DNA of 64,000 nucleotides. Source: an uncultured Bacteroidales bacterium. Lineage in GTDB: Bacteria; Bacteroidota; Bacteroidia; Bacteroidales; VadinHA17. The position numbers and the translations under genes were made by a program. Of this stretch, positions 1-64,000 are shown in pieces. The stretch covers positions 631,792 through 695,791 of the forward strand of contig CAVXEU010000003.1 of the NCBI GenBank assembly GCA_963760915.1. Direction: 5' to 3'. Position 1 is the stretch's first letter. The number at the start of each line of letters is the position of its first letter. The notes below the pieces were generated by a model. That model saw only the letters and a program-made list of their open reading frames with translations. It was not told where the DNA came from and made no database searches.

Positions 1-313
1 CATAGTCTTTTTTTTCATTACAGATTATACAATGGTTGGATAATTATAACTTTTAATTTTTGTACCTGGAGGCACAATTTTTTAAGGTCACAAATATGAC
101 AATATCTTTTCAATTTTCCGATCACTGTAATCCTGATTTTCATATCCTTTTTATGCTTTCGGGAATGAATAACAGAGCCGTAAGAGAAAAATAACTGATA
201 TGTTCTTAAGGTTCTCTGACTTATCTAAATTCTTTTCGTTAAATTTGATGCTGAACTTTTCAAATTTCTGAAATCAGGGTGACTCATTATAGAATTCTTC
301 AAAAATCAAGAGA

Positions 314-1258
314 ATGGATGAAACCCGGACCGGCATAAAGAATCCTAAATCTCCGTCAGTTCTGATTACCGGCGGTAGCGGACTTATAGGAAAATATCTG
401 ACATCTCGCCTGCTGTCGGAAGGATTCAGGGTATCACATCTTTCGAGAAATGCCAGTCAGTTTGGCATGATAAGAGTGTTCCGGTGGAATCCTGAAAAAA
501 ATATCCTCGATCCTCTGGTATTCGAAGGAGTTGATTATATCATTCATCTTGCGGGTGCGAACATAGGAGAAAAACGCTGGACCAGTAAAAGAAAAAAAGA
601 GATTATAAATAGCAGGGTTCATTCGGCAAATTTGCTTTTTAAGACAATAGCCGATAATGCCTTAAATTTAAAAGCTTTTATATCTGCCTCTGCCGTTGGA
701 TATTACGGATCATTGACCACTGACAGGATCTTCAGGGAAAATGATCCGCCGGCAGAAGATTTTTTAGGTGCCACATGCAGGCTTTGGGAAGAAGCTGCTG
801 ATCAGTTTTCCGATACAGGAGTACGGGTTGTAAAAATAAGGACAGCTGTAGTGCTGGAAAAGAATGATAGTGCACTGGTTAAATTTTTAAAACCCGCAAA
901 GTTCGGAATATTCCCTATATTGGGCTTAGGAAGACAATATATGCCCTGGATTCATATTAAAGATCTGTGTGATATTTATCTCAAGGCTGTACGTGATAAT
1001 AAGATGGAAGGAGCCTTTAATGCGGTATCATCTCAGCATGTAAATCACAAAGATTTTATGAAAGCCCTGGCTAAGGCAACAAAGAAGAGGTTTTTTCATT
1101 TCCCTGTACCTTCAGTTTTAATAAAAATGGCCCTTGGCCAAATGTCGGATATAGTACTTAAGGGGAGCCGTGTATCATCAGAAAAAATTTTGAAGACCGG
1201 ACTAAGGTTCCGGTTTGATAATATTAATGATGCTTTAAATGATACTCTAGGGAATTAG
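314..1258 (+). CDS. YfcH/TIGR01777-type epimerase-like SDR family protein (C-terminal DUF1731)
   Basis: 314-aa ORF. It has an N-terminal Rossmann motif ITGGSGLIGKYL and the mid motif GEKRWTSKRKKEIINSRV, which is typical of YfcH-like proteins. Confidence 0.8.
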   Translation: MDETRTGIKNPKSPSVLITGGSGLIGKYLTSRLLSEGFRVSHLSRNASQFGMIRVFRWNPEKNILDPLVFEGVDYIIHLAGANIGEKRWTSKRKKEIINSRVHSANLLFKTIADNALNLKAFISASAVGYYGSLTTDRIFRENDPPAEDFLGATCRLWEEAADQFSDTGVRVVKIRTAVVLEKNDSALVKFLKPAKFGIFPILGLGRQYMPWIHIKDLCDIYLKAVRDNKMEGAFNAVSSQHVNHKDFMKALAKATKKRFFHFPVPSVLIKMALGQMSDIVLKGSRVSSEKILKTGLRFRFDNINDALNDTLGN

Positions 1259-1523
1259 ATAACCTCTACCCGCTCCGATATGCATTTATGCCATCCTGAA
1301 GGTCGGAGCAACCAACGAATGTTACATCTTAAACTGAATTTCTTTTGTTATAACAGCATGAAGCTGAAGTAATGTGCATATCCGTCATTGCCGGAACTCA
1401 AGGGAGATAATCCTATAATCACAAAATCTTTATCTTCCAGAGCACCACTCCGTGTTAAAAGAACCTGTCCCCTGCCGCTCAGTTCAGATCTGACATACGG
1501 ACATACATAAAAACTGTTTAGGA

Positions 1524-2219
1524 TCAGCCACGCTTGGAAATTATTTCCAGCTTTTCAATATCAACTATCTCAATAGTCTTGCCGAAGACTCTGATAATCC
1601 CCTCTCTTTTAAAATCAGATAATGTTCGGATAACATTTGCTGTACTCATTCCTATATAGTCAGCAATTTCCTTCCTTGAAACCGGGAGATCGAAGACCCT
1701 TGATCTATAAATATCCCTTGTAAAATAAAGAAGTACAAATGCTACCCTGCCCACCAGGTTTTTCTGTCTGATATCGAGCGTCTGATTTATTATCTTATCG
1801 TTTATCATCGATATCTTTGTAAGAAGCCCCATAGCAAAACCGCCATTTTTTAAAAAAAGCTGTTTTATAAAATCAAGCTTAACCATGCATACAACAGAAT
1901 CTTCTAAAGCTGAAACAGAAAACTGGTATCGCTCTTCGGAAAAAATACTCATATTGCTGACAAATTCAAAAGGCCTGGTTATGGTAATAACCTGCTCTTC
2001 CCCATTTGAGGTCCGCCTGTAAAGTTTGACCAAACCGCTTTTTAGATATTTGAAGGTCGAAATCTTTTCACCCTCATGATTAATTATCTCACCCTTGCGA
2101 AAAAATTGTTCTTCTTTATTTTCGCATAACTCATCAATTGATGGATCATCAAGGTAAGAAAACACAACATCCCGGAATTCGCAATTTGCGCATACACAGG
2201 GCCTTTTCTTTTCATTCAC
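1524..2219 (-). CDS. Crp/Fnr family transcriptional regulator with N-terminal Cys cluster
   Basis: 231 aa. It has a cNMP-binding-like beta-roll region and a C-terminal HTH (SRKEIADYIGMSTANVIRTLSDFKREGII). The N-terminus carries C8-x-C10-x2-C13, plus C32. Confidence 0.85.
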   Translation of the reverse strand: MNEKKRPCVCANCEFRDVVFSYLDDPSIDELCENKEEQFFRKGEIINHEGEKISTFKYLKSGLVKLYRRTSNGEEQVITITRPFEFVSNMSIFSEERYQFSVSALEDSVVCMVKLDFIKQLFLKNGGFAMGLLTKISMINDKIINQTLDIRQKNLVGRVAFVLLYFTRDIYRSRVFDLPVSRKEIADYIGMSTANVIRTLSDFKREGIIRVFGKTIEIVDIEKLEIISKRG

Positions 2220-2317
2220 GCTTTACAATTTTTCACAAAAGTACCATTTTCCTGATCATATTGTCCAATTTCAATTTGTTTTATTGCCAAAATTGAAGCT
2301 ATTTTGAAGGTCGAATA

Positions 2318-3127
2318 GTGCGTTTTACCTTAATCCCTGATATGATTTATAAGACTGATTATCATATGCACACCATTTTTAGCGATGGACGTTCAGCTCC
2401 GGAAGACTATATCAACGCAGCAATCACTGCAGGCCTAAGTGAAATAGGATTTTCTGACCATCTGACCTTGTTCAGGGAACAGGAGGAATGGAACATGAAT
2501 CCCTTAAATGTTTCTTCATATATAAAACACATTGAAAAGCTCAAAAATATCATAAAAAATATCATAATAAAAGTTGGTCTGGAGGTCGATTTTTTTGCAG
2601 GAAAAGAGGCGGAGATCCGAACCTACCTGAGCGAATTGCAGCTCGATTATGTTATAGGTTCAGTTCATTATCTTGGTGAAAAAACCGTGGATATGGACCC
2701 TGAATTTTATGAAGGAAAAAGCATTGACAGACTATTTGCATCATATCTTGAGTCCGTCAGTGTTGCAGCAGCTTCCGGTCTTTTTGACATAATTGGTCAC
2801 TGCGACCTTATAAGAATATATGGATTTAAACCTTCGTCCGACCAGGAACCCCTTTACAGGAAACTGGCAAAGACAATGAAGGCTCATGATGTTGCCTTTG
2901 AGGTAAACACCAATGGAAGAAACAGACCCCTTGCTGATTTTTATCCTGACCGAAGGTTCCTCCATATTTTCAGGGAGGAAAATGTTGCAGTCTGTGTTAA
3001 TTCGGATGCACATATGCCGGCCAGGGTAGCTCAGTATTTCGATGAGGCATATGAATTGTTAAGATATGTGGGCTTTACCGAAATGGCAGTCTTCGATAAA
3101 CGGGTACGGCACATGGTTTCTTTTTGA
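2318..3127 (+). CDS. PHP-domain histidinol-phosphatase (HisJ) family protein
   Basis: It has the PHP metal motif DYHMHTIFSDG near the N-terminus, with later GHCD and SDAH motifs. The track start is GTG; ATG at 2342 is a plausible true start. Confidence 0.8.
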   Translation: MRFTLIPDMIYKTDYHMHTIFSDGRSAPEDYINAAITAGLSEIGFSDHLTLFREQEEWNMNPLNVSSYIKHIEKLKNIIKNIIIKVGLEVDFFAGKEAEIRTYLSELQLDYVIGSVHYLGEKTVDMDPEFYEGKSIDRLFASYLESVSVAAASGLFDIIGHCDLIRIYGFKPSSDQEPLYRKLAKTMKAHDVAFEVNTNGRNRPLADFYPDRRFLHIFREENVAVCVNSDAHMPARVAQYFDEAYELLRYVGFTEMAVFDKRVRHMVSF

Positions 3128-3322
3128 GTTTAATTGAGAATCATATTTCAGGATATCTCACAGGGTTACAGAAGGAAGATACAGTTTAAAAAGCATTAAT
3201 ATACTATTAAGTGTAATATTGACACTTAACCCTGTCTGCCAGGAAAACCTGTTCCTGATTATTAATCCTGCGGCTCAGAACTGATATTCTGGACATCCGA
3301 CATTGCCAATGGAGAAAATCGT

Positions 3323-3904
3323 TTATGAGAGAATGTGTTCAAGGAATATTTTTAGTCCGATCGCTATTAAAAGCAGACCACCTATAATTTCAACCTTGTT
3401 TCCCAGCCTGGAACCTGCGGATTTACCAATCCTGATTGCAGTCATCGAGGCTAAAAAAGTGATAACCCCTATAAGGATTCCGGCTTCCCAGATCTTTACA
3501 TCCAGCAGTGCAAAACTTATTCCGACAGCGAATGCATCAATACTTGTTCCCAGTGCTATGGTCACCAGTATTATCATACTGCTGAAATTTTTTGCTTTTT
3601 CTTCACTTGTTTTTCTCAGACCTTCCATGATCATTTTAATTCCCAGAAAGGCCATTAACCCCAACGCGATCCAATGATCAGCAGCTTTTAACTCGCCTGA
3701 TATTATTGAACCAAGAAAATACCCTGCAATGGTCAGTCCTCCCTGAAAAATGGAAAGCACTACTGCTACCCTGGTTGCCTGTCCGAAGAGGATTCTGTTC
3801 CTTACCACACCCAGCGACAGAGAAACAGCGAAAGTGTCAAATGACAGACCCAGTGCCACAACCAGAATTGTAAAAAAATCCATGATCGATAATAAGATGC
3901 GCAA
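3323..3904 (-). CDS. mntP: manganese efflux pump MntP
   Basis: 193-aa polytopic membrane protein with duplicated DxFAV motifs (SFDTFAVSLS and SIDAFAVGIS), characteristic of MntP/DUF204. Confidence 0.85.
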   Translation of the reverse strand: MRILLSIMDFFTILVVALGLSFDTFAVSLSLGVVRNRILFGQATRVAVVLSIFQGGLTIAGYFLGSIISGELKAADHWIALGLMAFLGIKMIMEGLRKTSEEKAKNFSSMIILVTIALGTSIDAFAVGISFALLDVKIWEAGILIGVITFLASMTAIRIGKSAGSRLGNKVEIIGGLLLIAIGLKIFLEHILS

Positions 3905-3978
3905 ATATAATATAAATCATCGCTTAAATGATTTTGAAATTGATTGTATATATTTGAATAGCATAAAAAGCAGCAGCA

Positions 3979-4431
3979 ATGAAAGCTGTAATTCAGCGGG
4001 TAAGCAGGGCTTCCGTAACTATCAATAATAATGTCAGATCCGTAATCGGGACCGGATTGCTGGTGCTGGTGGGCTTTGAAGCATCTGACAATGATGCCGA
4101 TATTGAGTGGCTTTGCAATAAAATAGTTCAGCTCAGGATATTCAACGACAATAACGCTGTAATGAACCTCTCAGTTCTGGAAACCGGGGGAGATATTCTT
4201 GCAGTAAGTCAGTTCACCCTTCATGCCAAAACCAGGAAAGGCAACAGACCATCATACATCAGGGCTGCCACACCGGAAGTTGCGATTCCGCTTTATAACA
4301 GGTTTGTTGCCAGGCTTTCGCAGCTTATGGGGAAAGAAGTTGGGACTGGCCAGTTTGGTGCTATGATGCAGGTTGAACTGGTAAACAATGGCCCGGTAAC
4401 AATAATTATTGACACAAAAGATAAGGAATAA
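3979..4431 (+). CDS. dtd: D-aminoacyl-tRNA deacylase
   Basis: 150 aa. It starts MKAVIQRVSRASV and has the SQFTL motif and GNRPSY, typical of Dtd. Confidence 0.9.
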   Translation: MKAVIQRVSRASVTINNNVRSVIGTGLLVLVGFEASDNDADIEWLCNKIVQLRIFNDNNAVMNLSVLETGGDILAVSQFTLHAKTRKGNRPSYIRAATPEVAIPLYNRFVARLSQLMGKEVGTGQFGAMMQVELVNNGPVTIIIDTKDKE

Positions 4432-4765
4432 ACCTGGTCGAAAACTTTGATGCGTTTCTGACACCGGTTTTTAGTACTGCTGTTAATACTGCCCTTATGC
4501 CGATCGTAAAAGATACTAATACCAATGCGATCAGAAAGGGCATTACAATGATGCTAATTTCCCTGTACCTCAGTCAACAGACAATTAATACTGAGACCTA
4601 TCCAGATCAGCTTTCAGCAATAAGGACCTGAATTATTATATTTTGAATTTTGCCGGTGTGCGGAATTTTTGTATCAATGGCCAGGAATATACAATTCGCT
4701 GTATAATATCATAATTGTTGACCACAAGACAGCAAGGAGATGATAATAAATGAAAATCACCCAGG

Positions 4766-5245
4766 TCATTCGGCTACATCAGGAAGTCCCTGTGTACCTG
4801 AATCGAGCACAAATTTCCAGTTTCCGTCAGGTTGTTTTTGCCAGATTGTTACATAGGTGCCTCTTGTGGTCATTCCTGTCATTTTGTCCGTATTAGTATG
4901 AATTCCATAGGTATATCCGAGGTCTCCGCTCTCAGATATTCGTTCGTACAGAGGTTCCCACGACAGAATGAATGTTGTATCCGTTTTGCCTGAATACCTT
5001 TTTTCGAGAGTCTCTTTCCCTTTTTCAGGGAACGCATTATCGCGCAATATGACACCTTCTTCTGCAATGTAATATAAAAAGGCTTTGAACATCCCTTCTT
5101 TTACCGACATTGCAGAGAAATCGCGATCTGTCTGTAAAAGAATTCCGGTAGCAGGAATCTTGGTATTATTTGTACAACTTAATATCAGAATAAAACATAT
5201 TATGAAAACAAAAAGCATTATATTGAACCCGTTCTTTTTTTTCAT
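4766..5245 (-). CDS. lipoprotein, SnoaL/DUF4440-like (NTF2 fold) protein
   Basis: Signal peptide with a lipobox-like LILSC. The C-terminal WQKQPDGNWKFVLD pattern is typical of DUF4440/NTF2-like proteins. Confidence 0.55.
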   Translation of the reverse strand: MKKKNGFNIMLFVFIICFILILSCTNNTKIPATGILLQTDRDFSAMSVKEGMFKAFLYYIAEEGVILRDNAFPEKGKETLEKRYSGKTDTTFILSWEPLYERISESGDLGYTYGIHTNTDKMTGMTTRGTYVTIWQKQPDGNWKFVLDSGTQGLPDVAE

Positions 5246-5280
5246 AGTGACTTTATTTAGTTTAACATAACAGAATATTT

Positions 5281-6153
5281 ATGACAAAACTATATCAAAA
5301 ACTTATCAAAAAGTGCCCGTCGGAATCCGAAATTAAAAAAGGACTTAGGAATGTATCGGCTTTGGCAGCTAAAGAGCCTGATAAACACCTGCTGATGAGC
5401 TTGTTGAATCTTATTGATCTGACCAGTCTGAATACGACTGACAACAGGAGTCATATTATTCATTTAACAGGGAAGGTGAACAGTTTTTCAGGCCGTTTTT
5501 CGAATATCCCCAATGTTGCTGCAATATGTGTCTTTCCGAATTTTGTTGCTGTAGTTAAAGATAAACTAACAGCGAAAAATGTAAAAATAGCTTCAGTTGC
5601 CGGCTCTTTTCCCACATCTCAGACGTTCAGGAGCATAAAGATAACTGAATGTAAAATGGCAATAGAGGCAGGAGCCGACGAAATTGATATAGTAATTCCC
5701 GTAGGGGCTTTTCTTGGAAATGATTTTGCAATGGTGGCAGATGAGATCAGGCAGATCAAGGAAGCCATCGGATCAAGGCAACTCAAGGTAATTGTCGAAT
5801 CGGGACTTTTAGGTGATTATGAGAATATCTTTCGTGCATCAATGATTGCAATGGATGCAGGAGCTGATTTTATCAAGACATCAACCGGAAAGACTCAGGT
5901 TTCCGCAACACCGGAAGCTGCATATGTTATGTGCCATGCAATCTCTGATTTTTATTCAGAAACAGGCATACGTGTCGGATTTAAAGCAGCGGGAGGAATA
6001 GCAACAGCGGCTGATGCCGTATTGTATTATCATATTGTATCGCATTGCCTTGGCAGCGAATGGCTTAACAACAATCTGTTCAGAATAGGAGCAAGCAGGT
6101 TAACAAACAATATACTGACTGAAATTTCCGGTTGTGCCAATGATTACTTCTGA
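5281..6153 (+). CDS. deoC: deoxyribose-phosphate aldolase
   Basis: 290 aa. It has the IDLTSLN motif and the Schiff-base lysine context DFIKTSTGK. Confidence 0.85.
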   Translation: MTKLYQKLIKKCPSESEIKKGLRNVSALAAKEPDKHLLMSLLNLIDLTSLNTTDNRSHIIHLTGKVNSFSGRFSNIPNVAAICVFPNFVAVVKDKLTAKNVKIASVAGSFPTSQTFRSIKITECKMAIEAGADEIDIVIPVGAFLGNDFAMVADEIRQIKEAIGSRQLKVIVESGLLGDYENIFRASMIAMDAGADFIKTSTGKTQVSATPEAAYVMCHAISDFYSETGIRVGFKAAGGIATAADAVLYYHIVSHCLGSEWLNNNLFRIGASRLTNNILTEISGCANDYF

Positions 6154-6203
6154 TAATTAGTCTTTATCATATTTTGATATTCCTCTTGTAATAATCATTA
6201 CTT

Positions 6204-7250
6204 TTGTGTTTTGAATCTGCAAAAATGATGATTATTTCTTTTTTCAATATACAGCAAGATACTGTTAAGAGTAGAAATATTGTCGTAAATGACTCAACCC
6301 GAATCAAATCCGATTCGCTGTCATTAGCCAATTCACTTACGAAAAAAGATTCCCTGCAACCAGTTACCAAACATATTCCGAGATATGCTCCGTTCGTTTA
6401 TGCTGATACTACAGCTGTTTGTTCAAGAAACAGCATTGCTGATGTTACCTTTTATGATTCAAATAATTTTATCTCTGAAATTAAGTCAGGTACCTTCAAA
6501 CGGTTTCCGATCACCTTTACAGAAAATAACAGGCTGAAGGCTGCGGAAGAAAGAGCAACTCTTTTAAGTCACCTTAAGCCAGGTCAGAATATTTCCGTAG
6601 AGCCGTTTCACGACGACTGGGTTATTCTGACAATCGTAGTTGCCTCATTTTTATACTCTCTGATTATATCCACATCAAAAACCATGTTCCCCGGTGTTAC
6701 CAGGTTTTTCCTTTTAAGAGGAATAAATGATCCTGCTTCAAGGGATATAGGAGGTCTGTATCATTGGCAGCAGACTATTCAAAATCTTGTTTCATTTGTG
6801 ATAATCAGTCTTTTTGCTTACTCAGTTGCCTCTTATTATGATCTGATCCCTCATGGGTTCAGTGGGATACTTGTCTGGCTGATATCACTGGGAATAATAA
6901 TCACAGGAGTTACACTTCGCCATATTGTATGTATAATAACTGGCGATTTAAGTGATAAGAAAGAGGTTTTCAGAGAATATCTGCTGGGTGTGTATCAGGC
7001 ATACCGGTTCAGTGCATTGTTTCTTTCTGTCATAGTTATTCTTATTTCATACACACATTTCCTCCCAGTAAAAGTTTACATTATTTCAGGAATAGTAATT
7101 CTTGTACTTATGTACCTTATACGTGTTTTAAGACTCTTAATAATATTTCTAAACCGTAATATTTCGATTTTGTATTTGATTTTATACCTTTGTGCCCTAG
7201 AAATTCTGCCTGTTGCAGTATCTGTAAAATATTTTGCAGCCCTTGTTTAG
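6204..7250 (+). CDS. DUF4271-like integral membrane protein
   Basis: It has several C-terminal TM helices and sits immediately upstream of hemD, as in many Bacteroidota. The track start is TTG; ATG at 6225 is an alternative. Confidence 0.6.
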   Translation: MCFESAKMMIISFFNIQQDTVKSRNIVVNDSTRIKSDSLSLANSLTKKDSLQPVTKHIPRYAPFVYADTTAVCSRNSIADVTFYDSNNFISEIKSGTFKRFPITFTENNRLKAAEERATLLSHLKPGQNISVEPFHDDWVILTIVVASFLYSLIISTSKTMFPGVTRFFLLRGINDPASRDIGGLYHWQQTIQNLVSFVIISLFAYSVASYYDLIPHGFSGILVWLISLGIIITGVTLRHIVCIITGDLSDKKEVFREYLLGVYQAYRFSALFLSVIVILISYTHFLPVKVYIISGIVILVLMYLIRVLRLLIIFLNRNISILYLILYLCALEILPVAVSVKYFAALV

Positions 7251-7294
7251 ATTGGCGAGTGTTACTTTGAGAGGAAAACTTAAACTATAAAGAG

Positions 7295-8047
7295 TTGAAA
7301 ATAAGGAAGATTTTAGTATCGCAGCCAGAACCGCTTAACCCGAAATCTCCATATTTCGAACTGGCAAGAAAGTATAATCTAAAAGTTGAATTCAAACCCT
7401 TTGTTGAGATTGAAGGGATTTCATCAAAAGATTTTCGTCAGCAAAAAATCAATATCCTTGATTTTACTGCCGTTATATTTACCAGCAAAACCGGGATAGA
7501 TCACTTTTTCAGGGTTTGTAACGAACTCAGGACTGTTGTGCCCGATACCATGAAGTATTTCTGTATAACAGAAAATGTTGCATTTTATCTTCAGAAATAC
7601 ATTGTTTACAGGAAGAGAAAAATATTTCATGGGAGAGCTAAGTTTCAGGATCTTATTGAGATAATTTCCAAACACCGTGAAGATAATTACTTCGTTCCGC
7701 TTTCTGAACCACATAATGCTGAAATACCGGAACTACTTGATAAGAATGGGATAAAATATACGATCGGAACTCTTTACAGAACAATTAGCTCGAACTTTTC
7801 AAATCTTAAGGATTTTGATTATGACATTCTTGTTTTTTATAGCCCTTCTGGTATAAAATCACTTAAAGAGAATTTCCCGGGATTTGTTCAGGGTGATGTA
7901 AAAATAGCAGCATTCGGACCAACCACTGCATGTGCTGTTGAAAACGAAGGACTGAGGCTCGATATAAATGCACCAAATCCCAAAGCTCCATCAATGACCA
8001 TGGCTCTTGATGATTTTCTTAAAGAGTACAACAGAAATTTAAAGTAA
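7295..8047 (+). CDS. hemD: uroporphyrinogen-III synthase
   Basis: 250 aa with the two-lobed HemD pattern (ILVSQP..., FTSKTGIDHF, VFYSPSGIKS, AAFGPTTA). Confidence 0.8.
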   Translation: MKIRKILVSQPEPLNPKSPYFELARKYNLKVEFKPFVEIEGISSKDFRQQKINILDFTAVIFTSKTGIDHFFRVCNELRTVVPDTMKYFCITENVAFYLQKYIVYRKRKIFHGRAKFQDLIEIISKHREDNYFVPLSEPHNAEIPELLDKNGIKYTIGTLYRTISSNFSNLKDFDYDILVFYSPSGIKSLKENFPGFVQGDVKIAAFGPTTACAVENEGLRLDINAPNPKAPSMTMALDDFLKEYNRNLK

Positions 8048-8114
8048 TTTTTCCATAATACTGATTCGCCGGGAAGCTCCATAAACTCATCCTTTCGGGT
8101 TTTCAGGATAAGTT

Positions 8115-8522
8115 GTGTTTAATATGAATATCACAGGGGAGACGTTTGATAAATCTGAAAGGCTTTGCAGTTTCAAGGTTATCTCCACCTTGTTTGAATC
8201 CGGAAACATTTTCCATACTTCCCTTTTTAAGGTTATCTGGGCAAAGAGTCCGGTATTACTGCCTTTTCCGGCTCAGGTTGCTTTCAGTGTTCCAAAAAAA
8301 GGATTTAAGCACTCTGTTACAAGGAATCTGATAAAGAGAAGAATGCGGGAAGCATACCGGAAAAATAAAAATATACTTTATAATCATCTTATTTCGGAAA
8401 ACATTCAGGTTGTTTTCATTGTTATCCTGAGAGGAAAATCGATCCCTGATTATTTTCATATTGAAAAATCATTCATGGAGATGATAAACAAATTCACAGG
8501 ATTAATTAAAGAGAATTACTAA
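8115..8522 (+). CDS. rnpA: ribonuclease P protein component
   Basis: 135 aa, basic. It has the RNR-type motif (VTRNLIKRRMREAYR) characteristic of RnpA. Confidence 0.8.
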   Translation: MFNMNITGETFDKSERLCSFKVISTLFESGNIFHTSLFKVIWAKSPVLLPFPAQVAFSVPKKGFKHSVTRNLIKRRMREAYRKNKNILYNHLISENIQVVFIVILRGKSIPDYFHIEKSFMEMINKFTGLIKENY

Positions 8523-8604
8523 TTTTGATCAAGTTGTTATAATTGTTTGTTTCCACAAGGTTATACAGAATTTTAATTTTTATAATTATAAAATCAGATA
8601 ATTA

Positions 8605-10314
8605 ATGAAAAAGATACGTGTAAGCCGGATTATTATCGTTCTGTCCATTGTACTTACCATTGGTGTCAGCACAGGATTTCTTGTCAATCAGGAATCAAGA
8701 GATTTCAGAATTGCCAAAAACCTTGATATATTTTTCTCACTTTTCAGGGAACTTAATACATTTTATGTTGATACTATTGATCCTGATAAGCTGATTAAAT
8801 CAGGCATAGATAATATGTTAAGCACTCTCGATCCCTATACTGTCTATTATCCTGCAAATGAAGTAGAAGATTTTACAATAATGACTACCGGAAAATACGG
8901 AGGAATTGGTTCACTTGTAAGAGGCAGCGGTGATTATGCCGTAATCAGCGAAGTGTACAAGGGATTTCCGGCAGACCAGGCCGGGTTAAAACCCGGAGAT
9001 ATTCTGATAAAAGCTGATGGTGTATCGCTTAAGGGATTGCCGACTGATAAAATAAGCGAAAAACTAAAAGGGAATCCGGGGACCGATTTCATCCTTACAA
9101 TTGAAAGAAACGGCAAGCAAATGGATATTCCTATTAAACGCGAAAAAATTGTTATGCCGCCTGTTCCCTATTATGGTATGCTTGACTCAAAAACCGGGTA
9201 TATAAGGTTAAAGGAATTTACTCAGAATTGTGCAGTGGATGTTAAATCTGCACTTACTGCACTTGAAAACAACCACCCTCAGCAGATCATATTAGATTTG
9301 AGAGGAAACCCCGGGGGCTTGCTCACAGAAGCAGTGGATGTTCTGAATCTCTTCCTTGATCCCGGAACTGAGGTAGTATCCACCAAGGGAAAGGTTAAAC
9401 AATTTGATGAGGTATTTAAGACAACAAAACCGGCTGTTGATGATAAAATACATCTTGCTATTTTAATAAACAGGGGCTCTGCTTCAGCTTCTGAAATAGT
9501 TACAGGGGCAATTCAGGACCTTGACCGGGGAATTATTGTCGGTCAACGCTCCTATGGGAAAGGTTTGGTCCAGATTACGCGTCCCTTAAGCTATAATGCC
9601 GAGCTTAAAGTCACCACAGCCAAGTATTACATACCAAGCGGAAGGTGCATCCAGGCTCTCGATTACTCACACCGTAATCCTGACGGAAGTGTCGGAATTA
9701 TTCCTGATTCCCTTATTTCTGAATATAAAACAAAAGACGGAAGGATCGTAAAAGACGGAGGTGGCATTTCCCCTGATATTGTAGTTTTACCTGAATCATT
9801 AAGCCAGATTGCTGCAGAACTCTATGTGCGATACTATATTTTTGATTATGCCACCAAATATTACTGGGCTCATCCCGATATTAAATCCCCCGGACAATTT
9901 ACTTTCACCGACGGGGATTATGCCGATTTCAGAAAATATCTTATCAGCCGTAAATTCAACTACACGACCAAAACGGAGGAGTCTCTAAACCAGCTTATAA
10001 CCAATGCAAAAAAGGAAAAATATTACGATATGCACAAGGCTCTTTTTACCGAGATGGAGAAAGATATTACACATAATCTGGACCAGGATCTTACAATGTT
10101 CAGAACTGAAATAACCGATCTTATCGAAGATGAAATTATCGGACGATATTTTTACGAAAGCGGGGAAGTTGAATGGTCCATCAGGAAGGATAAACAGGTT
10201 TTAAAAGCACGTCAAGTGCTTGACAACACACAGAAGTACGATTCAATTCTCAAAGGTGAAACAGGAGCAATACTTGTAATAAGGAAGGATGATCCAAACT
10301 TACCGAAAAACTGA
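8605..10314 (+). CDS. S41 family C-terminal processing (tail-specific) peptidase
   Basis: It has an N-terminal anchor and a PDZ region (GLKPGDILIKADG). The catalytic Ser context is NRGSASASEIV and the Lys context is YGKGLVQ. Confidence 0.85.
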   Translation: MKKIRVSRIIIVLSIVLTIGVSTGFLVNQESRDFRIAKNLDIFFSLFRELNTFYVDTIDPDKLIKSGIDNMLSTLDPYTVYYPANEVEDFTIMTTGKYGGIGSLVRGSGDYAVISEVYKGFPADQAGLKPGDILIKADGVSLKGLPTDKISEKLKGNPGTDFILTIERNGKQMDIPIKREKIVMPPVPYYGMLDSKTGYIRLKEFTQNCAVDVKSALTALENNHPQQIILDLRGNPGGLLTEAVDVLNLFLDPGTEVVSTKGKVKQFDEVFKTTKPAVDDKIHLAILINRGSASASEIVTGAIQDLDRGIIVGQRSYGKGLVQITRPLSYNAELKVTTAKYYIPSGRCIQALDYSHRNPDGSVGIIPDSLISEYKTKDGRIVKDGGGISPDIVVLPESLSQIAAELYVRYYIFDYATKYYWAHPDIKSPGQFTFTDGDYADFRKYLISRKFNYTTKTEESLNQLITNAKKEKYYDMHKALFTEMEKDITHNLDQDLTMFRTEITDLIEDEIIGRYFYESGEVEWSIRKDKQVLKARQVLDNTQKYDSILKGETGAILVIRKDDPNLPKN

Positions 10315-10335
10315 AATAACCAAAAACAGAAAAAC

Positions 10336-10821
10336 TTAGCTACCAGGTAATTCCTGATCATTTTGTCTCCACCCGCTGGATTCATCATCAAATATCTCCT
10401 TTTTCCAGACGGGAAGTCTTTGCTTTATCAGCTCAACTGTTTTAGAGCAGGCCATAATTGCCTGTTGCCTGTGACCTGCAGAAACAAGAACTAGCAGCGA
10501 GATCTCTCCTGCCTTTACCCGGTCTGTTGAATGAACTATATCAACAGATCTGACATCGTTGAATTCAGAAATAATAATGGCTTTTATTCTTTCGGCTTCA
10601 GAATTAACCATCCCTTCGTATGCTGAATACTCTATTGCTTTAACAGTTTTGCCATTAATTATGTCAGCTCTCACCTGCCCTAGAAAAACCGAATGTCCGC
10701 CGGAGTCGGTTCTTTCACCCATCTTTTCAATGAAATGAGATATTATATGTTGGGTAACTGGCCCGTTTATGAGATAATTCATTATTCCTGTCAGGTTATA
10801 ATTAATATTGAAACGGTTCAT
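10336..10821 (-). CDS. moaE: molybdopterin synthase catalytic subunit MoaE
   Basis: It has the GGHSVFLGQVR motif and a conserved C-terminal WKKE. It overlaps moaD by 4 nt. Confidence 0.8.
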   Translation of the reverse strand: MNRFNINYNLTGIMNYLINGPVTQHIISHFIEKMGERTDSGGHSVFLGQVRADIINGKTVKAIEYSAYEGMVNSEAERIKAIIISEFNDVRSVDIVHSTDRVKAGEISLLVLVSAGHRQQAIMACSKTVELIKQRLPVWKKEIFDDESSGWRQNDQELPGS

Positions 10822-11051
10822 CCTCCTGCAAAAGGCGGCAATAATGCCACCTCATCACCATCTTTAAGAACCGGATCATTTTCGATGATCATGTTATTGA
10901 GAGAGATCCTGAACTTATAATGCATTATTTCCGGGTAGTCATCCAGAATTCTTAAATTGAGGTCACCCAATGATTTTACTTCCCGGTAGTATGAATGATT
11001 AATGCCAGTAACCTCTGCCAACACTCCAAAAAACAATACCTTAACTTGCAT
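10818..11051 (-). CDS. moaD: molybdopterin synthase sulfur-carrier subunit MoaD
   Basis: 77 aa and ubiquitin-like, ending in the diagnostic C-terminal Gly-Gly (PPFAGG). Confidence 0.8.
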   Translation of the reverse strand: MQVKVLFFGVLAEVTGINHSYYREVKSLGDLNLRILDDYPEIMHYKFRISLNNMIIENDPVLKDGDEVALLPPFAGG

Positions 11052-11195
11052 AAAATATTCTATTTATTACGATTTTTTCAACTTGCATCTCAATTAAATT
11101 TTTCCACCCGCCCGCCAGGCTATTGATAATATATAATTCAGGCAGCTGGCCTTTACGGGATTTTTCATAATTCCGCCATTGCAGCACAAATCCTT

Positions 11196-14012
11196 TCAAT
11201 GCGTCTCAAACCAATTATTGCCTGTCCCCCAGTCAACCACCAGCGGCACATCAAGTTTTACTGCGTTTGACATTTCAAATAAAACCATGTTCTTAAGGTT
11301 TTCAAGTTCTGAGGTCTCAACTTCAAAAATTAGTTCGTCATGTACCTGAAGGATCATTTCAGAAAGATATTTTTCTGATTTCATCCTGTCATGTATCCTG
11401 ACCATAGCTACTTTGATAATATCCGCTGCACTCCCCTGTAAAGGCGCATTGATTGCGTTCCTTTCTGCGTTTCCCCTTACAACCTGGTTCCGGGAATGAA
11501 TATCACGAAGATATCGTCTCCGTCCGAACATGGTAGTAACATACCCCAGCTCCCGTGCGTTGCTTATACTCTCATCCATGAAAACCTTTACCCCGGGGTA
11601 GGAGGTAAAATAACCGTCGATAAGATCTTTTGCCTCTTTTCTTCCGATAGTCAGTCTTTCGGAAAGTCCGAAGGATGATATTCCATAGATGATGCCGAAA
11701 TTTGCGGTCTTGGCCCTGCTTCGCATTTCCCTTGTCACATCACCGATCTCCACACCAAATATCTTAGCCGCTGTTGCAGCATGAATATCATTACCGGAAA
11801 GAAAATCAGCAATCATACCTGAATCCTTGCTCAGATGAGCCATTAGCCTCAGCTCAATCTGCGAATAATCGGCCGAAAAAAAGATATGTCCGGGTGCAGG
11901 AACAAATGCCTTTCTGATTTCTCGTCCCCTGGCATCTTTGACGGGGATGTTCTGAAGATTAGGATTATTGGAGCTAAGCCTGCCCGTAGCTGCAACTGCC
12001 TGATTGTATGAAGTATGTATTCTTCCGGTTTTTTTATCAACCAGAAGGGGAAGTGCCTCAACATAAGTTGATAACAGTTTTTTAAGTCCCCTGTATTCCA
12101 GTACCTTTTCAACAATAGGGTGTTTACTGGTCAGGCGCTGCAGTATCTCTTCGTTGGTACTGAACTGGTGTGTCTTTGTAACCCTTGCCCTGTCGTCAAG
12201 CTTAAGCTTTATAAACAAAATATCTCCGAGCTGTTTCGGTGAAGAGATGTTAAATTCCACCCCGGCAAGCGAATAGATCTCTTTCTCAAGCGAAATAATA
12301 TCTTCTCTCAGATTCTTGGTAATTTCTTTCAGATCCTCCAGATCCAATCTTACTCCGGTCCTCTCCATGGCAGCAAGCACTTTTATAAGAGGCATCTCAA
12401 TATCCCGGGCCAGATCAGCCAGCCCTTCTGCCAAAATCCGGGGTTCAAATACCTGCTTAAGCTGAAGAGTTACATCCGCGTCTTCAACAGCATAATCTCT
12501 GAGCAAATCTACAGGTACGGAACGCATATTTTTCTGACTTATCCCTTTGTCACCAATAAGAGATTCAATATGAACCGGACTATATGACAGATAAATTTCA
12601 GAAAGAAGGTTCATGTTGTGTCTCATGTCTGGTTCCAGGAGATAATGGGCAATCATCGTGTCAAACAGCGGACCTTTCACTTCAATTCCATAATTTGCCA
12701 GAACCTGAATATCGAACTTCATATTCTGACCTATTTTCAGCGTTTGGGGATTTTCAAAAACAGGTCGGATTTTTTCGAGAAGTGCTTTTGTATCTTTTTG
12801 TGAATCAGGGAAGTGAATCAGATATCCCGAACCCTTCTCCCACGAAAACGTCAGTGCAACCAATTCTGCATCAAGGGCGTTTATGCTGGTTGTTTCAGAA
12901 TCAAAACAAAACTCTTTAAGACCTTCAATCTCTTTAAGGAAAGCTTTCAGTTCAGATTCATTCCCGACTATTTTATAGTTATGATCAACGTTCTCAATTG
13001 ATTTTTTTTCAGATTCCATTCCGGCTGTCTCATTTGCGAAAAGTGATCCCTGAACAGAATCGGGTGGTGGGGCAAATAATCCGGTGATTTCTCCTGGTTT
13101 TTCCGATTTATCAATTTCAGCAAATATCCTGGAAGCCACTGTTTTGAATTCAAGTTCTTCAAAAAGGACCTTAAGTTTTGCAGGATCAGGAACTTCTGTT
13201 ACAAGCTCGTTTTCATCCAGTTCCACAGGCACATTCTGTTCTATAGTAGCAAGTTTTTTCGACATTTCAATCTGTTCCCTGTTATTTTCAATTATCTCTT
13301 TAAGCTTGCCTTTCAATTTACCGGAATTTTTGAACAGCTCCTCAATACTTCCATACTCAGAGATAAGTTTCATTGCGGTTTTCTGGCCAACCCCGGGAGC
13401 TCCGGGAATATTGTCGGCAGTATCGCCCATCAGGGCAAGGATATCTATTACCTGTTCAGGACGCTGAACTGCAAACTCCCTTTTAACATCATCAACTCCC
13501 CACAAGATGGATTCGTTTCCGCTTCTGGAAGGTTTAAACATAAAAATATCAGGTGAGACAAGTTGTGCAAAATCCTTGTCAGGGGTCATCATGTATGTTG
13601 TAAATCCTTGTTCAGAAGCCTTCCTGGCCAGTGTTCCTATTACGTCATCAGCTTCAAATCCGGGGTAATCGATAACCGGGATTTTATATGCCTCTATCAA
13701 TCTTTTTATATAGGGAACTGCCTTCTTTATATCTTCAGGGGTCTCATCACGGTGAGCTTTGTACTCACTGAACATTTCATGCCTGAATGTAGGGGCCGGT
13801 GTATCAAATACAACGGCTATGTGAGATGGTTTTTGCTTCTGAAGTACTTCTTCAAGGGTAAGAAGAAACCCGAATATTGCTGAAGTATTCATCCCTTTAG
13901 ATGTTATCCTGGGATTTTTAATGAATGCATAGAAGGAACGGAAGATGAGTGCATATGCATCCAGTAAGAATAGCTTTTTTGTTTTATTATCATTCATCTG
14001 TTGGTTCCTCAT
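11196..14012 (-). CDS. polA: DNA polymerase I
   Basis: 938 aa. It has a 5'-nuclease N-terminus (LLDAYALIFRSFYA), a 3'-5' exo region, and polymerase motifs DYSQIELR, RSRAKTANFGIIYG and QVHDEL. Confidence 0.95.
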   Translation of the reverse strand: MRNQQMNDNKTKKLFLLDAYALIFRSFYAFIKNPRITSKGMNTSAIFGFLLTLEEVLQKQKPSHIAVVFDTPAPTFRHEMFSEYKAHRDETPEDIKKAVPYIKRLIEAYKIPVIDYPGFEADDVIGTLARKASEQGFTTYMMTPDKDFAQLVSPDIFMFKPSRSGNESILWGVDDVKREFAVQRPEQVIDILALMGDTADNIPGAPGVGQKTAMKLISEYGSIEELFKNSGKLKGKLKEIIENNREQIEMSKKLATIEQNVPVELDENELVTEVPDPAKLKVLFEELEFKTVASRIFAEIDKSEKPGEITGLFAPPPDSVQGSLFANETAGMESEKKSIENVDHNYKIVGNESELKAFLKEIEGLKEFCFDSETTSINALDAELVALTFSWEKGSGYLIHFPDSQKDTKALLEKIRPVFENPQTLKIGQNMKFDIQVLANYGIEVKGPLFDTMIAHYLLEPDMRHNMNLLSEIYLSYSPVHIESLIGDKGISQKNMRSVPVDLLRDYAVEDADVTLQLKQVFEPRILAEGLADLARDIEMPLIKVLAAMERTGVRLDLEDLKEITKNLREDIISLEKEIYSLAGVEFNISSPKQLGDILFIKLKLDDRARVTKTHQFSTNEEILQRLTSKHPIVEKVLEYRGLKKLLSTYVEALPLLVDKKTGRIHTSYNQAVAATGRLSSNNPNLQNIPVKDARGREIRKAFVPAPGHIFFSADYSQIELRLMAHLSKDSGMIADFLSGNDIHAATAAKIFGVEIGDVTREMRSRAKTANFGIIYGISSFGLSERLTIGRKEAKDLIDGYFTSYPGVKVFMDESISNARELGYVTTMFGRRRYLRDIHSRNQVVRGNAERNAINAPLQGSAADIIKVAMVRIHDRMKSEKYLSEMILQVHDELIFEVETSELENLKNMVLFEMSNAVKLDVPLVVDWGTGNNWFETH

Positions 14013-14080
14013 TTATTAACATTTTCCAAAGTCATTTATACTTATACACTTGATATATATTCTATTGCAGCAACATATTT

Positions 14081-14120
14081 CAACCCATTCAACCCATTCA
14101 ACCCTTTCAACCCTTTCAAC
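14081..14120. repeat. 9-bp tandem array CAACCC(A/T)TT x4.4
   Basis: Read directly: caacccatt caacccatt caacccttt caacccttt caac. A further degenerate unit, ttcaaccgttca, lies at 14128-14141. It is the reverse complement of the TTGAAGGGG arrays at 39.6 kb. Confidence 0.9.
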
Positions 14121-14199
14121 TAACTGTTTTCAACCGTTCAGCTTCTTCACCATTCCGTCTCTTACTTAACGTTTCACTTCAGCTACTGGCTTTATATAG

Positions 14200-14670
14200 T
14201 TAATTGTCATCAGCATACCATTCAGCAAATGATGTTGCAGTCTCATAAAGCTTAAGACTGTGAAGCGTGACTCCCTGAGGCAGATGTGGTCTGATTCTGG
14301 CAGCAAAATCTGACACCAGATTCTCGCATGTAGGCTGATAACCGACCAGAACCATATTACCGAACATCGATTCAAACAACGCTGTTTTTTCCTTGTCAAA
14401 TGACCTGCTTATTACAACTGTATGATCAAAAACACTAACAATCTCTTTATTAACAATGTTCTTCAGATCGGTAAAATCCATTACCATTCCATGCTTCGGA
14501 TTCCCGGGGTCATCCATCGGGATGCCGGAAAGTGTTACAAACAGCCGGTATGAGTGGCCATGAACATTTCTGCACGGACCATCATATTTCCACAGGGCAT
14601 GAGCCATTTCAAATGTGAATTCCTTTGTAACTCTTATAATTAAAGCCATAATTTCCTTATTGTTAAACAA
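14200..14670 (-). CDS. queD: 6-carboxytetrahydropterin synthase (QueD / PTPS family)
   Basis: 156 aa. It has the motif CRNVHGHSY (Cys plus HGH zinc ligands) and FEMAHAL. Confidence 0.85.
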   Translation of the reverse strand: MFNNKEIMALIIRVTKEFTFEMAHALWKYDGPCRNVHGHSYRLFVTLSGIPMDDPGNPKHGMVMDFTDLKNIVNKEIVSVFDHTVVISRSFDKEKTALFESMFGNMVLVGYQPTCENLVSDFAARIRPHLPQGVTLHSLKLYETATSFAEWYADDN

Positions 14671-14776
14671 TTTACAAAATTAACTATTCTGCCCAATAAA
14701 GGATAATTGTTTTATATTGCATTTGTCCTGTTACACAATTTATGTAATATTTGAATCCATCAAATCAATAAATCAG

Positions 14777-14784
14777 TACCTTTG
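14777..14784 (+). promoter_or_regulatory. candidate Bacteroidota -7 box TAccTTTG
   Basis: It matches TAnnTTTG and lies 32 nt upstream of the ATG at 14816. Confidence 0.3.
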
Positions 14785-14815
14785 TGTTTTATTATCAGCT
14801 TAATTATGGGTTATA

Positions 14816-16462
14816 ATGGAAGATAATACTATCAGGATGACTTTCCCGGCAATGTTTAATGAAACCTTAAAAAAGTTTGGGAAGAATAATGCGTATGCAT
14901 TTGTGGGAGAAGAACCTAAGAGCTATGAGAGAGTTAACAGGGATATTCAGGCTCTGATTGCATTCCTTGAGAAAAACGGGATATGTCCCGGAGACAAGGT
15001 AGCAATATTGAGTTTAAATATGCCCAACTGGGGTATAGCATTTTTCTCGGTTACATTTATGGGTGCAATCGCTGTTCCGGTCCTTCCTGACTTTTCAAAT
15101 AAAGAGGTAGCCAATGTTCTTGAACACTCGGGAGCCAAAGCTATTATTATATCTTTCTCTTTATTGCCCAGGATTGAAGATTTTAAATCTCAGGATCTTA
15201 AAACAGGTATACTGTTAGAGGACTTTTCGCTGATCTTCTCTGAAAAGGATTCTTCTGAATATGTCCCTTCTGCAGTTCCTTTAAAAAAGTATAATGTTGA
15301 AGAAGATGACCTTGCATCGATTATCTATACATCTGGAACCACAGGCCGGTCTAAGGGAGTAATGCTGACTCACAGGAATATTTCATTTAATGCCATGATG
15401 GGCAGGAAGATACAGTGGATTGATGAAAATGATCGTTTCCTTTCGGTATTGCCCCTGTCACATACTTATGAGAATACTCTGGGACTGGTTTTGCCAATGC
15501 TTTGCGGATCGAGCGTTTACTATCTCAGGAAACCCCCCACTCCCGCAGTACTTATTCCTGCATTAGCTGCAATAAAACCAACAATGATGCTGACTGTTCC
15601 CCTGATTATAGAAAAAATATATTTCAACAAGATCCTGCCAGCTTTCAGGGATAATCCTGTACTTAATCTTCTTTATAAGATACCGCTGATCAGGAAAAAA
15701 CTTAATATTACTGCCGGCAAAAAGCTTATAAATACATTCGGCGGGGAATTGAAGTTTTATGGCATTGGTGGTGCCAAACTCAACAAAACAGTCGAGAAAT
15801 TCCTGATCGAGGCAAAATTCCCGTATGCAATAGGTTATGGTCTTACGGAAACAGCCCCCTTACTCGCGGGTTCTGATCCAAAAAAAGCTGTCTTTGAATC
15901 AACCGGTCCATCTATCGAAGGTATCGAGCTTATTATAAATGATCCTGACAAAGTAACCGGGGAAGGCGAGATCTGGGCCAGGGGGCCAAATGTTATGAAG
16001 GGTTATTATAAAGAACCTGAAATGACAAAAGAAGTTCTTACTGCTGATGGCTGGTTTAAAACCGGAGACCTGGGTACACTGGACCCAAACAACAACCTGT
16101 ATATCAAAGGCAGATTGAAGAATATGATTGTGGGTGCCAGCGGAGAGAACATTTATCCTGAAGAGATTGAATCGATCATTAATAATTTCCGTTTCGTTGT
16201 TGAATCGCTGGTAGTTCAGCAAAAAGGTAAACTGGTTGCCCTTGTACATATTAACCGCGAGGAGCTTGAGAAGAAATATCAGAACTTCAAGGATGATATG
16301 ACACGCCAGCTTGAAGATAAAGTTGATGAAGTTCTTAATGAACTGCAGCAATATGTGAATTCACAGGTTAACAAATTCAGCCAGATTCAAAAGGTTGTTC
16401 TTCAGCCGGTACCGTTCCAGAAAACGGCAACACTTAAGATTAAGCGATTCTTATATACATAA
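14816..16462 (+). CDS. long-chain fatty acid-CoA ligase (AMP-binding family)
   Basis: It has the AMP-binding signature IIYTSGTTGRSKGVMLTH and later GYGLTE and GWFKTGD motifs. Confidence 0.85.
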   Translation: MEDNTIRMTFPAMFNETLKKFGKNNAYAFVGEEPKSYERVNRDIQALIAFLEKNGICPGDKVAILSLNMPNWGIAFFSVTFMGAIAVPVLPDFSNKEVANVLEHSGAKAIIISFSLLPRIEDFKSQDLKTGILLEDFSLIFSEKDSSEYVPSAVPLKKYNVEEDDLASIIYTSGTTGRSKGVMLTHRNISFNAMMGRKIQWIDENDRFLSVLPLSHTYENTLGLVLPMLCGSSVYYLRKPPTPAVLIPALAAIKPTMMLTVPLIIEKIYFNKILPAFRDNPVLNLLYKIPLIRKKLNITAGKKLINTFGGELKFYGIGGAKLNKTVEKFLIEAKFPYAIGYGLTETAPLLAGSDPKKAVFESTGPSIEGIELIINDPDKVTGEGEIWARGPNVMKGYYKEPEMTKEVLTADGWFKTGDLGTLDPNNNLYIKGRLKNMIVGASGENIYPEEIESIINNFRFVVESLVVQQKGKLVALVHINREELEKKYQNFKDDMTRQLEDKVDEVLNELQQYVNSQVNKFSQIQKVVLQPVPFQKTATLKIKRFLYT

Positions 16463-16507
16463 AGAACCCTTTTACCTGCCGGCTGTCAGGCATACAGACG
16501 TAAAATA

Positions 16508-17233
16508 CTAAGCAAGAGCGTCATTGAATCTCCTGGAAACCTCATTCCAGTTAACAACATTCCAGAATGCATCAACGTAATCTGCTCTCTTATTCTGATA
16601 TTTAAGATAATAGGCATGTTCCCAGACATCGAGAAGCAAAAGAGGTGTTCCCTTAAACTGTGCAATATCCATTAACGGATTATCCTGATTTGGTGTGCTC
16701 CCAATGGCGAGGTTCTTATCAGCAGTAAGATATAACCAGGCCCAGCCACTTCCAAATCTTGTCTTGGCTGCGGTACTAAATGAATCCCTGAATTTATCAA
16801 AAGAACCAAAGGATTTTGCAATAGCAGATGAAAGTTCCGGGGATGGTTTAGTTGATCCTCTTCCTAGATTATTCCAGAATAATAAATGATTGTAATATCC
16901 TCCTCCATTGTTTCTTATGGCATCTGTCTGTTTTGATACAGATGCAAATATCTTGTTCATTGCCATCCCTTCCAGTGCACTGCCCTTTACAGCATTCATA
17001 TAGTTTGTATAATATGCCCTGTAGTGTTTATCGTAATGTATCTCCATAGTTCTGGCGTCAATATAAGGTTCCAGGGCATTATAAGCATAAGATAGAGGAG
17101 GAAGCTCAGACGGGGGTGCATCTTCCGGTTTGAAAGATCTGACGGTTTTCTGGTCATCCCCAAATAATTGAGGACCAATGTAAGCAGCTGCAGTTACCAA
17201 CCCAACTGACTTAATAAATTTTCTTCTTTCCAT
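16508..17233 (-). CDS. Fe/Mn superoxide dismutase with twin-arginine leader
   Basis: It has Fe/Mn SOD motifs (HYDKHYRAYY, DVWEHAYYL). The track ORF starts at 17305, but the internal Met at 17233 begins MERRKFIKSVGLVTAAA, a Tat-type leader. Confidence 0.9.
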   Translation of the reverse strand: MERRKFIKSVGLVTAAAYIGPQLFGDDQKTVRSFKPEDAPPSELPPLSYAYNALEPYIDARTMEIHYDKHYRAYYTNYMNAVKGSALEGMAMNKIFASVSKQTDAIRNNGGGYYNHLLFWNNLGRGSTKPSPELSSAIAKSFGSFDKFRDSFSTAAKTRFGSGWAWLYLTADKNLAIGSTPNQDNPLMDIAQFKGTPLLLLDVWEHAYYLKYQNKRADYVDAFWNVVNWNEVSRRFNDALA

Positions 17234-17526
17234 AATCAGGTTTTTATAACCACAAACATGTGCGGGTTCACTATTGTTCAAACCGGAATTATAAATCCCA
17301 ATCAAAACACATGTTTTTTAATCCATTTGAACAGAGTCCCGAAAAAATTAATACTTTTATAATGGTTTATTTACCTGAGCCCTGTTAACTTAAATATGCT
17401 TGATATATACAAGTAAAAGTTTGCATGGGACGGATTGTTCTCTTTTTTATAAGCTTCATTCTCATACATAGGAAATTTCTAAAGTTGAAAAAGATAAAGT
17501 ATTCCTGAAAATCTAATGAACTGAAT

Positions 17527-17910
17527 ATGAAAAAAATCACAACCATCGGAAGAATCCTTTTCGCATTGCCATTTGCAATTCTGGGAATTAACCATTTTCT
17601 GATGACAGATTACTACCTTGGGATGCTGACATCATTTATCCCATTGGGAGCATATACCATAATTCTTACAGGAATTATGCTGATTGCAGCCAGCATAAGT
17701 ATCATAACTAAAAAATTTATTGTGCAGTCTACCTTACTGCTTGCGTTTCTTCTATTCCTGTTTATTGTGACTATCCATATACCTCATCTTTTTGACGGAT
17801 CGGATAAGACTGCAACGCTTATCGCACTTTTTAAGGACATCTCCCTGCTTGGAGGATCAATGATGATAGCCGGCATTTATTATGACAAAGAAGAATCGGA
17901 GAAAAAATAA
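17527..17910 (+). CDS. DoxX-like membrane protein
   Basis: 127 aa with four TM helices and a GRILFALPFAILGINHF N-terminus typical of the DoxX family. Confidence 0.6.
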   Translation: MKKITTIGRILFALPFAILGINHFLMTDYYLGMLTSFIPLGAYTIILTGIMLIAASISIITKKFIVQSTLLLAFLLFLFIVTIHIPHLFDGSDKTATLIALFKDISLLGGSMMIAGIYYDKEESEKK

Positions 17911-18105
17911 ATCATATATTACCTGAGAACCTTTTTACAACACTAATCCTGAAGTTCAAATAACTATCAGACAGGCAGATAGATGATCTTTGCAGAGAGT
18001 AATACGAAAAAATACAGATATACAGGGATTGAGGTTCTGTTTATAGATTTCCTGAAAGAAAATTATTATATCTTTATACAATATTCACAATCCTAAATTA
18101 ATGCA

Positions 18106-18900
18106 ATGAGTAAACCTAACCTGCTTCTTGCAATATGTGCCTGTCTGATAAACATCAACTTATTTTCTCAATCAAACCTGTTCAATCAGCAGATGCAGGT
18201 TGGTTTTGAAGAAAAACAGGGACAATATGCTGATCTTAACGTAAAACTGGTCAATGAGGCCGGGGACACGGTCCTTTTGAAGGATGTGATCATGAAACCG
18301 ACAATTCTGAATCTGGTATATTATCAGTGTGCCGGAACATGCAGTCCGTTGATGTGGAGTATTTCCAAGATAATCGATGCAATGGATCTTCAGCTTGGCA
18401 AGGATTATCAGGTTATTACAATCAGTTTTGATCCCTCTGAAAAAATTAATCTGGGGATTAATAAGAAAGCCAGTTATATAAGTACGATGAAGAAGAAAGA
18501 GGAAGCTAAAAACTGGCAGTTTTTTGTGTCTGACAGCATAGATATTGCAAGATTGACCCGGTCTGTTGGCTTCAATTATCAGAAGGTGAATGATCAGTAT
18601 GTACATCCTACTGGACTGATAGCTCTTGCAGCTGATGGCAAGATCATACGTTATCTCAGGGGAATTGATTTCCTGCCCTTCGATATAAAAATCACCCTGG
18701 TTGAAGCTGCTAAAGGTAAAATTGGGCCCAGCATCAACAGGCTTCTTGCAGTTTGCTATGGTTATGACAGCAAGGGTAATCAGTTTGTCTTTAACGTAAC
18801 AAGGGTATCTGCAATCGTTATAATATTCATCGTTGTCATAGTATTTTTAGTACTTGCCCTTTCACGCGTAAAACTTTTTAAAAGAAATGTTAGTAAATGA
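18106..18900 (+). CDS. SCO1/SenC family copper chaperone
   Basis: It has a thioredoxin-like region with the C-x3-C motif (CAGTC) and a downstream His (YVHPTG). There is an N-terminal signal and a C-terminal TM helix. It overlaps ctaD by 4 nt. Confidence 0.75.
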   Translation: MSKPNLLLAICACLININLFSQSNLFNQQMQVGFEEKQGQYADLNVKLVNEAGDTVLLKDVIMKPTILNLVYYQCAGTCSPLMWSISKIIDAMDLQLGKDYQVITISFDPSEKINLGINKKASYISTMKKKEEAKNWQFFVSDSIDIARLTRSVGFNYQKVNDQYVHPTGLIALAADGKIIRYLRGIDFLPFDIKITLVEAAKGKIGPSINRLLAVCYGYDSKGNQFVFNVTRVSAIVIIFIVVIVFLVLALSRVKLFKRNVSK

Positions 18901-20501
18901 CAACTAAGAAAGACATAGAGGAACCCAGCTACCTTGATTATCAGGGTAAATATAAAGGCATTTTTTCCTGGATATTCGCGACCGATCATAAAAGGATCGC
19001 ACTGTTATATCTATTTTCCATCCTTTCGTTTTTTGTCATTGCCGCCACTCTGGGTCTGTTAATGAAGTTAGAGCTCATTGCCCCCGGAAAAACAATAATG
19101 GGCCCGCAGGCATACAACGCGTTTTTTACTCTGCATGGAATTGTAATGATCTTTGCCGTTGTAATTCCCGGTTTACCTGCCGTTTTTGGAAATTTCATGT
19201 TGCCTATTATGATAGGAGCCAAAGATGTAGCTTTCCCGAGACTTAACCTTATGTCCTGGTATCTCTATGTTGCAGGTGTGTCACTGGTATTGATTTCCCA
19301 GTTTACAGGCCAGGGACCTCCTGATACAGGATGGACATTCTATGCTCCCTATAGTTTCACTACTACCACCAATATGCTGCCGGCTGTTTTCGGCGCCTTT
19401 GTTCTCGGGTTTTCATCCATACTTACAGGATTGAATTTTTTGGTTACAATACACCGGATGCGTGCCCCGGGAATGACCTGGTTAAAAATGCCAATGTTCC
19501 CATGGACACTTTATGCAACCGGCTGGGTACAGCTTCTTGCAACCCCTATAATCGGGATCACTTTGCTTATGATTGTCGCGGAAAGGACATTGCACATCGG
19601 CTTTTTCGACCCTACTCTTGGAGGCGATCCGCTTCTGTATCAGCATTTATTCTGGACATACAGTCACCCGGCGGTTTATATTATGATCCTTCCTGCCATG
19701 GGTGCAATTTCGGAGATAATAGCCGCTTTTTCACATAAAACCGTATTCGGATACAAATTCATGGTTGCAGCCTCCCTGGCGATTGCCTTTGTTGGGTATT
19801 TTGTGTGGGGACATCATATGTTCACTTCTGGTATGAGCGGTACAGCATTATATACATTCTCCCTTCTTACATTTCTCGTAGCTATTCCCAGTGCAATAAA
19901 AGTATTTAACTGGATCGCAACCATGCACAAAGGTTCAATTGACCTTCAGACTCCTTTCTTCTGGGCAATGGCATTTATTTTTGTTTTTATGATCGGTGGT
20001 TTCTCGGGTCTTATTCTGGGTTCGCTGGCAGCCAATGTTCATCTGCATAATACACATTTTGTAGTGGCACATTTTCACTTTATTGTGTTCGGAGGAACAG
20101 GATTTGCTTTTTTTGCTGCCATCCATTACTGGTATCCGAAAATAACCGGTAAAATGTATGATATTATATGGGCTAATACAGGTTTAGTTCTCTTCTTTAT
20201 CGGATTTATTACTCTTTACGGACCTATGTTTTACCTGGGATATATTGGAATGCCCAGAAGATATTTTGATTATGACGAAGTCTTTCATCCGGGAAACATT
20301 GTGTCATCATTGGGTGCGATGGTTCTGTATGCCGGTCTGGCCATAATAATCATCAACCTGTTCACATCACTTAAAAGAGGAATTAAAGCTCCTTCAGATC
20401 CCTGGGGCGGGAAGACCCTGGAATGGACTATACCTTCACCTCCGCCAGTCGAGAATTTTGAAGAGGTACCGGTAATAATCAAAGGACCATACAACTACTA
20501 A
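18897..20501 (+). CDS. ctaD: cytochrome c oxidase subunit I
   Basis: 534 aa, 12-TM heme-copper oxidase with motifs WFFGHP-like (LFWTYSHPAVYI), WGHHMF and HFHFIVFGG. Confidence 0.95.
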   Translation: MTTKKDIEEPSYLDYQGKYKGIFSWIFATDHKRIALLYLFSILSFFVIAATLGLLMKLELIAPGKTIMGPQAYNAFFTLHGIVMIFAVVIPGLPAVFGNFMLPIMIGAKDVAFPRLNLMSWYLYVAGVSLVLISQFTGQGPPDTGWTFYAPYSFTTTTNMLPAVFGAFVLGFSSILTGLNFLVTIHRMRAPGMTWLKMPMFPWTLYATGWVQLLATPIIGITLLMIVAERTLHIGFFDPTLGGDPLLYQHLFWTYSHPAVYIMILPAMGAISEIIAAFSHKTVFGYKFMVAASLAIAFVGYFVWGHHMFTSGMSGTALYTFSLLTFLVAIPSAIKVFNWIATMHKGSIDLQTPFFWAMAFIFVFMIGGFSGLILGSLAANVHLHNTHFVVAHFHFIVFGGTGFAFFAAIHYWYPKITGKMYDIIWANTGLVLFFIGFITLYGPMFYLGYIGMPRRYFDYDEVFHPGNIVSSLGAMVLYAGLAIIIINLFTSLKRGIKAPSDPWGGKTLEWTIPSPPPVENFEEVPVIIKGPYNY

Positions 20502-21109
20502 TGAGTATGGAAACAGAAATACACAGAGACGATCTTGCTTCCAAAACCGGAATGTGGTTTTTCCTCTTTACGGAGATGCTCCTATTCGGCGGGCTTTTTA
20601 TAGTTTACTCAGTTTACAGGTTCAGAAATGCTGAAGCATTTCATTTTGCTGCTGAGGAGCTTAGTGTGTTTATTGGGACAGCAAACACCATCATTCTCCT
20701 GATAAGCAGTTCCACCATTGCCATGTCAATAACAGCTCTGCGGTTAAATAACAAAAAACTCTCACTATTGCTTATTGGAATTACAATTTTTCTGGGTATT
20801 GCATTTCTTGTAAATAAGTATTTTGAATGGGGCGGACATATCAGGGAACATATTTATCCCGGTTCTCCTGTTCTTGCTCTCCGTGGTCAGGGAGATGTTC
20901 TTTTTTATGGATTGTACTTCTTTATGACCGGGCTGCATGCCCTGCATATAATAATCGGGCTTGTTTTTATTGGTTTTGTAACCGTAAAGATCATAAAGAA
21001 TAAAATAAATTCCGACAATTATGTTTTGTTTGAAAACAGCGGATTATACTGGCATCTTGTCGATCTTATATGGATCTTCCTCTTTCCCTTGTTTTATCTT
21101 ATTACCTGA
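20501..21109 (+). CDS. ctaE: cytochrome c oxidase subunit III
   Basis: 202 aa. It has a C-terminal YWHLVDLIWIFLFPLFY motif typical of subunit III. Confidence 0.85.
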   Translation: MSMETEIHRDDLASKTGMWFFLFTEMLLFGGLFIVYSVYRFRNAEAFHFAAEELSVFIGTANTIILLISSSTIAMSITALRLNNKKLSLLLIGITIFLGIAFLVNKYFEWGGHIREHIYPGSPVLALRGQGDVLFYGLYFFMTGLHALHIIIGLVFIGFVTVKIIKNKINSDNYVLFENSGLYWHLVDLIWIFLFPLFYLIT

Positions 21110-21114
21110 TATTT

Positions 21115-21408
21115 ATGGAACAAATTGATAATGCTAAAAGCCATATAATACCTTACAGGACATTTCTGAAAGTGCTGGCAGCCCTGATAGTCCTTGCACT
21201 TACTTCTGTTGCTCTCACCCAGATTTATCTTGGTACCCTTACTGTTGCCCTGGCGCTTATTATAGCAGTTATAAAATCCTCACTGGTTCTGCGTTACTTT
21301 ATGCATCTTAAGTTTGAGAGCAGGATGTTTACCATTGGGATCACAGCCGTAGCTCTGCTGATCGGCTCTGTAATTATAATAACCTTTCTTGACTACCTTT
21401 ATAGATAA
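21115..21408 (+). CDS. cytochrome c oxidase subunit IV (prokaryotic CoxIV family)
   Basis: About 97 aa from the internal Met (MEQIDNAKSH...). It has 3 TM helices and the motif SLVLRYFMHLKFE. The track start at 21070 overlaps ctaE and is unlikely. Confidence 0.7.
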   Translation: MEQIDNAKSHIIPYRTFLKVLAALIVLALTSVALTQIYLGTLTVALALIIAVIKSSLVLRYFMHLKFESRMFTIGITAVALLIGSVIIITFLDYLYR

Positions 21409-21413
21409 CAAGT

Positions 21414-22367
21414 ATGTACTCAACAACAGGAATTGATGCTTCAAACTATGTATCCACATTCGATACTGCATTCTATTTTATCGCAGGTATCTCATTGGTG
21501 TTCCTGATTGGCATTACTTTCCTGATGCTCTATTTTGTCTTCAGGTATAATAAGAAGAAGAATAAGACGGCAACCCAGATTGAAGGCAGTAATGTGCTGG
21601 AAACTGTCTGGACTGTCATTCCAACTCTTCTTGCACTGGCAATGTTTTATTTTGGCTGGGCAGGATGGAAGCCTATGACCGCCGTCCCAAAGGATGCCAT
21701 GAATATAACCAGTGTGGCAAGAATGTGGAACTTTTCCTTCACCTATGATAATGGCAAACAAAGTCCCGATCTTGTGGTGCCGGTAAATACCCCGGTTAAA
21801 ATTAACCTGGTTTCGCTTGATGTAATTCACAGCCTCTTTATTCCTGCATTCAGAATAAAATCCGATATGATCCCCGGAAGAGAAAAAGTTATGTGGTTTT
21901 TGCCTAAGAGTGAAGGCGATTATGATCTTTTCTGTGCGGAATATTGTGGTTTAAGGCACTCATACATGAATTCAACAGTAAAGGTACTGTCAAAGGAGAA
22001 ATTTGCCGCCTGGTACAAAGATACTACCTCTGTTGCAGCTACCACCACTGAGGCTTTAACACCCGCTGCCCAGGGATTTGCCATTATGAAAGCCCAGGGA
22101 TGCACTGCATGTCATTCATCTGACGGCTCCAAAATTGTAGGACCAAGCTATCTGCATCTTTATGGTAAACAACAGGTTGTTATACGCAATGGCGAAGAGG
22201 TAACAATCACTGTTGATGATGCATATATTAAACGGATGATACTGGATCCGGGTTATCAGGTAGTTAAGGGATTCCCGAAAGGGATAATGCAAAGTTATAA
22301 GGGTAAAGTGAGCGATGATGATATTGCAAAAATAGTTGAATACCTGAAATCACTAAATGAAAAATAA
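21414..22367 (+). CDS. ctaC: cytochrome c oxidase subunit II with C-terminal cytochrome c domain (caa3-type)
   Basis: It has two N-terminal TM helices, the CuA motif H...CAEYCGLRHSYM, and a C-terminal CTACH heme c site. Confidence 0.9.
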   Translation: MYSTTGIDASNYVSTFDTAFYFIAGISLVFLIGITFLMLYFVFRYNKKKNKTATQIEGSNVLETVWTVIPTLLALAMFYFGWAGWKPMTAVPKDAMNITSVARMWNFSFTYDNGKQSPDLVVPVNTPVKINLVSLDVIHSLFIPAFRIKSDMIPGREKVMWFLPKSEGDYDLFCAEYCGLRHSYMNSTVKVLSKEKFAAWYKDTTSVAATTTEALTPAAQGFAIMKAQGCTACHSSDGSKIVGPSYLHLYGKQQVVIRNGEEVTITVDDAYIKRMILDPGYQVVKGFPKGIMQSYKGKVSDDDIAKIVEYLKSLNEK

Positions 22368-23232
22368 TTCAGGAAAAAGAATTAAGTACTACTTTGAACT
22401 TGGCAAGCTAAAAATAATGATACCGGTAAGCCTTACGGGGTTTACCGGATATTTTGTTTTTGATCCACATATTTCTGCCGGATTGTTACTGACAACTTTT
22501 GGGATTCTGCTTTTAGCGGTCTCTGCTTCTGTTCTTAACCAGATACAGGAGGTTAAAACGGACAGCATGATGAACAGGACAATGAACCGGCCTCTTCCGG
22601 CAGGCAATATTGATATGAGGCATGCTGTTCTGTTCTTCTTTGCTACCCTTATTGCAGGTACATCTATTCTTTTCATATGGGGAAATCTCGGCGCTTCCCT
22701 TACCGGAATATTTACCATATTCTGGTATAATGGAGTATACACTTATTCCAAAAGAATTACTGCCTTTGCAGTGGTTCCGGGAGCTGTCACAGGAGCATTG
22801 CCTCCGCTTATCGGATGGGTTGCTGCTGGGGGAGGATTCTGGGATAAGCCAATTATATTCATTGAATTTTTGCTCTTTACCGGTCAGATACCACACTTCT
22901 GGCTTCTTATCCTTAAATACGGCGAAGAATATAAAAATGCAGGACTTCCAAGTCTCACTTCGCTATTGAGTAATACCCAGATAAGGAGGCTTACCTTCAC
23001 CTGGATAATCACCTCAGTGATTGCAGCTGTTTTCCTGTGCTATTTTGGTGTTTTTCAGACCGGACCTGTTATCGCCATACTCCTGATCGCTTCAGCTTTA
23101 ATGATCTGGCAATTTCTAGACCTTCTAAAATCCGGAGGTCCCAATATAAATTACAGACGTCATTCAATACTACTTGATGCATATTTCCTTCTGGTCCTTC
23201 TTCTGTTAATTTCAGACAGGATAATTACATGA
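22357..23232 (+). CDS. cyoE: protoheme IX farnesyltransferase (heme O synthase)
   Basis: UbiA-family polytopic protein with the motif NQIQEVKTDSMMNRTMNRPLPAG. Confidence 0.85.
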   Translation: MKNNSGKRIKYYFELGKLKIMIPVSLTGFTGYFVFDPHISAGLLLTTFGILLLAVSASVLNQIQEVKTDSMMNRTMNRPLPAGNIDMRHAVLFFFATLIAGTSILFIWGNLGASLTGIFTIFWYNGVYTYSKRITAFAVVPGAVTGALPPLIGWVAAGGGFWDKPIIFIEFLLFTGQIPHFWLLILKYGEEYKNAGLPSLTSLLSNTQIRRLTFTWIITSVIAAVFLCYFGVFQTGPVIAILLIASALMIWQFLDLLKSGGPNINYRRHSILLDAYFLLVLLLLISDRIIT

Positions 23233-23256
23233 TCCTTTTATCCCTATCTTTTTTTA

Positions 23257-23324
23257 CCACGGATGCACGGATTAACACGGATTAAAAATCCGTGCTTTCT
23301 CCGTGTTCTCCGTGAAATCCGTGG
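23257..23324. repeat. heptad palindromic element: CACGGAT x3, loop, (A/C)TCCGTG x4
   Basis: Read directly: ccacggat g cacggat taa cacggat taaaa atccgtg ctttc tccgtg ttc tccgtg aaa tccgtgg. It lies between the convergent ctaB and actF stops. Confidence 0.9.
23276..23294. terminator. candidate bidirectional hairpin terminator
   Basis: It is a perfect 7-bp stem, CACGGAT-TAAAA-ATCCGTG, in the 130-bp gap between convergent operons. The flanking A/T runs are modest. Confidence 0.4.
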
Positions 23325-23362
23325 TTAATTATTTATTTTTCTCTTGCTCTTTTTCAAATCCG

Positions 23363-24541
23363 TTAAAACTTGTGATGCATGCTTTCCTCTAGATACGGAT
23401 GATTGAACGGTATTATCGTGGCCTTACTCAGAGTCCTTACAACTACGAAAGCAAACAAACCTGCATAGCCGAGGAACAAACCTGCTGCGACCCAACCGAA
23501 TTTTAACAATCCTGTTGTTCCCGGGATTATCTGCACAAAGAGGTCAACATACTGCCCTATGACCAGAAATACAATTACAAAGAAAATTACCGTCATATTC
23601 CTGCTGGTTTTGACCGGTAGAAGCAGCATAAAGGGCACGCCCCAGTTAAGTCCGATCTCAAGGAAAAACATAATCTTCCAGCCATTCTGCCAGCGCACAA
23701 AGAAGTAGGCTGTTTCCTGGGGAATGTTTCCGTACCATATGATCATAAACTGTGCAAACCAGAAATATCCCCATACGATCGAAAGCATGAAAATATATCT
23801 TGCAAAATCGTGCATATGATACTTATTAAAGAATGGGAAATATCCCCTTTTATAAAGAATGAAAATTATAAGTGTCAGTATGGATACCCCATGCAAAAAG
23901 GCTGCAATCAGATTCTTCAGGGCGAAAAGGGTACTGTACCAATGCACGTCAATTGACATTATCCAGTCGATGGCAGAGAATGAAAAAGTTGAGGCCAGAA
24001 CGAAGAGGAATATCTTTGAATAGAGCTCAATCTTTCCCGTAAGAAACATGATCCCATTCGTATCTGTAGGATTTGCTAAATCTTCGTTCAGAGAAAGCTT
24101 TCTTAATTTAACGATTAACAGAATCCAGAGTGTAAAGTATAAAATCATCCTTGCAAAGAAGAACGGGGTATTAAGGAACGCCGACTTGTGACGGATTAAT
24201 GGATCAAGCTCCACGGCACCTTTATGAGTCCACTGATAAAGATCGTTCATCCCGAAAAACAGAATAAGAAAAAAAACCGAAGCGATTGGGATATATGACA
24301 TCATTGCTTCAGAAACACGCTGAAATGCCGATGACCATCCAGACTGGGAAATACTCTGAATTGCAAAAAAGAAAGCTGCGCCTATGGCCAGCGAAAGAAA
24401 ATAATAATTTACAAGAAGATAATGGGCCCATGTTAACTGATGATCGGTAAACAGTCCAATAATGAAACTTCCGGCTCCCAGTACAATCAGCACGATGGTA
24501 ATTATTTTGAAGTTTCGGGACATGGATATTTGCTCCTTCAT
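23363..24541 (-). CDS. actF: Alternative Complex III subunit ActF (quinol:cytochrome c oxidoreductase membrane subunit)
   Basis: 392-aa polytopic membrane protein and the last gene of the act operon. It overlaps actE by 4 nt. Confidence 0.75.
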   Translation of the reverse strand: MKEQISMSRNFKIITIVLIVLGAGSFIIGLFTDHQLTWAHYLLVNYYFLSLAIGAAFFFAIQSISQSGWSSAFQRVSEAMMSYIPIASVFFLILFFGMNDLYQWTHKGAVELDPLIRHKSAFLNTPFFFARMILYFTLWILLIVKLRKLSLNEDLANPTDTNGIMFLTGKIELYSKIFLFVLASTFSFSAIDWIMSIDVHWYSTLFALKNLIAAFLHGVSILTLIIFILYKRGYFPFFNKYHMHDFARYIFMLSIVWGYFWFAQFMIIWYGNIPQETAYFFVRWQNGWKIMFFLEIGLNWGVPFMLLLPVKTSRNMTVIFFVIVFLVIGQYVDLFVQIIPGTTGLLKFGWVAAGLFLGYAGLFAFVVVRTLSKATIIPFNHPYLEESMHHKF

Positions 24542-25155
24542 TTCTTGTTTTCCTCCGGTTTATTTTCTGAAATGCTTCCTGCTTCTTCCTGAAGTTTCCT
24601 GATGTATAGCACCAGTTTCCATCTGTCCTCAGGTTGTATCTGCGATCCGTGCGCACCCATCGTACCAAAACCCAGGGTTATCGTATGATATATCTCCCCG
24701 TCTTTCAACGCAGCGCCTGTTTCTCCTGAAATGTCAAATGGTTTCATAGGATATAAGCCACTTGTATAAAGATGTCCTTCTCCATTGCCTGAGACACCAT
24801 GGCAACCGATACAGAATGTAGTATAGATTTCCCTGCCTCTGGAAAGAACCTCAGGGGTGGGTGAAAAGGGGTTAACAAGCTCCATCCCGGCTTTTATCCT
24901 CGATTCGGGATCGATAGTATAACCGAAAGGGATAAAACCCCTTGGAACTGTCCCGGTTGCAGGCACTCTCATTGTCATTCCGTCCTTAAAATTCGGATTT
25001 GGCGTAAAAGTCTTATAAGCCGCAGAATAAAACATATCCGGGAAATAATCCCATCCCGGATTATTTCTTGTCCTGTTACACCCAAACAGAATGACTGAAA
25101 CAAGTATAATAAGAATTGTTTTATTACCAGGTATTTGCATTATAGTCTTTTTCAT
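24538..25155 (-). CDS. actE: Alternative Complex III monoheme cytochrome c ActE (lipoprotein)
   Basis: 205 aa with the lipobox LFGC and a single CIGCH heme motif. Confidence 0.8.
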   Translation of the reverse strand: MKKTIMQIPGNKTILIILVSVILFGCNRTRNNPGWDYFPDMFYSAAYKTFTPNPNFKDGMTMRVPATGTVPRGFIPFGYTIDPESRIKAGMELVNPFSPTPEVLSRGREIYTTFCIGCHGVSGNGEGHLYTSGLYPMKPFDISGETGAALKDGEIYHTITLGFGTMGAHGSQIQPEDRWKLVLYIRKLQEEAGSISENKPEENKK

Positions 25156-25685
25156 GCTTTTACACTTTCATACTCTTTTTCCAGGACATCAACTGCACCC
25201 TGTTCATCCATCAGCTTACCGGCACCGGCAGCTGATGATAAATCGAGGACTTGTGTTTCTACAACAATCACAAACTTATCATCTGTTGCTTCCGGAACAA
25301 AAATTGTATTATCACGGCCCGGAAAAAGTTTTGAGCGGGCTGAAAATACTGCAAGGCTCGCAATGGTCACAGTAAGAATTGTCAAAACAATCGTAATGAC
25401 AATAAATGAAGGAAATGAATTAACAGGTTTCCCTCCATAAACAACAGGCCAGTTTATGACAGAAGTCCAGTAAAGAAATGCCAGGGTTGAAAGAATGCCA
25501 AACAGGCCGAAAAAATATGCTGCGGTAGGAAGTTTTGATTTTCGCTTCAACAAATGAAATACTTCTGTTACCGGATATGGCGTGAATACTTCAAAGATCT
25601 GGTAGCCCTTTTCCTGCAGCAATTTAACAGAGGAAAGAAACTTGTCCTCATCATCGAATATCCCTATTTTAAAAGATCTGGCCAT
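25152..25685 (-). CDS. actD: Alternative Complex III subunit ActD (DUF3341-like)
   Basis: 177 aa with two central TM helices. It sits between actC and actE, with 4-nt overlaps. Confidence 0.7.
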   Translation of the reverse strand: MARSFKIGIFDDEDKFLSSVKLLQEKGYQIFEVFTPYPVTEVFHLLKRKSKLPTAAYFFGLFGILSTLAFLYWTSVINWPVVYGGKPVNSFPSFIVITIVLTILTVTIASLAVFSARSKLFPGRDNTIFVPEATDDKFVIVVETQVLDLSSAAGAGKLMDEQGAVDVLEKEYESVKA

Positions 25686-25697
25686 AATTATACCATG

Positions 25698-27059
25698 TTA
25701 ATCCTCAGTTTTTTTACCAATTTGCGATACCCCCTTCAATTCACTTATTGCCATCATCGGAATATATCTCATGAAAAGAAGCACCCCGGATGCAAAAAGT
25801 CCTATAGTCCCGACAAATACGCCGATATCTATAACTGTGGGAGTGTAAGATACCCAGTTGGAGGGCAGGAAATCTCTATTGAGCGAGGTCACAACAATAT
25901 TAAATCTCTCGAACCACATTCCGAAGTTAATAAAAAGTGAAACTGCCAGCAGGCTGACCCAGTTTCTTCGTAATTTCCGGAACCAGAAAAGCTGCGGAAT
26001 TATTGCATTGCATGTAACCATTGCCCAGAACTGGAAAGTATATTCGCCGGTAATCCTGTTCCTGAAAAATGTAAACATCTCAAACTCATTGCCTGAATAC
26101 CATGCAACAAAGACTTCGGTTATATAGGCAGTACCCATGATAAGTGAAATGAAGATAAGTATCCGGGCAATGGCATCCATATGATTATCAGTGATGTAAT
26201 CGGTTAGCTTATAAATTTTCCTTATCAGAACCATAAGCGTCATGACCATTGCAAATCCCGAGAAAATCGCTCCAACGACGAAGAATGGAGGGAAGATAGT
26301 TGAATGCCAGCCCGGTTCTATTCCTACTGCAAAGTCGGTAGCAACTATTGAGTGGACCGAAACAACGAGTACTGCAGCTATACCCCCGAGTATAAAGCTG
26401 AGAGCCTCAAATCTAATCCATTGCCGGCTTGAACCTGTCCATCCAAGACTGAAAAAACCATAAATGGCTTTCCTTATTTTCGAGGTAGTCCTGTCACGAA
26501 TTGTTCCCAGATCGGGCAACATTCCAAGGTACCAGAATGAAACTGATATTATCAGGTAGGCAGTAATAGCCGTGAAATCCCAGAAAAGAGGAGAGTTATA
26601 ATTAACCCATAATGGTCCCCGGGTATTAGGATAAGGAAAAATAAAAAATGCAAGCCATACCCTTCCCATATGCAAGGTCGGAAAGAGAGCAGCGCATAGA
26701 ACTGCAAAAACAGTCATAGCTTCAGCTGCCCTGTTAATCGATGTCCTCCATCGTTGCCGGAGTACGAGAAGGAAAATAGAAAATGCCGTTCCGGCATGTC
26801 CTATCCCGATCCACCATACAAAATTGATGATCGCCCATCCCCATGCGACAGAATTATTTACTCCCCAGGTTCCTATGCCTTTGTAAACAGTTATGTAAAT
26901 AGAGTAAACCCCAAACAGCGTTGCTGCCGAGGCTATTCCAAAAGCAATAGTCCACCAAAGCCCCGGAGCCTTTTCAAGGGGATTGATTACCTCCCTGGAA
27001 ATCTGACCGAATGTCTTATTCCCTTCAATCAGGGGTCCTCTGATCTTTCTGTTATACAT
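25698..27059 (-). CDS. actC: Alternative Complex III quinol-binding membrane subunit ActC (NrfD/PsrC family)
   Basis: 453-aa protein with about 10 TM helices, of NrfD-like composition, directly downstream of the Fe-S/molybdopterin-like subunit. Confidence 0.85.
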   Translation of the reverse strand: MYNRKIRGPLIEGNKTFGQISREVINPLEKAPGLWWTIAFGIASAATLFGVYSIYITVYKGIGTWGVNNSVAWGWAIINFVWWIGIGHAGTAFSIFLLVLRQRWRTSINRAAEAMTVFAVLCAALFPTLHMGRVWLAFFIFPYPNTRGPLWVNYNSPLFWDFTAITAYLIISVSFWYLGMLPDLGTIRDRTTSKIRKAIYGFFSLGWTGSSRQWIRFEALSFILGGIAAVLVVSVHSIVATDFAVGIEPGWHSTIFPPFFVVGAIFSGFAMVMTLMVLIRKIYKLTDYITDNHMDAIARILIFISLIMGTAYITEVFVAWYSGNEFEMFTFFRNRITGEYTFQFWAMVTCNAIIPQLFWFRKLRRNWVSLLAVSLFINFGMWFERFNIVVTSLNRDFLPSNWVSYTPTVIDIGVFVGTIGLFASGVLLFMRYIPMMAISELKGVSQIGKKTED

Positions 27060-27078
27060 CGGCTACCTTCAGATTATT

Positions 27079-30042
27079 TTAAGATTTATTTGTTTCATCA
27101 TTCCTTACTTTGGTCAGATACCCGATTGAAGGCAGGGTATGCAACTCTTCCAGCAAATTGTAACGCCGCGGATCGCTGAACAACCCGGAAACTTTACTAT
27201 TCTTATCATTCAGGTTTCCAAATATTATAGCCTGCGAAGGACAGGCCTGCATACAGGCTGTCTTTATTTCATAATCTTTAAGAGTCCTGTTTTCCAGTTT
27301 AGCCTGCAATTTTTTCTCCTGTATCCTCTGAACACAGAAAGAACATTTTTCCACTACACCTCTCTCTCTGACAGTTACATCGGGATTAAGAACCATTTTC
27401 CCAAGTTCTGATGCAGTATTAAAATCGAATACCTTATTATTGGTATAACGGTACCAGTTAAACCGTCTTACCTTATAAGGACAGTTGTTAATACAGTATT
27501 TGGTGCCCACGCAACGGTTGTAAGTCATCTGGTTCAACCCTTCACTGCTATGATTGGTGGCTGAAACCGGACAGACATTCTCGCAGGGAGCGTTATCGCA
27601 GTGCTGACATGTCAGTGGCTGGAAGTAAACTTTCGGATCGTCAGGTGATTCCGAATAATACCTGTCTATCTTAATCCAGTGCATTATCCTTCTGTTTATC
27701 ACCTCCGATTTCCCAACAACAGGGATATTGTTCTCAGCCTGGCATGCAATGACACATGAGTTGCAGCCAACACACAAGTTAAGGTCTATTGCAAGTCCCC
27801 AGTGAAATCCATCATATTTAACATCAGGGTACAATGTTCTGTGTGATGATTCAAACTCCTTGTGGAACTCATTACCGGAGGAAGGATCTTCCTTATATTT
27901 ACTAAGGACAGTATCTCTGGCTATTTGTCTGCCTTCCATTAAATAGTGAACCTGTGTAAGAGCCAGGGTGGTTTGCTTTAGGGTGTTTTCAATCTTTTCC
28001 ACTGCAAATCCATATATTCTGTTCCCGTTGATCATTCTGACAAACGGATACATATTTACCCCGATACCGGTGCAGACAGGACCTGCATTCGTATGTCCGT
28101 AACCGAGGCTTACAGATATTGTACCGTCTGCCTGACCGGGCTGAATGAATACCGGCAGTATCAATCCGTCAGAAAGCTTTATTAAGTCCCCGGTCTTAAC
28201 ACCCAATTTTCCGGCATCATCGACCGACAGTGCAGCAACGTTTTCCCAGCATTGACGTGCGACGGGATCAGGTAATTCCATTAACCATGGATTATTCGCA
28301 TGCATACCTGTACCAAGGGTAACACTTTCAGAAATAATGACTTCGTATCCACCTGCCTCATTAACTGAGGGTGATACTGCCGCTTTTAAAAGCACTTCAT
28401 TTCTGAATGATGACAACTTCTGTTCCGGTACATTATAGCTGAAGACTCCGTTTCCCAGGGCTTCATTCCAGAATTTACTGAAATCGGAAGCACCGGAATG
28501 AGGAAAGTACATCTTTTCCCAGTTCGCAATCAGATAATCGTGATAAAGCATTGAATTACCTGACCATTTCAATAAAGAATCCTGAAATGAACGGGTATTA
28601 AATACAGGATTGATACATGGCTGACTTAAGCTAAGCTGTCCGGGAGTAATCTCAGCGTCGTCCCATGATTCAAGAAAGTGATTTACAGGACATTCATACT
28701 TTGAATTTCCGACAGTTTCATTTAAAGTAACTGCCATATTTACTGTCAGTTCTGTATTAGTTAACCCTTTAAGGAACTTATCCGCTTCGGGGTAGTCAAA
28801 TACCGGATTGACATTATACATCAATAATGCCTTAATTTTGCCCGCACTCAGGTCTGTCACCAGATCATCCATTACGGAGTCAATTCCGGAGGAGATATTG
28901 ATATTATTGTTAAGATCTATACAGCCGGTATAATTTGCCAGAAGAGAATTAATGCCATTGACAATGATCTGAATATCTGTGTTACTGGAACCGGATATAA
29001 CCACCGATCTTCCCCTGGCTGCAATAAGATCATCTGCCAGACCTGACAGATCTTCTTTAAAACTATTTCCCGGGACCTTCTCACCTCCTGTTTTTTCAGC
29101 AATCTTATTATACAGATCAAGAAGAAGGGTTTTCTCTTCAGATGGTCTGATCCTCTTCCTTATATCAGCATTGGCTCCCGTGAGGCTCATTCCCGATTCA
29201 AAATGAATATGGCGGAGCATCTCTTTTTCACCGCTGTTCAGGCTTCGTGCGGAGGCATAAGCCGGAATGAAATGAACAGGAGATATCCAGGTACCCAGAA
29301 AATCTGCATTAACTGAAACAACCAGCTTAGCTTTATTAAAATGATAATCAGGAATTACAGCCTTTCCGAAACATAAAGAATTGGCTTCCAGAACTGCAGA
29401 ATATGATACTGCATCGTATTTCACCCATCTGAAGTTTTTAAAACCGGCGCCGAATTCACTTATCAGTTTCATTGTAGTGGGTGAAATGATGCTTGACGAA
29501 AGCAGCACTATATCTCCACCACCGGTATTAATGGAAGCAAGCTTACTCATGATCTGTTCATCAACTGCATCCCAGCTGGCAGGTGAATTATCAGCTGCCG
29601 GACCTTTCAGGCGGGCATCGTCATAAAGGCTTAGAACAGATGCCTGCACTCTGGCAGTGGTTCCCTCCCTGTTGAAGGCAGAAAGAAGATTGCCTTCAAT
29701 TTTAATCGGACGTCCGTCGCGGGTTTTTACAAGAATAGAGGCATATTCATGACCATCATAAAAACCTGATGCATAATACAGAGCTTTCCCCGGAATAATT
29801 TCAGGCGGCTGATTAACATATGGCAGGGCATGTTGAATCGGCCTTCTGCAACTGGCAAGTATTGCTGCTGAAGCAAAGCTGAATCCGACAACTTTTAAAA
29901 AGTCTCTTCTGGAAGTACTTCGTCCGGCAAGCTTTTCTCCGGCAAATTCAGGCAGAATTTCCTTAATGCGCTCCTCTTTATTTTCAGAATCCCCTGAAGC
30001 CCGGCCATTAATTTCTTCCATATCATTAAGTTCTGTATTCAT
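27079..30042 (-). CDS. actB: Alternative Complex III subunit ActB (Tat-variant molybdopterin-oxidoreductase-like plus 4Fe-4S ferredoxin domains)
   Basis: 987 aa with the Tat motif SRRDFLKVVGF. The C-terminal part has Fe-S motifs CVGCNSCVIAC, CQHCDNAPCENVCP, CVGTKYCINNCP and CMQACP. Confidence 0.9.
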   Translation of the reverse strand: MNTELNDMEEINGRASGDSENKEERIKEILPEFAGEKLAGRSTSRRDFLKVVGFSFASAAILASCRRPIQHALPYVNQPPEIIPGKALYYASGFYDGHEYASILVKTRDGRPIKIEGNLLSAFNREGTTARVQASVLSLYDDARLKGPAADNSPASWDAVDEQIMSKLASINTGGGDIVLLSSSIISPTTMKLISEFGAGFKNFRWVKYDAVSYSAVLEANSLCFGKAVIPDYHFNKAKLVVSVNADFLGTWISPVHFIPAYASARSLNSGEKEMLRHIHFESGMSLTGANADIRKRIRPSEEKTLLLDLYNKIAEKTGGEKVPGNSFKEDLSGLADDLIAARGRSVVISGSSNTDIQIIVNGINSLLANYTGCIDLNNNINISSGIDSVMDDLVTDLSAGKIKALLMYNVNPVFDYPEADKFLKGLTNTELTVNMAVTLNETVGNSKYECPVNHFLESWDDAEITPGQLSLSQPCINPVFNTRSFQDSLLKWSGNSMLYHDYLIANWEKMYFPHSGASDFSKFWNEALGNGVFSYNVPEQKLSSFRNEVLLKAAVSPSVNEAGGYEVIISESVTLGTGMHANNPWLMELPDPVARQCWENVAALSVDDAGKLGVKTGDLIKLSDGLILPVFIQPGQADGTISVSLGYGHTNAGPVCTGIGVNMYPFVRMINGNRIYGFAVEKIENTLKQTTLALTQVHYLMEGRQIARDTVLSKYKEDPSSGNEFHKEFESSHRTLYPDVKYDGFHWGLAIDLNLCVGCNSCVIACQAENNIPVVGKSEVINRRIMHWIKIDRYYSESPDDPKVYFQPLTCQHCDNAPCENVCPVSATNHSSEGLNQMTYNRCVGTKYCINNCPYKVRRFNWYRYTNNKVFDFNTASELGKMVLNPDVTVRERGVVEKCSFCVQRIQEKKLQAKLENRTLKDYEIKTACMQACPSQAIIFGNLNDKNSKVSGLFSDPRRYNLLEELHTLPSIGYLTKVRNDETNKS

Positions 30043-30069
30043 ACTCAGGCAATATTCCTGATTTTTAAA

Positions 30070-31224
30070 TTAATAATGGCACTTCATACATTCAGTACCA
30101 CCTAGTACGCTTTCAGTCACACTATCAATCTGTTCTTTTTTGAGTTTCTCTGCAAGTTCTCTGTAATCGGAATAGAATTTATTGCTCATCACATCCACTT
30201 TGTAGGTCCGGTGGCAATTTATGCACCATCCCATTGACAGATCCGATACCTGCCTGATAACATTCATTTTCTTCACATCGCTATGGCATACCTCACAGTT
30301 GATTCCGCCTGCCCCGACATGCTGGGCATGGCTGAAGAAAACATGGTCAGGAAGGTTATGCACTTTGATCCATTTAACAGGTATTCCTGCATCGTGAGCA
30401 TCAGTCACCTTAGCTATTTCAAAAGCACCGGAGCGCGATCCTGTTCGTACTATCAGGTGGCAGTTCATGCATACATTTGCCGGAGGAAAGCCGGCTGTCT
30501 GACTGATTTGCGCAAAACTATGGCAGTAAAGGCATGCTGTCTGATTCTGTCCTGCATGAACAGCATGCGAAAATTTTACTGGTTGAAAGGGCGAATAGTC
30601 TTTCGAACGACCGAGTGCTATAGCATCAATAACCAGTGTATAGCTTATAAATATTGTAGTGGAGCAAAGGAGAATGTAATCTATCCATCGTTTTTTGATC
30701 AGTTTGCTGATTATAAGATCTGTAACTGAAAACAGAAAAAGGATCGAAGCAATAATAAATAATAGCAGGTTTGTGATCACAGGCTTTTCCGGAACAAGGC
30801 CAATAGTGACAAATTTGTCCATATAGGCTTTGATGAGAACAATGTCTTCAGGGGTAAGCTGAAATCCCTTATGAGACTCGGTCATCTTTTTTCCGTAAGG
30901 ATTGAGAAGTACTTCACTTAAATCAGCTGCACTTTTATCAAGGTACTTCTTTGAAATTTCGTATGCATCCGGATTCCAGTTCAAGGTATCCAACACCCTT
31001 GTATTGTGACATGCCGCACAATTTGCTGATTTATCTTTCTGGTAAACCAACCCGAAAAACAACCTCTCTCCTCTGATAAGCTCTTCAGCAGTAAAAGTCC
31101 TTTTTTTGTAGAGGACTGAATCATTTGCCTGTTGGGCAGCGGAATAAGCAGGAATAAACAGACCTGACAGACAAATGATAACAAGTAAATAAATGATTTT
31201 TTTGAGAAGAAAGGATTTACGCAT
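30070..31224 (-). CDS. actA: Alternative Complex III multiheme cytochrome c ActA (six CxxCH motifs)
   Basis: 384 aa with CAACH, CLYCH, CMNCH, CEVCH, CINCH and CMKCH. A signal peptide and a TM segment separate the first heme domain from the other five. Confidence 0.85.
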   Translation of the reverse strand: MRKSFLLKKIIYLLVIICLSGLFIPAYSAAQQANDSVLYKKRTFTAEELIRGERLFFGLVYQKDKSANCAACHNTRVLDTLNWNPDAYEISKKYLDKSAADLSEVLLNPYGKKMTESHKGFQLTPEDIVLIKAYMDKFVTIGLVPEKPVITNLLLFIIASILFLFSVTDLIISKLIKKRWIDYILLCSTTIFISYTLVIDAIALGRSKDYSPFQPVKFSHAVHAGQNQTACLYCHSFAQISQTAGFPPANVCMNCHLIVRTGSRSGAFEIAKVTDAHDAGIPVKWIKVHNLPDHVFFSHAQHVGAGGINCEVCHSDVKKMNVIRQVSDLSMGWCINCHRTYKVDVMSNKFYSDYRELAEKLKKEQIDSVTESVLGGTECMKCHY

Positions 31225-31299
31225 TAACTGTAAATTATAAAATTTATATTAATCTTCTGCTTAAATAAGCCGACCTTTCCCTGCAATTTCCGCCAGATC

Positions 31300-31307
31300 C
31301 AAAAATA
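31300..31307 (-). promoter_or_regulatory. candidate -7 box TATTTTTG for the act operon
   Basis: The + strand reads CAAAAATA, which is TAnnTTTG on the minus strand. It lies 76 nt upstream of the actA ATG. Confidence 0.3.
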
Positions 31308-31542
31308 TTAAAATATGAAGATAAATTAATAATGAACAGGTAAATATTATACTAAAATTTTTCTTTGATAAAGATAATTAAACACTACGAACTGTCTGCA
31401 ATATGATCGCTCAATTTTATCACAACATAAAAAAATCTGATTCATTCCTTAGAAAATTGATTAAATTAATAAGTGTGCAACAGACACTTATCCGGGAATA
31501 TTAAAATACAAATGAATTTACGATTATTACAACCCTACTCGT

Positions 31543-31550
31543 TATCTTTG
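31543..31550 (+). promoter_or_regulatory. candidate -7 box TAtcTTTG
   Basis: It matches TAnnTTTG and lies 60 nt upstream of the ATG at 31611. Confidence 0.3.
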
Positions 31551-31610
31551 TGTTGATATTATACTAATTTGTGATAATAATCGTATTATATCCGTAATTA
31601 ACTTATTACT

Positions 31611-32429
31611 ATGAAAAAGCAATTAACTCTGATTCTGATACTTTCACTGTTTTCAGGTATTTTAAGTAACTGTAAGAAGGATAAGGGAGAGCCTCCGGTC
31701 CTGCCTCCACAGGAATCGATGTCTATAGATTTCAGCAATTTCGAGAGCCAGAAAAAATCAGCAGACCTGATCCCTGGCCAGAAAGGGACTGAGAACAGTA
31801 ACTGGGAATTTGCTGCAACAGTAGCAGGCTTGTGGAGGGTGATAATAAATACCACACTTATTGTACCAGTTGTATCATTTAAGCTGGCGGTTAACCAGAC
31901 TCCTGTGTATGTTACGGGTAAAACATGGCAGTGGAGCTACGATGCAACGGTTGCATCCGTTAATTATAAGGCAAGACTTACTGGAGAAATAAGAACCAGT
32001 GATGTTGCGTGGAAGATGTACATAACAAAGGAAGGAACAGGAGGTTTCTCAGATTTTCTATGGTTTGAGGGTACTTCAAAGCTCGATGGTACGGGAGGAC
32101 AATGGATTCTGAATCAAAGTCCGCAGGCACCTGCTTCAATTCTGCAGATTGACTGGACAAAATCGGGCACTTCTGTCGGTAAAATTGTTTATACATACAT
32201 TAAAAACGGAGATACATTCAATACCAGTTATATTGAATACGGACTTATGGCCAATACATTAGATGTTTATTATTATACTATTCATTATTTCAATGGTGCG
32301 AAGTTCTCAGATGTCAATGTTGAATGGAATTCCACTACTTATAACGGCAGGGTTAAGAGTCAGGATTACCTTGGAGATAATGCCTGGTATTGCTGGGATT
32401 CAAATAAGGTCAATGTTTTGTGTCAATAA
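31611..32429 (+). CDS. hypothetical lipoprotein
   Basis: 272 aa with a signal peptide and lipobox (GILSNC). It is beta-rich, with Trp/Tyr/Thr-rich composition, and I recognise no family. Confidence 0.6.
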   Translation: MKKQLTLILILSLFSGILSNCKKDKGEPPVLPPQESMSIDFSNFESQKKSADLIPGQKGTENSNWEFAATVAGLWRVIINTTLIVPVVSFKLAVNQTPVYVTGKTWQWSYDATVASVNYKARLTGEIRTSDVAWKMYITKEGTGGFSDFLWFEGTSKLDGTGGQWILNQSPQAPASILQIDWTKSGTSVGKIVYTYIKNGDTFNTSYIEYGLMANTLDVYYYTIHYFNGAKFSDVNVEWNSTTYNGRVKSQDYLGDNAWYCWDSNKVNVLCQ

Positions 32430-32555
32430 TATTTCCATTTGAGTTTCCACAATCTTCGTGCGAATTACTAAATTTTAGTGCATCTTATTCATGTCTCATT
32501 AACCGGCTGTGAATGTGGCCCGGAAGACAGCGCGCTTGAATTCTGATATTTTTAT
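32407..32555 (+). repeat. 149-bp direct repeat, left copy (contains the last 23 nt of CDS 31611-32429)
   Basis: Aligned base by base with 33480-33628. There are 2 mismatches, at 32467 and 32534. Confidence 0.95.
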
Positions 32556-32679
32556 CCTGTTTTACGCACTTTTTAAAAAAGCTTCTGAGACTCTCAAGTA
32601 ATGGGGAATGATTTTTTTATTTGGGTGTTGCATCATATATCTATGATGTATTTTATTTGAATTTTTAATTTACATCACC

Positions 32680-33159
32680 ATGGCAAACACTTATGCTCAA
32701 TGTTATTTCCATATGGTCTTTTAAGTAAAAAATCGCGATGCGCTGATAAAAAGAGAATGGAAAGATGAATTGGAAATGTATGTCACAGGAATTGTCCAAA
32801 ACCATAGGCATAAAATGCTGGCAATAGGAACAATGCCTGACCATGTTCATATTTTGATAGGTTATAATGTAAATCAGCTGATACCAGATATTATTGAAGA
32901 AATTAAAACATCATCTAATAAATTCATTAAAGGAAAAAAGTTATCAAAATTTAAGTTTGAATGGCAGAAAGGTTATGGAGCTTTCACACATTCTCATTCC
33001 CAAATAGACCTTGTGGCAAAATATATCTTGTCTCAGGAAGAGCATCATGAAAAAAAGCCATTCAGTGAAGAGTATTTTGAAATCCTGGAGAAGAATAACG
33101 TGCAATTTAAAGATGAATATGTTTTTGAATTCTTTGATGACGTTCATGGTTGGGATTAA
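32680..33159 (+). pseudogene. IS200/RAYT-type HUH Y1 transposase-like gene interrupted by in-frame TAA (codon 15)
   Basis: The ATG at 32680 gives MANTYAQCYFHMVF*VKNRDALIKREWKDELEMYVTG..., in the same frame as track ORF 32770-33159. It has the HUH motif HVHILIG and a C-terminal catalytic-Tyr helix AKYILSQEEHH. The stop codon is at 32722-32724. Confidence 0.75.
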
Positions 33160-33160
33160 A

Positions 33161-33375
33161 TATCGCGGTGCTCTGCACCTTCTGTAATGTCTTTCAAATG
33201 CATTTCTACAAATATTATGCGGCTCTGCCGCTTAATATTAGCCCGGAATGTGCAGCGCATCAACTATCAATAGATGAATAGAAGCATTGAATAGCCAAAG
33301 AAGGTGCGGAGCACCATAATATTTGTAGATAAATTATTATTATAGAAGACAAAGGTGCATCGCACCGGAATATAA
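33161..33375. repeat. cluster of four REP-like hairpins (GGTGC-N3-GCACC type) in 2 forward + 2 reverse nested arrangement
   Basis: The hairpins are GGTGCtctGCACC at 33167-33179, GCGGCtctGCCGC at 33219-33231, GGTGCggaGCACC at 33303-33315 and GGTGCatcGCACC at 33354-33366. The flanks ctacaaatattatg (33205-33218) and cataatatttgtag (33316-33329) are reverse complements. Confidence 0.7.
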
Positions 33376-33479
33376 TTATTAAATAATATATTTTTAATTC
33401 ATTAGTAAACAGTTATTTAGAAATAACAAATAATAACCATTCAGAATTAAAATTCGGGTGTTGCAACGCTGAAAACAGG

Positions 33480-33628
33480 AGGTCAATGTTTTGTGTCAAT
33501 AATATTTCCATTTGAGTTTCCACAATCTTCGTGCGAATTTCTAAATTTTAGTGCATCTTATTCATGTCTCATTAACCGGCTGTGAATGTGGCCCGGAAGA
33601 CAGCGCACTTGAATTCTGATATTTTTAT
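33480..33628 (+). repeat. 149-bp direct repeat, right copy
   Basis: 147 of 149 bases are identical to 32407-32555. The offset is exactly 1073 bp. Confidence 0.95.
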
Positions 33629-33661
33629 GATCTATATTTTGTTTTCTCAGATAAATGATTT

Positions 33662-33680
33662 TACTTTGTACTTCAAAGTA
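33662..33680. promoter_or_regulatory. palindromic box TACTTTG-N5-CAAAGTA (candidate operator)
   Basis: It lies 17 nt upstream of the ATG at 33697. A near-identical box lies at 34641-34657. Confidence 0.4.
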
Positions 33681-33696
33681 CTTTTATTTTATCACC

Positions 33697-34332
33697 ATGG
33701 AAAATAACCAGAACTATTTTGATGACCTGAAAACAATCAAAAAAATAATGGAGGAGTCTTCCCGGTTCCTTTCCCTCAGCGGATTGTCGGGTCTGTTTGC
33801 GGGAATAATTGCCCTTATTGGAGGTTCCGTTGCATATATTGTTTTCCTGAAAAGCAATTTGCTTGAGAATAACGAATTTTTCAGAAGCCTCTCAATGGGT
33901 GAGATATCTGCTCTGAAACTTAAGCTTATTTCTGTTTCGATACTGGTACTGGTTCTGGCGATAGGCATTTCACTGTATTTTTCATACAGGAAATCGCTCC
34001 GTTATGGCATACCTTTATGGACACCTGTATCTAAGCGATTGCTTTCCAGTCTCCTTGTTCCATTAATTTCCGGCGGAATATTCATCATTATTCTCTATTC
34101 TGCAACTCAATGGCAACTAATCATTCCTGCCATGCTTATATTTTATGGGCTTGCCCTGGTAAGTGCCTGTAAATTTACATTCAATGAACTATTTTACCTT
34201 GGTTTGTCAGAGATAACTACAGGATTGGCCTCTGCAATATTTCCCGAATATGGAATCTTTTTCTGGTGTTTTGGATTTGGATTTCTTCATATTGGTTATG
34301 GTCTGTTCATGTATAGAAAATACGAAGGATGA
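33697..34332 (+). CDS. hypothetical polytopic membrane protein
   Basis: About 211 aa from the internal Met (MENNQNYF...), with 5-6 TM helices. It overlaps the downstream wHTH gene by 4 nt. Confidence 0.6.
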   Translation: MENNQNYFDDLKTIKKIMEESSRFLSLSGLSGLFAGIIALIGGSVAYIVFLKSNLLENNEFFRSLSMGEISALKLKLISVSILVLVLAIGISLYFSYRKSLRYGIPLWTPVSKRLLSSLLVPLISGGIFIIILYSATQWQLIIPAMLIFYGLALVSACKFTFNELFYLGLSEITTGLASAIFPEYGIFFWCFGFGFLHIGYGLFMYRKYEG

Positions 34333-34625
34333 AAATCTCAATATCAGGTATAAATAAACTATTCGAAAACAGGGTAAGGCTCGGCATTATGTCAGTCCTG
34401 ATGGTAAATGACTTCTATGATTTCAATAGCCTCAAGGATGCTCTTGAGGTTACAGACGGGAATCTGGCCAGTCATTTAAAAGCCCTTGAAGATAATGATT
34501 TAATTAAAGTCAACAAGCAATTTATAGGAAGGAAGCCCAATACGAGTTATTCAGCTACCGACACAGGGAAAGAATCCTTCAGACTTCATTTAAAAGCTCT
34601 TGAAGAAATTATAAAAAACCAATAA
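34329..34625 (+). CDS. winged-helix transcriptional regulator (HTH_34/PadR-ArsR-like small wHTH)
   Basis: 98 aa. The pattern LFENRVRLGIMSVL...TDGNLASHLKALEDNDLIKV...GRKPNTSYSATDTGKE is typical of this wHTH family. Confidence 0.75.
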   Translation: MKISISGINKLFENRVRLGIMSVLMVNDFYDFNSLKDALEVTDGNLASHLKALEDNDLIKVNKQFIGRKPNTSYSATDTGKESFRLHLKALEEIIKNQ

Positions 34626-34640
34626 TTTTTTTATTAATTC

Positions 34641-34657
34641 ACTTTGTTATTCAAAGT
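34641..34657. promoter_or_regulatory. palindromic box ACTTTG-N5-CAAAGT (candidate operator, second copy)
   Basis: It lies 24 nt upstream of the creD-like ATG at 34682. It shares ACTTTGT..TTCAAAGTACTTTT with the site at 33662. Confidence 0.4.
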
Positions 34658-34681
34658 ACTTTTTAACTAATATATATAACT

Positions 34682-36001
34682 ATGAAAATTGAAATCAATG
34701 ACAACAAAAAATGGCAGCAGTCATTAACATTAAAGATGCTGCTTCTTGGCTTTCTTGGAGTATTTCTGCTAATACCGCTGGAAATGATAAAAATTATCAT
34801 AAAAGAGAGGCAGAAAAATGCAGAAAATGTCAAGAAAGAAATTGCTTTTCAGTGGGCCGGTCAGCAAAACATAACTGGTCCGGTGCTGAACATTCCCGCA
34901 TGGGTATATCCTTCATTAAAGGTGGCAGAACCTTACAAAACCATCTTCCATATAATGCCTGAAACGTTAAGAATTACCGGTGATATTAAGTCGGAAACGA
35001 GACACAGGAGTATCTATAAGGCAGTGGTTTACACAGCGGACCTGGGGCTTTCCGGAGATTTTATCATACCTGAACTTAACGCCGGTGAGAAAAGTGAAAT
35101 ACTCTGGAACGAGGCATATTATTCTATCGGAATTAGTGATAACCGGGGATTGAAAGGAGTTGTGAATTTAGTGTCGGATTCGACAAGCCTTGAGGCAATA
35201 CCCGGCCTTAAGGACACCGATCTTTTTAATTCGGGTATCACTTTTCTGTTTAAAGATGCCGGAAAAAACAGGAAGATCCATTATTCGCTCGCCCTTCAGT
35301 TATCGGGTTCAGAAAGTTTGACCTTAACCCCCGTGGGCAAAACGACTGAAGTTAATCTCCGATCTGCATGGGCTTCTCCCGGCTTCTCAGGTAATTTTCT
35401 GCCGGTTAAAAGGGAGATTGATAATTCAGGCTTCAGGGCTGAATGGCTGGTGACAAATCTAAACCGCAACTTTCCTCAGGTCTGGAACGGAAGTTCTTAT
35501 AGTCCGGCCAGCGATTCATTCGGTGTAGATTTTATTCTGACTGTAGATCATTATCAGAAATCGCTGAGAAGTGCAAAATATGGAATACTGTTTATCGCCC
35601 TTACGTTTCTTGCCTTAATATTTGCAGAGTTGACTATACGTGAAAAAATTCATATTTTCCATTATCTTCTTGTATCTCTTGGTCTGGTCCTTTTCTTTTC
35701 TCTCTTAAATGCCTTAAGTGAACACACAGGATTTAATCTTGCATACTTAATCTCGTCTCTTGCCACAATTACACTTATTACATTTTTCCTTCGAATGCTG
35801 ATAAATAAAAGCCAGACAGTTCTGCTGATATCAGGAATGCTTGTTTTTTTATACTCTTTTATATTCGTATTACTGACACTTAACGACTATGCTTATCTGG
35901 CAGGAAATATAGGACTTTTTGTATTGCTGGCAGTGACAATGCGACTTTCGGTCAAGTTGAATTTATTTGACAGGAAACCGGATATTGAGGTGCGGGAATG
36001 A
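34682..36001 (+). CDS. creD: cell envelope integrity protein CreD family
   Basis: 439 aa. It has an N-terminal TM helix, a large periplasmic domain and a C-terminal cluster of 5 TM helices. The N-terminus KMLLLGFLGVFLLIPLEMIKIIIKERQ is typical of CreD. Confidence 0.75.
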   Translation: MKIEINDNKKWQQSLTLKMLLLGFLGVFLLIPLEMIKIIIKERQKNAENVKKEIAFQWAGQQNITGPVLNIPAWVYPSLKVAEPYKTIFHIMPETLRITGDIKSETRHRSIYKAVVYTADLGLSGDFIIPELNAGEKSEILWNEAYYSIGISDNRGLKGVVNLVSDSTSLEAIPGLKDTDLFNSGITFLFKDAGKNRKIHYSLALQLSGSESLTLTPVGKTTEVNLRSAWASPGFSGNFLPVKREIDNSGFRAEWLVTNLNRNFPQVWNGSSYSPASDSFGVDFILTVDHYQKSLRSAKYGILFIALTFLALIFAELTIREKIHIFHYLLVSLGLVLFFSLLNALSEHTGFNLAYLISSLATITLITFFLRMLINKSQTVLLISGMLVFLYSFIFVLLTLNDYAYLAGNIGLFVLLAVTMRLSVKLNLFDRKPDIEVRE

Positions 36002-36083
36002 TAAGTTCCCAATTATTTTCTGAGGAACACATAAGCATCAAATTTTTTACTTATTTTCGCCCCTGAATTTTAACAAGATCATA

Positions 36084-36692
36084 ATGTCATCAGGGAAAAA
36101 GTCTGTTATATTGATATTTCTGATCCTCTTTGTTGATCAGGTTTTGAAAATATGGGTAAAAACCCATATGCAAATCGGACAGGAGATACATCTTTTCGAT
36201 AACTGGGGCATGCTGCATTTCATCGAAAATAATGGTATGGCCTTTGGGATGGAGATGGGGGGAAAGCCCGGTAAACTCATATTAAGTATTTTCAGAATTA
36301 TTGCCATATTCGGTATTGCCTGGTTCCTGGTTTCCCTTGTCAGAAGAAAGGCAAATACAGGACTTATACTCGCTGTAAGCGCTATTCTTGCAGGAGCGAT
36401 CGGAAATATTATAGACAGTGCTTTTTATGGAATGATATTCAGCGAAAGTTTTAATCAGCCGGCTATATTATTCCCTCCGGGAGGAGGATACTCATCTTTT
36501 CTTCATGGAAGAGTGGTCGATATGTTCTACTTTCCGATCATTGACACCCACTGGCCAGGCTGGTCTCCTATCAAACCGGGGGAGTCATTTATTTTTTTCC
36601 GGCCGGTTTTTAATATTGCAGATTCAGCAATTACCTGCGGAGTGATTTCAATAATATTATTCCAGAAAAAAATGTTCAGGGATTTGAACTGA
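36084..36692 (+). CDS. lspA: lipoprotein signal peptidase II
   Basis: It has 4 TM helices and the motifs NNGMAFG and FNIADSAI. Confidence 0.9.
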   Translation: MSSGKKSVILIFLILFVDQVLKIWVKTHMQIGQEIHLFDNWGMLHFIENNGMAFGMEMGGKPGKLILSIFRIIAIFGIAWFLVSLVRRKANTGLILAVSAILAGAIGNIIDSAFYGMIFSESFNQPAILFPPGGGYSSFLHGRVVDMFYFPIIDTHWPGWSPIKPGESFIFFRPVFNIADSAITCGVISIILFQKKMFRDLN

Positions 36693-36723
36693 TCCTGTTC
36701 AGTATCAAAGAAAATTATATCAG

Positions 36724-37020
36724 TCAAAGGCAGCAACCGCTGACACAGCTTAATATAGTTTTAAGGTTTTCATGCTTCAGATAATACCAGGTATTCTTCC
36801 CATCTCTTTTTGAAGCCAGAACTCCCCGGTCCTTGAGAATGCCAAGATGATGGGAAGCTGTTGATTGCTCTATTCCCAGCTGCTTATGAATTTCGGTTAC
36901 TGTTTTTTTATTCCCGTCCTCAAGACAGCCTACTATTGAGAGTCGCAAAGGATGTGCTATTGCTTTAAGCATATTTGCAGCTTTTTCAATACTTTCCGGA
37001 TTCAGTTCTTTAAATTCCAT
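36724..37020 (-). CDS. ArsR/SmtB family transcriptional regulator
   Basis: 98 aa with the patterns LKAIAHPLRLSIVGCL and EIHKQLGIEQSTASHHLGILK. Confidence 0.85.
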   Translation of the reverse strand: MEFKELNPESIEKAANMLKAIAHPLRLSIVGCLEDGNKKTVTEIHKQLGIEQSTASHHLGILKDRGVLASKRDGKNTWYYLKHENLKTILSCVSGCCL

Positions 37021-37207
37021 TATCTATAATTTTCCTGCCACAAATATATATAAATATGTCGATATGATAAATCCGGAACTCATTAACCCGGAAATTATTC
37101 GCAGTAAGGTATCTGCAACCAGTCAAATTCGTCTTTAAAAGAAGAACTTGTACTAAAAGATAATTTCGGACTGCTGATTTTACTATATTTGACCTAAATA
37201 TTTTTCT

Positions 37208-38182
37208 ATGCCGGTTCTCGCAAGAATTAAAAGACCTGTTGAAAAAGAGATGGCTGAGTTTGAAGCCTACTTTAGCAGAACGATGCGAAGCAACATTCCC
37301 TTATTAAATATAATCCTGAACTATATACTTCGTCGCAAGGGCAAACAGATGAGGCCATTGCTTGTATTCCTGACAGCAAAACTCAATGGAACTATTTCAG
37401 AATCTGCATTTGTTGCAGCTACTTTTATCGAACTTCTGCATACAGCATCACTGGTTCATGATGATGTAGTTGATGATGCTCATCAAAGACGCGGTGCCTT
37501 GTCTATAAATGCCTTGTGGAATTCAAAAATTGCTGTTCTTGTAGGCGATTATATGCTTTCAAAGGGAATGCTTATAAGTGTTGAGAAGAATCGTTTCGAC
37601 ATGCTTGAAATCGTTTCTGAAGCTGTTAAATCGATGAGCGAAGGTGAATTGCTTCAATTGCAGAAATCCCGGAAACTCAATATTAAAGAGGAAGATTATT
37701 TTAAGATAATAGTCAGTAAAACAGCAGCCTTACTGTCTGCCTGTACAGCCTGTGGTGCCAGATCCGTATCAGATGAACCAGAAACAATTCAGTTAATGAA
37801 GGAGTTCGGAGAAAATATAGGCATCGCCTTTCAGATCAGGGATGATATCCTGGATTATGAAGGTACCGGACTGACAGGAAAGACTGTGGGAAATGATATT
37901 AAAGAAAAGAAGATAACCCTTCCTCTTATTCATGCTCTTGAACAATCGCCAAACTCCAAAAAGAGACATATTCTGGGTATTTTAAAGACCAGGAAAAAAA
38001 CAAAAACTGAAATTGATGAGGTTATCAGCTTTGTTTCGGATTATGGAGGCATTGAATATGCTGAATTAAAGATGAATCAGTACAGGGACAAAGCCCTTGC
38101 TATCCTGGATTCTTATCCTGATACCGATGTCAAAGAATCTCTTAAGGAATTCGTTCATTATACAACATCAAGAAAAAAATAA
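37208..38182 (+). CDS. polyprenyl diphosphate synthase (IspB-like)
   Basis: It has two Asp-rich motifs, LVHDDVVDD and FQIRDDILDY. Confidence 0.85.
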   Translation: MPVLARIKRPVEKEMAEFEAYFSRTMRSNIPLLNIILNYILRRKGKQMRPLLVFLTAKLNGTISESAFVAATFIELLHTASLVHDDVVDDAHQRRGALSINALWNSKIAVLVGDYMLSKGMLISVEKNRFDMLEIVSEAVKSMSEGELLQLQKSRKLNIKEEDYFKIIVSKTAALLSACTACGARSVSDEPETIQLMKEFGENIGIAFQIRDDILDYEGTGLTGKTVGNDIKEKKITLPLIHALEQSPNSKKRHILGILKTRKKTKTEIDEVISFVSDYGGIEYAELKMNQYRDKALAILDSYPDTDVKESLKEFVHYTTSRKK

Positions 38183-38184
38183 GA

Positions 38185-39468
38185 TTATTCTGCCTCAAGT
38201 GTAATCTTTGCAACTTTCTCAAGATCCTTTACATAATGTCTTGATCCAAGCCAGAATAGAAGTGCTCCTACAAGCAGCATAAACGGCAGAATCGACATAG
38301 CGACACGGATGTTGGAGAGATCGTAAATTTTACCCAATACAACCGGGGCCATTGATGCTCCAAGAAGGTTCTGAACCACTACCGCAATAGCATAAGAAGT
38401 TGCCCTAAGTCCGGGATGAATAACATCCTGTGTAACAGCAGCTGCTCCCGAAATAAAACTCAAAACCAATATCCCGAATAAAAGAAAAACAGCATACTGA
38501 ATAGTGCCTTTAAATATAGTCAGAGCCAAAAACAGCACAATAGCTGATAAGAAGGTGGACAAGGCAGGGAAAAGCAATCTGGCATTTACCTTACTCTTTC
38601 TCCATCTGTCGGTGAGGTAACCTCCCAGTGGTGCACCTATAATGGCAAGCACCATTATTGAACTGGCCATCTTTCCGGCATTTTCCTGAGGAATCCCCCG
38701 CACATTTTCAAGGTATGTCGGAAGCCAGGTCAGCATGGATGTCGTGACAAATACAACAGCAGCCATTCCGAAATAAGTAAACATTACCGATGGTTTTGTA
38801 ATAAATTCCTTAACTATATCTTTTCTCTCCATCTTTACCTTGTTTCTGCTCTTATCAAAAAATGACAGATCTACAGTTTTGTAGTCCTTCACGAACAGAA
38901 AAAGAACTGCCACAATAAGGCCGGGCAAAGCAACTATTCCAAAGGCATGCTTCCAGCCGAGCTTTGCTGCAATAATACCCCCGAGCAATACTCCTATTGC
39001 CGAGCCCAGTGGTATTGACGCATTCCAGATCCCCATCATTTTTGCTCTTTTATCAACGGGATATAATCCTGATATCAGGGCACTTCCACCTGGCGCATAC
39101 CCAGCTTCACCCACACCAATAAGCAGTCGGGCCATAAACAACTGAACAAAGTTTCCGGTAAGAGCACATATCGCAGTTGCAACACTCCACATAATTGCCA
39201 TTATGCCAATTGTCTTGCTTCTGCTCCACCGGTCAACAAGAATTGATACAGGGAAAGTCAGCAGAACGATCGCCCAGTAGACTGCCGATACAAGTAATCC
39301 ACTCTGGGTATGAGTAATTCCCCAATCTTTTTCTATTGAGGTAAACATGGATGTAACAACCATCCTGTCGATATAATCAAACATATACAACAGGAACAAT
39401 AACATAAAAACATAATTTGAGTAGCCTTTTGAAAAAAGGTACCCGCTTCGATCATCAGGTTTTTGCAT
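38185..39468 (-). CDS. MFS transporter
   Basis: 427 aa and 12 TM helices, with an MFS loop motif (DRWSRSKT). Confidence 0.8.
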   Translation of the reverse strand: MQKPDDRSGYLFSKGYSNYVFMLLFLLYMFDYIDRMVVTSMFTSIEKDWGITHTQSGLLVSAVYWAIVLLTFPVSILVDRWSRSKTIGIMAIMWSVATAICALTGNFVQLFMARLLIGVGEAGYAPGGSALISGLYPVDKRAKMMGIWNASIPLGSAIGVLLGGIIAAKLGWKHAFGIVALPGLIVAVLFLFVKDYKTVDLSFFDKSRNKVKMERKDIVKEFITKPSVMFTYFGMAAVVFVTTSMLTWLPTYLENVRGIPQENAGKMASSIMVLAIIGAPLGGYLTDRWRKSKVNARLLFPALSTFLSAIVLFLALTIFKGTIQYAVFLLFGILVLSFISGAAAVTQDVIHPGLRATSYAIAVVVQNLLGASMAPVVLGKIYDLSNIRVAMSILPFMLLVGALLFWLGSRHYVKDLEKVAKITLEAE

Positions 39469-39608
39469 TGTGCCTAGAATTTATTAATCCTCAATACCAA
39501 GTAAATAAAAATAAATATCAGTTACTTATTTTTTCGTATTTTTAAGTCTTTATACTTATTATTAAAAACTGAACATTAATCCAGCTTAGATTTGATAAGC
39601 TAATTTAA

Positions 39609-39700
39609 GTTGAAGGGGTTGAAAGAGTTGAAGAGTTGAAGAGGTTGAATGGTTGAATGGGTTGAAGGGTTGAAGGGGTTGAAGGGGTTGAAGGGTTGAA
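39609..39700. repeat. tandem array of about 11 degenerate 8-10-bp units TTGAAGGGG
   Basis: Read directly: gttgaagggg ttgaaagag ttgaagag ttgaagagg ttgaatgg ttgaatggg ttgaaggg ttgaagggg ttgaagggg ttgaaggg ttgaa. Confidence 0.9.
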
Positions 39701-39876
39701 AAATCTCTGTGACTACTATGTGGCTCTCAGTGTAATATCGCTTTTTAGTCTTAGCAAGAAATAAAAAGAACTTTCACTAAGGTGCACAGAGTCCAGATAG
39801 TAATAGGGAACACCGAGTTACGAAAAGGAAGAAATAAGGAAAGGTGTGAGGCGTATGGCCTGGTCATTACAGAAAA

Positions 39877-39893
39877 GTTGAAGGGGTTGAAAT
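39877..39893. repeat. short TTGAAGGGG array (1.7 units)
   Basis: It reads gttgaaggggttgaaat. Together with 39609-39700 it brackets a 176-bp segment. Confidence 0.8.
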
Positions 39894-40005
39894 TTAAAAA
39901 TGATGAAATGAAATAAAACTTCAGTCTCAATTATTTACAACAACCAGAAATATTATAATTTTAATTACTACTTTTCATTTGTCAAACAATATTTACTTAT
40001 TAGCT

Positions 40006-40455
40006 ATGACAACATTAAAACAAATCAATGAGTTCCTTGATTCTCAGCCAATTGCGTTGGTGGGAGTTTCACGTAATCCAAAAAAATTCGGCTATGCTGC
40101 TTTCAAAGAGCTTAAAGAAAAGGGGATGAATATTATTCCTGTCAATCCTGAAGCTGATGAAATTATGGGTGAAAAGTCATATCCAAATGTTAAATTACTA
40201 CCCTCGGAAGTAAATGGAATAATAATACTGACCCATAAAGATAAAACAGCATCGGTTGTAAGGGAAGCTAAAGAAAAAGGGATAAAGCAGATCTGGATCC
40301 AGCAAATGTCTGATAGCAGGGAAGCTCTTGATGAACTAAAGAGCTCTGATATTAAATTTATTAAAGGAGAATGCATTCTAATGCATTACAAGCCTCATAG
40401 TTTCCACAAATTTCACAGGGGTCTGAAAAAAATCTTTGGCCGTTTTCCCAAATAG
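40006..40455 (+). CDS. CoA-binding domain protein (YccU-like)
   Basis: It has the patterns IALVGVSRNPKKFGY and IPVNP. ATG at 40006 is preferred over the track TTG at 39979. Confidence 0.75.
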   Translation: MTTLKQINEFLDSQPIALVGVSRNPKKFGYAAFKELKEKGMNIIPVNPEADEIMGEKSYPNVKLLPSEVNGIIILTHKDKTASVVREAKEKGIKQIWIQQMSDSREALDELKSSDIKFIKGECILMHYKPHSFHKFHRGLKKIFGRFPK

Positions 40456-40524
40456 TAAAAGTGGTTAAAAAAAATAAGGTATTTACAAGCTCCGGTTAGT
40501 TCTGAAATTAAGAAGCATACCAAG

Positions 40525-40932
40525 ATGACATTTAACTATGATACATATGGCCTTGAATTTGTTGTCCGGGATTATGAATGTGATCTTCAGGGAGTAGTAA
40601 ACAATGCCAATTATCTTCATTATCTGGAACATGCGCGGCATGAGTTTCTTATTTTAAAGGATGTGAATTTTGTCCGGCTTCACGAAGAAGGGACAGACCT
40701 GATTGTTACAAAAATTGAAATCGATTATAAATATCCTCTCCGCAGTGGTGATAAATTCATTGTCCGGCTGAACATTCAAAGAGAAGGTAATGCAAGGCTT
40801 GTTTTTGTTCAGGATATCTTCAGGCTGCCTGACGAGAAACATGTAGCCCATGCAAGGGTGACCGGAATAGCTACGAGGAAAGGCAGACCTGTTCATCCCG
40901 GTAAGCTGATTGAACAATTGGGACTCAAATAA
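40525..40932 (+). CDS. acyl-CoA thioesterase, YbgC/4HBT hot-dog family
   Basis: It has the N-terminal motif VRDYECDLQGVVNNANYLHYLEHAR. Confidence 0.8.
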   Translation: MTFNYDTYGLEFVVRDYECDLQGVVNNANYLHYLEHARHEFLILKDVNFVRLHEEGTDLIVTKIEIDYKYPLRSGDKFIVRLNIQREGNARLVFVQDIFRLPDEKHVAHARVTGIATRKGRPVHPGKLIEQLGLK

Positions 40933-40966
40933 GTGATACCTAAATTATTGAATAAATTTCAAAATC

Positions 40967-41881
40967 ATGGGAAAAAATAAACTGACGCGAAGACAATTTG
41001 TTACGACAATGACAGTTGGAGCAGGAACTATTCTGATAGGAAAAGCAGCTCTTGCAATGCCGTCCGGTTCACCTGTTTCAGCAGCGGATCCTTTCCAGAT
41101 AATAACTCTGGGGAGGACAGGAATAAAATCGACTCTGCTTGGCATGGGGACAGGATTTAGCGGTTATAACCGTTCATCCAATATTACCAGGGCCGGAGTT
41201 GCTGAATCTATAATTCATCAGGCATATGAAAAAGGTATAAGGTTTTTTGACTGTGCAGACAGTTATGGTACTCATCCTTATACAGCTGCTGCCCTTAAAG
41301 GTATTCCAAGGGACAGCTATATCCTAAGCTCAAAGATCTGGGTAAGCCAGGGAGGTATTCCGGAGTCGGAACGACCGGATGCTGATGTTGTTGTTGAACG
41401 TTTCCGGAAAGAATTAAAGACTGACTATCTTGATGTTGTTCAGATACATTGCATGACAGATTCCGACTGGACTGACAAACAGAAAAAGCAGATGGATATT
41501 CTTGAAAATCTTAAGGCGAAAAAGATTATCAGGGCACACGGTGTATCGGTGCATTCACTTGAGGCCATGAAAGCCTGCATAGGAAATCCATGGATAGATG
41601 TGATACATGTCAGGGTAAATCCTTATGGTGAATCTATGGACAGAAGGGATCCTGCAGAAGTTATTCCGGTAATCGAAAAACTTCACAGTGAAGGCAAAGG
41701 AGTGATCGGTATGAAGCTGATAGGTAACGGTAAATTCAGAAACGACTCTGAAAAAATTGACTCATCACTGAAGTATGTGCTGGGACTTGGAACTGTTGAT
41801 ATGATAATAGTTGGATTTGAATTACCCGAACAGATTGATAATTATATCGTACGAATCGGAAATGCCCTGAAAGCAAAATAA
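40967..41881 (+). CDS. aldo/keto reductase with Tat-type leader
   Basis: It has the leader RRQFVTTMTVGAG...ALA. AKR-like motifs are FFDCADSYG and YLDVVQIH. Confidence 0.75.
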   Translation: MGKNKLTRRQFVTTMTVGAGTILIGKAALAMPSGSPVSAADPFQIITLGRTGIKSTLLGMGTGFSGYNRSSNITRAGVAESIIHQAYEKGIRFFDCADSYGTHPYTAAALKGIPRDSYILSSKIWVSQGGIPESERPDADVVVERFRKELKTDYLDVVQIHCMTDSDWTDKQKKQMDILENLKAKKIIRAHGVSVHSLEAMKACIGNPWIDVIHVRVNPYGESMDRRDPAEVIPVIEKLHSEGKGVIGMKLIGNGKFRNDSEKIDSSLKYVLGLGTVDMIIVGFELPEQIDNYIVRIGNALKAK

Positions 41882-41923
41882 TTACTTATAACAAATAACC
41901 AGGTGACTTATAAACTATTAATT

Positions 41924-42826
41924 ATGAAGATCATTAAACTTTTAGCTGTTATGCCAATCGTAGCTCTTGGATTTGGCTTTTTCCAGCAGGATGGCATTAA
42001 AGATATTATTCAACCCGGTGCGGTTCTTGAAAAACTGGCTGACGGATTTCAGTTTACTGAAGGCCCTACTGCCGATTCAAAAGGGAATGTTTTTTTCACT
42101 GATCAGCCAAATGACAGGATAATGGAATGGAGTACTGACGGAAAGCTAACAACCTTTATGCAGCCTTGCGGTCGTTCTAATGGGCTTTCTTTTGACAAGG
42201 CAGGAAATTTATGGGCTTGTGCAGAAGCAAAAAATGAACTCTGGAGGATCGCACCTGATAAAAGCGTGACAATTATGCCCTCAAAATATGACGGAAAGGT
42301 ACTAAATGGTCCAAATGATCTATGGATCGCAAGTAACGGCGGAATATTTTTTACTGACCCGTTTTTCAAGAGAGAGTGGTGGGACCATACAGAAAGGCCA
42401 CAGGATATACAGGCAGTATACTACCTTAATCCTGAGCATACGACCATTATCAGAATTGCTGACGACCTGAAACAACCTAACGGCATTATCGGATCACCGG
42501 ACGGAAAGATTCTTTTCGTTGCAGATATGGGAGCTAATAAAACCTGGTCATATACCATTAATGAAGATGGCACCCTGAGTAATAAAACACTCTTTTGTGA
42601 CATGGGCTCAGACGGCATGACTATTGATAACGATGGGAATATTTACCTGACTGGCCGGGGAGTAACAGTATTTGACAAGAATGGCAAAAAATTAGGAAAT
42701 ATTGCCGTTCCGGAAAGCTGGACAGCAAATGTCTGTTTTGGCGGTTCCGACATGAAAAGTCTGTTTATCACTGCCAGCAAGGGTCTTTACTGTATCAGAA
42801 TGAAAACAAAAGGGGCAATAAGCTAA
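41924..42826 (+). CDS. SMP-30/gluconolactonase/LRE family protein (secreted)
   Basis: It has a signal peptide and the motifs FTEGPT, PNDL and PNGI of six-bladed propeller lactonases. ATG at 41924 is preferred over the track GTG at 41903. Confidence 0.8.
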   Translation: MKIIKLLAVMPIVALGFGFFQQDGIKDIIQPGAVLEKLADGFQFTEGPTADSKGNVFFTDQPNDRIMEWSTDGKLTTFMQPCGRSNGLSFDKAGNLWACAEAKNELWRIAPDKSVTIMPSKYDGKVLNGPNDLWIASNGGIFFTDPFFKREWWDHTERPQDIQAVYYLNPEHTTIIRIADDLKQPNGIIGSPDGKILFVADMGANKTWSYTINEDGTLSNKTLFCDMGSDGMTIDNDGNIYLTGRGVTVFDKNGKKLGNIAVPESWTANVCFGGSDMKSLFITASKGLYCIRMKTKGAIS

Positions 42827-42968
42827 GGAAATTATCAATTCCCTGATATTCCCTCATTTTATACAATTCAAATAACATTAATCATTTTATAGGTTAAAAT
42901 CTGTAAATTTTTCTATCATTGTATCAATATTTGACTTACTAATATACTTGAGATTTATTACAAATGTA

Positions 42969-43166
42969 ATGGCTATGGAAGGAACACGAAGAGCAGATGT
43001 CAGGCCGGGAATTGCTGTTATGGTTGAATTAACTGAACATAAGCGTACTGGACTACTGACCGGTGGAAAAGTAAAGGAAATTTTAACTTCCTCGCCGAAT
43101 CATCCGCACGGAATTAAGGTTAAGCTGGAGAATGGTCTGGTCGGAAGAATTAAGCAGATAATCTGA
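42969..43166 (+). CDS. YwbE family protein (DUF2196)
   Basis: It has the pattern R..V.PG..V......KRTG.LT.G.V..ILTSSPNHPHGIKV.L..G.VGR. Confidence 0.7.
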   Translation: MAMEGTRRADVRPGIAVMVELTEHKRTGLLTGGKVKEILTSSPNHPHGIKVKLENGLVGRIKQII

Positions 43167-43271
43167 TTATTCTTATTTAACAATCAATCAAAAAATTATA
43201 TAAATTTGAATTATATGAAGACCTAAGGTTTTTATAGCTGTTTTATTGTTTATTACTGTAATCGGAATATA

Positions 43272-44597
43272 ATGAAATATGAGGATTTTATTGTCACCTC
43301 GCTTGGAAAATGTGGAGTAGTATCTCCATTGAAACATACTCAACGTGCAGATAGCCCGGTCTATAAATTTGTCGATGACAGCGAAAGGATAATTTATGAT
43401 GTCTCTCTGGATAATTTCAACAAATGCAGAGAAACCGGAGAGTTGCCTATCTCTTTTGAAAAAGCTGGTCCCAGGGATTCAATTTATTTTGAACCTGCAA
43501 AAACCAAGGTTGGAATTGTAACGTGCGGAGGATTATGTCCCGGATTGAATAATGTTATCCGCAGCATAGTCAATGAGCTCTATTACAGATATGGTATCTG
43601 CAGGGTGATCGGCATAAAATATGGATATGAAGGATTAATATCAAAGTTCAACCATCCGGTTATTGAGCTTACCGCACCAATGGTCAACAATATTCATCTG
43701 ACTGGCGGATCAATTCTCGGTTCATCAAGAGGACTGCAGGATGTGGAAAAAATTGTTGATACCCTTGAGATCATGAATATCAATATATTGTTTTGCATCG
43801 GAGGTGACGGAACTCTGCGCGGAGCACATGAAATCCACAAAGAGATTGAGAAGCGCAGACTTAAGATCTGCATCGCAGGGATCCCAAAAACTATAGATAA
43901 TGATATTGACCTGATACAAAAGTCATTTGGTTTTGAAACAGCCTTTTCCATTGCCAATGATATCATCAGAAATGCTCACAATGAGGCAGCAGGTGCTTTT
44001 AACGGCATTGCCCTTGTAAAGCTGATGGGGCGTGATTCGGGTTTTATCGCGGCCAGTGCTGCGCTGTCGATTCAGGAGGTTAATTTTGTTCTGATCCCGG
44101 AAATTACTTTTGATCTTTACGGGCAGCGCGGATTTCTCCGCACACTTAGAAAAAGGCTCGACGAGAGGCAGCATGCGGTAATAGTTGTAGCTGAAGGCGC
44201 AGGGCAGGAATTTTTTGAAAATTGTGAAAATGATAAAGATTCATCAGGAAACATAAAACATAAAGACATTGGTGTCTACCTCAGAGATAAAATCTCAGAA
44301 GAATTTAAAAACAAAAAATTTCCACACTCTTTAAAATATATCGATCCAAGCTATATCATAAGGAGTGCCCCGGCGAATGCAAATGACAGCAAATTTTGTA
44401 ATCTTCTTGCTCAGAATGCTGTTCATGCAGCTCTCTCCGGTAAAACTGATTTTGTAATAGGCTTCTGGAATAACCAGTTTACACTAATGCCAATTCCACA
44501 GGTGATTGCAAAACGGAAAAAAATAGATATCGAAGGCGAATTATGGTGGAATGTACTTGAAGCAACAGGCCAACCAATAAGCATGAAGAATCCCTGA
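43272..44597 (+). CDS. pfk: 6-phosphofructokinase (long, PPi-PFK-like clade; phosphoryl donor uncertain)
   Basis: It has the motifs GGLCPGLNNVIR, GGDGT, PKTIDNDI and MGR. Confidence 0.85.
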   Translation: MKYEDFIVTSLGKCGVVSPLKHTQRADSPVYKFVDDSERIIYDVSLDNFNKCRETGELPISFEKAGPRDSIYFEPAKTKVGIVTCGGLCPGLNNVIRSIVNELYYRYGICRVIGIKYGYEGLISKFNHPVIELTAPMVNNIHLTGGSILGSSRGLQDVEKIVDTLEIMNINILFCIGGDGTLRGAHEIHKEIEKRRLKICIAGIPKTIDNDIDLIQKSFGFETAFSIANDIIRNAHNEAAGAFNGIALVKLMGRDSGFIAASAALSIQEVNFVLIPEITFDLYGQRGFLRTLRKRLDERQHAVIVVAEGAGQEFFENCENDKDSSGNIKHKDIGVYLRDKISEEFKNKKFPHSLKYIDPSYIIRSAPANANDSKFCNLLAQNAVHAALSGKTDFVIGFWNNQFTLMPIPQVIAKRKKIDIEGELWWNVLEATGQPISMKNP

Positions 44598-44598
44598 T

Positions 44599-45219
44599 AT
44601 GATAAAGAACGTAATTTTTGACCTTGGAAATGTTCTGATAAGTTTCAGACCATCTGAATTTTTTAGTACAAAAAGATATCCGCAGCATCTGAAAGAGAGG
44701 ATTTTATCTGACATATTCGACAGTAAAGAATGGCTCATGCTGGATAAAAGTGAAATAAACACACGTGAGGCTATAGAATCAATCGCTACGAAGTCAGAAC
44801 TTACTAAGGAAGAAATAGCCCATATTTTCAATTTACGCACCGAGATGATGTTTCCACTCGACCTTAACGTCAGACTGCTCCCAGAGCTAAAAAAACAGGG
44901 TTTCAGGCTGTATTTTCTGTCGAACTTCCCTATTGATATTTTTGAAGAGATAAAAACAGGATACTTTTTTTTCACATATTTTGATGGAGGGTTAATTTCA
45001 GGTGAAGCAAAAGTATCCAAACCTGATAAAAGGATTTTCGAGCTTTTCCTCGAAAACTATTCTTTGAACCCCGGTGAATGTCTTTTCATCGACGATCTTG
45101 AAATAAATGTCAAGTCTTCTGAAGAAATTGGAATGAAAGGGCTGACAACTTTTGGTTCTCCTGATATTTCAAAAGAAATCAGGAGTATCTTATCTCTTTC
45201 TCCCGGTTTGTCCAAATAA
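44599..45219 (+). CDS. HAD family hydrolase (subfamily IA)
   Basis: It has motif I (VIFDLGNVL) and a C-terminal FIDDL motif. Confidence 0.75.
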   Translation: MIKNVIFDLGNVLISFRPSEFFSTKRYPQHLKERILSDIFDSKEWLMLDKSEINTREAIESIATKSELTKEEIAHIFNLRTEMMFPLDLNVRLLPELKKQGFRLYFLSNFPIDIFEEIKTGYFFFTYFDGGLISGEAKVSKPDKRIFELFLENYSLNPGECLFIDDLEINVKSSEEIGMKGLTTFGSPDISKEIRSILSLSPGLSK

Positions 45220-45422
45220 GTTTTCAAAATAATATTGTAGCTGGCTAGGAGAAAAACTTTACCGCCTCTTTGAGCAGGGTCACCATGGAGACACCCAGCA
45301 ATTAAAATTCATCACCACATGCAGGGATGCATTTAAATATTCGATTCTGGTTGACTTAACAGATCGGTCTTTACTAGCTATATTGTTCAATATGTGTTCC
45401 TTACAGTATCTTTATATTAAAT

Positions 45423-45438
45423 TGTTCCACGTGGAAAC
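45423..45438. other. parS-like site TGTTCCACGTGGAAAC (14 of 16 to a perfect palindrome)
   Basis: Read directly. The 12-bp core TTCCACGTGGAA is palindromic. It lies 5 nt downstream of the uvrC stop. Confidence 0.4.
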
Positions 45439-45443
45439 TGTAA

Positions 45444-47240
45444 CTAATTCCTGAAATATCCTGTTAAAACAGTTGTTTTTGCGTGTCCGATAACTTTTTC
45501 AAGCTCTTCGGGTGTAGCACTTTTAATTTTATCAACCGAGCCAAAATATTTAAGCAAAATTTCTTTTGTTGCCGGACCGATACCTTTTATCCGGTCAAGA
45601 TCAGATTTTATCATCTCTGATGAACGCTTGTCGCGATGAAAATTGATTCCGAAGCGATGAGCCTCATTACGAAGTTGCTGAATAATTTTAAGGCTGATGG
45701 AATTCTTATCGAGATAAATGGGAACACTGTCGCCGGGGAAATAGATTTCCTCAAGTTTCTTGGCAATTCCGATCACAGTTATTTTTTGTCTCAGATTGAG
45801 TTTCTCGATACTTTTCATTGCTGATGATAATTGTCCTTTACCTCCGTCAATAATTACCAGTTGCGGGATCTTCTGCTCTTCCTCAAGCATTCTCTTATAT
45901 CGTCTGAATACTATCTCTTCCATCGAAGAAAAGTCATCAGGCCCGATAACTGTTTTAATATTGAAATGACGGTACTCCTTTTTGCTTGGTTTTGCATTAC
46001 GGAATACCACACATGCAGCAACCGGATTGGTACCCATGATATTTGAATTATCAAAACATTCTATATGTACAGGAAGATCAGGCATATGAAGATCATTCTT
46101 AAGTTTCTCAAGGTTTCTTCCGGTACGTGCCTGAGGGGCATGCTCCATTCTCTTTTTCTTCTGCTCGAGTTTATAGTATATGGCATTACGCTGAGCAAGT
46201 TCAAGAAGTTTATATTTATCGCCAGCCTGAGGAACAGTATATTTGAGCTTGTTTATTAACATATCCGGCTTAAATGGCACTATTATTTCAGGAGAATCAC
46301 TTATTAATCTTTGTCTTATCTCAGTAATGGCAAAACCAAGAATTGATTCTTTTTCCTCATCGACCCTGCTTTTCAGTTCGACAGTAAATGCTTGAATAAC
46401 AGCGCCTTGAACAACCTTTAAATAGTTAACATATGCATTATCAGCCTCTTGTGCTATGGCAAAAACATCCACATTCTTTATTGTATTGCTCACCACTGTT
46501 GAACGGCTTCTGAACCCCGAGAGAATTGCGATTTTATCTTTTATTACCTGAGCCTCTTCAAACCGCAGTTCTTTCGAATATTGCCGCATAAGTAATTTCA
46601 GATGGTCAATAACTGTTGAAATATTTCCTCTGAGTATATCTTTTATCTGGACAATGCTTTCCTGGTAATCGTTTTCATCCTGAAGGCCGACGCAAGGGCC
46701 TTTGCAGTTGCCCAGATGATACTCAAGACATACTTTGAATTTCCCGGCTGAAATATTTGATTCTGTCAGGTTTAGTGTACAGGTTCTCAGTTTATACAAT
46801 TGTCTTATAAGAGCAATCAGGGTTTTAACCATAAGGGCTGAAGTATATGGTCCAAAATAGAGTGAACCGTCTCTTATTACGTGTCTTGTACTGAACACCC
46901 TGGGGAAAGGCTCTTTTTTTATACAGATCCAGGGAAAAGTTTTATCATCCTTAAGGAGTATATTATATCTTGGCTGATGCTTTTTAATGAGGTTATTCTC
47001 AAGCAGTAAAGCATCCGATTCATTATCTACGACAATATGCCTGATATCATGAGTCCTTCTAAGCAGTACAGTGGTTTTCCCTGACTGGTTTTTAGAAAAA
47101 TATGACGTAACCCTCTTTTTAAGATTCTTTGCTTTGCCCACATATATTACTGTACCTTCGGAGTCGAGAAACTGGTATATTCCTGGTTTATCCGGAAGTA
47201 AGGACAATATAGATTTGAATTTTGAATCTGATGTCATCAC
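45444..47240 (-). CDS. uvrC: excinuclease ABC subunit C
   Basis: 598 aa with a GIY-YIG N-terminus (GIYQFLD...VIYVGKAKNLKKRV), a UVR domain and a C-terminal HhH. Confidence 0.95.
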   Translation of the reverse strand: MMTSDSKFKSILSLLPDKPGIYQFLDSEGTVIYVGKAKNLKKRVTSYFSKNQSGKTTVLLRRTHDIRHIVVDNESDALLLENNLIKKHQPRYNILLKDDKTFPWICIKKEPFPRVFSTRHVIRDGSLYFGPYTSALMVKTLIALIRQLYKLRTCTLNLTESNISAGKFKVCLEYHLGNCKGPCVGLQDENDYQESIVQIKDILRGNISTVIDHLKLLMRQYSKELRFEEAQVIKDKIAILSGFRSRSTVVSNTIKNVDVFAIAQEADNAYVNYLKVVQGAVIQAFTVELKSRVDEEKESILGFAITEIRQRLISDSPEIIVPFKPDMLINKLKYTVPQAGDKYKLLELAQRNAIYYKLEQKKKRMEHAPQARTGRNLEKLKNDLHMPDLPVHIECFDNSNIMGTNPVAACVVFRNAKPSKKEYRHFNIKTVIGPDDFSSMEEIVFRRYKRMLEEEQKIPQLVIIDGGKGQLSSAMKSIEKLNLRQKITVIGIAKKLEEIYFPGDSVPIYLDKNSISLKIIQQLRNEAHRFGINFHRDKRSSEMIKSDLDRIKGIGPATKEILLKYFGSVDKIKSATPEELEKVIGHAKTTVLTGYFRN

Positions 47241-47260
47241 ACAAATAAAATATTACTGCT

Positions 47261-48880
47261 TTATTCCACAAACAATTGTACAGGCTTGAATTTATTGACA
47301 TCAAACAAACCACGATCACCAATTTTCAGGGAAGGAATGACAAGCAAGGCCATAAAGGATAATGTCATAAAGGGTGCTTTCATATTACATCCCAAAGATT
47401 TGACAAATCCATTAAGTTGCTCATAATCATCTGCTACCTCAGGGCAGGAACGGGTGGTCATGATCCCTCCTATATTCAGACGAAGTGATTCGTGCATTTC
47501 ATCCGAACAGACTGCGAGTCCTCCCTGCATCCTGACAATTTCATTAATGGCATTTGTTATGTCCTTATCATTGGTACCAATGGCAATAATATTATGACTG
47601 TCGTGGGCAACAGAACTCGCAAATGCTCCCTTCTTTAAATCAAATCCCCTGATAAATCCTATAGCCGGAGCAAAATCATGGTATCTTTCCTTGACAACAA
47701 TTTTAAGCATGTCAGTATTTATGTCAGTCTCCACATATTCCTTTGAACCGGAAGATCCGATAATTTCCCCTGTTAAAAGTTCCCCTTCAAATGCCTCTAT
47801 AATTCTAATGCCGGCATGTTTATTTTTAACCGCTATATCCTTTACTTTAATAGTCGTGCAATTAAAATTGTTTACAGGATTCCCTGGCTCATATGTAAAG
47901 TTTACATGCCCATCATCATAAACTTTTACACCTCTAATCCATGTTTCCAGCACATTCATCCCGGTAAGATTATCCACTAAAATAAAATCTGCACTATCTC
48001 CTTTTCTTAATAGGCCTGATTCAAGTTTGTAATGAATTACAGGATTAATGGTTGCGCTTCTGATAACATCAAATTTGTCAAATCCCTCGGAAATAAGGGT
48101 TGCAATTAATTTATTGATATGTCTTATAAGCAACATTTCCGGATGCAGATCATCGCTGCATAGCATAACCATTCCCGGATTTGATTTATACAACTCCTTC
48201 AGAGCATCAAGATTCCTTGCAGCACTTCCTTCTCTTATCAGAATCTTCATGCCCAAAGAGATTTTTTCCTCCGCTTCTTTCAGAGTGCTGCATTCGTGGT
48301 CGGTTGATATTCCTGCAGAAATGTACTTTCTCAGCATTTCACCAGTTAAGCCCGGGGCATGGCCGTCAATTGGTTTTCCTGTTTCCTTTGCTGCTTCAAG
48401 TTTGAGATACACCTCCGCATCATCATTAATTACTGCAGGGTAATTCATCATCTCGGACAAATAATTTATTTCAGGTCTTCTGAGAAGGGCTCTGACATCA
48501 TCATGATTAAGTGAACCACCATTACTCTCAAAACCTGTCGCCGGGACACATGATGGAGCCCCAAAATAAAATCTTAGCGGAACTTTTGAGGCATCGTTCA
48601 GCATAAATTCTACTCCCGGCACGCCCAGAACATTTGCTATCTCATGCGGATCAGAAACAACTGCGGTTGTTCCATGGCTTACTGCTGTTAAGGTAAAAGC
48701 ACCAGGGGTGATCATTGAGCTTTCAATATGTATATGGGCATCAATCAGCCCTGGCAGAATGAAAACATCAGGCGCCTCTTCAACTAATTCAATGTCCTCA
48801 ATCTTGCCATTGATAACAGTAATCATAACCGGATAGATATCCTTTTTATGAATATCTACCAGTTGTCCATACACTTTCAT
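47261..48880 (-). CDS. ade: adenine deaminase
   Basis: 539-aa amidohydrolase with the metal motif GLIDAHIHIESSM and later DGHAP and SDDLHP-type motifs. Confidence 0.85.
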   Translation of the reverse strand: MKVYGQLVDIHKKDIYPVMITVINGKIEDIELVEEAPDVFILPGLIDAHIHIESSMITPGAFTLTAVSHGTTAVVSDPHEIANVLGVPGVEFMLNDASKVPLRFYFGAPSCVPATGFESNGGSLNHDDVRALLRRPEINYLSEMMNYPAVINDDAEVYLKLEAAKETGKPIDGHAPGLTGEMLRKYISAGISTDHECSTLKEAEEKISLGMKILIREGSAARNLDALKELYKSNPGMVMLCSDDLHPEMLLIRHINKLIATLISEGFDKFDVIRSATINPVIHYKLESGLLRKGDSADFILVDNLTGMNVLETWIRGVKVYDDGHVNFTYEPGNPVNNFNCTTIKVKDIAVKNKHAGIRIIEAFEGELLTGEIIGSSGSKEYVETDINTDMLKIVVKERYHDFAPAIGFIRGFDLKKGAFASSVAHDSHNIIAIGTNDKDITNAINEIVRMQGGLAVCSDEMHESLRLNIGGIMTTRSCPEVADDYEQLNGFVKSLGCNMKAPFMTLSFMALLVIPSLKIGDRGLFDVNKFKPVQLFVE

Positions 48881-48909
48881 AAATAAATATTTTTGATTTT
48901 ATAAAATAT

Positions 48910-48925
48910 TGTTCCACGTGGAACA
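48910..48925. other. parS-like perfect 16-bp palindrome TGTTCCACGTGGAACA
   Basis: Read directly. Both half-sites are TGTTCCAC. It lies in the 47-bp gap between the mnmG stop and the ade start. Confidence 0.5.
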
Positions 48926-48927
48926 TT

Positions 48928-50802
48928 TCATCGTCCGATATACATCAACAATATATTAACATCCGATGGGGAAACTCCACTTATTCTGCCTGCCTGCCCA
49001 ATATTCACAGGCTTAATACGATTCAGCTTCTGTCGGCCTTCGGTAGATATTGACACCAATTCACTATAATCGATATCCTCTGGGATTTTCAAACCCTCGA
49101 GTCGTTTAATTTTATCTGCAATTATTTTCTCTCTAATGATGTATCCTTCATATTTAATTTTGATCTCAGCCGATTCTGCAATCTCTTTAAATCTCGAAGA
49201 ATTTACTGCTTTAAGTTCATCGCCTCCCTTAATTACTTTTATTAATGCCCCGATTTCTACCTGGGGCCTTGCAGCAATTGTTATCGCCTTAACTTTTTGA
49301 ACGATTATATTAGTATCAATATTTTCAAGAAAGCTATTAATATCTTCCGGACCTACGCTGGTTTCTGTAAGGAATTTTATAATCTCGTTAACCATTGAAT
49401 CCTTTTCTTCAAGGCGTTTTACCCGTTCGATACCAGCTGTCCCGATTTCATAAGCTTTCCTTGTAAGTCTTTCATCGGCATTATCCTGCCGTAAAAGAAT
49501 TCTGTACTCTGCACGCGATGTAAACATTCTGTATGGTTCATCAACCCCCTTTGTTACGAGATCGTCAATAAGAACTCCTATATAAGATTCTTCCCTGCCC
49601 ATAATAAAAGGCTTTTTATTCCGCAACTTCAATACAGAATTAATTCCCGCCATCAAACCCTGGGCTGCCGCTTCTTCATATCCTGTAGTGCCATTTATCT
49701 GTCCGGCGAAATAAAGATTTTTAATAGCTTTTGTTTCCAACGTATGCTTCAATTGTGTAGGCTGAAAAAAATCATATTCTATTGCATATCCCGGACGGAA
49801 TATTTCAGCCTTTTCAAGACCCTTAACCTTTCTCAGGGCTTTTAATTGCACCTCCATAGGCAGACTGCTTGAAAAGCCATTTATATAATATTCAACCGTG
49901 TCAAGTCCTTCAGGTTCGATAAAAAGCTGATGAGCATTTCTTTCCTTAAATGTAACAATCTTGTCTTCAATACTCGGACAATAACGTGGACCCCTTCCTT
50001 TTATCCGTCCTGTAAAAAGAGGGCTGAATTCCAATCCTTTCCTCAACTCTTCATGAACGTCCTCATTTGTATGAGTAATAAAACAGCTTCTTTGTTCTTT
50101 AATTACTCCTTCCTCATTCATATATGAAAATGCCCGTCCTTCATCATCCCCCATTTGTTCCGTCATCGAAGAAAAGTCAATTGATCTGCCATCTATCCTT
50201 GCACTTGTTCCGGTCTTCATTCTATCAACTGTAAACCCAAGCTTTTCCAATTGCTCACTTAATCCGGTTGACTCCTGATCTCCGGATCTGCCTCCCTTAA
50301 TTTTATTGAATCCAATATGCATCAGACCATTTAAAAATGTTCCGTTCGTCAAAATCACAGCCTGTCCGTAGAACCTCGTACCAAAGGATGTTTCCACACC
50401 AACAACACTGTCTTCATCAAGTACCAGTGTTTTTGCCTGCTCCTGCCATATGAACAGGTTATCTGTGTTTTCCAGTACTTTTCGCCATTCTGTGGTAAAT
50501 TTCATTCTGTCACATTGAGCCCTTGGACTCCACATCGCTGGTCCCTTCGATCTATTCAACATCCTGAACTGGATCATACTTCTATCAGTAACAATTCCAC
50601 TCATTCCTCCCAGTGCATCGATTTCCCTTACTATCTGGCCTTTCGCAATTCCGCCCATAGCCGGATTACATGACATCTGAGCAAGCTTAGTCATATCCAT
50701 GGTAATAAGCAATGTCTTTGCCCCCATTACAGCAGCTGCATGTGCCGCCTCGCAACCAGCATGCCCTCCCCCGACAACAATAATATCATATCTAAAGTCC
50801 AT
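48928..50802 (-). CDS. mnmG: tRNA uridine-5-carboxymethylaminomethyl(34) synthesis enzyme MnmG (GidA)
   Basis: It has the FAD motif DIIVVGGGHAGCEAA. The internal Met at 50802 (MDFRYD...) is preferred over the track start at 50826. Confidence 0.95.
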   Translation of the reverse strand: MDFRYDIIVVGGGHAGCEAAHAAAVMGAKTLLITMDMTKLAQMSCNPAMGGIAKGQIVREIDALGGMSGIVTDRSMIQFRMLNRSKGPAMWSPRAQCDRMKFTTEWRKVLENTDNLFIWQEQAKTLVLDEDSVVGVETSFGTRFYGQAVILTNGTFLNGLMHIGFNKIKGGRSGDQESTGLSEQLEKLGFTVDRMKTGTSARIDGRSIDFSSMTEQMGDDEGRAFSYMNEEGVIKEQRSCFITHTNEDVHEELRKGLEFSPLFTGRIKGRGPRYCPSIEDKIVTFKERNAHQLFIEPEGLDTVEYYINGFSSSLPMEVQLKALRKVKGLEKAEIFRPGYAIEYDFFQPTQLKHTLETKAIKNLYFAGQINGTTGYEEAAAQGLMAGINSVLKLRNKKPFIMGREESYIGVLIDDLVTKGVDEPYRMFTSRAEYRILLRQDNADERLTRKAYEIGTAGIERVKRLEEKDSMVNEIIKFLTETSVGPEDINSFLENIDTNIIVQKVKAITIAARPQVEIGALIKVIKGGDELKAVNSSRFKEIAESAEIKIKYEGYIIREKIIADKIKRLEGLKIPEDIDYSELVSISTEGRQKLNRIKPVNIGQAGRISGVSPSDVNILLMYIGR

Positions 50803-51226
50803 GTTCTTTCTCCTTAAATAATCCAAGCCACAAATCTTCCAAATCTCTCATTTCATTCCTTTCCGCTTCAGTTCTGTCATCATATCCCAAAAGATGAAAA
50901 ACTCCATGAACAATAACTCTTACAACCTCATCTCTTAAACTAATATTATAGTTTAATGCATTTTCCTGTACCGTATCAATACTTATGTATATTTCCCCAT
51001 TAATAATATCCTCTGCATTGTAATCAAACGTAATAACATCTGTAAAATAATCATGTTCAAGAAACTGAACATTAATTTTCCTAAGGCTAATATCATTTGT
51101 GATTATACAATTAAGGTCACCCGTAATTTTTCCATTTTTCCGGATGACCTCATTAATAAGATTTTTTACATTTTTCCAGTGCTTCAGTCTGAAGTCTGTT
51201 TCATCATAAAATATTCTGATGCTCAA
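50792..51226 (-). CDS. ybeY: rRNA maturation RNase YbeY
   Basis: 144 aa with the zinc motif HGVFHLLGYDD. Confidence 0.9.
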   Translation of the reverse strand: MSIRIFYDETDFRLKHWKNVKNLINEVIRKNGKITGDLNCIITNDISLRKINVQFLEHDYFTDVITFDYNAEDIINGEIYISIDTVQENALNYNISLRDEVVRVIVHGVFHLLGYDDRTEAERNEMRDLEDLWLGLFKEKEHGL

Positions 51227-51657
51227 ATTACAATATTTTTAAATGTCATAGTAACAGCATTTCCTTTCTTGCTGTATTTAATTCCGTCTGCCAGACGTGA
51301 CATCAGATAAATTCCCCGCCCGTTTAATGCCTCAATATTGTCAGGCAGTGTCGGATCTGGTACCTCTTCAGGTCTGAAACCAATCCCTTCATCAGTAATT
51401 TTGATTTTTAGCTCATTACTCTTAAACCTTATATCAATATTGACAAATTTATCGGGATCAGACTTATTTCCATGCTGAATTGCATTGTTTACAGCTTCCA
51501 GGGTCGAAACAAGAATTTTGCCATAGTTTTCCTCCGAAATTTTTATTTCACTAGAAGCCTCATCAATTGCAGTCTCCACGACCCGCAGATTAATCATTCT
51601 TGATTCTATTTTAATCTTTTTATACATATTATCCCAGCTACGAACTTTTATACTCAA
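51223..51657 (-). CDS. RsbW/SpoIIAB-like HATPase (anti-sigma regulatory kinase family)
   Basis: 144 aa with an N-box (EAVNNAIQHG), a G1 box (DEGIGF) and NGRGIYLM. Confidence 0.7.
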   Translation of the reverse strand: MSIKVRSWDNMYKKIKIESRMINLRVVETAIDEASSEIKISEENYGKILVSTLEAVNNAIQHGNKSDPDKFVNIDIRFKSNELKIKITDEGIGFRPEEVPDPTLPDNIEALNGRGIYLMSRLADGIKYSKKGNAVTMTFKNIVI

Positions 51658-51685
51658 ATCTAAAGTATTTGTTACATAAACTTAC

Positions 51686-52873
51686 CTAATTTTTAGATAG
51701 CCATAATTCAGGGTCAAGATATTCCGTAGTAAATGTCGTAAATATCATAAATTTCAGGTTAGAATTATAATTATTTTCTGGATCTGTGTAAATATCTCCG
51801 ATTTCCTGTTTAGTTACGACCTTATCACCTTTTTTTACCTTAACATTTATAATATTTGTGTACACTGAAAGATATTTTCCATGGCGAATCATTATCGTCA
51901 TATTTGCACCATTTATAGCAAAAACCTGAGCAACTTCACCCTGAAAAACCGAACGTGCCTTCGCTTTTCCACTGCTTACAATTTCAATTCCAATATTATT
52001 TTCCGTTACATATTTCAATATTGGATTTTCATGGACACCAAAATGGCTTGTAATAATGCCTTTCTCAACAGGCCAGGGCAGGCGGCCCTTGTTTTCCACA
52101 AAATTATCTCCAATAAGCTTTTGTTCTGGTGTATTTTCAGATTTAACTGCTTTTTTTCTTTCTTCAGCTATAAGCCGGGTTATCTCTGATTCTATTTTCT
52201 TTGCAATTCTCTTCTTTTCATCCAAATCCTTTTGAAGCTGTTTTTGTTTGTTACTCAATGTCTTAACCATTCTTTGCTTTTTTGACTGCTCATTTTGTAA
52301 CATATTCTTTTGCTGTTCTTCCTTCGTCTTTAAATCTGAAACTCTTTCCAAATCAAGCTGAAGTTTTTCTTTTGAAGTTTCTATCTGGCTTTTCAATTCC
52401 AGAATAATTTCTGCTTCCCTTCTTCTGAATTTAGTAACCTGCTGCAAATATTTAAGCCGCTTATAACCCTGATTAAAATCTCTGGCTGATAGTATATAAA
52501 CCAGCTCTGGATAACCTTTTTGCGTTTTATAAGAATTAATTACAGCCCTTGAATAATCATTCTTAAGGCTTATTAAATCTCTTTCCATCATATCTATTGC
52601 AAGTGAGTTTAAATCTATTCTTTCAGAAAGAAGCTTTATTTCATCGCGCATATCAATAATAACAGATTCTCTCAGGTTCAATTTCTTTCCTATAATCCTG
52701 ATATCATTCAAGCTTTCATTTTTCTCTTTCGCAGTTGTTTTAAGAAGATTATCAACATAAGAAATTTCCTCCAATGTTTTAGCACGTTTTGCTTCAAGTT
52801 CAGCCTTTGTCTGAGCATTCAAACAGTTAATATAACTCATAAATACTATCGCAGACAGTACTAAATATTTCAT
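51686..52873 (-). CDS. EnvC-like murein hydrolase activator (coiled coil plus degenerate LytM/M23 domain)
   Basis: It has a signal peptide and about 230 aa of heptad-rich coiled coil. The C-terminal LytM fold lacks the HxxxD and HxH ligands (NNIGIEI and NLKFMIF occupy those positions). Confidence 0.75.
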   Translation of the reverse strand: MKYLVLSAIVFMSYINCLNAQTKAELEAKRAKTLEEISYVDNLLKTTAKEKNESLNDIRIIGKKLNLRESVIIDMRDEIKLLSERIDLNSLAIDMMERDLISLKNDYSRAVINSYKTQKGYPELVYILSARDFNQGYKRLKYLQQVTKFRRREAEIILELKSQIETSKEKLQLDLERVSDLKTKEEQQKNMLQNEQSKKQRMVKTLSNKQKQLQKDLDEKKRIAKKIESEITRLIAEERKKAVKSENTPEQKLIGDNFVENKGRLPWPVEKGIITSHFGVHENPILKYVTENNIGIEIVSSGKAKARSVFQGEVAQVFAINGANMTIMIRHGKYLSVYTNIINVKVKKGDKVVTKQEIGDIYTDPENNYNSNLKFMIFTTFTTEYLDPELWLSKN

Positions 52874-53631
52874 AAAAGTGGGATTATTTCATAATTCTTT
52901 CCCGGAATAAATTCTACATTTCCATTCCAGGGGTATTCTAATTTATCAATTTTCATATCAACTTCCGTCTTCATTCTTAAAGATTTCATATAAATCTTAC
53001 CGGGAATGATAAGACTATCTCTATTTATAAAGTTCTCATATCTGAATTCGAGTGCGGCATCACTTAAGCTACCCTCCTCCTTCGCGGAAACAGGTTTGCC
53101 ATTCTGGCAATTTATAGTATAGATAATTCTGATTCCGGCTTTAAAACTATTCATATTCAGATATCCATCAACGCATTTCCCAATGCCTTCAATTATATCA
53201 TCTGAAACAAAATCCCCGAATATCAAAGGCAAAACAGAAAAATTCATACCATATTTTCTTCCAATGAAATCAGGTTTCCCATAATATAACACCCTGTTGA
53301 TTCTGTCGTTAATCAGTAGTGTATCCGCTGTAATAAAAATTCTTGCAACCTCTATTCCTGTTTTACTCCTAAGGCTTATCAGAAATTTATCGGGTATTTC
53401 AAACTTAATACTTCCTAAAAGTTTCTGATCATTTTCATCGGATCGTATATAAATATCCGCTTTTTGAATAAAAAAGCTATTTTTCGTTAAGTTTCTTTCT
53501 TCAAGTTTATTCAGTTTGATTTCATTCTTTGCTTCCCCCCTGAACCCCGGAATGTTACTTCTTTCAATCTTAAACACCGAACAACCGGAACTTAAAATAA
53601 GAATTAACAATATAATATTCAGTTTTTGCAA
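52870..53631 (-). CDS. DUF4292-like lipoprotein
   Basis: It has a signal peptide with the lipobox LSSGC. Its position between the TPR protein and the LytM protein matches the conserved Bacteroidota arrangement. Confidence 0.5.
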   Translation of the reverse strand: MQKLNIILLILILSSGCSVFKIERSNIPGFRGEAKNEIKLNKLEERNLTKNSFFIQKADIYIRSDENDQKLLGSIKFEIPDKFLISLRSKTGIEVARIFITADTLLINDRINRVLYYGKPDFIGRKYGMNFSVLPLIFGDFVSDDIIEGIGKCVDGYLNMNSFKAGIRIIYTINCQNGKPVSAKEEGSLSDAALEFRYENFINRDSLIIPGKIYMKSLRMKTEVDMKIDKLEYPWNGNVEFIPGKNYEIIPLL

Positions 53632-55346
53632 TTATTTATCTCTTTAATCAATTCTGTTTTTGTGCTATCTAATTTCAATGCCATTTCCCAGTTTTCAATT
53701 GCTTTTTTACAATTATGCATTTTTTTCATAATATATCCGAAATGCTCATACCAAGTTGCATCAGGTATTTCACCCTTTTTAATAATCTCTTCAAAAATCT
53801 TTGCCGCCTCCTTTAGTTTGCCACGTTTGTACAGAACCCATCCGTAAGTATCGAGAAAAGTAGCATTGTTTTTTTCAGTATCAATTACCTTTTTTGCCAT
53901 TTCCTCAGCTTCTTTCAGATTTTCATTTTGTTCAGCAAGGTAATAGGCATAATTATTTATCAAAGTCAGATCATTTTTATCATATTTCAATGCTTCCTCG
54001 AAAGTCTGAAATGCTTTTTTATAATCCTTCATCCTGTAATATGTGTCAGCTCTCATAGTCAATACCTGAACTATTGAGTCCTTGTCGTTTCCTGCAAGTA
54101 TCTCAGCCTTTCTTAATTCATCAAGTGCAACTGTATATTTTCCGGTTTCCATGGCACCATTCGCATATAATATTTTTGCCACAAATGAGGTGTTAAAACG
54201 AGAAGCACATTCTTCGCCTCTGCTTGTTAATTTACTGTAATCCTTCATCTGAAGATAAACTAAAAGCAATTTTTCCCAGGCATAATAGTTTTCCGGAAAA
54301 GACTTTACAATTTCTTCAAGTCTTAATGCTGCACCCTGATAGTCATTTTCCTTAATGAATAGTTCAGGTCGAAGTAAAGGTATTATATAATCATTTTTAA
54401 AATTTGCTTCCAGCACCATAATAGACAGTAAGAGCTTGTCACTATAATCCTTAATAACCTCCGGAGTGTCAATTAAACGAGCTATTAATGAAATTTTTTC
54501 TTCCCGAGTTACTTTTTTGTTCAGAACAATAGTATTCAGCAATACAAACAATTCGTCAAAACTCTTATCCCTGATAAGAAAATCGCAGAGAGAAAGCTGG
54601 ATCTGCGGATCATCCGGATTTCTTCCGATAAGATCATCATACACATGTAATGCTTTTTCATTCTCTCCCATTCCCTGATAAATCTCAGCAAGTAGTCCGT
54701 TATAAAGAATTTCATCAGGGTTCTTTTTTAACAACATTTCAGCCTTAAGAAGAGCATCTTCATATTTCCCGGCTGCCATATAATTCTTTATTTCAGCAAC
54801 GGCAGAAGACTCATTTACTCCATATTTTTTATCAAGAGCTTCAAAAATTGCATTTGCTTTTTCATAATTTTTATTCTCTGAATAAAGACTTCCAAGAGTT
54901 AATTGAAGGTTTTCCTTCTCCGGATAATACTTTACAGCTTTCTCATAATAAATTAATGCACTGTCAAGGTCTTTTTCCTGATAATACAAACCTGCAAGCA
55001 TAGTAAGATACCATATATTCCTATCATCAATTGCAACTGCTTTGCTGATAAAGCGTTTCCCATTTTTGTAATCTCCGTTTGCAATTACAATTTGTGCCAT
55101 TTCATAATATGATGCATCACTTTCAGGATTTATTTTAACACATTGCTCAAGATATTTCAGAGCATCACCATCATTTCCCTCAAGCTTTTGCTTAAGTGCT
55201 TCAACATAAACATAATCGAATGCAGCAGCATCATATGTGTTCTTTTGTTTCACGCTTTGCAACGATGGAGTAATCTTCTTTGTACAGGAAGAACCACCTA
55301 ATAAAATAAAGCCAGAAAAAATTAAATAAAACCATTTTTTTTTCAT
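53619..55346 (-). CDS. tetratricopeptide repeat lipoprotein
   Basis: 575 aa with the lipobox GGSSC and many TPR-like A/Y/L-patterned 34-aa repeats. Confidence 0.8.
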   Translation of the reverse strand: MKKKWFYLIFSGFILLGGSSCTKKITPSLQSVKQKNTYDAAAFDYVYVEALKQKLEGNDGDALKYLEQCVKINPESDASYYEMAQIVIANGDYKNGKRFISKAVAIDDRNIWYLTMLAGLYYQEKDLDSALIYYEKAVKYYPEKENLQLTLGSLYSENKNYEKANAIFEALDKKYGVNESSAVAEIKNYMAAGKYEDALLKAEMLLKKNPDEILYNGLLAEIYQGMGENEKALHVYDDLIGRNPDDPQIQLSLCDFLIRDKSFDELFVLLNTIVLNKKVTREEKISLIARLIDTPEVIKDYSDKLLLSIMVLEANFKNDYIIPLLRPELFIKENDYQGAALRLEEIVKSFPENYYAWEKLLLVYLQMKDYSKLTSRGEECASRFNTSFVAKILYANGAMETGKYTVALDELRKAEILAGNDKDSIVQVLTMRADTYYRMKDYKKAFQTFEEALKYDKNDLTLINNYAYYLAEQNENLKEAEEMAKKVIDTEKNNATFLDTYGWVLYKRGKLKEAAKIFEEIIKKGEIPDATWYEHFGYIMKKMHNCKKAIENWEMALKLDSTKTELIKEINNCKN

Positions 55347-55413
55347 ATTCTCTCCTTTCCTGTGTGTCTGAATCCTCCCGCTGCCCGTTCCGATTCCAAC
55401 AGATTATCAACAT

Positions 55414-55776
55414 TTATCCACTCTGCCTATCATGTTTAGCAATTCTCATCTGACAGATTCTCTCTCCGTACTTAATAACGAAATCTTTCATACATAAGTT
55501 CACCAGAATTAAACAAATTCTCCCCTGTAATCTGAATCACCAGCACCATGATAAATAATTAAACACACATTTGTTAATTGCTGATCCACATCCATGTCTT
55601 ATCAGTTCTTCGCACCCATCAGAAATTTCGAGAAACAAACCGTTTTTCGCAATTGTCCTCTCCATTGCTTAAATAATTGCATCCTCAAAGTCAGCCTTTA
55701 TGTCCATTTCAGCTGATAACAGTGTGTAATAAGCAGATAATTTATGTTTCGATATATTAATTACTTTGATCTTCAT
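55414..55776 (-). pseudogene. dut: dUTP diphosphatase (dut) pseudogene
   Basis: Manual minus-strand translation from 55776 gives MKIKVINISKHKLSAYYTLLSAEMDIKADFEDAII*AMERTIAKNGLFLEISDGCEELIRHGCGSAINKCVFNYLSWCW*FRLQGRICLILVNLCMKDFVIKYGERICQMRIAKHDRQSG*. This is colinear with trimeric Dut. The stops are at 55669-55671 and 55537-55539. Motif 3 (GAGDSDYRGE) is readable only in the +1 frame, and motif 5 is absent. Confidence 0.75.
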
Positions 55777-55784
55777 GCATTCTA

Positions 55785-56168
55785 CCTTCCAGAATAAACT
55801 GTGAGAACTTTATCTTTACACTTTGAATATCCAATAAAAATAACAATAAAAACTGTGTTAATAATCAACTCCTGTACAAGGTTCTTTTATCTAAAGTACA
55901 GTCTGAAAATTACCATTCCGATAGCAATAATAAAATACTGTGGAGGTTTAATAACGTCATATTGAATTTTATAGTGCTTTTCCGCAAATATAAACGAAAC
56001 TATTAACATTTATCTGTAAGATACTATGTTTGCCCGGGCAGACGTCCTGAATCCCAATACCCGGATAAAAATAACATTAATCAACACTCTTATTACTTCT
56101 CCAGTAAAAGTTTTAGATGCTTCATACCTTCGAATATCATAATGCTTACAAAATATACTATGATTTAT
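55785..56168 (-). pseudogene. relic of an unidentified (hydrophobic, membrane-like) gene
   Basis: One minus-strand frame runs 128 codons with only two internal TAA codons (56010-56012 and 55887-55889) in very AT-rich DNA. There is no start codon. The hydrophobic stretches are VLINVIFIRVLGF, YFIIAIGMVIF and LIINTVFIVIFIGY. Confidence 0.3.
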
Positions 56169-56337
56169 TCAAATTCCGTAAATAACTGTCTGACCTGCAA
56201 GTTTACGGACCTCTCTCACATAAAATATTTAAGTGCAAATATATCGTTAAAGCCATAATACGTAAATCCGATGGTAAGATTTTTCGAAATTAACACAATT
56301 TGAAAACCAATATTTTCGTGTATCATCCAAAGTTAAA

Positions 56338-56345
56338 TATCTTTG
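56338..56345 (+). promoter_or_regulatory. candidate -7 box TAtcTTTG
   Basis: It matches TAnnTTTG. It overlaps the track TTG start at 56343, which argues for the downstream ATG at 56388 as the real start. Confidence 0.35.
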
Positions 56346-56387
56346 CAGTCACTTTTGCAGAACGTTATTAACCAAAATATGATTTTC

Positions 56388-57206
56388 ATGAACATCTTCT
56401 ATAAAAAAGTAATATTGCTTCCATTTCTTCTTTTAACTTTCTCGTGCAATCCAAAAATCAGCAATGAGAACACCATTATTTCCGTTAAAACAACTCTCGG
56501 GGACCTCAAAATAAAACTTTATGACGGTACTCCCCTGCATCGTGATAATTTCATCAAGCTTATAAAATCAGGATTTTACGACGGAATATCTTTTCACAGG
56601 GTAATTAAAGATTTTATGATCCAGGCAGGCGATCCTTCGACTAAAACCGGCTCATCAGAAAGTTTGCCCGATTCCCTCTCAACCTATACTATACCTTCTG
56701 AAATCAACAGAATCTATTTTCATAAAAAGGGAGCACTGGCAGCTGCCAGACAGGGAACTGACGTAAATCCTGAAATGAGGTCATCCGGCACACAATTTTA
56801 CATTGTACAAGGGGTCAAATATACAGATGAGGAACTAAACCAGGCTGAGCAACGGATCAATAGCAATATCAAGCAAACTCTTTTTGACAGGTTAATGAGG
56901 GAAACTGCTGACAGTATAAGATTATCAGGAAGTACAACATCAGATGATTCTGAAATTCAGGAAATTGCCTCACTCAAAATGTTTCAGTATCTTGCTTCAA
57001 ATAAAGAATATACATTATCCGAAGAACAGCGTAATGTCTATAAAACCATCGGAGGAACACCCCTTCTTGACGGAACCTATACTGTTTTTGGTGAAGTAAT
57101 TGAAGGTTTGGATGTTATTGATAAAATTGCAGCTGTTCCTACTGACAGTAATGATAAACCTCTGAGCGACATTAAAATTATCAGAATAAAAATTGAAAAG
57201 GATTAA
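56388..57206 (+). CDS. cyclophilin-type peptidyl-prolyl cis-trans isomerase (lipoprotein, with internal insertion)
   Basis: It has a signal peptide with the lipobox LTFSC. Cyclophilin motifs are FHRVIKDFMIQAGDP and GTQFYIV...VFGEVIEGLDVIDKI. An insert of about 80 aa lies between them. Confidence 0.85.
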   Translation: MNIFYKKVILLPFLLLTFSCNPKISNENTIISVKTTLGDLKIKLYDGTPLHRDNFIKLIKSGFYDGISFHRVIKDFMIQAGDPSTKTGSSESLPDSLSTYTIPSEINRIYFHKKGALAAARQGTDVNPEMRSSGTQFYIVQGVKYTDEELNQAEQRINSNIKQTLFDRLMRETADSIRLSGSTTSDDSEIQEIASLKMFQYLASNKEYTLSEEQRNVYKTIGGTPLLDGTYTVFGEVIEGLDVIDKIAAVPTDSNDKPLSDIKIIRIKIEKD

Positions 57207-57233
57207 TACAGACAGATATAAAAGTGTATTTCT

Positions 57234-58274
57234 ATGCTTCAGAAAATAAAAGATCTTTTAAATGAGGTCTCATCGGCGACAATTAAAACAGCTGAAGAGC
57301 TCGAATCATTTCGTCTTAAATACCTAAGCAAAAAAGGCTTGCTTTCTGATCTCTTTGAAGATTTCAGGAATGTTCCTGTTTCAGATAAGAAAGAGGTTGG
57401 GCAGATGCTGAATATATTAAAAAAGAATGCACTCGAAAAATATAATTCCTTCCAGTCAGGAATAGTAATAACCGAGGAACATCCAGATGGTAAAGATCTT
57501 ACAAGACCTTCATTTCCATATTCTTCCGGATCGCGTCATCCGATTTCGATTGTGAGAAAAGAGATAATTGAAATTTTCAGCCGTATCGGTTTTACCGTTT
57601 CAGAAGGCCCTGAAATTGAGGATGATGATCATGTATTTACAAAACTGAACTTTGCACCCGAGCATCCTGCCAGAGATATGCAGGATACATTTTATATCTC
57701 TAGAATATCATCTGAAGATTCCAGTCCGGGTGATATATTACTACGTACCCACACTTCATCTGTGCAGGTAAGAGTTATGCAATCTCAAAAGCCTCCGATA
57801 CGAACTATTTCACCCGGAAGAGTTTTTCGTAACGAGGCTATTTCAGCCAGGGCTCATTGTATTTTCCATCAGGTTGAGGGTTTGTACATAGATGAAAATG
57901 TATCATTTGCAGATCTGAAACAGACATTGCTGTTTTTTGCACGTGAAATTTTCGGAAAAGAGACTGAAATCAGATTAAGGCCCTCATATTTCCCTTTCAC
58001 CGAACCTTCTGCTGAAATGGATGTAACCTGTAAAATATGCGGGGGAAAGGGTTGTAATGTATGCAAATACACCGGCTGGCTTGAAGTTTTAGGTTGTGGT
58101 ATGGTTCATCCCAATGTTCTGGAAGCTTGCAGCATTGACAGCCGGAAATTTACCGGATTTGCTTTCGGTATGGGAATTGAGAGACTTGCTATGTTAAAAT
58201 ATCAGGTAAATGATCTTCGTCTCTATTTTGAAAACGACAAAAGGTTCCTTGAACAATTTAAGACAGCATTTTAG
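57234..58274 (+). CDS. pheS: phenylalanine-tRNA ligase alpha subunit
   Basis: It has class II motifs (FRNEAISARAHCIFHQVEG and GFAFGMGIERLAM). Confidence 0.95.
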   Translation: MLQKIKDLLNEVSSATIKTAEELESFRLKYLSKKGLLSDLFEDFRNVPVSDKKEVGQMLNILKKNALEKYNSFQSGIVITEEHPDGKDLTRPSFPYSSGSRHPISIVRKEIIEIFSRIGFTVSEGPEIEDDDHVFTKLNFAPEHPARDMQDTFYISRISSEDSSPGDILLRTHTSSVQVRVMQSQKPPIRTISPGRVFRNEAISARAHCIFHQVEGLYIDENVSFADLKQTLLFFAREIFGKETEIRLRPSYFPFTEPSAEMDVTCKICGGKGCNVCKYTGWLEVLGCGMVHPNVLEACSIDSRKFTGFAFGMGIERLAMLKYQVNDLRLYFENDKRFLEQFKTAF

Positions 58275-58334
58275 ATAAATTAAATATTTAATTGAGAGTT
58301 AAATTTGATCTTTGCACTGTAAATTATTACTTGA

Positions 58335-59045
58335 ATGAAACAACAGGATATAAATGTACCATTATGTAATAAATGCGCTCTGGAGTCGGGTTCTATATTC
58401 ACACATCTGACATCCGATGAAATAGAACAAATAAATTATGAAAAAGATTTTCGTCAGTACCGTCGGGGTGATATTCTATACCAGGAAGGCAACAGGATAA
58501 GTGGCTTTTATTGCATCAACAGTGGGATTATAAAAGTTTTTAAGACAGGTTTTGATGGAAAAGAACAGATAATCCGCTTTGCAAAAAGAGGAGATATAAT
58601 AGCGTACCGAAGTGTATTAAGTAATGAATTAGCCTGCACTTCAGCAAAAGTCATAGAAGATTGCCAGGTTTGTTTTATTCCTTCGGAAATACTTATTTCA
58701 TTTATCAAGTCAAATGCCGATTATGCTCTTGAATTACTAAAGCTTGCCTGTCATGAATTAGGTGAAGCAAACTCATTTATAACTGATATTGCCCAGAAGA
58801 CAGTCAGGGAGAGGCTTGCAGAAATACTTCTTTTACTGGTTAATGATTTTGGCATAGATAAGGATCAGTTTCTTAATATTTCTCTTACCCGTGAAGAACT
58901 TGCCAATATTGTAGGAACTGCCACTGAGTCAGTTATCAGATTATTGTCCGAATTCAAGACTGACAAGCTGGTTGAGCTCAGCGGCCGAAAGATTAAGATC
59001 CTGAACACAAAAGGACTGGAAAAGATCAGTAATGTTTTTAATTAA
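58335..59045 (+). CDS. Crp/Fnr family transcriptional regulator
   Basis: 236 aa with a cNMP-binding-like domain and a C-terminal HTH (REELANIVGTATESVIRLLSEFKTDKLV). Confidence 0.85.
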   Translation: MKQQDINVPLCNKCALESGSIFTHLTSDEIEQINYEKDFRQYRRGDILYQEGNRISGFYCINSGIIKVFKTGFDGKEQIIRFAKRGDIIAYRSVLSNELACTSAKVIEDCQVCFIPSEILISFIKSNADYALELLKLACHELGEANSFITDIAQKTVRERLAEILLLLVNDFGIDKDQFLNISLTREELANIVGTATESVIRLLSEFKTDKLVELSGRKIKILNTKGLEKISNVFN

Positions 59046-59077
59046 TTACCAATATCGGTGGACACAATTTTAATGAA

Positions 59078-60103
59078 TCAGAACAAGCTTCCGGTCAGAT
59101 TTTTTCCAATTTGTTTTCCGAGATGTTTATATGCGTGCTCAGTAGCTTCACGCCCCCTTGGTGTTCTTTTCAGATATCCCTCTTTTATCAGGAAGGGCTC
59201 ATAAACTTCTTCTATTGTTCCGCTTTCCTCTCCAACAGCGGTTGAAATTGTAGTCAGACCGACCGGTCCCCCGTTAAACTTATCAATTATTGCAGAAAGA
59301 ATTCTGTTGTCCATTTCATCGAGGCCATGCTGATCTATATTTAGAGCATTAAGTCCGTATTTTGTAATTTCAAGATCAATTTCTCCGGATCCTTTTACCT
59401 GTGCAAAATCCCTTATTCTTCTCAGCAGAGCATTTGCAATTCTGGGAGTACCACGGCTTCTCCTTGCAATTTCTACAGCAGCATCCTTCCTAATATTAAT
59501 ATTCAGAATCGCGGCTGATCGTTGAACAATGCCTGTAAGTATTTCATGATCATAATATTCCAGGTGGAACTTAATGCCAAATCTTGCTCTCAGCGGACTC
59601 GTCAGCAATCCCGACCGTGTTGTTGCACCAATCAGGGTAAAATTATTAAGAGTCAGCTGAACTGATCTTGCGCTGGGTCCCTTATCGATCATTATATCGA
59701 TCTGAAAATCTTCCATTGCAGAATAGAGGTATTCTTCCACAACAGGACTAAGTCTGTGAATTTCATCTATAAAAAGCACATCACCTTCCTGCAGATTTGT
59801 AAGCAACCCTGCAAGGTCGCCGGGTTTATCGAGGACAGGGCCTGAGGTAACCCTCATATTCACCTGTAGTTCATTTGCAATTATTGTGGCAAGAGTTGTT
59901 TTACCCAATCCAGGAGGGCCATGCAATAAAACATGATCAAGCGATTCACCCCTTTGCTTTGCAGCAGTAACGAAAACGACAAGGTTTTCCATTACCTGTT
60001 TTTGTCCTTTGAAATCAATGAAGCTTAAAGGCCTCAGTTGCTTTTCAAATTCCTTGTCTTTTACTGTAATACTATCCTTTCTGATATTGAGATTATCTTC
60101 CAT
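59078..60103 (-). CDS. ruvB: Holliday junction branch migration helicase RuvB
   Basis: It has Walker A (GPPGLGKTT), Walker B (LFIDEIHRL) and the sensor motif [13 protein letters not shown]. Confidence 0.95.
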
Positions 60104-60115
60104 AAAGCAAATTAA

Positions 60116-61669
60116 CTATTTTATAAGCTTTGTATCGCCTTCAGGAAGTTTAATTCTGACACCGTTTATACTAGTCTCAACGTCATTTTTATAGGCAATT
60201 ACAATTAAAGGATTACCCTCTTCATCATACTTCTTCCATGTTTTTTCTCTGATTCCCATCTGGTAATATTGTTCTTCCTTAATTCTCCCGTCTTCGTAAT
60301 AGTAACTTTGAAGCCCGTCAGGATTACCCTGAATGTAGTTTCCCTTGAATTTCAGTTTACCACTGGTATAGTTGGCCTTCCAGACTCCATCTCTAAGACC
60401 TACAAGATATTTACCTTCTTCAGTAAAATCATTTGTCTTATATATCCAGTCACCATTTTTCTCACCATCTGTATATTGTCCCTGTGCAATAATTTCCCCG
60501 GTTTCAGAATACTCTGTATATGCTCCGTCACGCTGTCCCTGGAAGTATTCTTCTTCTCTGAGAAGCTGACCGCTGTCATAATACCATTTCCATAATCCGT
60601 CAGGCCGTCCGTTATTATAAGAACCTGTCTGTTCTACTTTTCCGGATAAAGTATAGAATTTCCATATACCTGACCGTCTGTTATCTGTATATTGTCCTTC
60701 AGCCTGTACCTTTCCGTCAGGAAAAAGTTCTTTCCATTTTCCATTCCGGTTGCCGGCTTCATCAATTATACCTTCGTACAGTAAAAGACCATTATCGTTA
60801 TATGTGAATGAATTGGTAACCTTTCCGTCGCTTCCGAATTCCCTGTGAATTCCAACCGGAACATTATTCCTGTATGGTCCGCTGTAAATCAGTTTTCCAT
60901 CCTGATCATACTTATTAACCATTTCAATATCAGGCTCATCTTCAACCTTTGACTTAACAATTGCTCCGTTTTCGTACAACATCGTAAGAACAAGTTTTCC
61001 GCGGTTATCGTACTCTTTATAATAACCATTAAGGAGGTCGTCAACATAGGTTTTTTCAGTTTTTATCCTTCCATTAGGGTAAAAGTCTTTCCATTCTCCC
61101 TGTTTTAATCCTTTATTGTCGGTTCTGTTAATTTTTTGACGACTTACAAGGAAGTCCTTATTATACTCAAGAAGAGTTATAACGTTTCCTTCTCTGTCAA
61201 ATTCCTTTGAAAGACCTTCCTTTTTTCCACTGTTATATGCTATGGTTTGCTGAATCTTACCATCGGGAAAATAAATATATGCAGTACCTTCCTTCCGGTC
61301 GCCGGCGAAAAGCTCTTTTGACCAGATATAAAGTCCGCTTGTGGGATCCTTTTTATATTTATAATACCACCCGTTCTTTTTACCATACAGATAGTTTATC
61401 TTTTCAGTTGTATCTCCTACCTGATCGAAGAAGATCCAGATGCTGTCGAGAAGAAAATTTGTCCTCTTTCCCTCTGATTTTTTAATTCCTGTGACATAAT
61501 AGCTTTTCCAGAAACCTTCCGGTTTTCCGCTCTTCATCGTACCTTCACTTGAAATGGTACCGTTTGGGTATTTAAAAATTTGATAACCGTCCTTTAAGGC
61601 ACCGTTATCCTGACCAAAACCAATATAACAGATAAAAATAAAAGCTACTAAAAAATAAATTTTTTTCAT
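60116..61669 (-). CDS. MORN-variant (YwqK-like) repeat protein, secreted
   Basis: 517 aa with a signal peptide. It has about 20 tandem G-x-W-x-x-Y/F-Y-x-x-G-x-(K/L) repeats of about 23 aa. Confidence 0.75.
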   Translation of the reverse strand: MKKIYFLVAFIFICYIGFGQDNGALKDGYQIFKYPNGTISSEGTMKSGKPEGFWKSYYVTGIKKSEGKRTNFLLDSIWIFFDQVGDTTEKINYLYGKKNGWYYKYKKDPTSGLYIWSKELFAGDRKEGTAYIYFPDGKIQQTIAYNSGKKEGLSKEFDREGNVITLLEYNKDFLVSRQKINRTDNKGLKQGEWKDFYPNGRIKTEKTYVDDLLNGYYKEYDNRGKLVLTMLYENGAIVKSKVEDEPDIEMVNKYDQDGKLIYSGPYRNNVPVGIHREFGSDGKVTNSFTYNDNGLLLYEGIIDEAGNRNGKWKELFPDGKVQAEGQYTDNRRSGIWKFYTLSGKVEQTGSYNNGRPDGLWKWYYDSGQLLREEEYFQGQRDGAYTEYSETGEIIAQGQYTDGEKNGDWIYKTNDFTEEGKYLVGLRDGVWKANYTSGKLKFKGNYIQGNPDGLQSYYYEDGRIKEEQYYQMGIREKTWKKYDEEGNPLIVIAYKNDVETSINGVRIKLPEGDTKLIK

Positions 61670-61672
61670 GAT

Positions 61673-62626
61673 TTAAAGACCAAGATTTTCAGATATTTCA
61701 ATCATTCTTTTAATAGGCTTTTGTGCTCTATAAATTAATTCACCATCAATGATAATTTCAGGTTGTTCGTTCAACAGACAGGAATAGATCTTATCTAAAG
61801 TAATAAGCTTCATAAAACTGCATTCGCTGCAGCCGCATGTAGAATCTTTCGGTGGTGCTGGAATAAATAATTTTTCAGGATTGTTCTTTTTCATCTGATG
61901 AATTATACCTGCTTCAGTTGCCACAATATAAGACTTTCCGCTATCTTTCCCTGTAAAGTTCAATAAAGCGGATGTTGATCCCATAAAATCTGCAATCATT
62001 CTTACAGGTAATTCACATTCGGGATGAACAATAATTTTTGAATCAGGATTTAATTTTTTCAGGCTTAGAATAGCTTCAAGTGAAAACTCTTCATGCACAT
62101 GACAGGTTCCGTTCCAAATAACTATATCACGTCCCGTTTTATTAAGAACGTAGTTTCCCAGATTTCTATCCGGAGCAAAGATTATTTTTTCATTTTCAGG
62201 GAGGGAAGCCACTATTTCAACTGCGTTGGAGGAAGTGCAGCTTATATCAGATAATGCCTTTATTTCGGCAGTAGTATTGACATATGAAACAACCGTTCTT
62301 CCGGGATTTTCTTTTAAGAATTTTTCAAAATCTTCTGCCTTGCATGAATCTGCAAGAGAGCAACCGGCATTCATATCAGGAAGAAGAACTTTTTTTTCCG
62401 GTGAAAGTATTTTAGCCGTCTCTGCCATAAATTTCACACCAGCAAAAACTATTATATCTGCAGAATTAGAGGCTGCTTTCTGTGAAAGTGCAAGGCTGTC
62501 ACCAGTAAAATCAGCAATATCCTGAATATCCCCTGTCTGGTAATAATGTGCCAGAATTATTGCATTCTTTTCAGCGCACAGCCTTTTAATTTCCGATATA
62601 TAATATTCTGATGGCTGTTTTTTCAT
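61673..62626 (-). CDS. nadA: quinolinate synthase
   Basis: 317 aa. The N-terminus has NAIILAHYYQ and it has VHPEC and CSECSFMK motifs. Confidence 0.9.
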   Translation of the reverse strand: MKKQPSEYYISEIKRLCAEKNAIILAHYYQTGDIQDIADFTGDSLALSQKAASNSADIIVFAGVKFMAETAKILSPEKKVLLPDMNAGCSLADSCKAEDFEKFLKENPGRTVVSYVNTTAEIKALSDISCTSSNAVEIVASLPENEKIIFAPDRNLGNYVLNKTGRDIVIWNGTCHVHEEFSLEAILSLKKLNPDSKIIVHPECELPVRMIADFMGSTSALLNFTGKDSGKSYIVATEAGIIHQMKKNNPEKLFIPAPPKDSTCGCSECSFMKLITLDKIYSCLLNEQPEIIIDGELIYRAQKPIKRMIEISENLGL

Positions 62627-63272
62627 CTGATTTTGAATTTACCATACTAATGGTCTGCAAACTTAATCATTATTGTCATATTGAATTTCCCTTTATTCTA
62701 AATTTATGTCAGTTATTAACATCACTATATTCTTATATATTAATTTTAAATTTATTTATGATGGTTATGATGTGCTGTTAATTGTGTTGATAGAAAAATA
62801 CGATTTTTATTGTTTTTCCCGAAACTACAACTGTACTAACATCTTTTCAACAGATCAAAAAATGTACCGTTTTTGAATATCAACTGATTAGTTAATTAAT
62901 TAACAATTGTTAAGATAAGATTGTTATTATTGTAAACTGAAAAATAATATTGCTTTAAGGGTTTATACAAGGTTCATATTTTTGCATTATATTCTTAAAA
63001 CTTTACATGGGGTAATTTAAAACGCTGCAGAAAGGTCAAAATTGTTAAAAACAATCAGGTTATTAGTTTTAATCATAATTTGTTTACATGTTATTAACAT
63101 CATTATCACAACAAGTAATTGATATATTTTGGCATCCAAACAATAGCCCGGATGTTTTGTTATATGGATAGAAAATGTGGTTTCTGATTAAGATTTACAG
63201 TTCCTGTTTATTTTGATTAATCTATTAACTAAATTTGAATTTAGTTTTAAAAATAATCTATAGAGCAAAAAA

Positions 63273-63719
63273 TTGGAAAATAAAAAGATAGCAATTGTAT
63301 CTGATCATGCCGGGTATATTCTTAAAGAAAAATTATTAGCTTATCTCATTAAGCTACAGTATGATGTGAAAGATTTTGGTTGTTCTTCCACAGAAGCAGT
63401 TGATTATCCCGATTTCGGGCATCCGTTAGCTAACGCTGTTTCAGCGGGGGAGTACAGATTAGGGATATCCATTTGCGGAACCGGTAATGGAATAAACATG
63501 GTTGTAAACAAACATCCGGGAATAAGAAGTGCAATATGCTGGAATGAAGAGATAAGCCACCTGGCCAGGGCGCATAATGATGCGAATATATGTGCATTAC
63601 CTGGCAGGTACATCAATGATTCTGAAGCATATCTTATTGTTAAAACTTTTCTGGAGTCATCATTTGAAGGGGGGCGCCACCAGAGAAGAATAGACAAGAT
63701 CTCTTTAAAAATTTATTAA
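63273..63719 (+). CDS. rpiB: ribose 5-phosphate isomerase B
   Basis: 148 aa with IAIVSDHAGY and CGTGNGINMVVNK motifs. The start codon is TTG. Confidence 0.9.
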   Translation: MENKKIAIVSDHAGYILKEKLLAYLIKLQYDVKDFGCSSTEAVDYPDFGHPLANAVSAGEYRLGISICGTGNGINMVVNKHPGIRSAICWNEEISHLARAHNDANICALPGRYINDSEAYLIVKTFLESSFEGGRHQRRIDKISLKIY

Positions 63720-63720
63720 A

Positions 63721-64000
63721 ATGCTTTCAAATTCATGCAGATATGGGATCAGGGCAGTTATATATTTAGCCAGTCAGCCTGAAGCTGCAGGAAAGACAGG
63801 CATAAAAAAAATCAGCAGTGATCTGGACCTGCCGGCACCATTTCTGTCAAAAATTCTTCAACAACTTGCAAAACAGAAGGTATTAAGTTCGACTAAAGGT
63901 CCGCACGGAGGGTTTTCACTTTTAAGAGATCCCCGGAAATTATCCCTTTATGATATTGTAAATATAATTGACGGAGATGAAATATTTACAAATTGCGTAA
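63721..64000 (+). CDS. Rrf2 family transcriptional regulator (5' partial, runs off the window)
   Basis: It is not in the ORF track because there is no stop in the window. My translation gives MLSNSCRYGIRAVIYLASQPE...KISSDLDLPAPFLSKILQQLAKQKVLSSTKGPHGGFSL, typical of Rrf2/IscR-like proteins. Confidence 0.8.
   Translation, partial: MLSNSCRYGIRAVIYLASQPEAAGKTGIKKISSDLDLPAPFLSKILQQLAKQKVLSSTKGPHGGFSLLRDPRKLSLYDIVNIIDGDEIFTNCV

Follow-up and report, generated by a model that had tools for sequence, protein, structure and literature searches.

A Bacteroidales insert with an IS200-like gene, inverted repeats and 149-bp flanking repeats is probably a mobile insertion cassette with IS1634-type ends

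Introduction

How does an insert that carries an IS200-like Y1 (HUH) gene come to lie between terminal inverted repeats and two copies of a 149-bp sequence? This question is raised by a 924-bp insert in the window, the 64-kb stretch of Bacteroidales DNA analysed here. IS200/IS605 elements have asymmetric subterminal hairpin ends and neither inverted repeats nor target duplications. The initial annotation had already remarked that IS200/IS605 transposition does not fit the locus, and indeed it leaves both the inverted repeats and the 149-bp duplication unexplained. Three explanations were offered there: att-type integration of a circle, capture of a rolling-circle (HUH) product longer than unit length, and a local duplication.

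Long and variable direct repeats (8-514 bp) have been reported for the insertion sequences (IS) IS1634 and IS1549 (PMC2266710), for which a mechanism was not proposed (PMC2266710, 2008). Mobile insertion cassettes (MICs) are IS derivatives that are activated by a cognate transposase (PMC3129680). Our analysis indicates that the insert very probably belongs to the latter class and derives, as a non-autonomous element, from an IS1634-family IS of Bacteroidales.

Results

Architecture of the locus

The two direct repeats are identical at 147 of 149 positions, with mismatches at 32467 and 32534, and the insert between them starts with CCTGTTTT and ends with AAAACAGG, forming 8-bp terminal inverted repeats (Table 1). 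For abutting in-register repeats the window locus scores 143, and the best of 400 random 924-bp pseudo-elements (related loci) scores 3; the cross-locus alignment control for flanking repeats gave at most 24.5. The subterminal motif GGGTGTTGCA occurs at 32623-32632 and again at 33456, a hairpin (CATCATA-TATC-TATGATG, 32631-32648) has a predicted DNA folding energy of -4.7 kcal/mol, and the palindrome GTTGCAAC is located at 33460-33467. All these features had been described in the initial annotation and were found again at the same places.

The left repeat includes the last 23 nt of the lipoprotein-like gene with its stop codon, and the right repeat contains the detached copy of this gene end, as had been claimed. 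The duplicated 149 bp consist of these 23 nt and 126 nt of spacer. Since the duplication spans gene end and spacer, both neighbouring genes stay intact; by restoring the sequence in front of the downstream membrane-protein gene, it leaves that gene with its original upstream region. The window gave no matches in Rfam and tRNA scans, and exact-protein look-ups for the downstream gene (from either of two possible starts), for the Y1 ORF in its truncated form and for an HTH gene returned no records.

Table 1. Features of the insert and its surroundings (positions in the window)
Feature	Position	Strand	Remarks
Lipoprotein-like gene	31611-32429	+	272 aa; without Pfam family
Target-site duplication, left copy, 149 bp	32407-32555	.	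begins AG, ends AT
Probable non-autonomous IS1634-family cassette (MIC), 924 bp	32556-33479	+	with Y1 gene and REP-like hairpins
IS-derived left end	32556-32650	+	8-bp IRL core CCTGTTTT, subterminal motif, hairpin, vestigial ATG
Y1 (HUH) IS200-like gene, subclass 1.2, pseudogene	32680-33159	+	motifs HVH and Y---Q--HH
REP-like hairpin units of the Y1 module	33160-33366	.	four units, 3' of Y1 gene
REP-like unit GGTGCTCTGCACC	33167-33179		
REP-like unit GCGGCTCTGCCGC	33219-33231		
REP-like unit GGTGCGGAGCACC	33303-33315		
REP-like unit GGTGCATCGCACC	33354-33366		
IS-derived right end (IRR), GGGTGTTGCAACGCTGAAAACAGG	33456-33479	+	24-mer common to autonomous IS
Target-site duplication, right copy, 149 bp	33480-33628	.	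holds detached copy of lipoprotein gene 3' end
Downstream membrane-protein gene	33697-34332	+	

Other copies of the cassette

A search for further copies of the insert identified at least 14 other Bacteroidales genome loci with a unit whose ends equal positions 32556 and 33479 and whose flanks are unrelated, as well as further metagenome loci. Nearly all of them have direct repeats of about 20-310 bp on either side, specific to the locus and in most cases abutting both ends. In genome loci these repeats measure 308 bp (L013), 132 bp (L003), 92 bp (L010), 88 bp (L016), 83 bp (L004), about 91 bp (L058) and at least 113 bp (L009); in metagenome loci 81 bp (L148), 120 bp (L142) and 166 bp (L173). 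The repeat sequence differs at every locus, and several genomes, such as CAVZVF01, JAPLED01 and JBBSAP01, contain two to four copies of the cassette. Neither an integrase gene nor an att system was found among the genes and Pfam matches of the window, which, together with the locus-specific repeats at every copy, speaks against att-type integration of a circle.

An autonomous IS1634-family element has the same ends

The termini CCTGTTTT[A/C]CGCAC ... GGGTGTTGCAACGCTGAAAACAGG also bound a uniform element of 1.64 kb (1636-1643 bp). It encodes a 507-aa protein that matches Pfam DDE_Tnp_1 and the NCBIfam model NF033559 'IS1634 family transposase' with 350 bits (cutoff 100). Among 120 metagenome loci with the right-end motif, 36 contain the DDE transposase gene and 11 a Y1 gene, and not a single one contains both. 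Over its first 100 nt the cassette shares 83% identity with the left end of the IS copy L140; the matching stretch includes a vestigial ATG (32646-32648), the former start of the DDE transposase gene that the cassette has lost. The left-end hairpin is likewise conserved in the IS copies L140 and L185. The cassette has retained about 95 bp of the left end of the IS, with the inverted repeat, the GGGTGTTGCA motif, the hairpin and the first transposase codons, and 24 bp of its right end. In the autonomous copies the stop codon TAG of the transposase gene overlaps the first base of the right end (TAGGGTG...). The ends of IS1634-family elements follow the pattern C-----YT (PMC2266710), and the window termini CCTGTTTT and AAAACAGG fit this pattern. 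This IS1634-family clade is abundant: its transposase has at least 8000 homologues at E<=1e-50.

Autonomous copies on long contigs, which have no Y1 gene, are flanked by perfect abutting duplications of 552/552 (L201), 119/119 (L202), 104/104 (L203) and 173/173 (L207) nucleotides. At the autonomous copies L156 (106 bp) and L083 (74 bp) the duplications abut both ends and differ by about one base. Over cassette and IS copies together, duplication lengths range from 22 to 552 bp. A rolling-circle product that overshoots unit length, as considered in the initial annotation, is therefore not needed, since DDE elements without Y1 have the same ends and similarly long abutting repeats. Local duplication, the third of its proposals, stands as a target-site duplication made by transposition and fails as a mechanism by itself. 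Most characterised IS1634-family members generate duplications of only 5-6 bp (PMC2266710; ISPfe2, PMC3281130), thus the long duplication is a property of the clade and not of the whole family.

The target preference is symmetric: the left flank has a pyrimidine at position -2 (85%) and T at -1 (83%), the right flank A at +1 (85%) and a purine at +2 (85%), giving the junction pyrimidine-T / element / A-purine. The 149-bp repeat agrees with this preference at its AR start, and its AT end has the preferred T without the preferred pyrimidine.

At about ten autonomous IS copies, located on short-read metagenome contigs, and at four to five MITEs of about 90 bp a flanking repeat is absent. We attribute this absence to assemblies in which a multi-copy IS became chimeric or collapsed, and to IS-by-IS recombination, which explains it only partly; the repeat-less case L140/L191 was found in two samples and is not accounted for by either. 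The repeat-less short-read contigs at first spoke against a role of the DDE transposase, and the copies on long contigs settled the point.

An IS1634-family transposase gene is present neither in the insert nor in the remainder of the window, nor does one lie within 4 kb of a cassette at the loci retrieved, and the source of a trans-acting transposase in the genome of the window is therefore unseen.

Empty site and polymorphism

The empty site that the initial annotation had suggested as a check exists. In the Logan contig L001, from a near-identical strain, the flanks are 100% identical and one 149-bp copy is joined directly to position 33629 onward, and the contig also encodes a protein identical to that of the lipoprotein-like gene. 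The 1073-bp unit is missing there, showing a presence/absence polymorphism. The L001 allele may be a revertant generated by recombination between the repeats. At the two variable positions the left repeat reads A,G and the right repeat T,A, against A,A in the single-copy allele. The closest lipoprotein homologue outside the source strain (L222) is only 73% identical, so that the spacer cannot be aligned and the two SNPs are not polarised; at this locus the site is without Y1 and the gene order downstream differs.

The Y1 gene and the REP-like hairpins

The insert contains a single ORF family, a Y1 gene (Pfam Y1_Tnp, PF01797, E=1.8e-24), in agreement with the initial annotation, which had missed the nonsense codon within it. 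The protein scores 65 bits against the NCBIfam IS200 model (cutoff 55) and 32 bits against the RAYT model NF047646, below the cutoff of 80; for subclass 1.2 we followed the definition in PMC6006769. Codon 15 is an in-frame TAA (32722-32724), and the closest relatives have TCA (Ser) at this position. Judged from this TCA to TAA change, the window copy is an inactivated pseudogene. In other copies of the cassette the gene is under purifying selection (median dN/dS about 0.10).

Downstream of the Y1 gene lie four REP-like hairpins, which had also been missed. Those at 33167, 33303 and 33354 have the form GGTGC-NNN-GCACC. In the cassette they are found 3' of Y1 only, in loci without IS ends on both sides of Y1; elsewhere in the 64-kb window no REP-like units were found. 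Y1 genes located outside IS ends are accompanied by REP arrays and lack a target duplication. The repeats around Y1 in six loci (L022, L024, L018, L023, L025 and L036) were considered as target duplications and rejected; they are REP-like arrays or a MITE of about 110 bp found in more than one genome.

Discussion

The reading that we consider highly probable is that the insert is a MIC derived from an IS1634-family IS. It has discrete ends, shared with an IS that encodes a DDE transposase; its copies are flanked by long locus-specific duplications, the target preference is symmetric, and the insertion is polymorphic between strains. The Y1 gene and the REP-like hairpins are passengers in this reading, and it is the IS1634-type ends, not the RAYT-like gene, that confer mobility. 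Mobilisation of the cassette in trans by an IS1634-family DDE transposase is the most likely way of movement. The following series of events can be envisaged. In the ancestral IS the DDE transposase gene would have been replaced by the passenger module, that is an IS200-like Y1 gene with REP-like hairpins. The DDE transposase of an autonomous copy elsewhere would recognise both ends and insert the cassette, whereby the two target strands would be attacked tens to hundreds of base pairs apart, each beside an A-purine. Repair of the long single-stranded gaps would then duplicate the target. Later, the long repeats would permit loss of the cassette or its tandem amplification through homologous recombination. 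Mobilisation in trans, the staggered cut with gap repair and the role of the Y1 protein are inferred.

Several known systems resemble the cassette in part. IS1634 from Mycoplasma mycoides and IS1549 from Mycobacterium smegmatis likewise have long variable repeats and C-----YT-type ends, a likeness at the family level, and the sibling elements of the cassette encode an IS1634-family DDE transposase; the window element, in contrast to both, lacks such a gene and resides in a Bacteroidales host. With MICs and MITEs the cassette shares IS-type ends, the lack of a cognate transposase, a passenger gene, a target duplication and the presence of several copies per genome, but the gene that it carries as passenger belongs to a transposase family (Y1 HUH) and is accompanied by REP-like hairpins. 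In the literature searched we found no earlier report of such a passenger. The passenger shares the HUH motif, Y---Q--HH and the low copy number in Bacteroidota with IS200/IS605 and TnpA-Y1 subclass 1.2 (Quentin et al. 2018), whereas the cassette differs from these elements in its inverted repeats and its duplication. A Y1 gene beside short GC-rich hairpin repeats is reminiscent of REPtrons, but the protein stays below the RAYT threshold and dispersed REPs are absent from the window. TIRtrons/TIRYTs (Di Nocera et al. 2013) likewise have a Y1 gene between terminal inverted repeats; their published inverted repeats, GGGGWSAS, are unrelated, and the paper mentions neither a target duplication nor a DDE partner. 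Our literature search for HUH/IS200 elements with long duplications yielded only the short variable duplications of Replitron-1.

It is rather unlikely, though conceivable, that the Y1 protein is an active partner in the life cycle of the cassette, which would then be a composite element with two transposases. The protein might for example nick the internal REP-like hairpins and thereby provide a replicative or single-stranded copy for the DDE transposase to integrate, or it might aid in processing the very long gapped intermediates. The data show only selection for an intact Y1 gene within cassettes whose movement bears IS1634-type signatures. If true, the partnership would give a function to the enigmatic Y1 subclass 1.2.

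We regard as improbable that a 1073-bp circle, consisting of the cassette and one 149-bp copy, entered the empty site by homologous (Campbell-type) recombination, a variant of the circle proposed in the initial annotation that needs no dedicated integrase. One crossover between the two SNPs would yield the observed alleles without new mutation, the long repeats make loop-out circles plausible, and tandem arrays (element-repeat-element-repeat) occur at L142 and L083. However, each locus has repeats of its own sequence, so that this route cannot account for how the cassette first arrived at any of them; moreover, a donor already carrying the same filled site would be required, and fresh IS insertions have perfect duplications, as predicted by transposition. 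As a secondary process beside transposition, formation and re-integration of circles via repeat recombination is possible.

Even less probable is movement of the cassette by the Y1 (HUH) protein, or a requirement for this protein in forming the long duplications; it might, for instance, nick the two strands at the symmetric ends and join the 5' ends to staggered target nicks. In favour of this view, about 50 of 55 relatives have an intact Y1 gene, which is subject to the purifying selection noted above within cassettes, flanking repeats are more consistent in cassettes than in IS copies from short reads, and the symmetric junctions formally fit either polarity of a staggered cut. A model with 5'-phosphotyrosine joining and 3'-overhang staggered nicks was built for the symmetric pyrimidine-T/A-purine junctions and was dropped because the DDE-encoding IS has matching ends and copies without Y1 have perfect long duplications (104-552 bp). 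Further points against Y1 as the mover are that the cassette ends are exactly those of the IS, that the Y1-associated hairpins are internal and not at the ends, that Y1 genes outside IS ends have REP arrays without target duplication, that duplications are not known from IS200/IS605 elements (bioRxiv 10.1101/2022.12.15.520654), and that the Y1 gene of the window is a pseudogene.

The least credible explanation invokes mis-assembly, or a tandem duplication that has nothing to do with transposition and brackets the insert by chance: the window does come from an uncultured-genome style assembly, and repeats longer than the k-mer can confuse short-read assemblers (the flanks of L208-L210 end at 141 or 173 nt), but the two copies differ at two positions, they meet the conserved ends of the element at the exact base, and the same architecture occurs at more than 20 independent loci in long-read and short-read assemblies of different projects.

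With transposition by the IS1634-type ends, the paradox of an IS200-like gene together with inverted repeats and a 149-bp duplication would be solved without new chemistry. Many Bacteroidales genes annotated as 'IS200/IS605 transposase' or 'RayT' sit in a cassette of this kind and should not be taken as autonomous IS200 elements. A clade with duplications of up to 552 bp and a symmetric target rule provides a natural data set that could help to test a model of such duplications. Long duplications spare both neighbouring genes, and the insertions would be reversible, or could be amplified in tandem, by ordinary homologous recombination. It is unusual for a transposase-family gene to ride on another transposon as a passenger maintained by purifying selection, and this arrangement may inform on the role of Y1 subclass 1.2.

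The elements with matching ends are not restricted to the autonomous IS and the Y1 cassettes; they also include MITEs of about 90 bp, elements of 384 bp and a cassette with a gene for a 23S-rRNA-IVS protein.

Long target-site duplications around a mobile unit

The best explanation of the locus is, with high confidence, the inferred trans-mobilisation of an IS1634-type cassette accompanied by the long target duplication of its clade. The initial annotation had described two direct repeats with 147 of 149 identical bases, a 924-bp insert between them (start CCTGTTTT, end AAAACAGG) with a subterminal motif at both ends, a hairpin and a palindrome (GTTGCAAC), and a left repeat that includes the stop codon and last 23 nt of the lipoprotein ORF 31611-32429; all of this was confirmed. 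It was also correct that IS200-type transposition cannot account for the locus, since IS200/IS605 elements are not known to make duplications (bioRxiv 10.1101/2022.12.15.520654). An in-frame TAA at codon 15 of the Y1 gene and four short GC-rich hairpins 3' of this gene had been missed.

Further copies of the insert, for which the initial annotation had proposed to search, do exist. Scanning with the Y1 protein, one genome per species, gave 79 loci, mostly from Bacteroidales MAGs, and in at least 14 of them the DNA similarity to the window is bounded by 32556 and 33479 (BLAST, within a few bases); in the printed junctions, the element ends exactly at the equivalents of these positions. The ends are conserved (CCTGTTTTACGCAC... 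on the left, ...GGGTGTTGCAACGCTGAAAACAGG on the right), the flanking sequences are unrelated from locus to locus, and several genomes have the element at two to four different sites. Nearly all complete copies have their own locus-specific direct repeats, mostly abutting both ends, whereas in L006, L051, L056 and L062 the repeats are more diverged or extra sequence lies between the repeat and one end. The score for an abutting in-register repeat was 143 for the window, compared to at most 3 for random 924-bp pseudo-elements; as a second control, alignments between different loci scored at most 24.5. Accordingly, the repeats are target-site duplications that arose when the element inserted.

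The number of REP-like units in the cassettes varies through tandem expansion (as in L010 and L073), resulting in cassette lengths of 918-1416 bp. The arrangement in L002, where a solo right-end fragment precedes a full cassette, is not a simple duplication.

Coordinates of the features in the window and in the comparison loci (L numbers)
Feature	Locus	Position	Remark
Flanking repeat	window	32407-32555; 33480-33628	149 bp
Flanking repeat	L013		308 bp
Flanking repeat	L003		132 bp
Flanking repeat	L009		at least 113 bp
Flanking repeat	L010		92 bp
Flanking repeat	L058		about 91 bp
Flanking repeat	L016		88 bp
Flanking repeat	L004		83 bp
Subterminal motif GGGTGTTGCA	window	32623; 33456	
Hairpin	window	32631-32648	
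TAA in Y1 gene	window	32722-32724	codon 15
Extra genes before lspA	window	33697-36001	lspA at 36084
REP-like units	L010	4630-5052	five extra 82-bp units
REP-like units	L073	4434-4625	53-bp units
REP-like arrays	L018	3651-3875; 4623-4848	flank Y1 gene
REP-like arrays	L023	3797-3993; 4655-4852	flank Y1 gene
REP-like arrays	L025; L036		flank Y1 gene
Solo right-end fragment	L002	3824-3876	42 bp, plus 'aaagaggcca', directly 5' of full cassette
Identical 10 bp	L002	4802-4812	'aaagaggcca' 3' of cassette right end
Tandem array	L142	4542-6277	three 120-bp repeat copies
Tandem array	L083 (reverse strand)	1-1852	repeat-element-repeat-element-repeat
Same-ended element	L152	36-795	760 bp
IS copy	L201	2410-4047	552-bp duplication
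MITE-like repeat	L022	3798-3912; 4579-4689	about 110 bp
MITE-like repeat	L024	142-239; 920-1017	about 110 bp

The ends belong to an IS1634-family element

In metagenome loci, the cassette termini also delimit a strikingly uniform element of 1636-1643 bp with a single ORF of 507 aa, which matches the NCBIfam model 'IS1634 family transposase' (350 bits, cutoff 100) and Pfam DDE_Tnp_1. A scan with the right-end motif against the metagenome collection returned 120 loci: 36 contain the DDE gene, 11 contain Y1 and none contains both. Over its first 100 nt, the cassette shares 83% identity with the IS copy L140 at the left end, a match that spans the hairpin, the GGGTGTTGCA motif and the initial codons of the transposase gene. 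At the right end, cassette and IS have a 24-mer in common; in the IS, the TAG stop codon of the transposase gene extends one base into it.

Smaller elements with the same ends were found as well: deletion derivatives of 540-820 bp, elements of 384-385 bp with a perfect 22-bp duplication (L092, L181) and MITEs of about 90 bp (L093, L107, L152 and L175; 87-92 bp), in which left and right ends are fused via the direct GGGTGTTGCA motif and which have no detectable flanking repeat. The same-ended element in L152 consists of a 92-bp MITE, cargo (a gene for a 23S rRNA-intervening-sequence protein; PF05635, E=9.5e-23) and a second right end; this contig repeats with a period of 925 bp. In L114, L119, L130, L149, L177 and L183, the 24-nt right-end sequence is the 5' coding part of a small ORF (ATGGCGAAGAAGGGTGTTGCAACGCTGAAAACAGG; MAKKGVATLKTG), located just 3' of rpmB (L28) in L114, L119, L177 and L183. 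These matches probably do not mark IS ends but were picked up by the pattern scan by chance.

IS copies without Y1 generate long duplications

Among about 12 IS copies on short-read metagenome contigs, only two showed duplications (L083, 74 bp; L156, 106 bp), a count that would by itself favour a role for Y1 in generating them, but Y1-free copies on long contigs counter this. Among the IS1634-family transposases on long contigs, three copies in one assembly are flanked by perfect duplications (552, 119 and 104 bp), and L207, on another scaffold, by one of 173 bp. All four duplications abut the ends (to within 2 nt at the left end of L203), and the Y1 gene is absent from all four copies. L208-L210 represent the same insertion as L207 on contigs whose ends fall within the duplication (at 141 or 173 nt), showing how long duplications disrupt short-read assemblies.

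No flanking repeat was found within 2 kb of the short-read copies L128, L133, L140/L191, L178, L185 and L104, yet their junctions still have the correct pyrimidine-T/A-purine. L140 and L191 have identical flanks and come from two samples, thus at least this case is no chimera. It is possible that the repeats are missing due to target deletion from a stagger of opposite polarity, or due to IS-by-IS recombination. Computed on unique flanks (52 left, 123 right), the target preference is symmetric, with pyrimidine-T 5' of the left end and A-purine 3' of the right end (about 85% each), the pattern expected if a single active site attacks both strands. The L201 copy lies within a relA/spoT-type gene, of which a full-length version remains to one side of the element and an HD_4 fragment of 134 aa to the other; a long duplication can therefore preserve the target gene.

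These observations agree with published work. De Palmenaer et al. described IS1634-family ends as C-----YT and duplications as typically 5-6 bp; for IS1634 and IS1549 they noted direct repeats that are long and variable (8-514 bp), and the lack of a mechanistic model for these (PMC2266710). The family member ISPfe2 makes 6-bp repeats (PMC3281130). A cognate transposase can activate mobile insertion cassettes (MICs) and MITEs, which are derived from IS (PMC3129680). Based on the ends, the duplications of Y1-free IS copies and the literature, the window element is best filed as an IS1634-family MIC of a long-duplication clade. None of the mechanisms offered initially, namely local duplication, att-type integration of a circle and rolling-circle overshoot by an HUH enzyme, is needed for such a cassette. 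For HUH elements, our literature search found only the short variable duplications of Replitron-1 and no long ones, and none of the papers it retrieved describes a Y1 gene carried as cargo by an IS1634-type element.

An empty site and recombination between repeats

The empty site that the initial annotation had suggested looking for is present on the 2137-bp Logan contig L001, which matches the window at every base beyond the repeats and in which the lipoprotein gene is followed by a single 149-bp copy and directly by 33629 onward. This copy has the base of the left repeat at the first SNP and that of the right repeat at the second. The pattern fits an ancestral target with one later mutation in each window copy; a deletion through recombination of the two repeats, with a crossover between the SNPs, would account for it just as well. 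We lean tentatively towards a recent revertant, because fresh duplications are perfect and yet the flanks are free of differences across about 2 kb. Recombination between repeats does happen, as seen in two tandem arrays that likely arose by unequal crossing-over between long duplications: in L142 the target-repeat copies alternate with elements of 694 and 922 bp, and L083 has a similar array.

Of the other lipoprotein homologues, the nearest (in L222, 73% identity) has no Y1 at the site and is followed directly by lspA, whereas the window has genes for a membrane protein, an HTH_34 regulator and CreD before lspA. This is a separate difference in gene content adjoining the cassette.

The Y1 passenger gene

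The protein encoded by the insert is of the Y1/HUH type (Pfam Y1_Tnp, E=1.8e-24; NCBIfam IS200, 65 bits, cutoff 55) and stays below the cutoff of the RAYT model (32 versus 80 bits). It bears the signature Y---Q--HH of subclass 1.2 (Quentin et al.), a group of Bacteroidetes and Cyanobacteria that has been described as low-copy and without IS properties (PMC6006769). Codon 15 is TCA (Ser) in the closest relatives L002, L003 and L004 instead of the TAA of the window; L004 has an internal stop of its own at codon 40, and nearly all other relatives are intact (154-160 aa). Since the cassette gene is intact in nearly all copies and under purifying selection (median dN/dS 0.10, 78 pairs), its protein evidently has some function, although the window copy is dead.

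In relatives without IS ends (L018, L021-L025, L036), AAGGTGCAGCGCACCGTAATATTTGTAG-form units are located on both sides of the Y1 gene, whereas the cassette has them downstream only. In L018, L023, L025 and L036 the units form arrays, with the unit inverted just 3' of the stop codon. This layout is REPtron-like and was reported to be absent for the subclass by the 2018 survey. A MITE-like repeat with the ends AGGGGATTTAAAAT...ATTTTAAATCCCCT is present on both sides of the Y1 module in L022 and L024, two different Prolixibacteraceae-type genomes.

Follow-up and report, generated by a model that had tools for sequence, protein, structure and literature searches.

A decayed dUTPase gene in an uncultured Bacteroidales bacterium and the recurrent loss of dut at its locus

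The dUTPase gene, dut, is usually regarded as a housekeeping gene. Trimeric, all-beta dUTPases (PF00692; PRK00601/TIGR00576), which include E. coli Dut and the intact orthologues in Bacteroidales MAGs, are recognised by family similarity, by an uninterrupted frame of 140-150 codons and by five motifs with invariant residues. In the survey "Life without dUTPase", 26 of 96 complete Bacteroidetes genomes (27%) carried no gene for a trimeric or dimeric dUTPase or a bifunctional dCTP deaminase-dUTPase, and multiple independent losses of dut were inferred (Kerepesi et al., 2016; PMC5122711). A 2025 review repeats these findings and adds that other enzymes may hydrolyse dUTP. The locus described here lies in a window of 64 kb, the whole stretch of DNA that was analysed, and is a real and fairly ordinary case of gene decay, a fresh example of a known phenomenon.

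A dUTPase relic in the longest ORF-free stretch

The window is densely coding (about 87.5%), and its genes are those of ordinary housekeeping, among them PolA, DeoC, Dtd, cytochrome oxidase, PheS, RuvB, NadA, UvrC, MnmG and YbeY. A run of genes on the minus strand (23363-31224), unrelated to the dut finding, has weak matches to DsrP-like and QrcA-like multihaem cytochrome subunits and adjoins the cytochrome c oxidase genes (18106-23232); this neighbourhood looks like an alternative complex III-type respiratory module. Elsewhere, the similarity of a 129-aa ORF at 32770-33159 (plus strand), flanked by segments that are free of ORFs (32430-32769 and 33160-33654), to the IS200-like Y1 transposase profile (PF01797, E=5.7e-16) is confined to profile positions 31-121, and the ORF is possibly an IS200/RAYT-type element in truncated or degenerate form.

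The longest ORF-free stretch of the window spans 55347-56342 (996 bp; the other gaps measure at most 646 bp). The initial annotation had found no ORF of at least 60 aa in 55413-56343, as the ORF list confirms, and had proposed that a heavily decayed trimeric dUTPase pseudogene runs along the minus strand from 55776, a proposal with which profile searches, synteny across 47 related loci and an independent assembly all agree. A non-coding RNA in the gap was rejected: no Rfam family matches at E<=1 within 55000-56600 or at gathering score across the whole window, and no tRNAs were found in the window. The gap is fully accounted for by a conserved divergent region with a presumed promoter (56220-56342), a flippase-like relic and the dut relic, so that the largest "empty" stretch of the window amounts to two dead genes.

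The dut relic (55349-55776, minus strand) is full length, with about 142 of its 144 codons recognisable, and is readable only across three frames. From the ATG at 55776 the minus strand starts MKIKVINISKHKLSAYYTLLSAEMDI..., and the first frame reads MKIKVINISKHKLSAYYTLLSAEMDIKADFEDAII before reaching a stop. Motif 3 (HGAGDSDYRGE) sits in the next frame, and CLILVNL...GERICQMRIAKHDR returns to the first frame, in which three-frame translation places GERICQM, correctly identified at the outset as motif 4. The third frame reads AEWINVDNLLESERAAGGFRHTGKE at 55426-55352, up to the TPR start codon, and carries motif 5 in the form RAAGGFRHTG. Motif 5 had been reported as lost and the relic as stopping at 55414; its actual end, about 65 bp further on at 55349, abuts the ATG (55346) of the TPR gene.

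The profile search that had been proposed as a check returned a match to PF00692 at E=4.9e-11 (42.9 bits; cutoff 22) for the frame-corrected translation, and at E=1.6e-5 even for a single uncorrected frame. With the same frame-corrected translation, the NCBIfam dUTP diphosphatase model PRK00601 gives E=1.5e-27, and solved dUTPases in the PDB give E=1.6e-19 with alignments covering residues 2-142, while tblastn with the intact orthologue from related locus L002 finds the relic at E=5e-32. On these matches, the similarity to dUTPases is far beyond chance, and by family similarity the frame-corrected relic is a trimeric dUTPase. Its longest ORF piece is only 42 aa, and the five motifs no longer hold their invariant residues. 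As expected of a unitary pseudogene, it occupies the orthologous position, an intact 144-aa dut lying directly upstream of TPR in 17 GTDB species that include the outgroups L046 and L047. The relic is thus a descendant of the dUTPase family and not a working member of it.

Nucleotide alignment of the relic with 11 orthologues from related genomes maps four deletions that disable the gene and together remove 7 of 435 bp. The first, of 3 bp at 55671/55670, creates the in-frame TAA at codon 36 (55669-55671). A 2-bp deletion at 55562/55561, between motifs 2 and 3, is the first frameshift and is the reason for the TGA at 55539-55537; the second, a loss of 1 bp at 55518/55517, follows immediately on motif 3 (DSDYRGE). 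The third frameshift, also a 1-bp deletion, lies at 55431/55430, upstream of RAAGGFRHTG, and is seen in both the alignment and the three-frame translation. The initial annotation had already listed the TAA and the TGA, both of which are present on the minus strand, and had deduced from the displaced frame of motif 3 a 2-bp deletion before it and a 1-bp deletion after it, which the alignment places precisely; its lesion list missed only the further 1-bp deletion at 55431/55430.

Substitutions have accumulated as well. At positions that are invariant in 17 functional-looking orthologues, 16 of 51 residues are changed in the relic, and these changes reach motifs 1, 2, 3 and 5, bearing out the earlier claim that catalytic residues are substituted. 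Motif 1 reads SAEMD (G23E) where functional copies have the pattern AGxD, motif 2 reads RHGCGS against RPRSGL (R63G, S64C, L66S), motif 3 reads GAGDSDYRGE against GxIDxDYRGE (T80A and I to G), and motif 5, whose functional pattern is RGxGGFGxTG, carries G134A and G139R. Motif 4 (functional pattern GxRIxQ) is kept.

The same relaxation is apparent in overall divergence. Mean identity between the relic and functional dut is 55%, against 74% among functional copies themselves, whereas the TPR neighbour resembles its orthologues to the expected degree (62% against 60%); dut identity is lower than TPR identity for the window copy, the opposite of what is seen in every functional lineage. The dN of the relic against functional copies is 0.23-0.32, compared with a mean of 0.159 among functional copies, and intact copies show dN/dS of 0.10-0.18, indicative of purifying selection. 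Judged by these substitutions, selection on the window dut is relaxed relative to functional copies. Nine functional genes share 195 invariant nucleotide columns, of which 31 (about 16%) are changed in the relic; the relic must therefore be old, despite having lost only 7 of 435 bp.

Because the ATG, motif 4, the motif 3 core DSDYRGE and the greater part of motif 5 can still be recognised, it could be asked whether the locus makes active dUTPase through programmed frameshifting or stop read-through. Such a product would require one read-through event and three separate frameshifts of differing sizes, and would still carry the altered motif 2 together with G to E in motif 1 and G to R in motif 5, all at positions invariant in the 17 functional orthologues. 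In addition, the same arrangement occurs in no relative, the lesions varying from species to species, and the probability of this kind of rescue is close to nil. The relic is predicted to yield no full-length product.

Three of the four lesions are indels of 1-2 bp, the kind that long-read assemblies can introduce, for example at homopolymers, and the window source appears to be a MAG contig; the organism might then have an intact dut, with the stop and frameshifts being sequencing or assembly errors. A 15-kb contig in the Logan assembly of run ERR11571143, however, encodes M23 peptidase and LolB1-like proteins that are exactly those of the window. This separately built contig (ERR11571143_133150) aligns without gaps to window positions 46686-57325 (10,640 bp; 99.953% identity), and all five SNPs (54872, 53380, 53185, 49084 and 48997) fall outside 55347-56343. 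The gap is identical in the two assemblies, which agree on every stop and frameshift, and assembly error was rejected as the source of the lesions. The Logan contig may derive from the same sample as the window, in which case it is independent as an assembly and not as a population. Moreover, errors cannot produce 16 substitutions at family-invariant residues, those of the catalytic motifs included, or a doubled dN, and the gene next to dut is marked by a 1-kb deletion and by three stops, amid neighbouring genes that are all of full length. The identical gap and the substitution pattern therefore exclude sequencing error, and the survival of an intact gene behind such errors, which is highly improbable, is essentially refuted. 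The segment 55349-55776 is instead a dead relic of a chromosomal trimeric dUTPase gene, and the canonical dUTPase of the organism is non-functional.

A second relic and the operon around it

The DNA upstream of the dut relic had been treated as empty, but 55794-56219 (minus strand) is a second pseudogene, the remnant of a membrane "polysaccharide biosynthesis" or flippase-like gene of about 490 aa that precedes dut in relatives. With the L002 protein as tblastn query, codons 357-485 are found at 56180-55794, with 53% identity over 129 aa (E=4e-34) and three in-frame stops. Codons 1-15, at 56219-56175, are joined in frame to codons 357-485 at a common YG dipeptide, so an internal deletion of about 341 codons has occurred. 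The intact L002 membrane protein itself has only a weak match, to the NCBIfam HfsF polysaccharide biosynthesis protein (E=2e-8). Across lineages, the flippase-like gene is intact, truncated or absent independently of dut.

In relatives, the order of genes at this locus is a divergent PPIase gene, the multi-pass membrane protein of about 490 aa, dut (144 aa), a TPR-repeat protein (575 aa), DUF4292/LolB1 and an M23 peptidase, with neighbouring reading frames overlapping or abutting one another. The ancestral operon would have run from the flippase-like gene through dut, TPR and LolB1 to the M23 peptidase. As originally claimed, dut sits in a conserved position ahead of TPR, DUF4292 and M23 genes that are intact downstream of it, and the synteny of 47 related loci supports this placement. 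In the window, these minus-strand genes are the TPR-repeat gene directly downstream of the relic (53619-55346; 575 aa, matching Pfam TPR families and of the same length as in the 47 loci), the DUF4292 gene for a LolB1-type outer-membrane lipoprotein insertase (52870-53631; PF14125) and the M23 peptidase gene (51686-52873; PF01551), whose exact protein is on the Logan contig. The DUF4292 gene scores 54.2 bits against the Flavobacteria-type model LolB1_Flavo (NF053559), above the equivalog cutoff of 50, and for this reason the trio of TPR, DUF4292 and M23 genes probably serves cell-envelope biogenesis.

The fate of dut in related species

The window lineage has its closest relatives among uncultured Bacteroidales MAGs of fens, peat, lake sediment and soil, none of which exceeds 70-72% in TPR identity. 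The source and the Logan contig aside, GTDB representatives, JGI metagenomes and a collection of 5.8 billion proteins contain nothing above about 70-72% TPR identity, and the decay can therefore be dated only to after the split from all sampled relatives. The erosion of the window dut would thus have taken place wholly within its own lineage.

The state of dut was scored in 46 GTDB species representatives, a set to which the window copy does not belong. The syntenic gene looks functional in 17 species and is decayed or absent in 29. Every stage of decay is represented among the latter. Two species have an open dut ORF with damaged motifs: L007 (5570-5998) carries S64R, G139E and a 2-codon deletion, and L009 (5537-5971) has a stop at codon 2 together with R61S and D25N. 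Two others retain, like the window, a full-length dut with stops or frameshifts; the copy in L033, on the complete chromosome OY970346.1 (5564-5998), is interrupted by two in-frame stops and has had its motif 5 destroyed, and that of L018 (5551-5995) is frameshifted. In about 14 species dut is reduced to fragments, and in about 11 it is gone without trace, often with the flippase-like gene abutting TPR, these calls of absence concerning the syntenic locus, so that some could hide a dut relocated elsewhere in the genome. A clean deletion is seen in L022, L024, L029, L031, L032, L034-L036, L038 and L040 (at about 5900-6001 in each), where the flippase-like gene ends in a stop codon that touches or overlaps the TPR start; to judge from this arrangement, the operon in these species works without any dut-derived sequence. 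Contigs from JGI metagenomes show a similar spread, with 15 full copies, 29 remnants and 11 loci with none.

Intact and decayed states are interleaved on the TPR-protein tree, and sister species differ from one another (L006, intact, and L005, with an internal deletion; L009 and L028; L007 and L003; L044 and L034-L036; L041 and L019). If no regain is assumed, 18 losses are counted (bootstrap range 14-22), and Fitch parsimony gives at least 11 changes, both figures resting on a one-gene neighbour-joining tree of MAG sequences. By these counts, the loss in the window is one of at least 11-18 independent losses of dut in a family of uncultured wetland and sediment Bacteroidales. The initial annotation had treated the loss of dut as remarkable, a premise that is weak given 29 of 46 relatives with a decayed or absent gene and 26 of 96 Bacteroidetes genomes lacking any known type of dUTPase (PMC5122711).

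As a consequence of the loss, the initial annotation had proposed either a replacement enzyme or tolerance of uracil in DNA. No dcd, ung, MazG, dimeric dUTPase, dCTP deaminase-dUTPase or second dut gene is present in the 64-kb window, and 1.29 Mb of DNA from the loci of the family likewise contains no second dut-like ORF. Repeated decay of dut, differences between sister species and purifying selection on the copies that are kept could mean that the family has a patchily distributed and unrecognised route of dUTP disposal, or that it tolerates uracil in DNA, although we consider either proposal rather doubtful. Were one of them true, whole-genome comparison of sister pairs with and without dut could reveal the compensating gene.

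Probable persistence of dead DNA in a transcribed leader

Bacteroidetes promoters have the -7 consensus TAnnTTTG. A promoter-like motif of this type, TATATTTG, lies at 56236-56243 (minus strand), 16 nt upstream of the GTG of the flippase relic, and is presumed to be the promoter of the operon; of 24 related loci, 19 have a motif of the same type at the homologous offset, regardless of what remains downstream. A second conserved block in the divergent intergenic region, GCAAAGATATTTAACTTTGG (56327-56346), is near-identical in almost all related loci, and its plus strand reads TATCTTTG, also of the TAnnTTTG type and directed at the PPIase gene. The entire region between the PPIase gene and the operon (56220-56346) is strongly conserved across the homologous regions L001-L037, with both motifs at the same offsets in most members; a putative promoter function is assigned to TATATTTG, and the GCAAAGATATTTAACTTTGG/TATCTTTG block would likewise have a function. 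Translation of the PPIase gene probably begins not at the TTG at 56343 but a few codons further downstream, the Logan call being 283 aa compared with 287. The full pattern TTTG-N17-23-TAnnTTTG has four matches in the window, no excess over chance, and none in the gap; scans for sigma-70 promoters are uninformative for this phylum. No terminator-like site was found in 55200-56500.

This arrangement offers a plausible reason for the survival of some 870 bp of dead DNA, which lies between the presumed operon promoter and genes that are still needed. The TPR, LolB1 and M23 genes would still be transcribed from the TATATTTG promoter through both relics, which would be carried passively as a long 5' leader, and the only deletions tolerated would be those that leave promoter and TPR start untouched. 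The flippase relic retains exactly its 15 promoter-proximal codons, next to the TATATTTG motif. It is thus probable that the relics have survived as leader sequence, transcribed on the way from a conserved promoter to the intact TPR, LolB1 and M23 genes.

Conceivably, the dut relic might instead have been exapted, its DNA or RNA being kept as a regulatory element of the TPR, LolB1 and M23 genes, such as an internal promoter, a leader or a small ORF. Many decayed relatives retain just the last 75-130 bp of dut before the TPR start, and the window relic has lost very little of its length for a sequence so altered at nucleotide columns invariant in functional copies. Promoter-distal remnants are, however, also expected if random deletion endpoints are forced to spare the TPR start. 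Special conservation of the 3' end, which might have signalled an internal promoter, was considered and rejected; at the protein level the figures were suggestive, this end being 80% identical to L002, compared with 47%, but the nucleotide comparison shows no significant advantage in conservation over the remainder of the relic (Fisher p=0.27 and 0.43), and there is thus no sign of sequence-level constraint on the leader. The relic has no Rfam match, and the clean deletion of dut in about 11 species, with the flippase-like gene abutting TPR, implies that no dut-derived sequence is required. Exaptation is therefore unlikely. Passive carriage remains the preferred reading, and it is very probable that the locus as a whole is best explained by relaxed selection that would have led, in dut, to four small deletions (one stop and three frameshifts) and to many substitutions, including those in catalytic motifs 1, 2, 3 and 5, with the flippase relic alongside, recurrent loss across the family and, probably, a passive 5' leader.

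Many Bacteroidetes are already known to live without dut, and this case adds one more; what modest interest it has comes from the recurrence of decay at a single locus throughout the family. All stages of dut decay can be seen at a fixed and easily recognised position within one uncultured wetland family of Bacteroidales, and this family constitutes a natural experiment. The family could serve to ask what makes dUTPase dispensable (a known backup such as a dCTP deaminase-dUTPase or MazG, a phage-borne dut, ung loss or a novel factor) and for how long a bacterial pseudogene lasts between a promoter and needed genes.

Set against the trimeric all-beta dUTPases, the relic shares with E. coli Dut and the intact Bacteroidales orthologues a length of 144 codons and the order of the five motifs; like the latter it lies upstream of the TPR, DUF4292 and M23 genes, with about 55% identity after frame correction. 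It differs from them in not being an ORF, interrupted as it is by one in-frame stop and three frameshifts, in the replacement of invariant residues in motifs 1, 2, 3 and 5, and in a score of 96.1 bits that falls just under the cutoff of 103 for the NCBIfam dUTPase equivalog. In comparison with the dut-minus genomes surveyed by Kerepesi et al. (2016; PMC5122711), the organism is likewise a bacterium with a non-functional canonical chromosomal dut. That survey scored presence or absence in complete genomes, whereas here, in a lineage analysed over a 64-kb window, loss is caught in progress as a full-length relic, and sister species show all the intermediate stages of decay. The relic resembles ordinary pseudogenes of free-living bacterial genomes in its small deletions, stop codon, raised non-synonymous rate and densely coding surroundings, as well as in the large internal deletion of its neighbour. 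Unlike these, it is old for a sequence of nearly intact length, and it belongs to a gene that is usually considered housekeeping.
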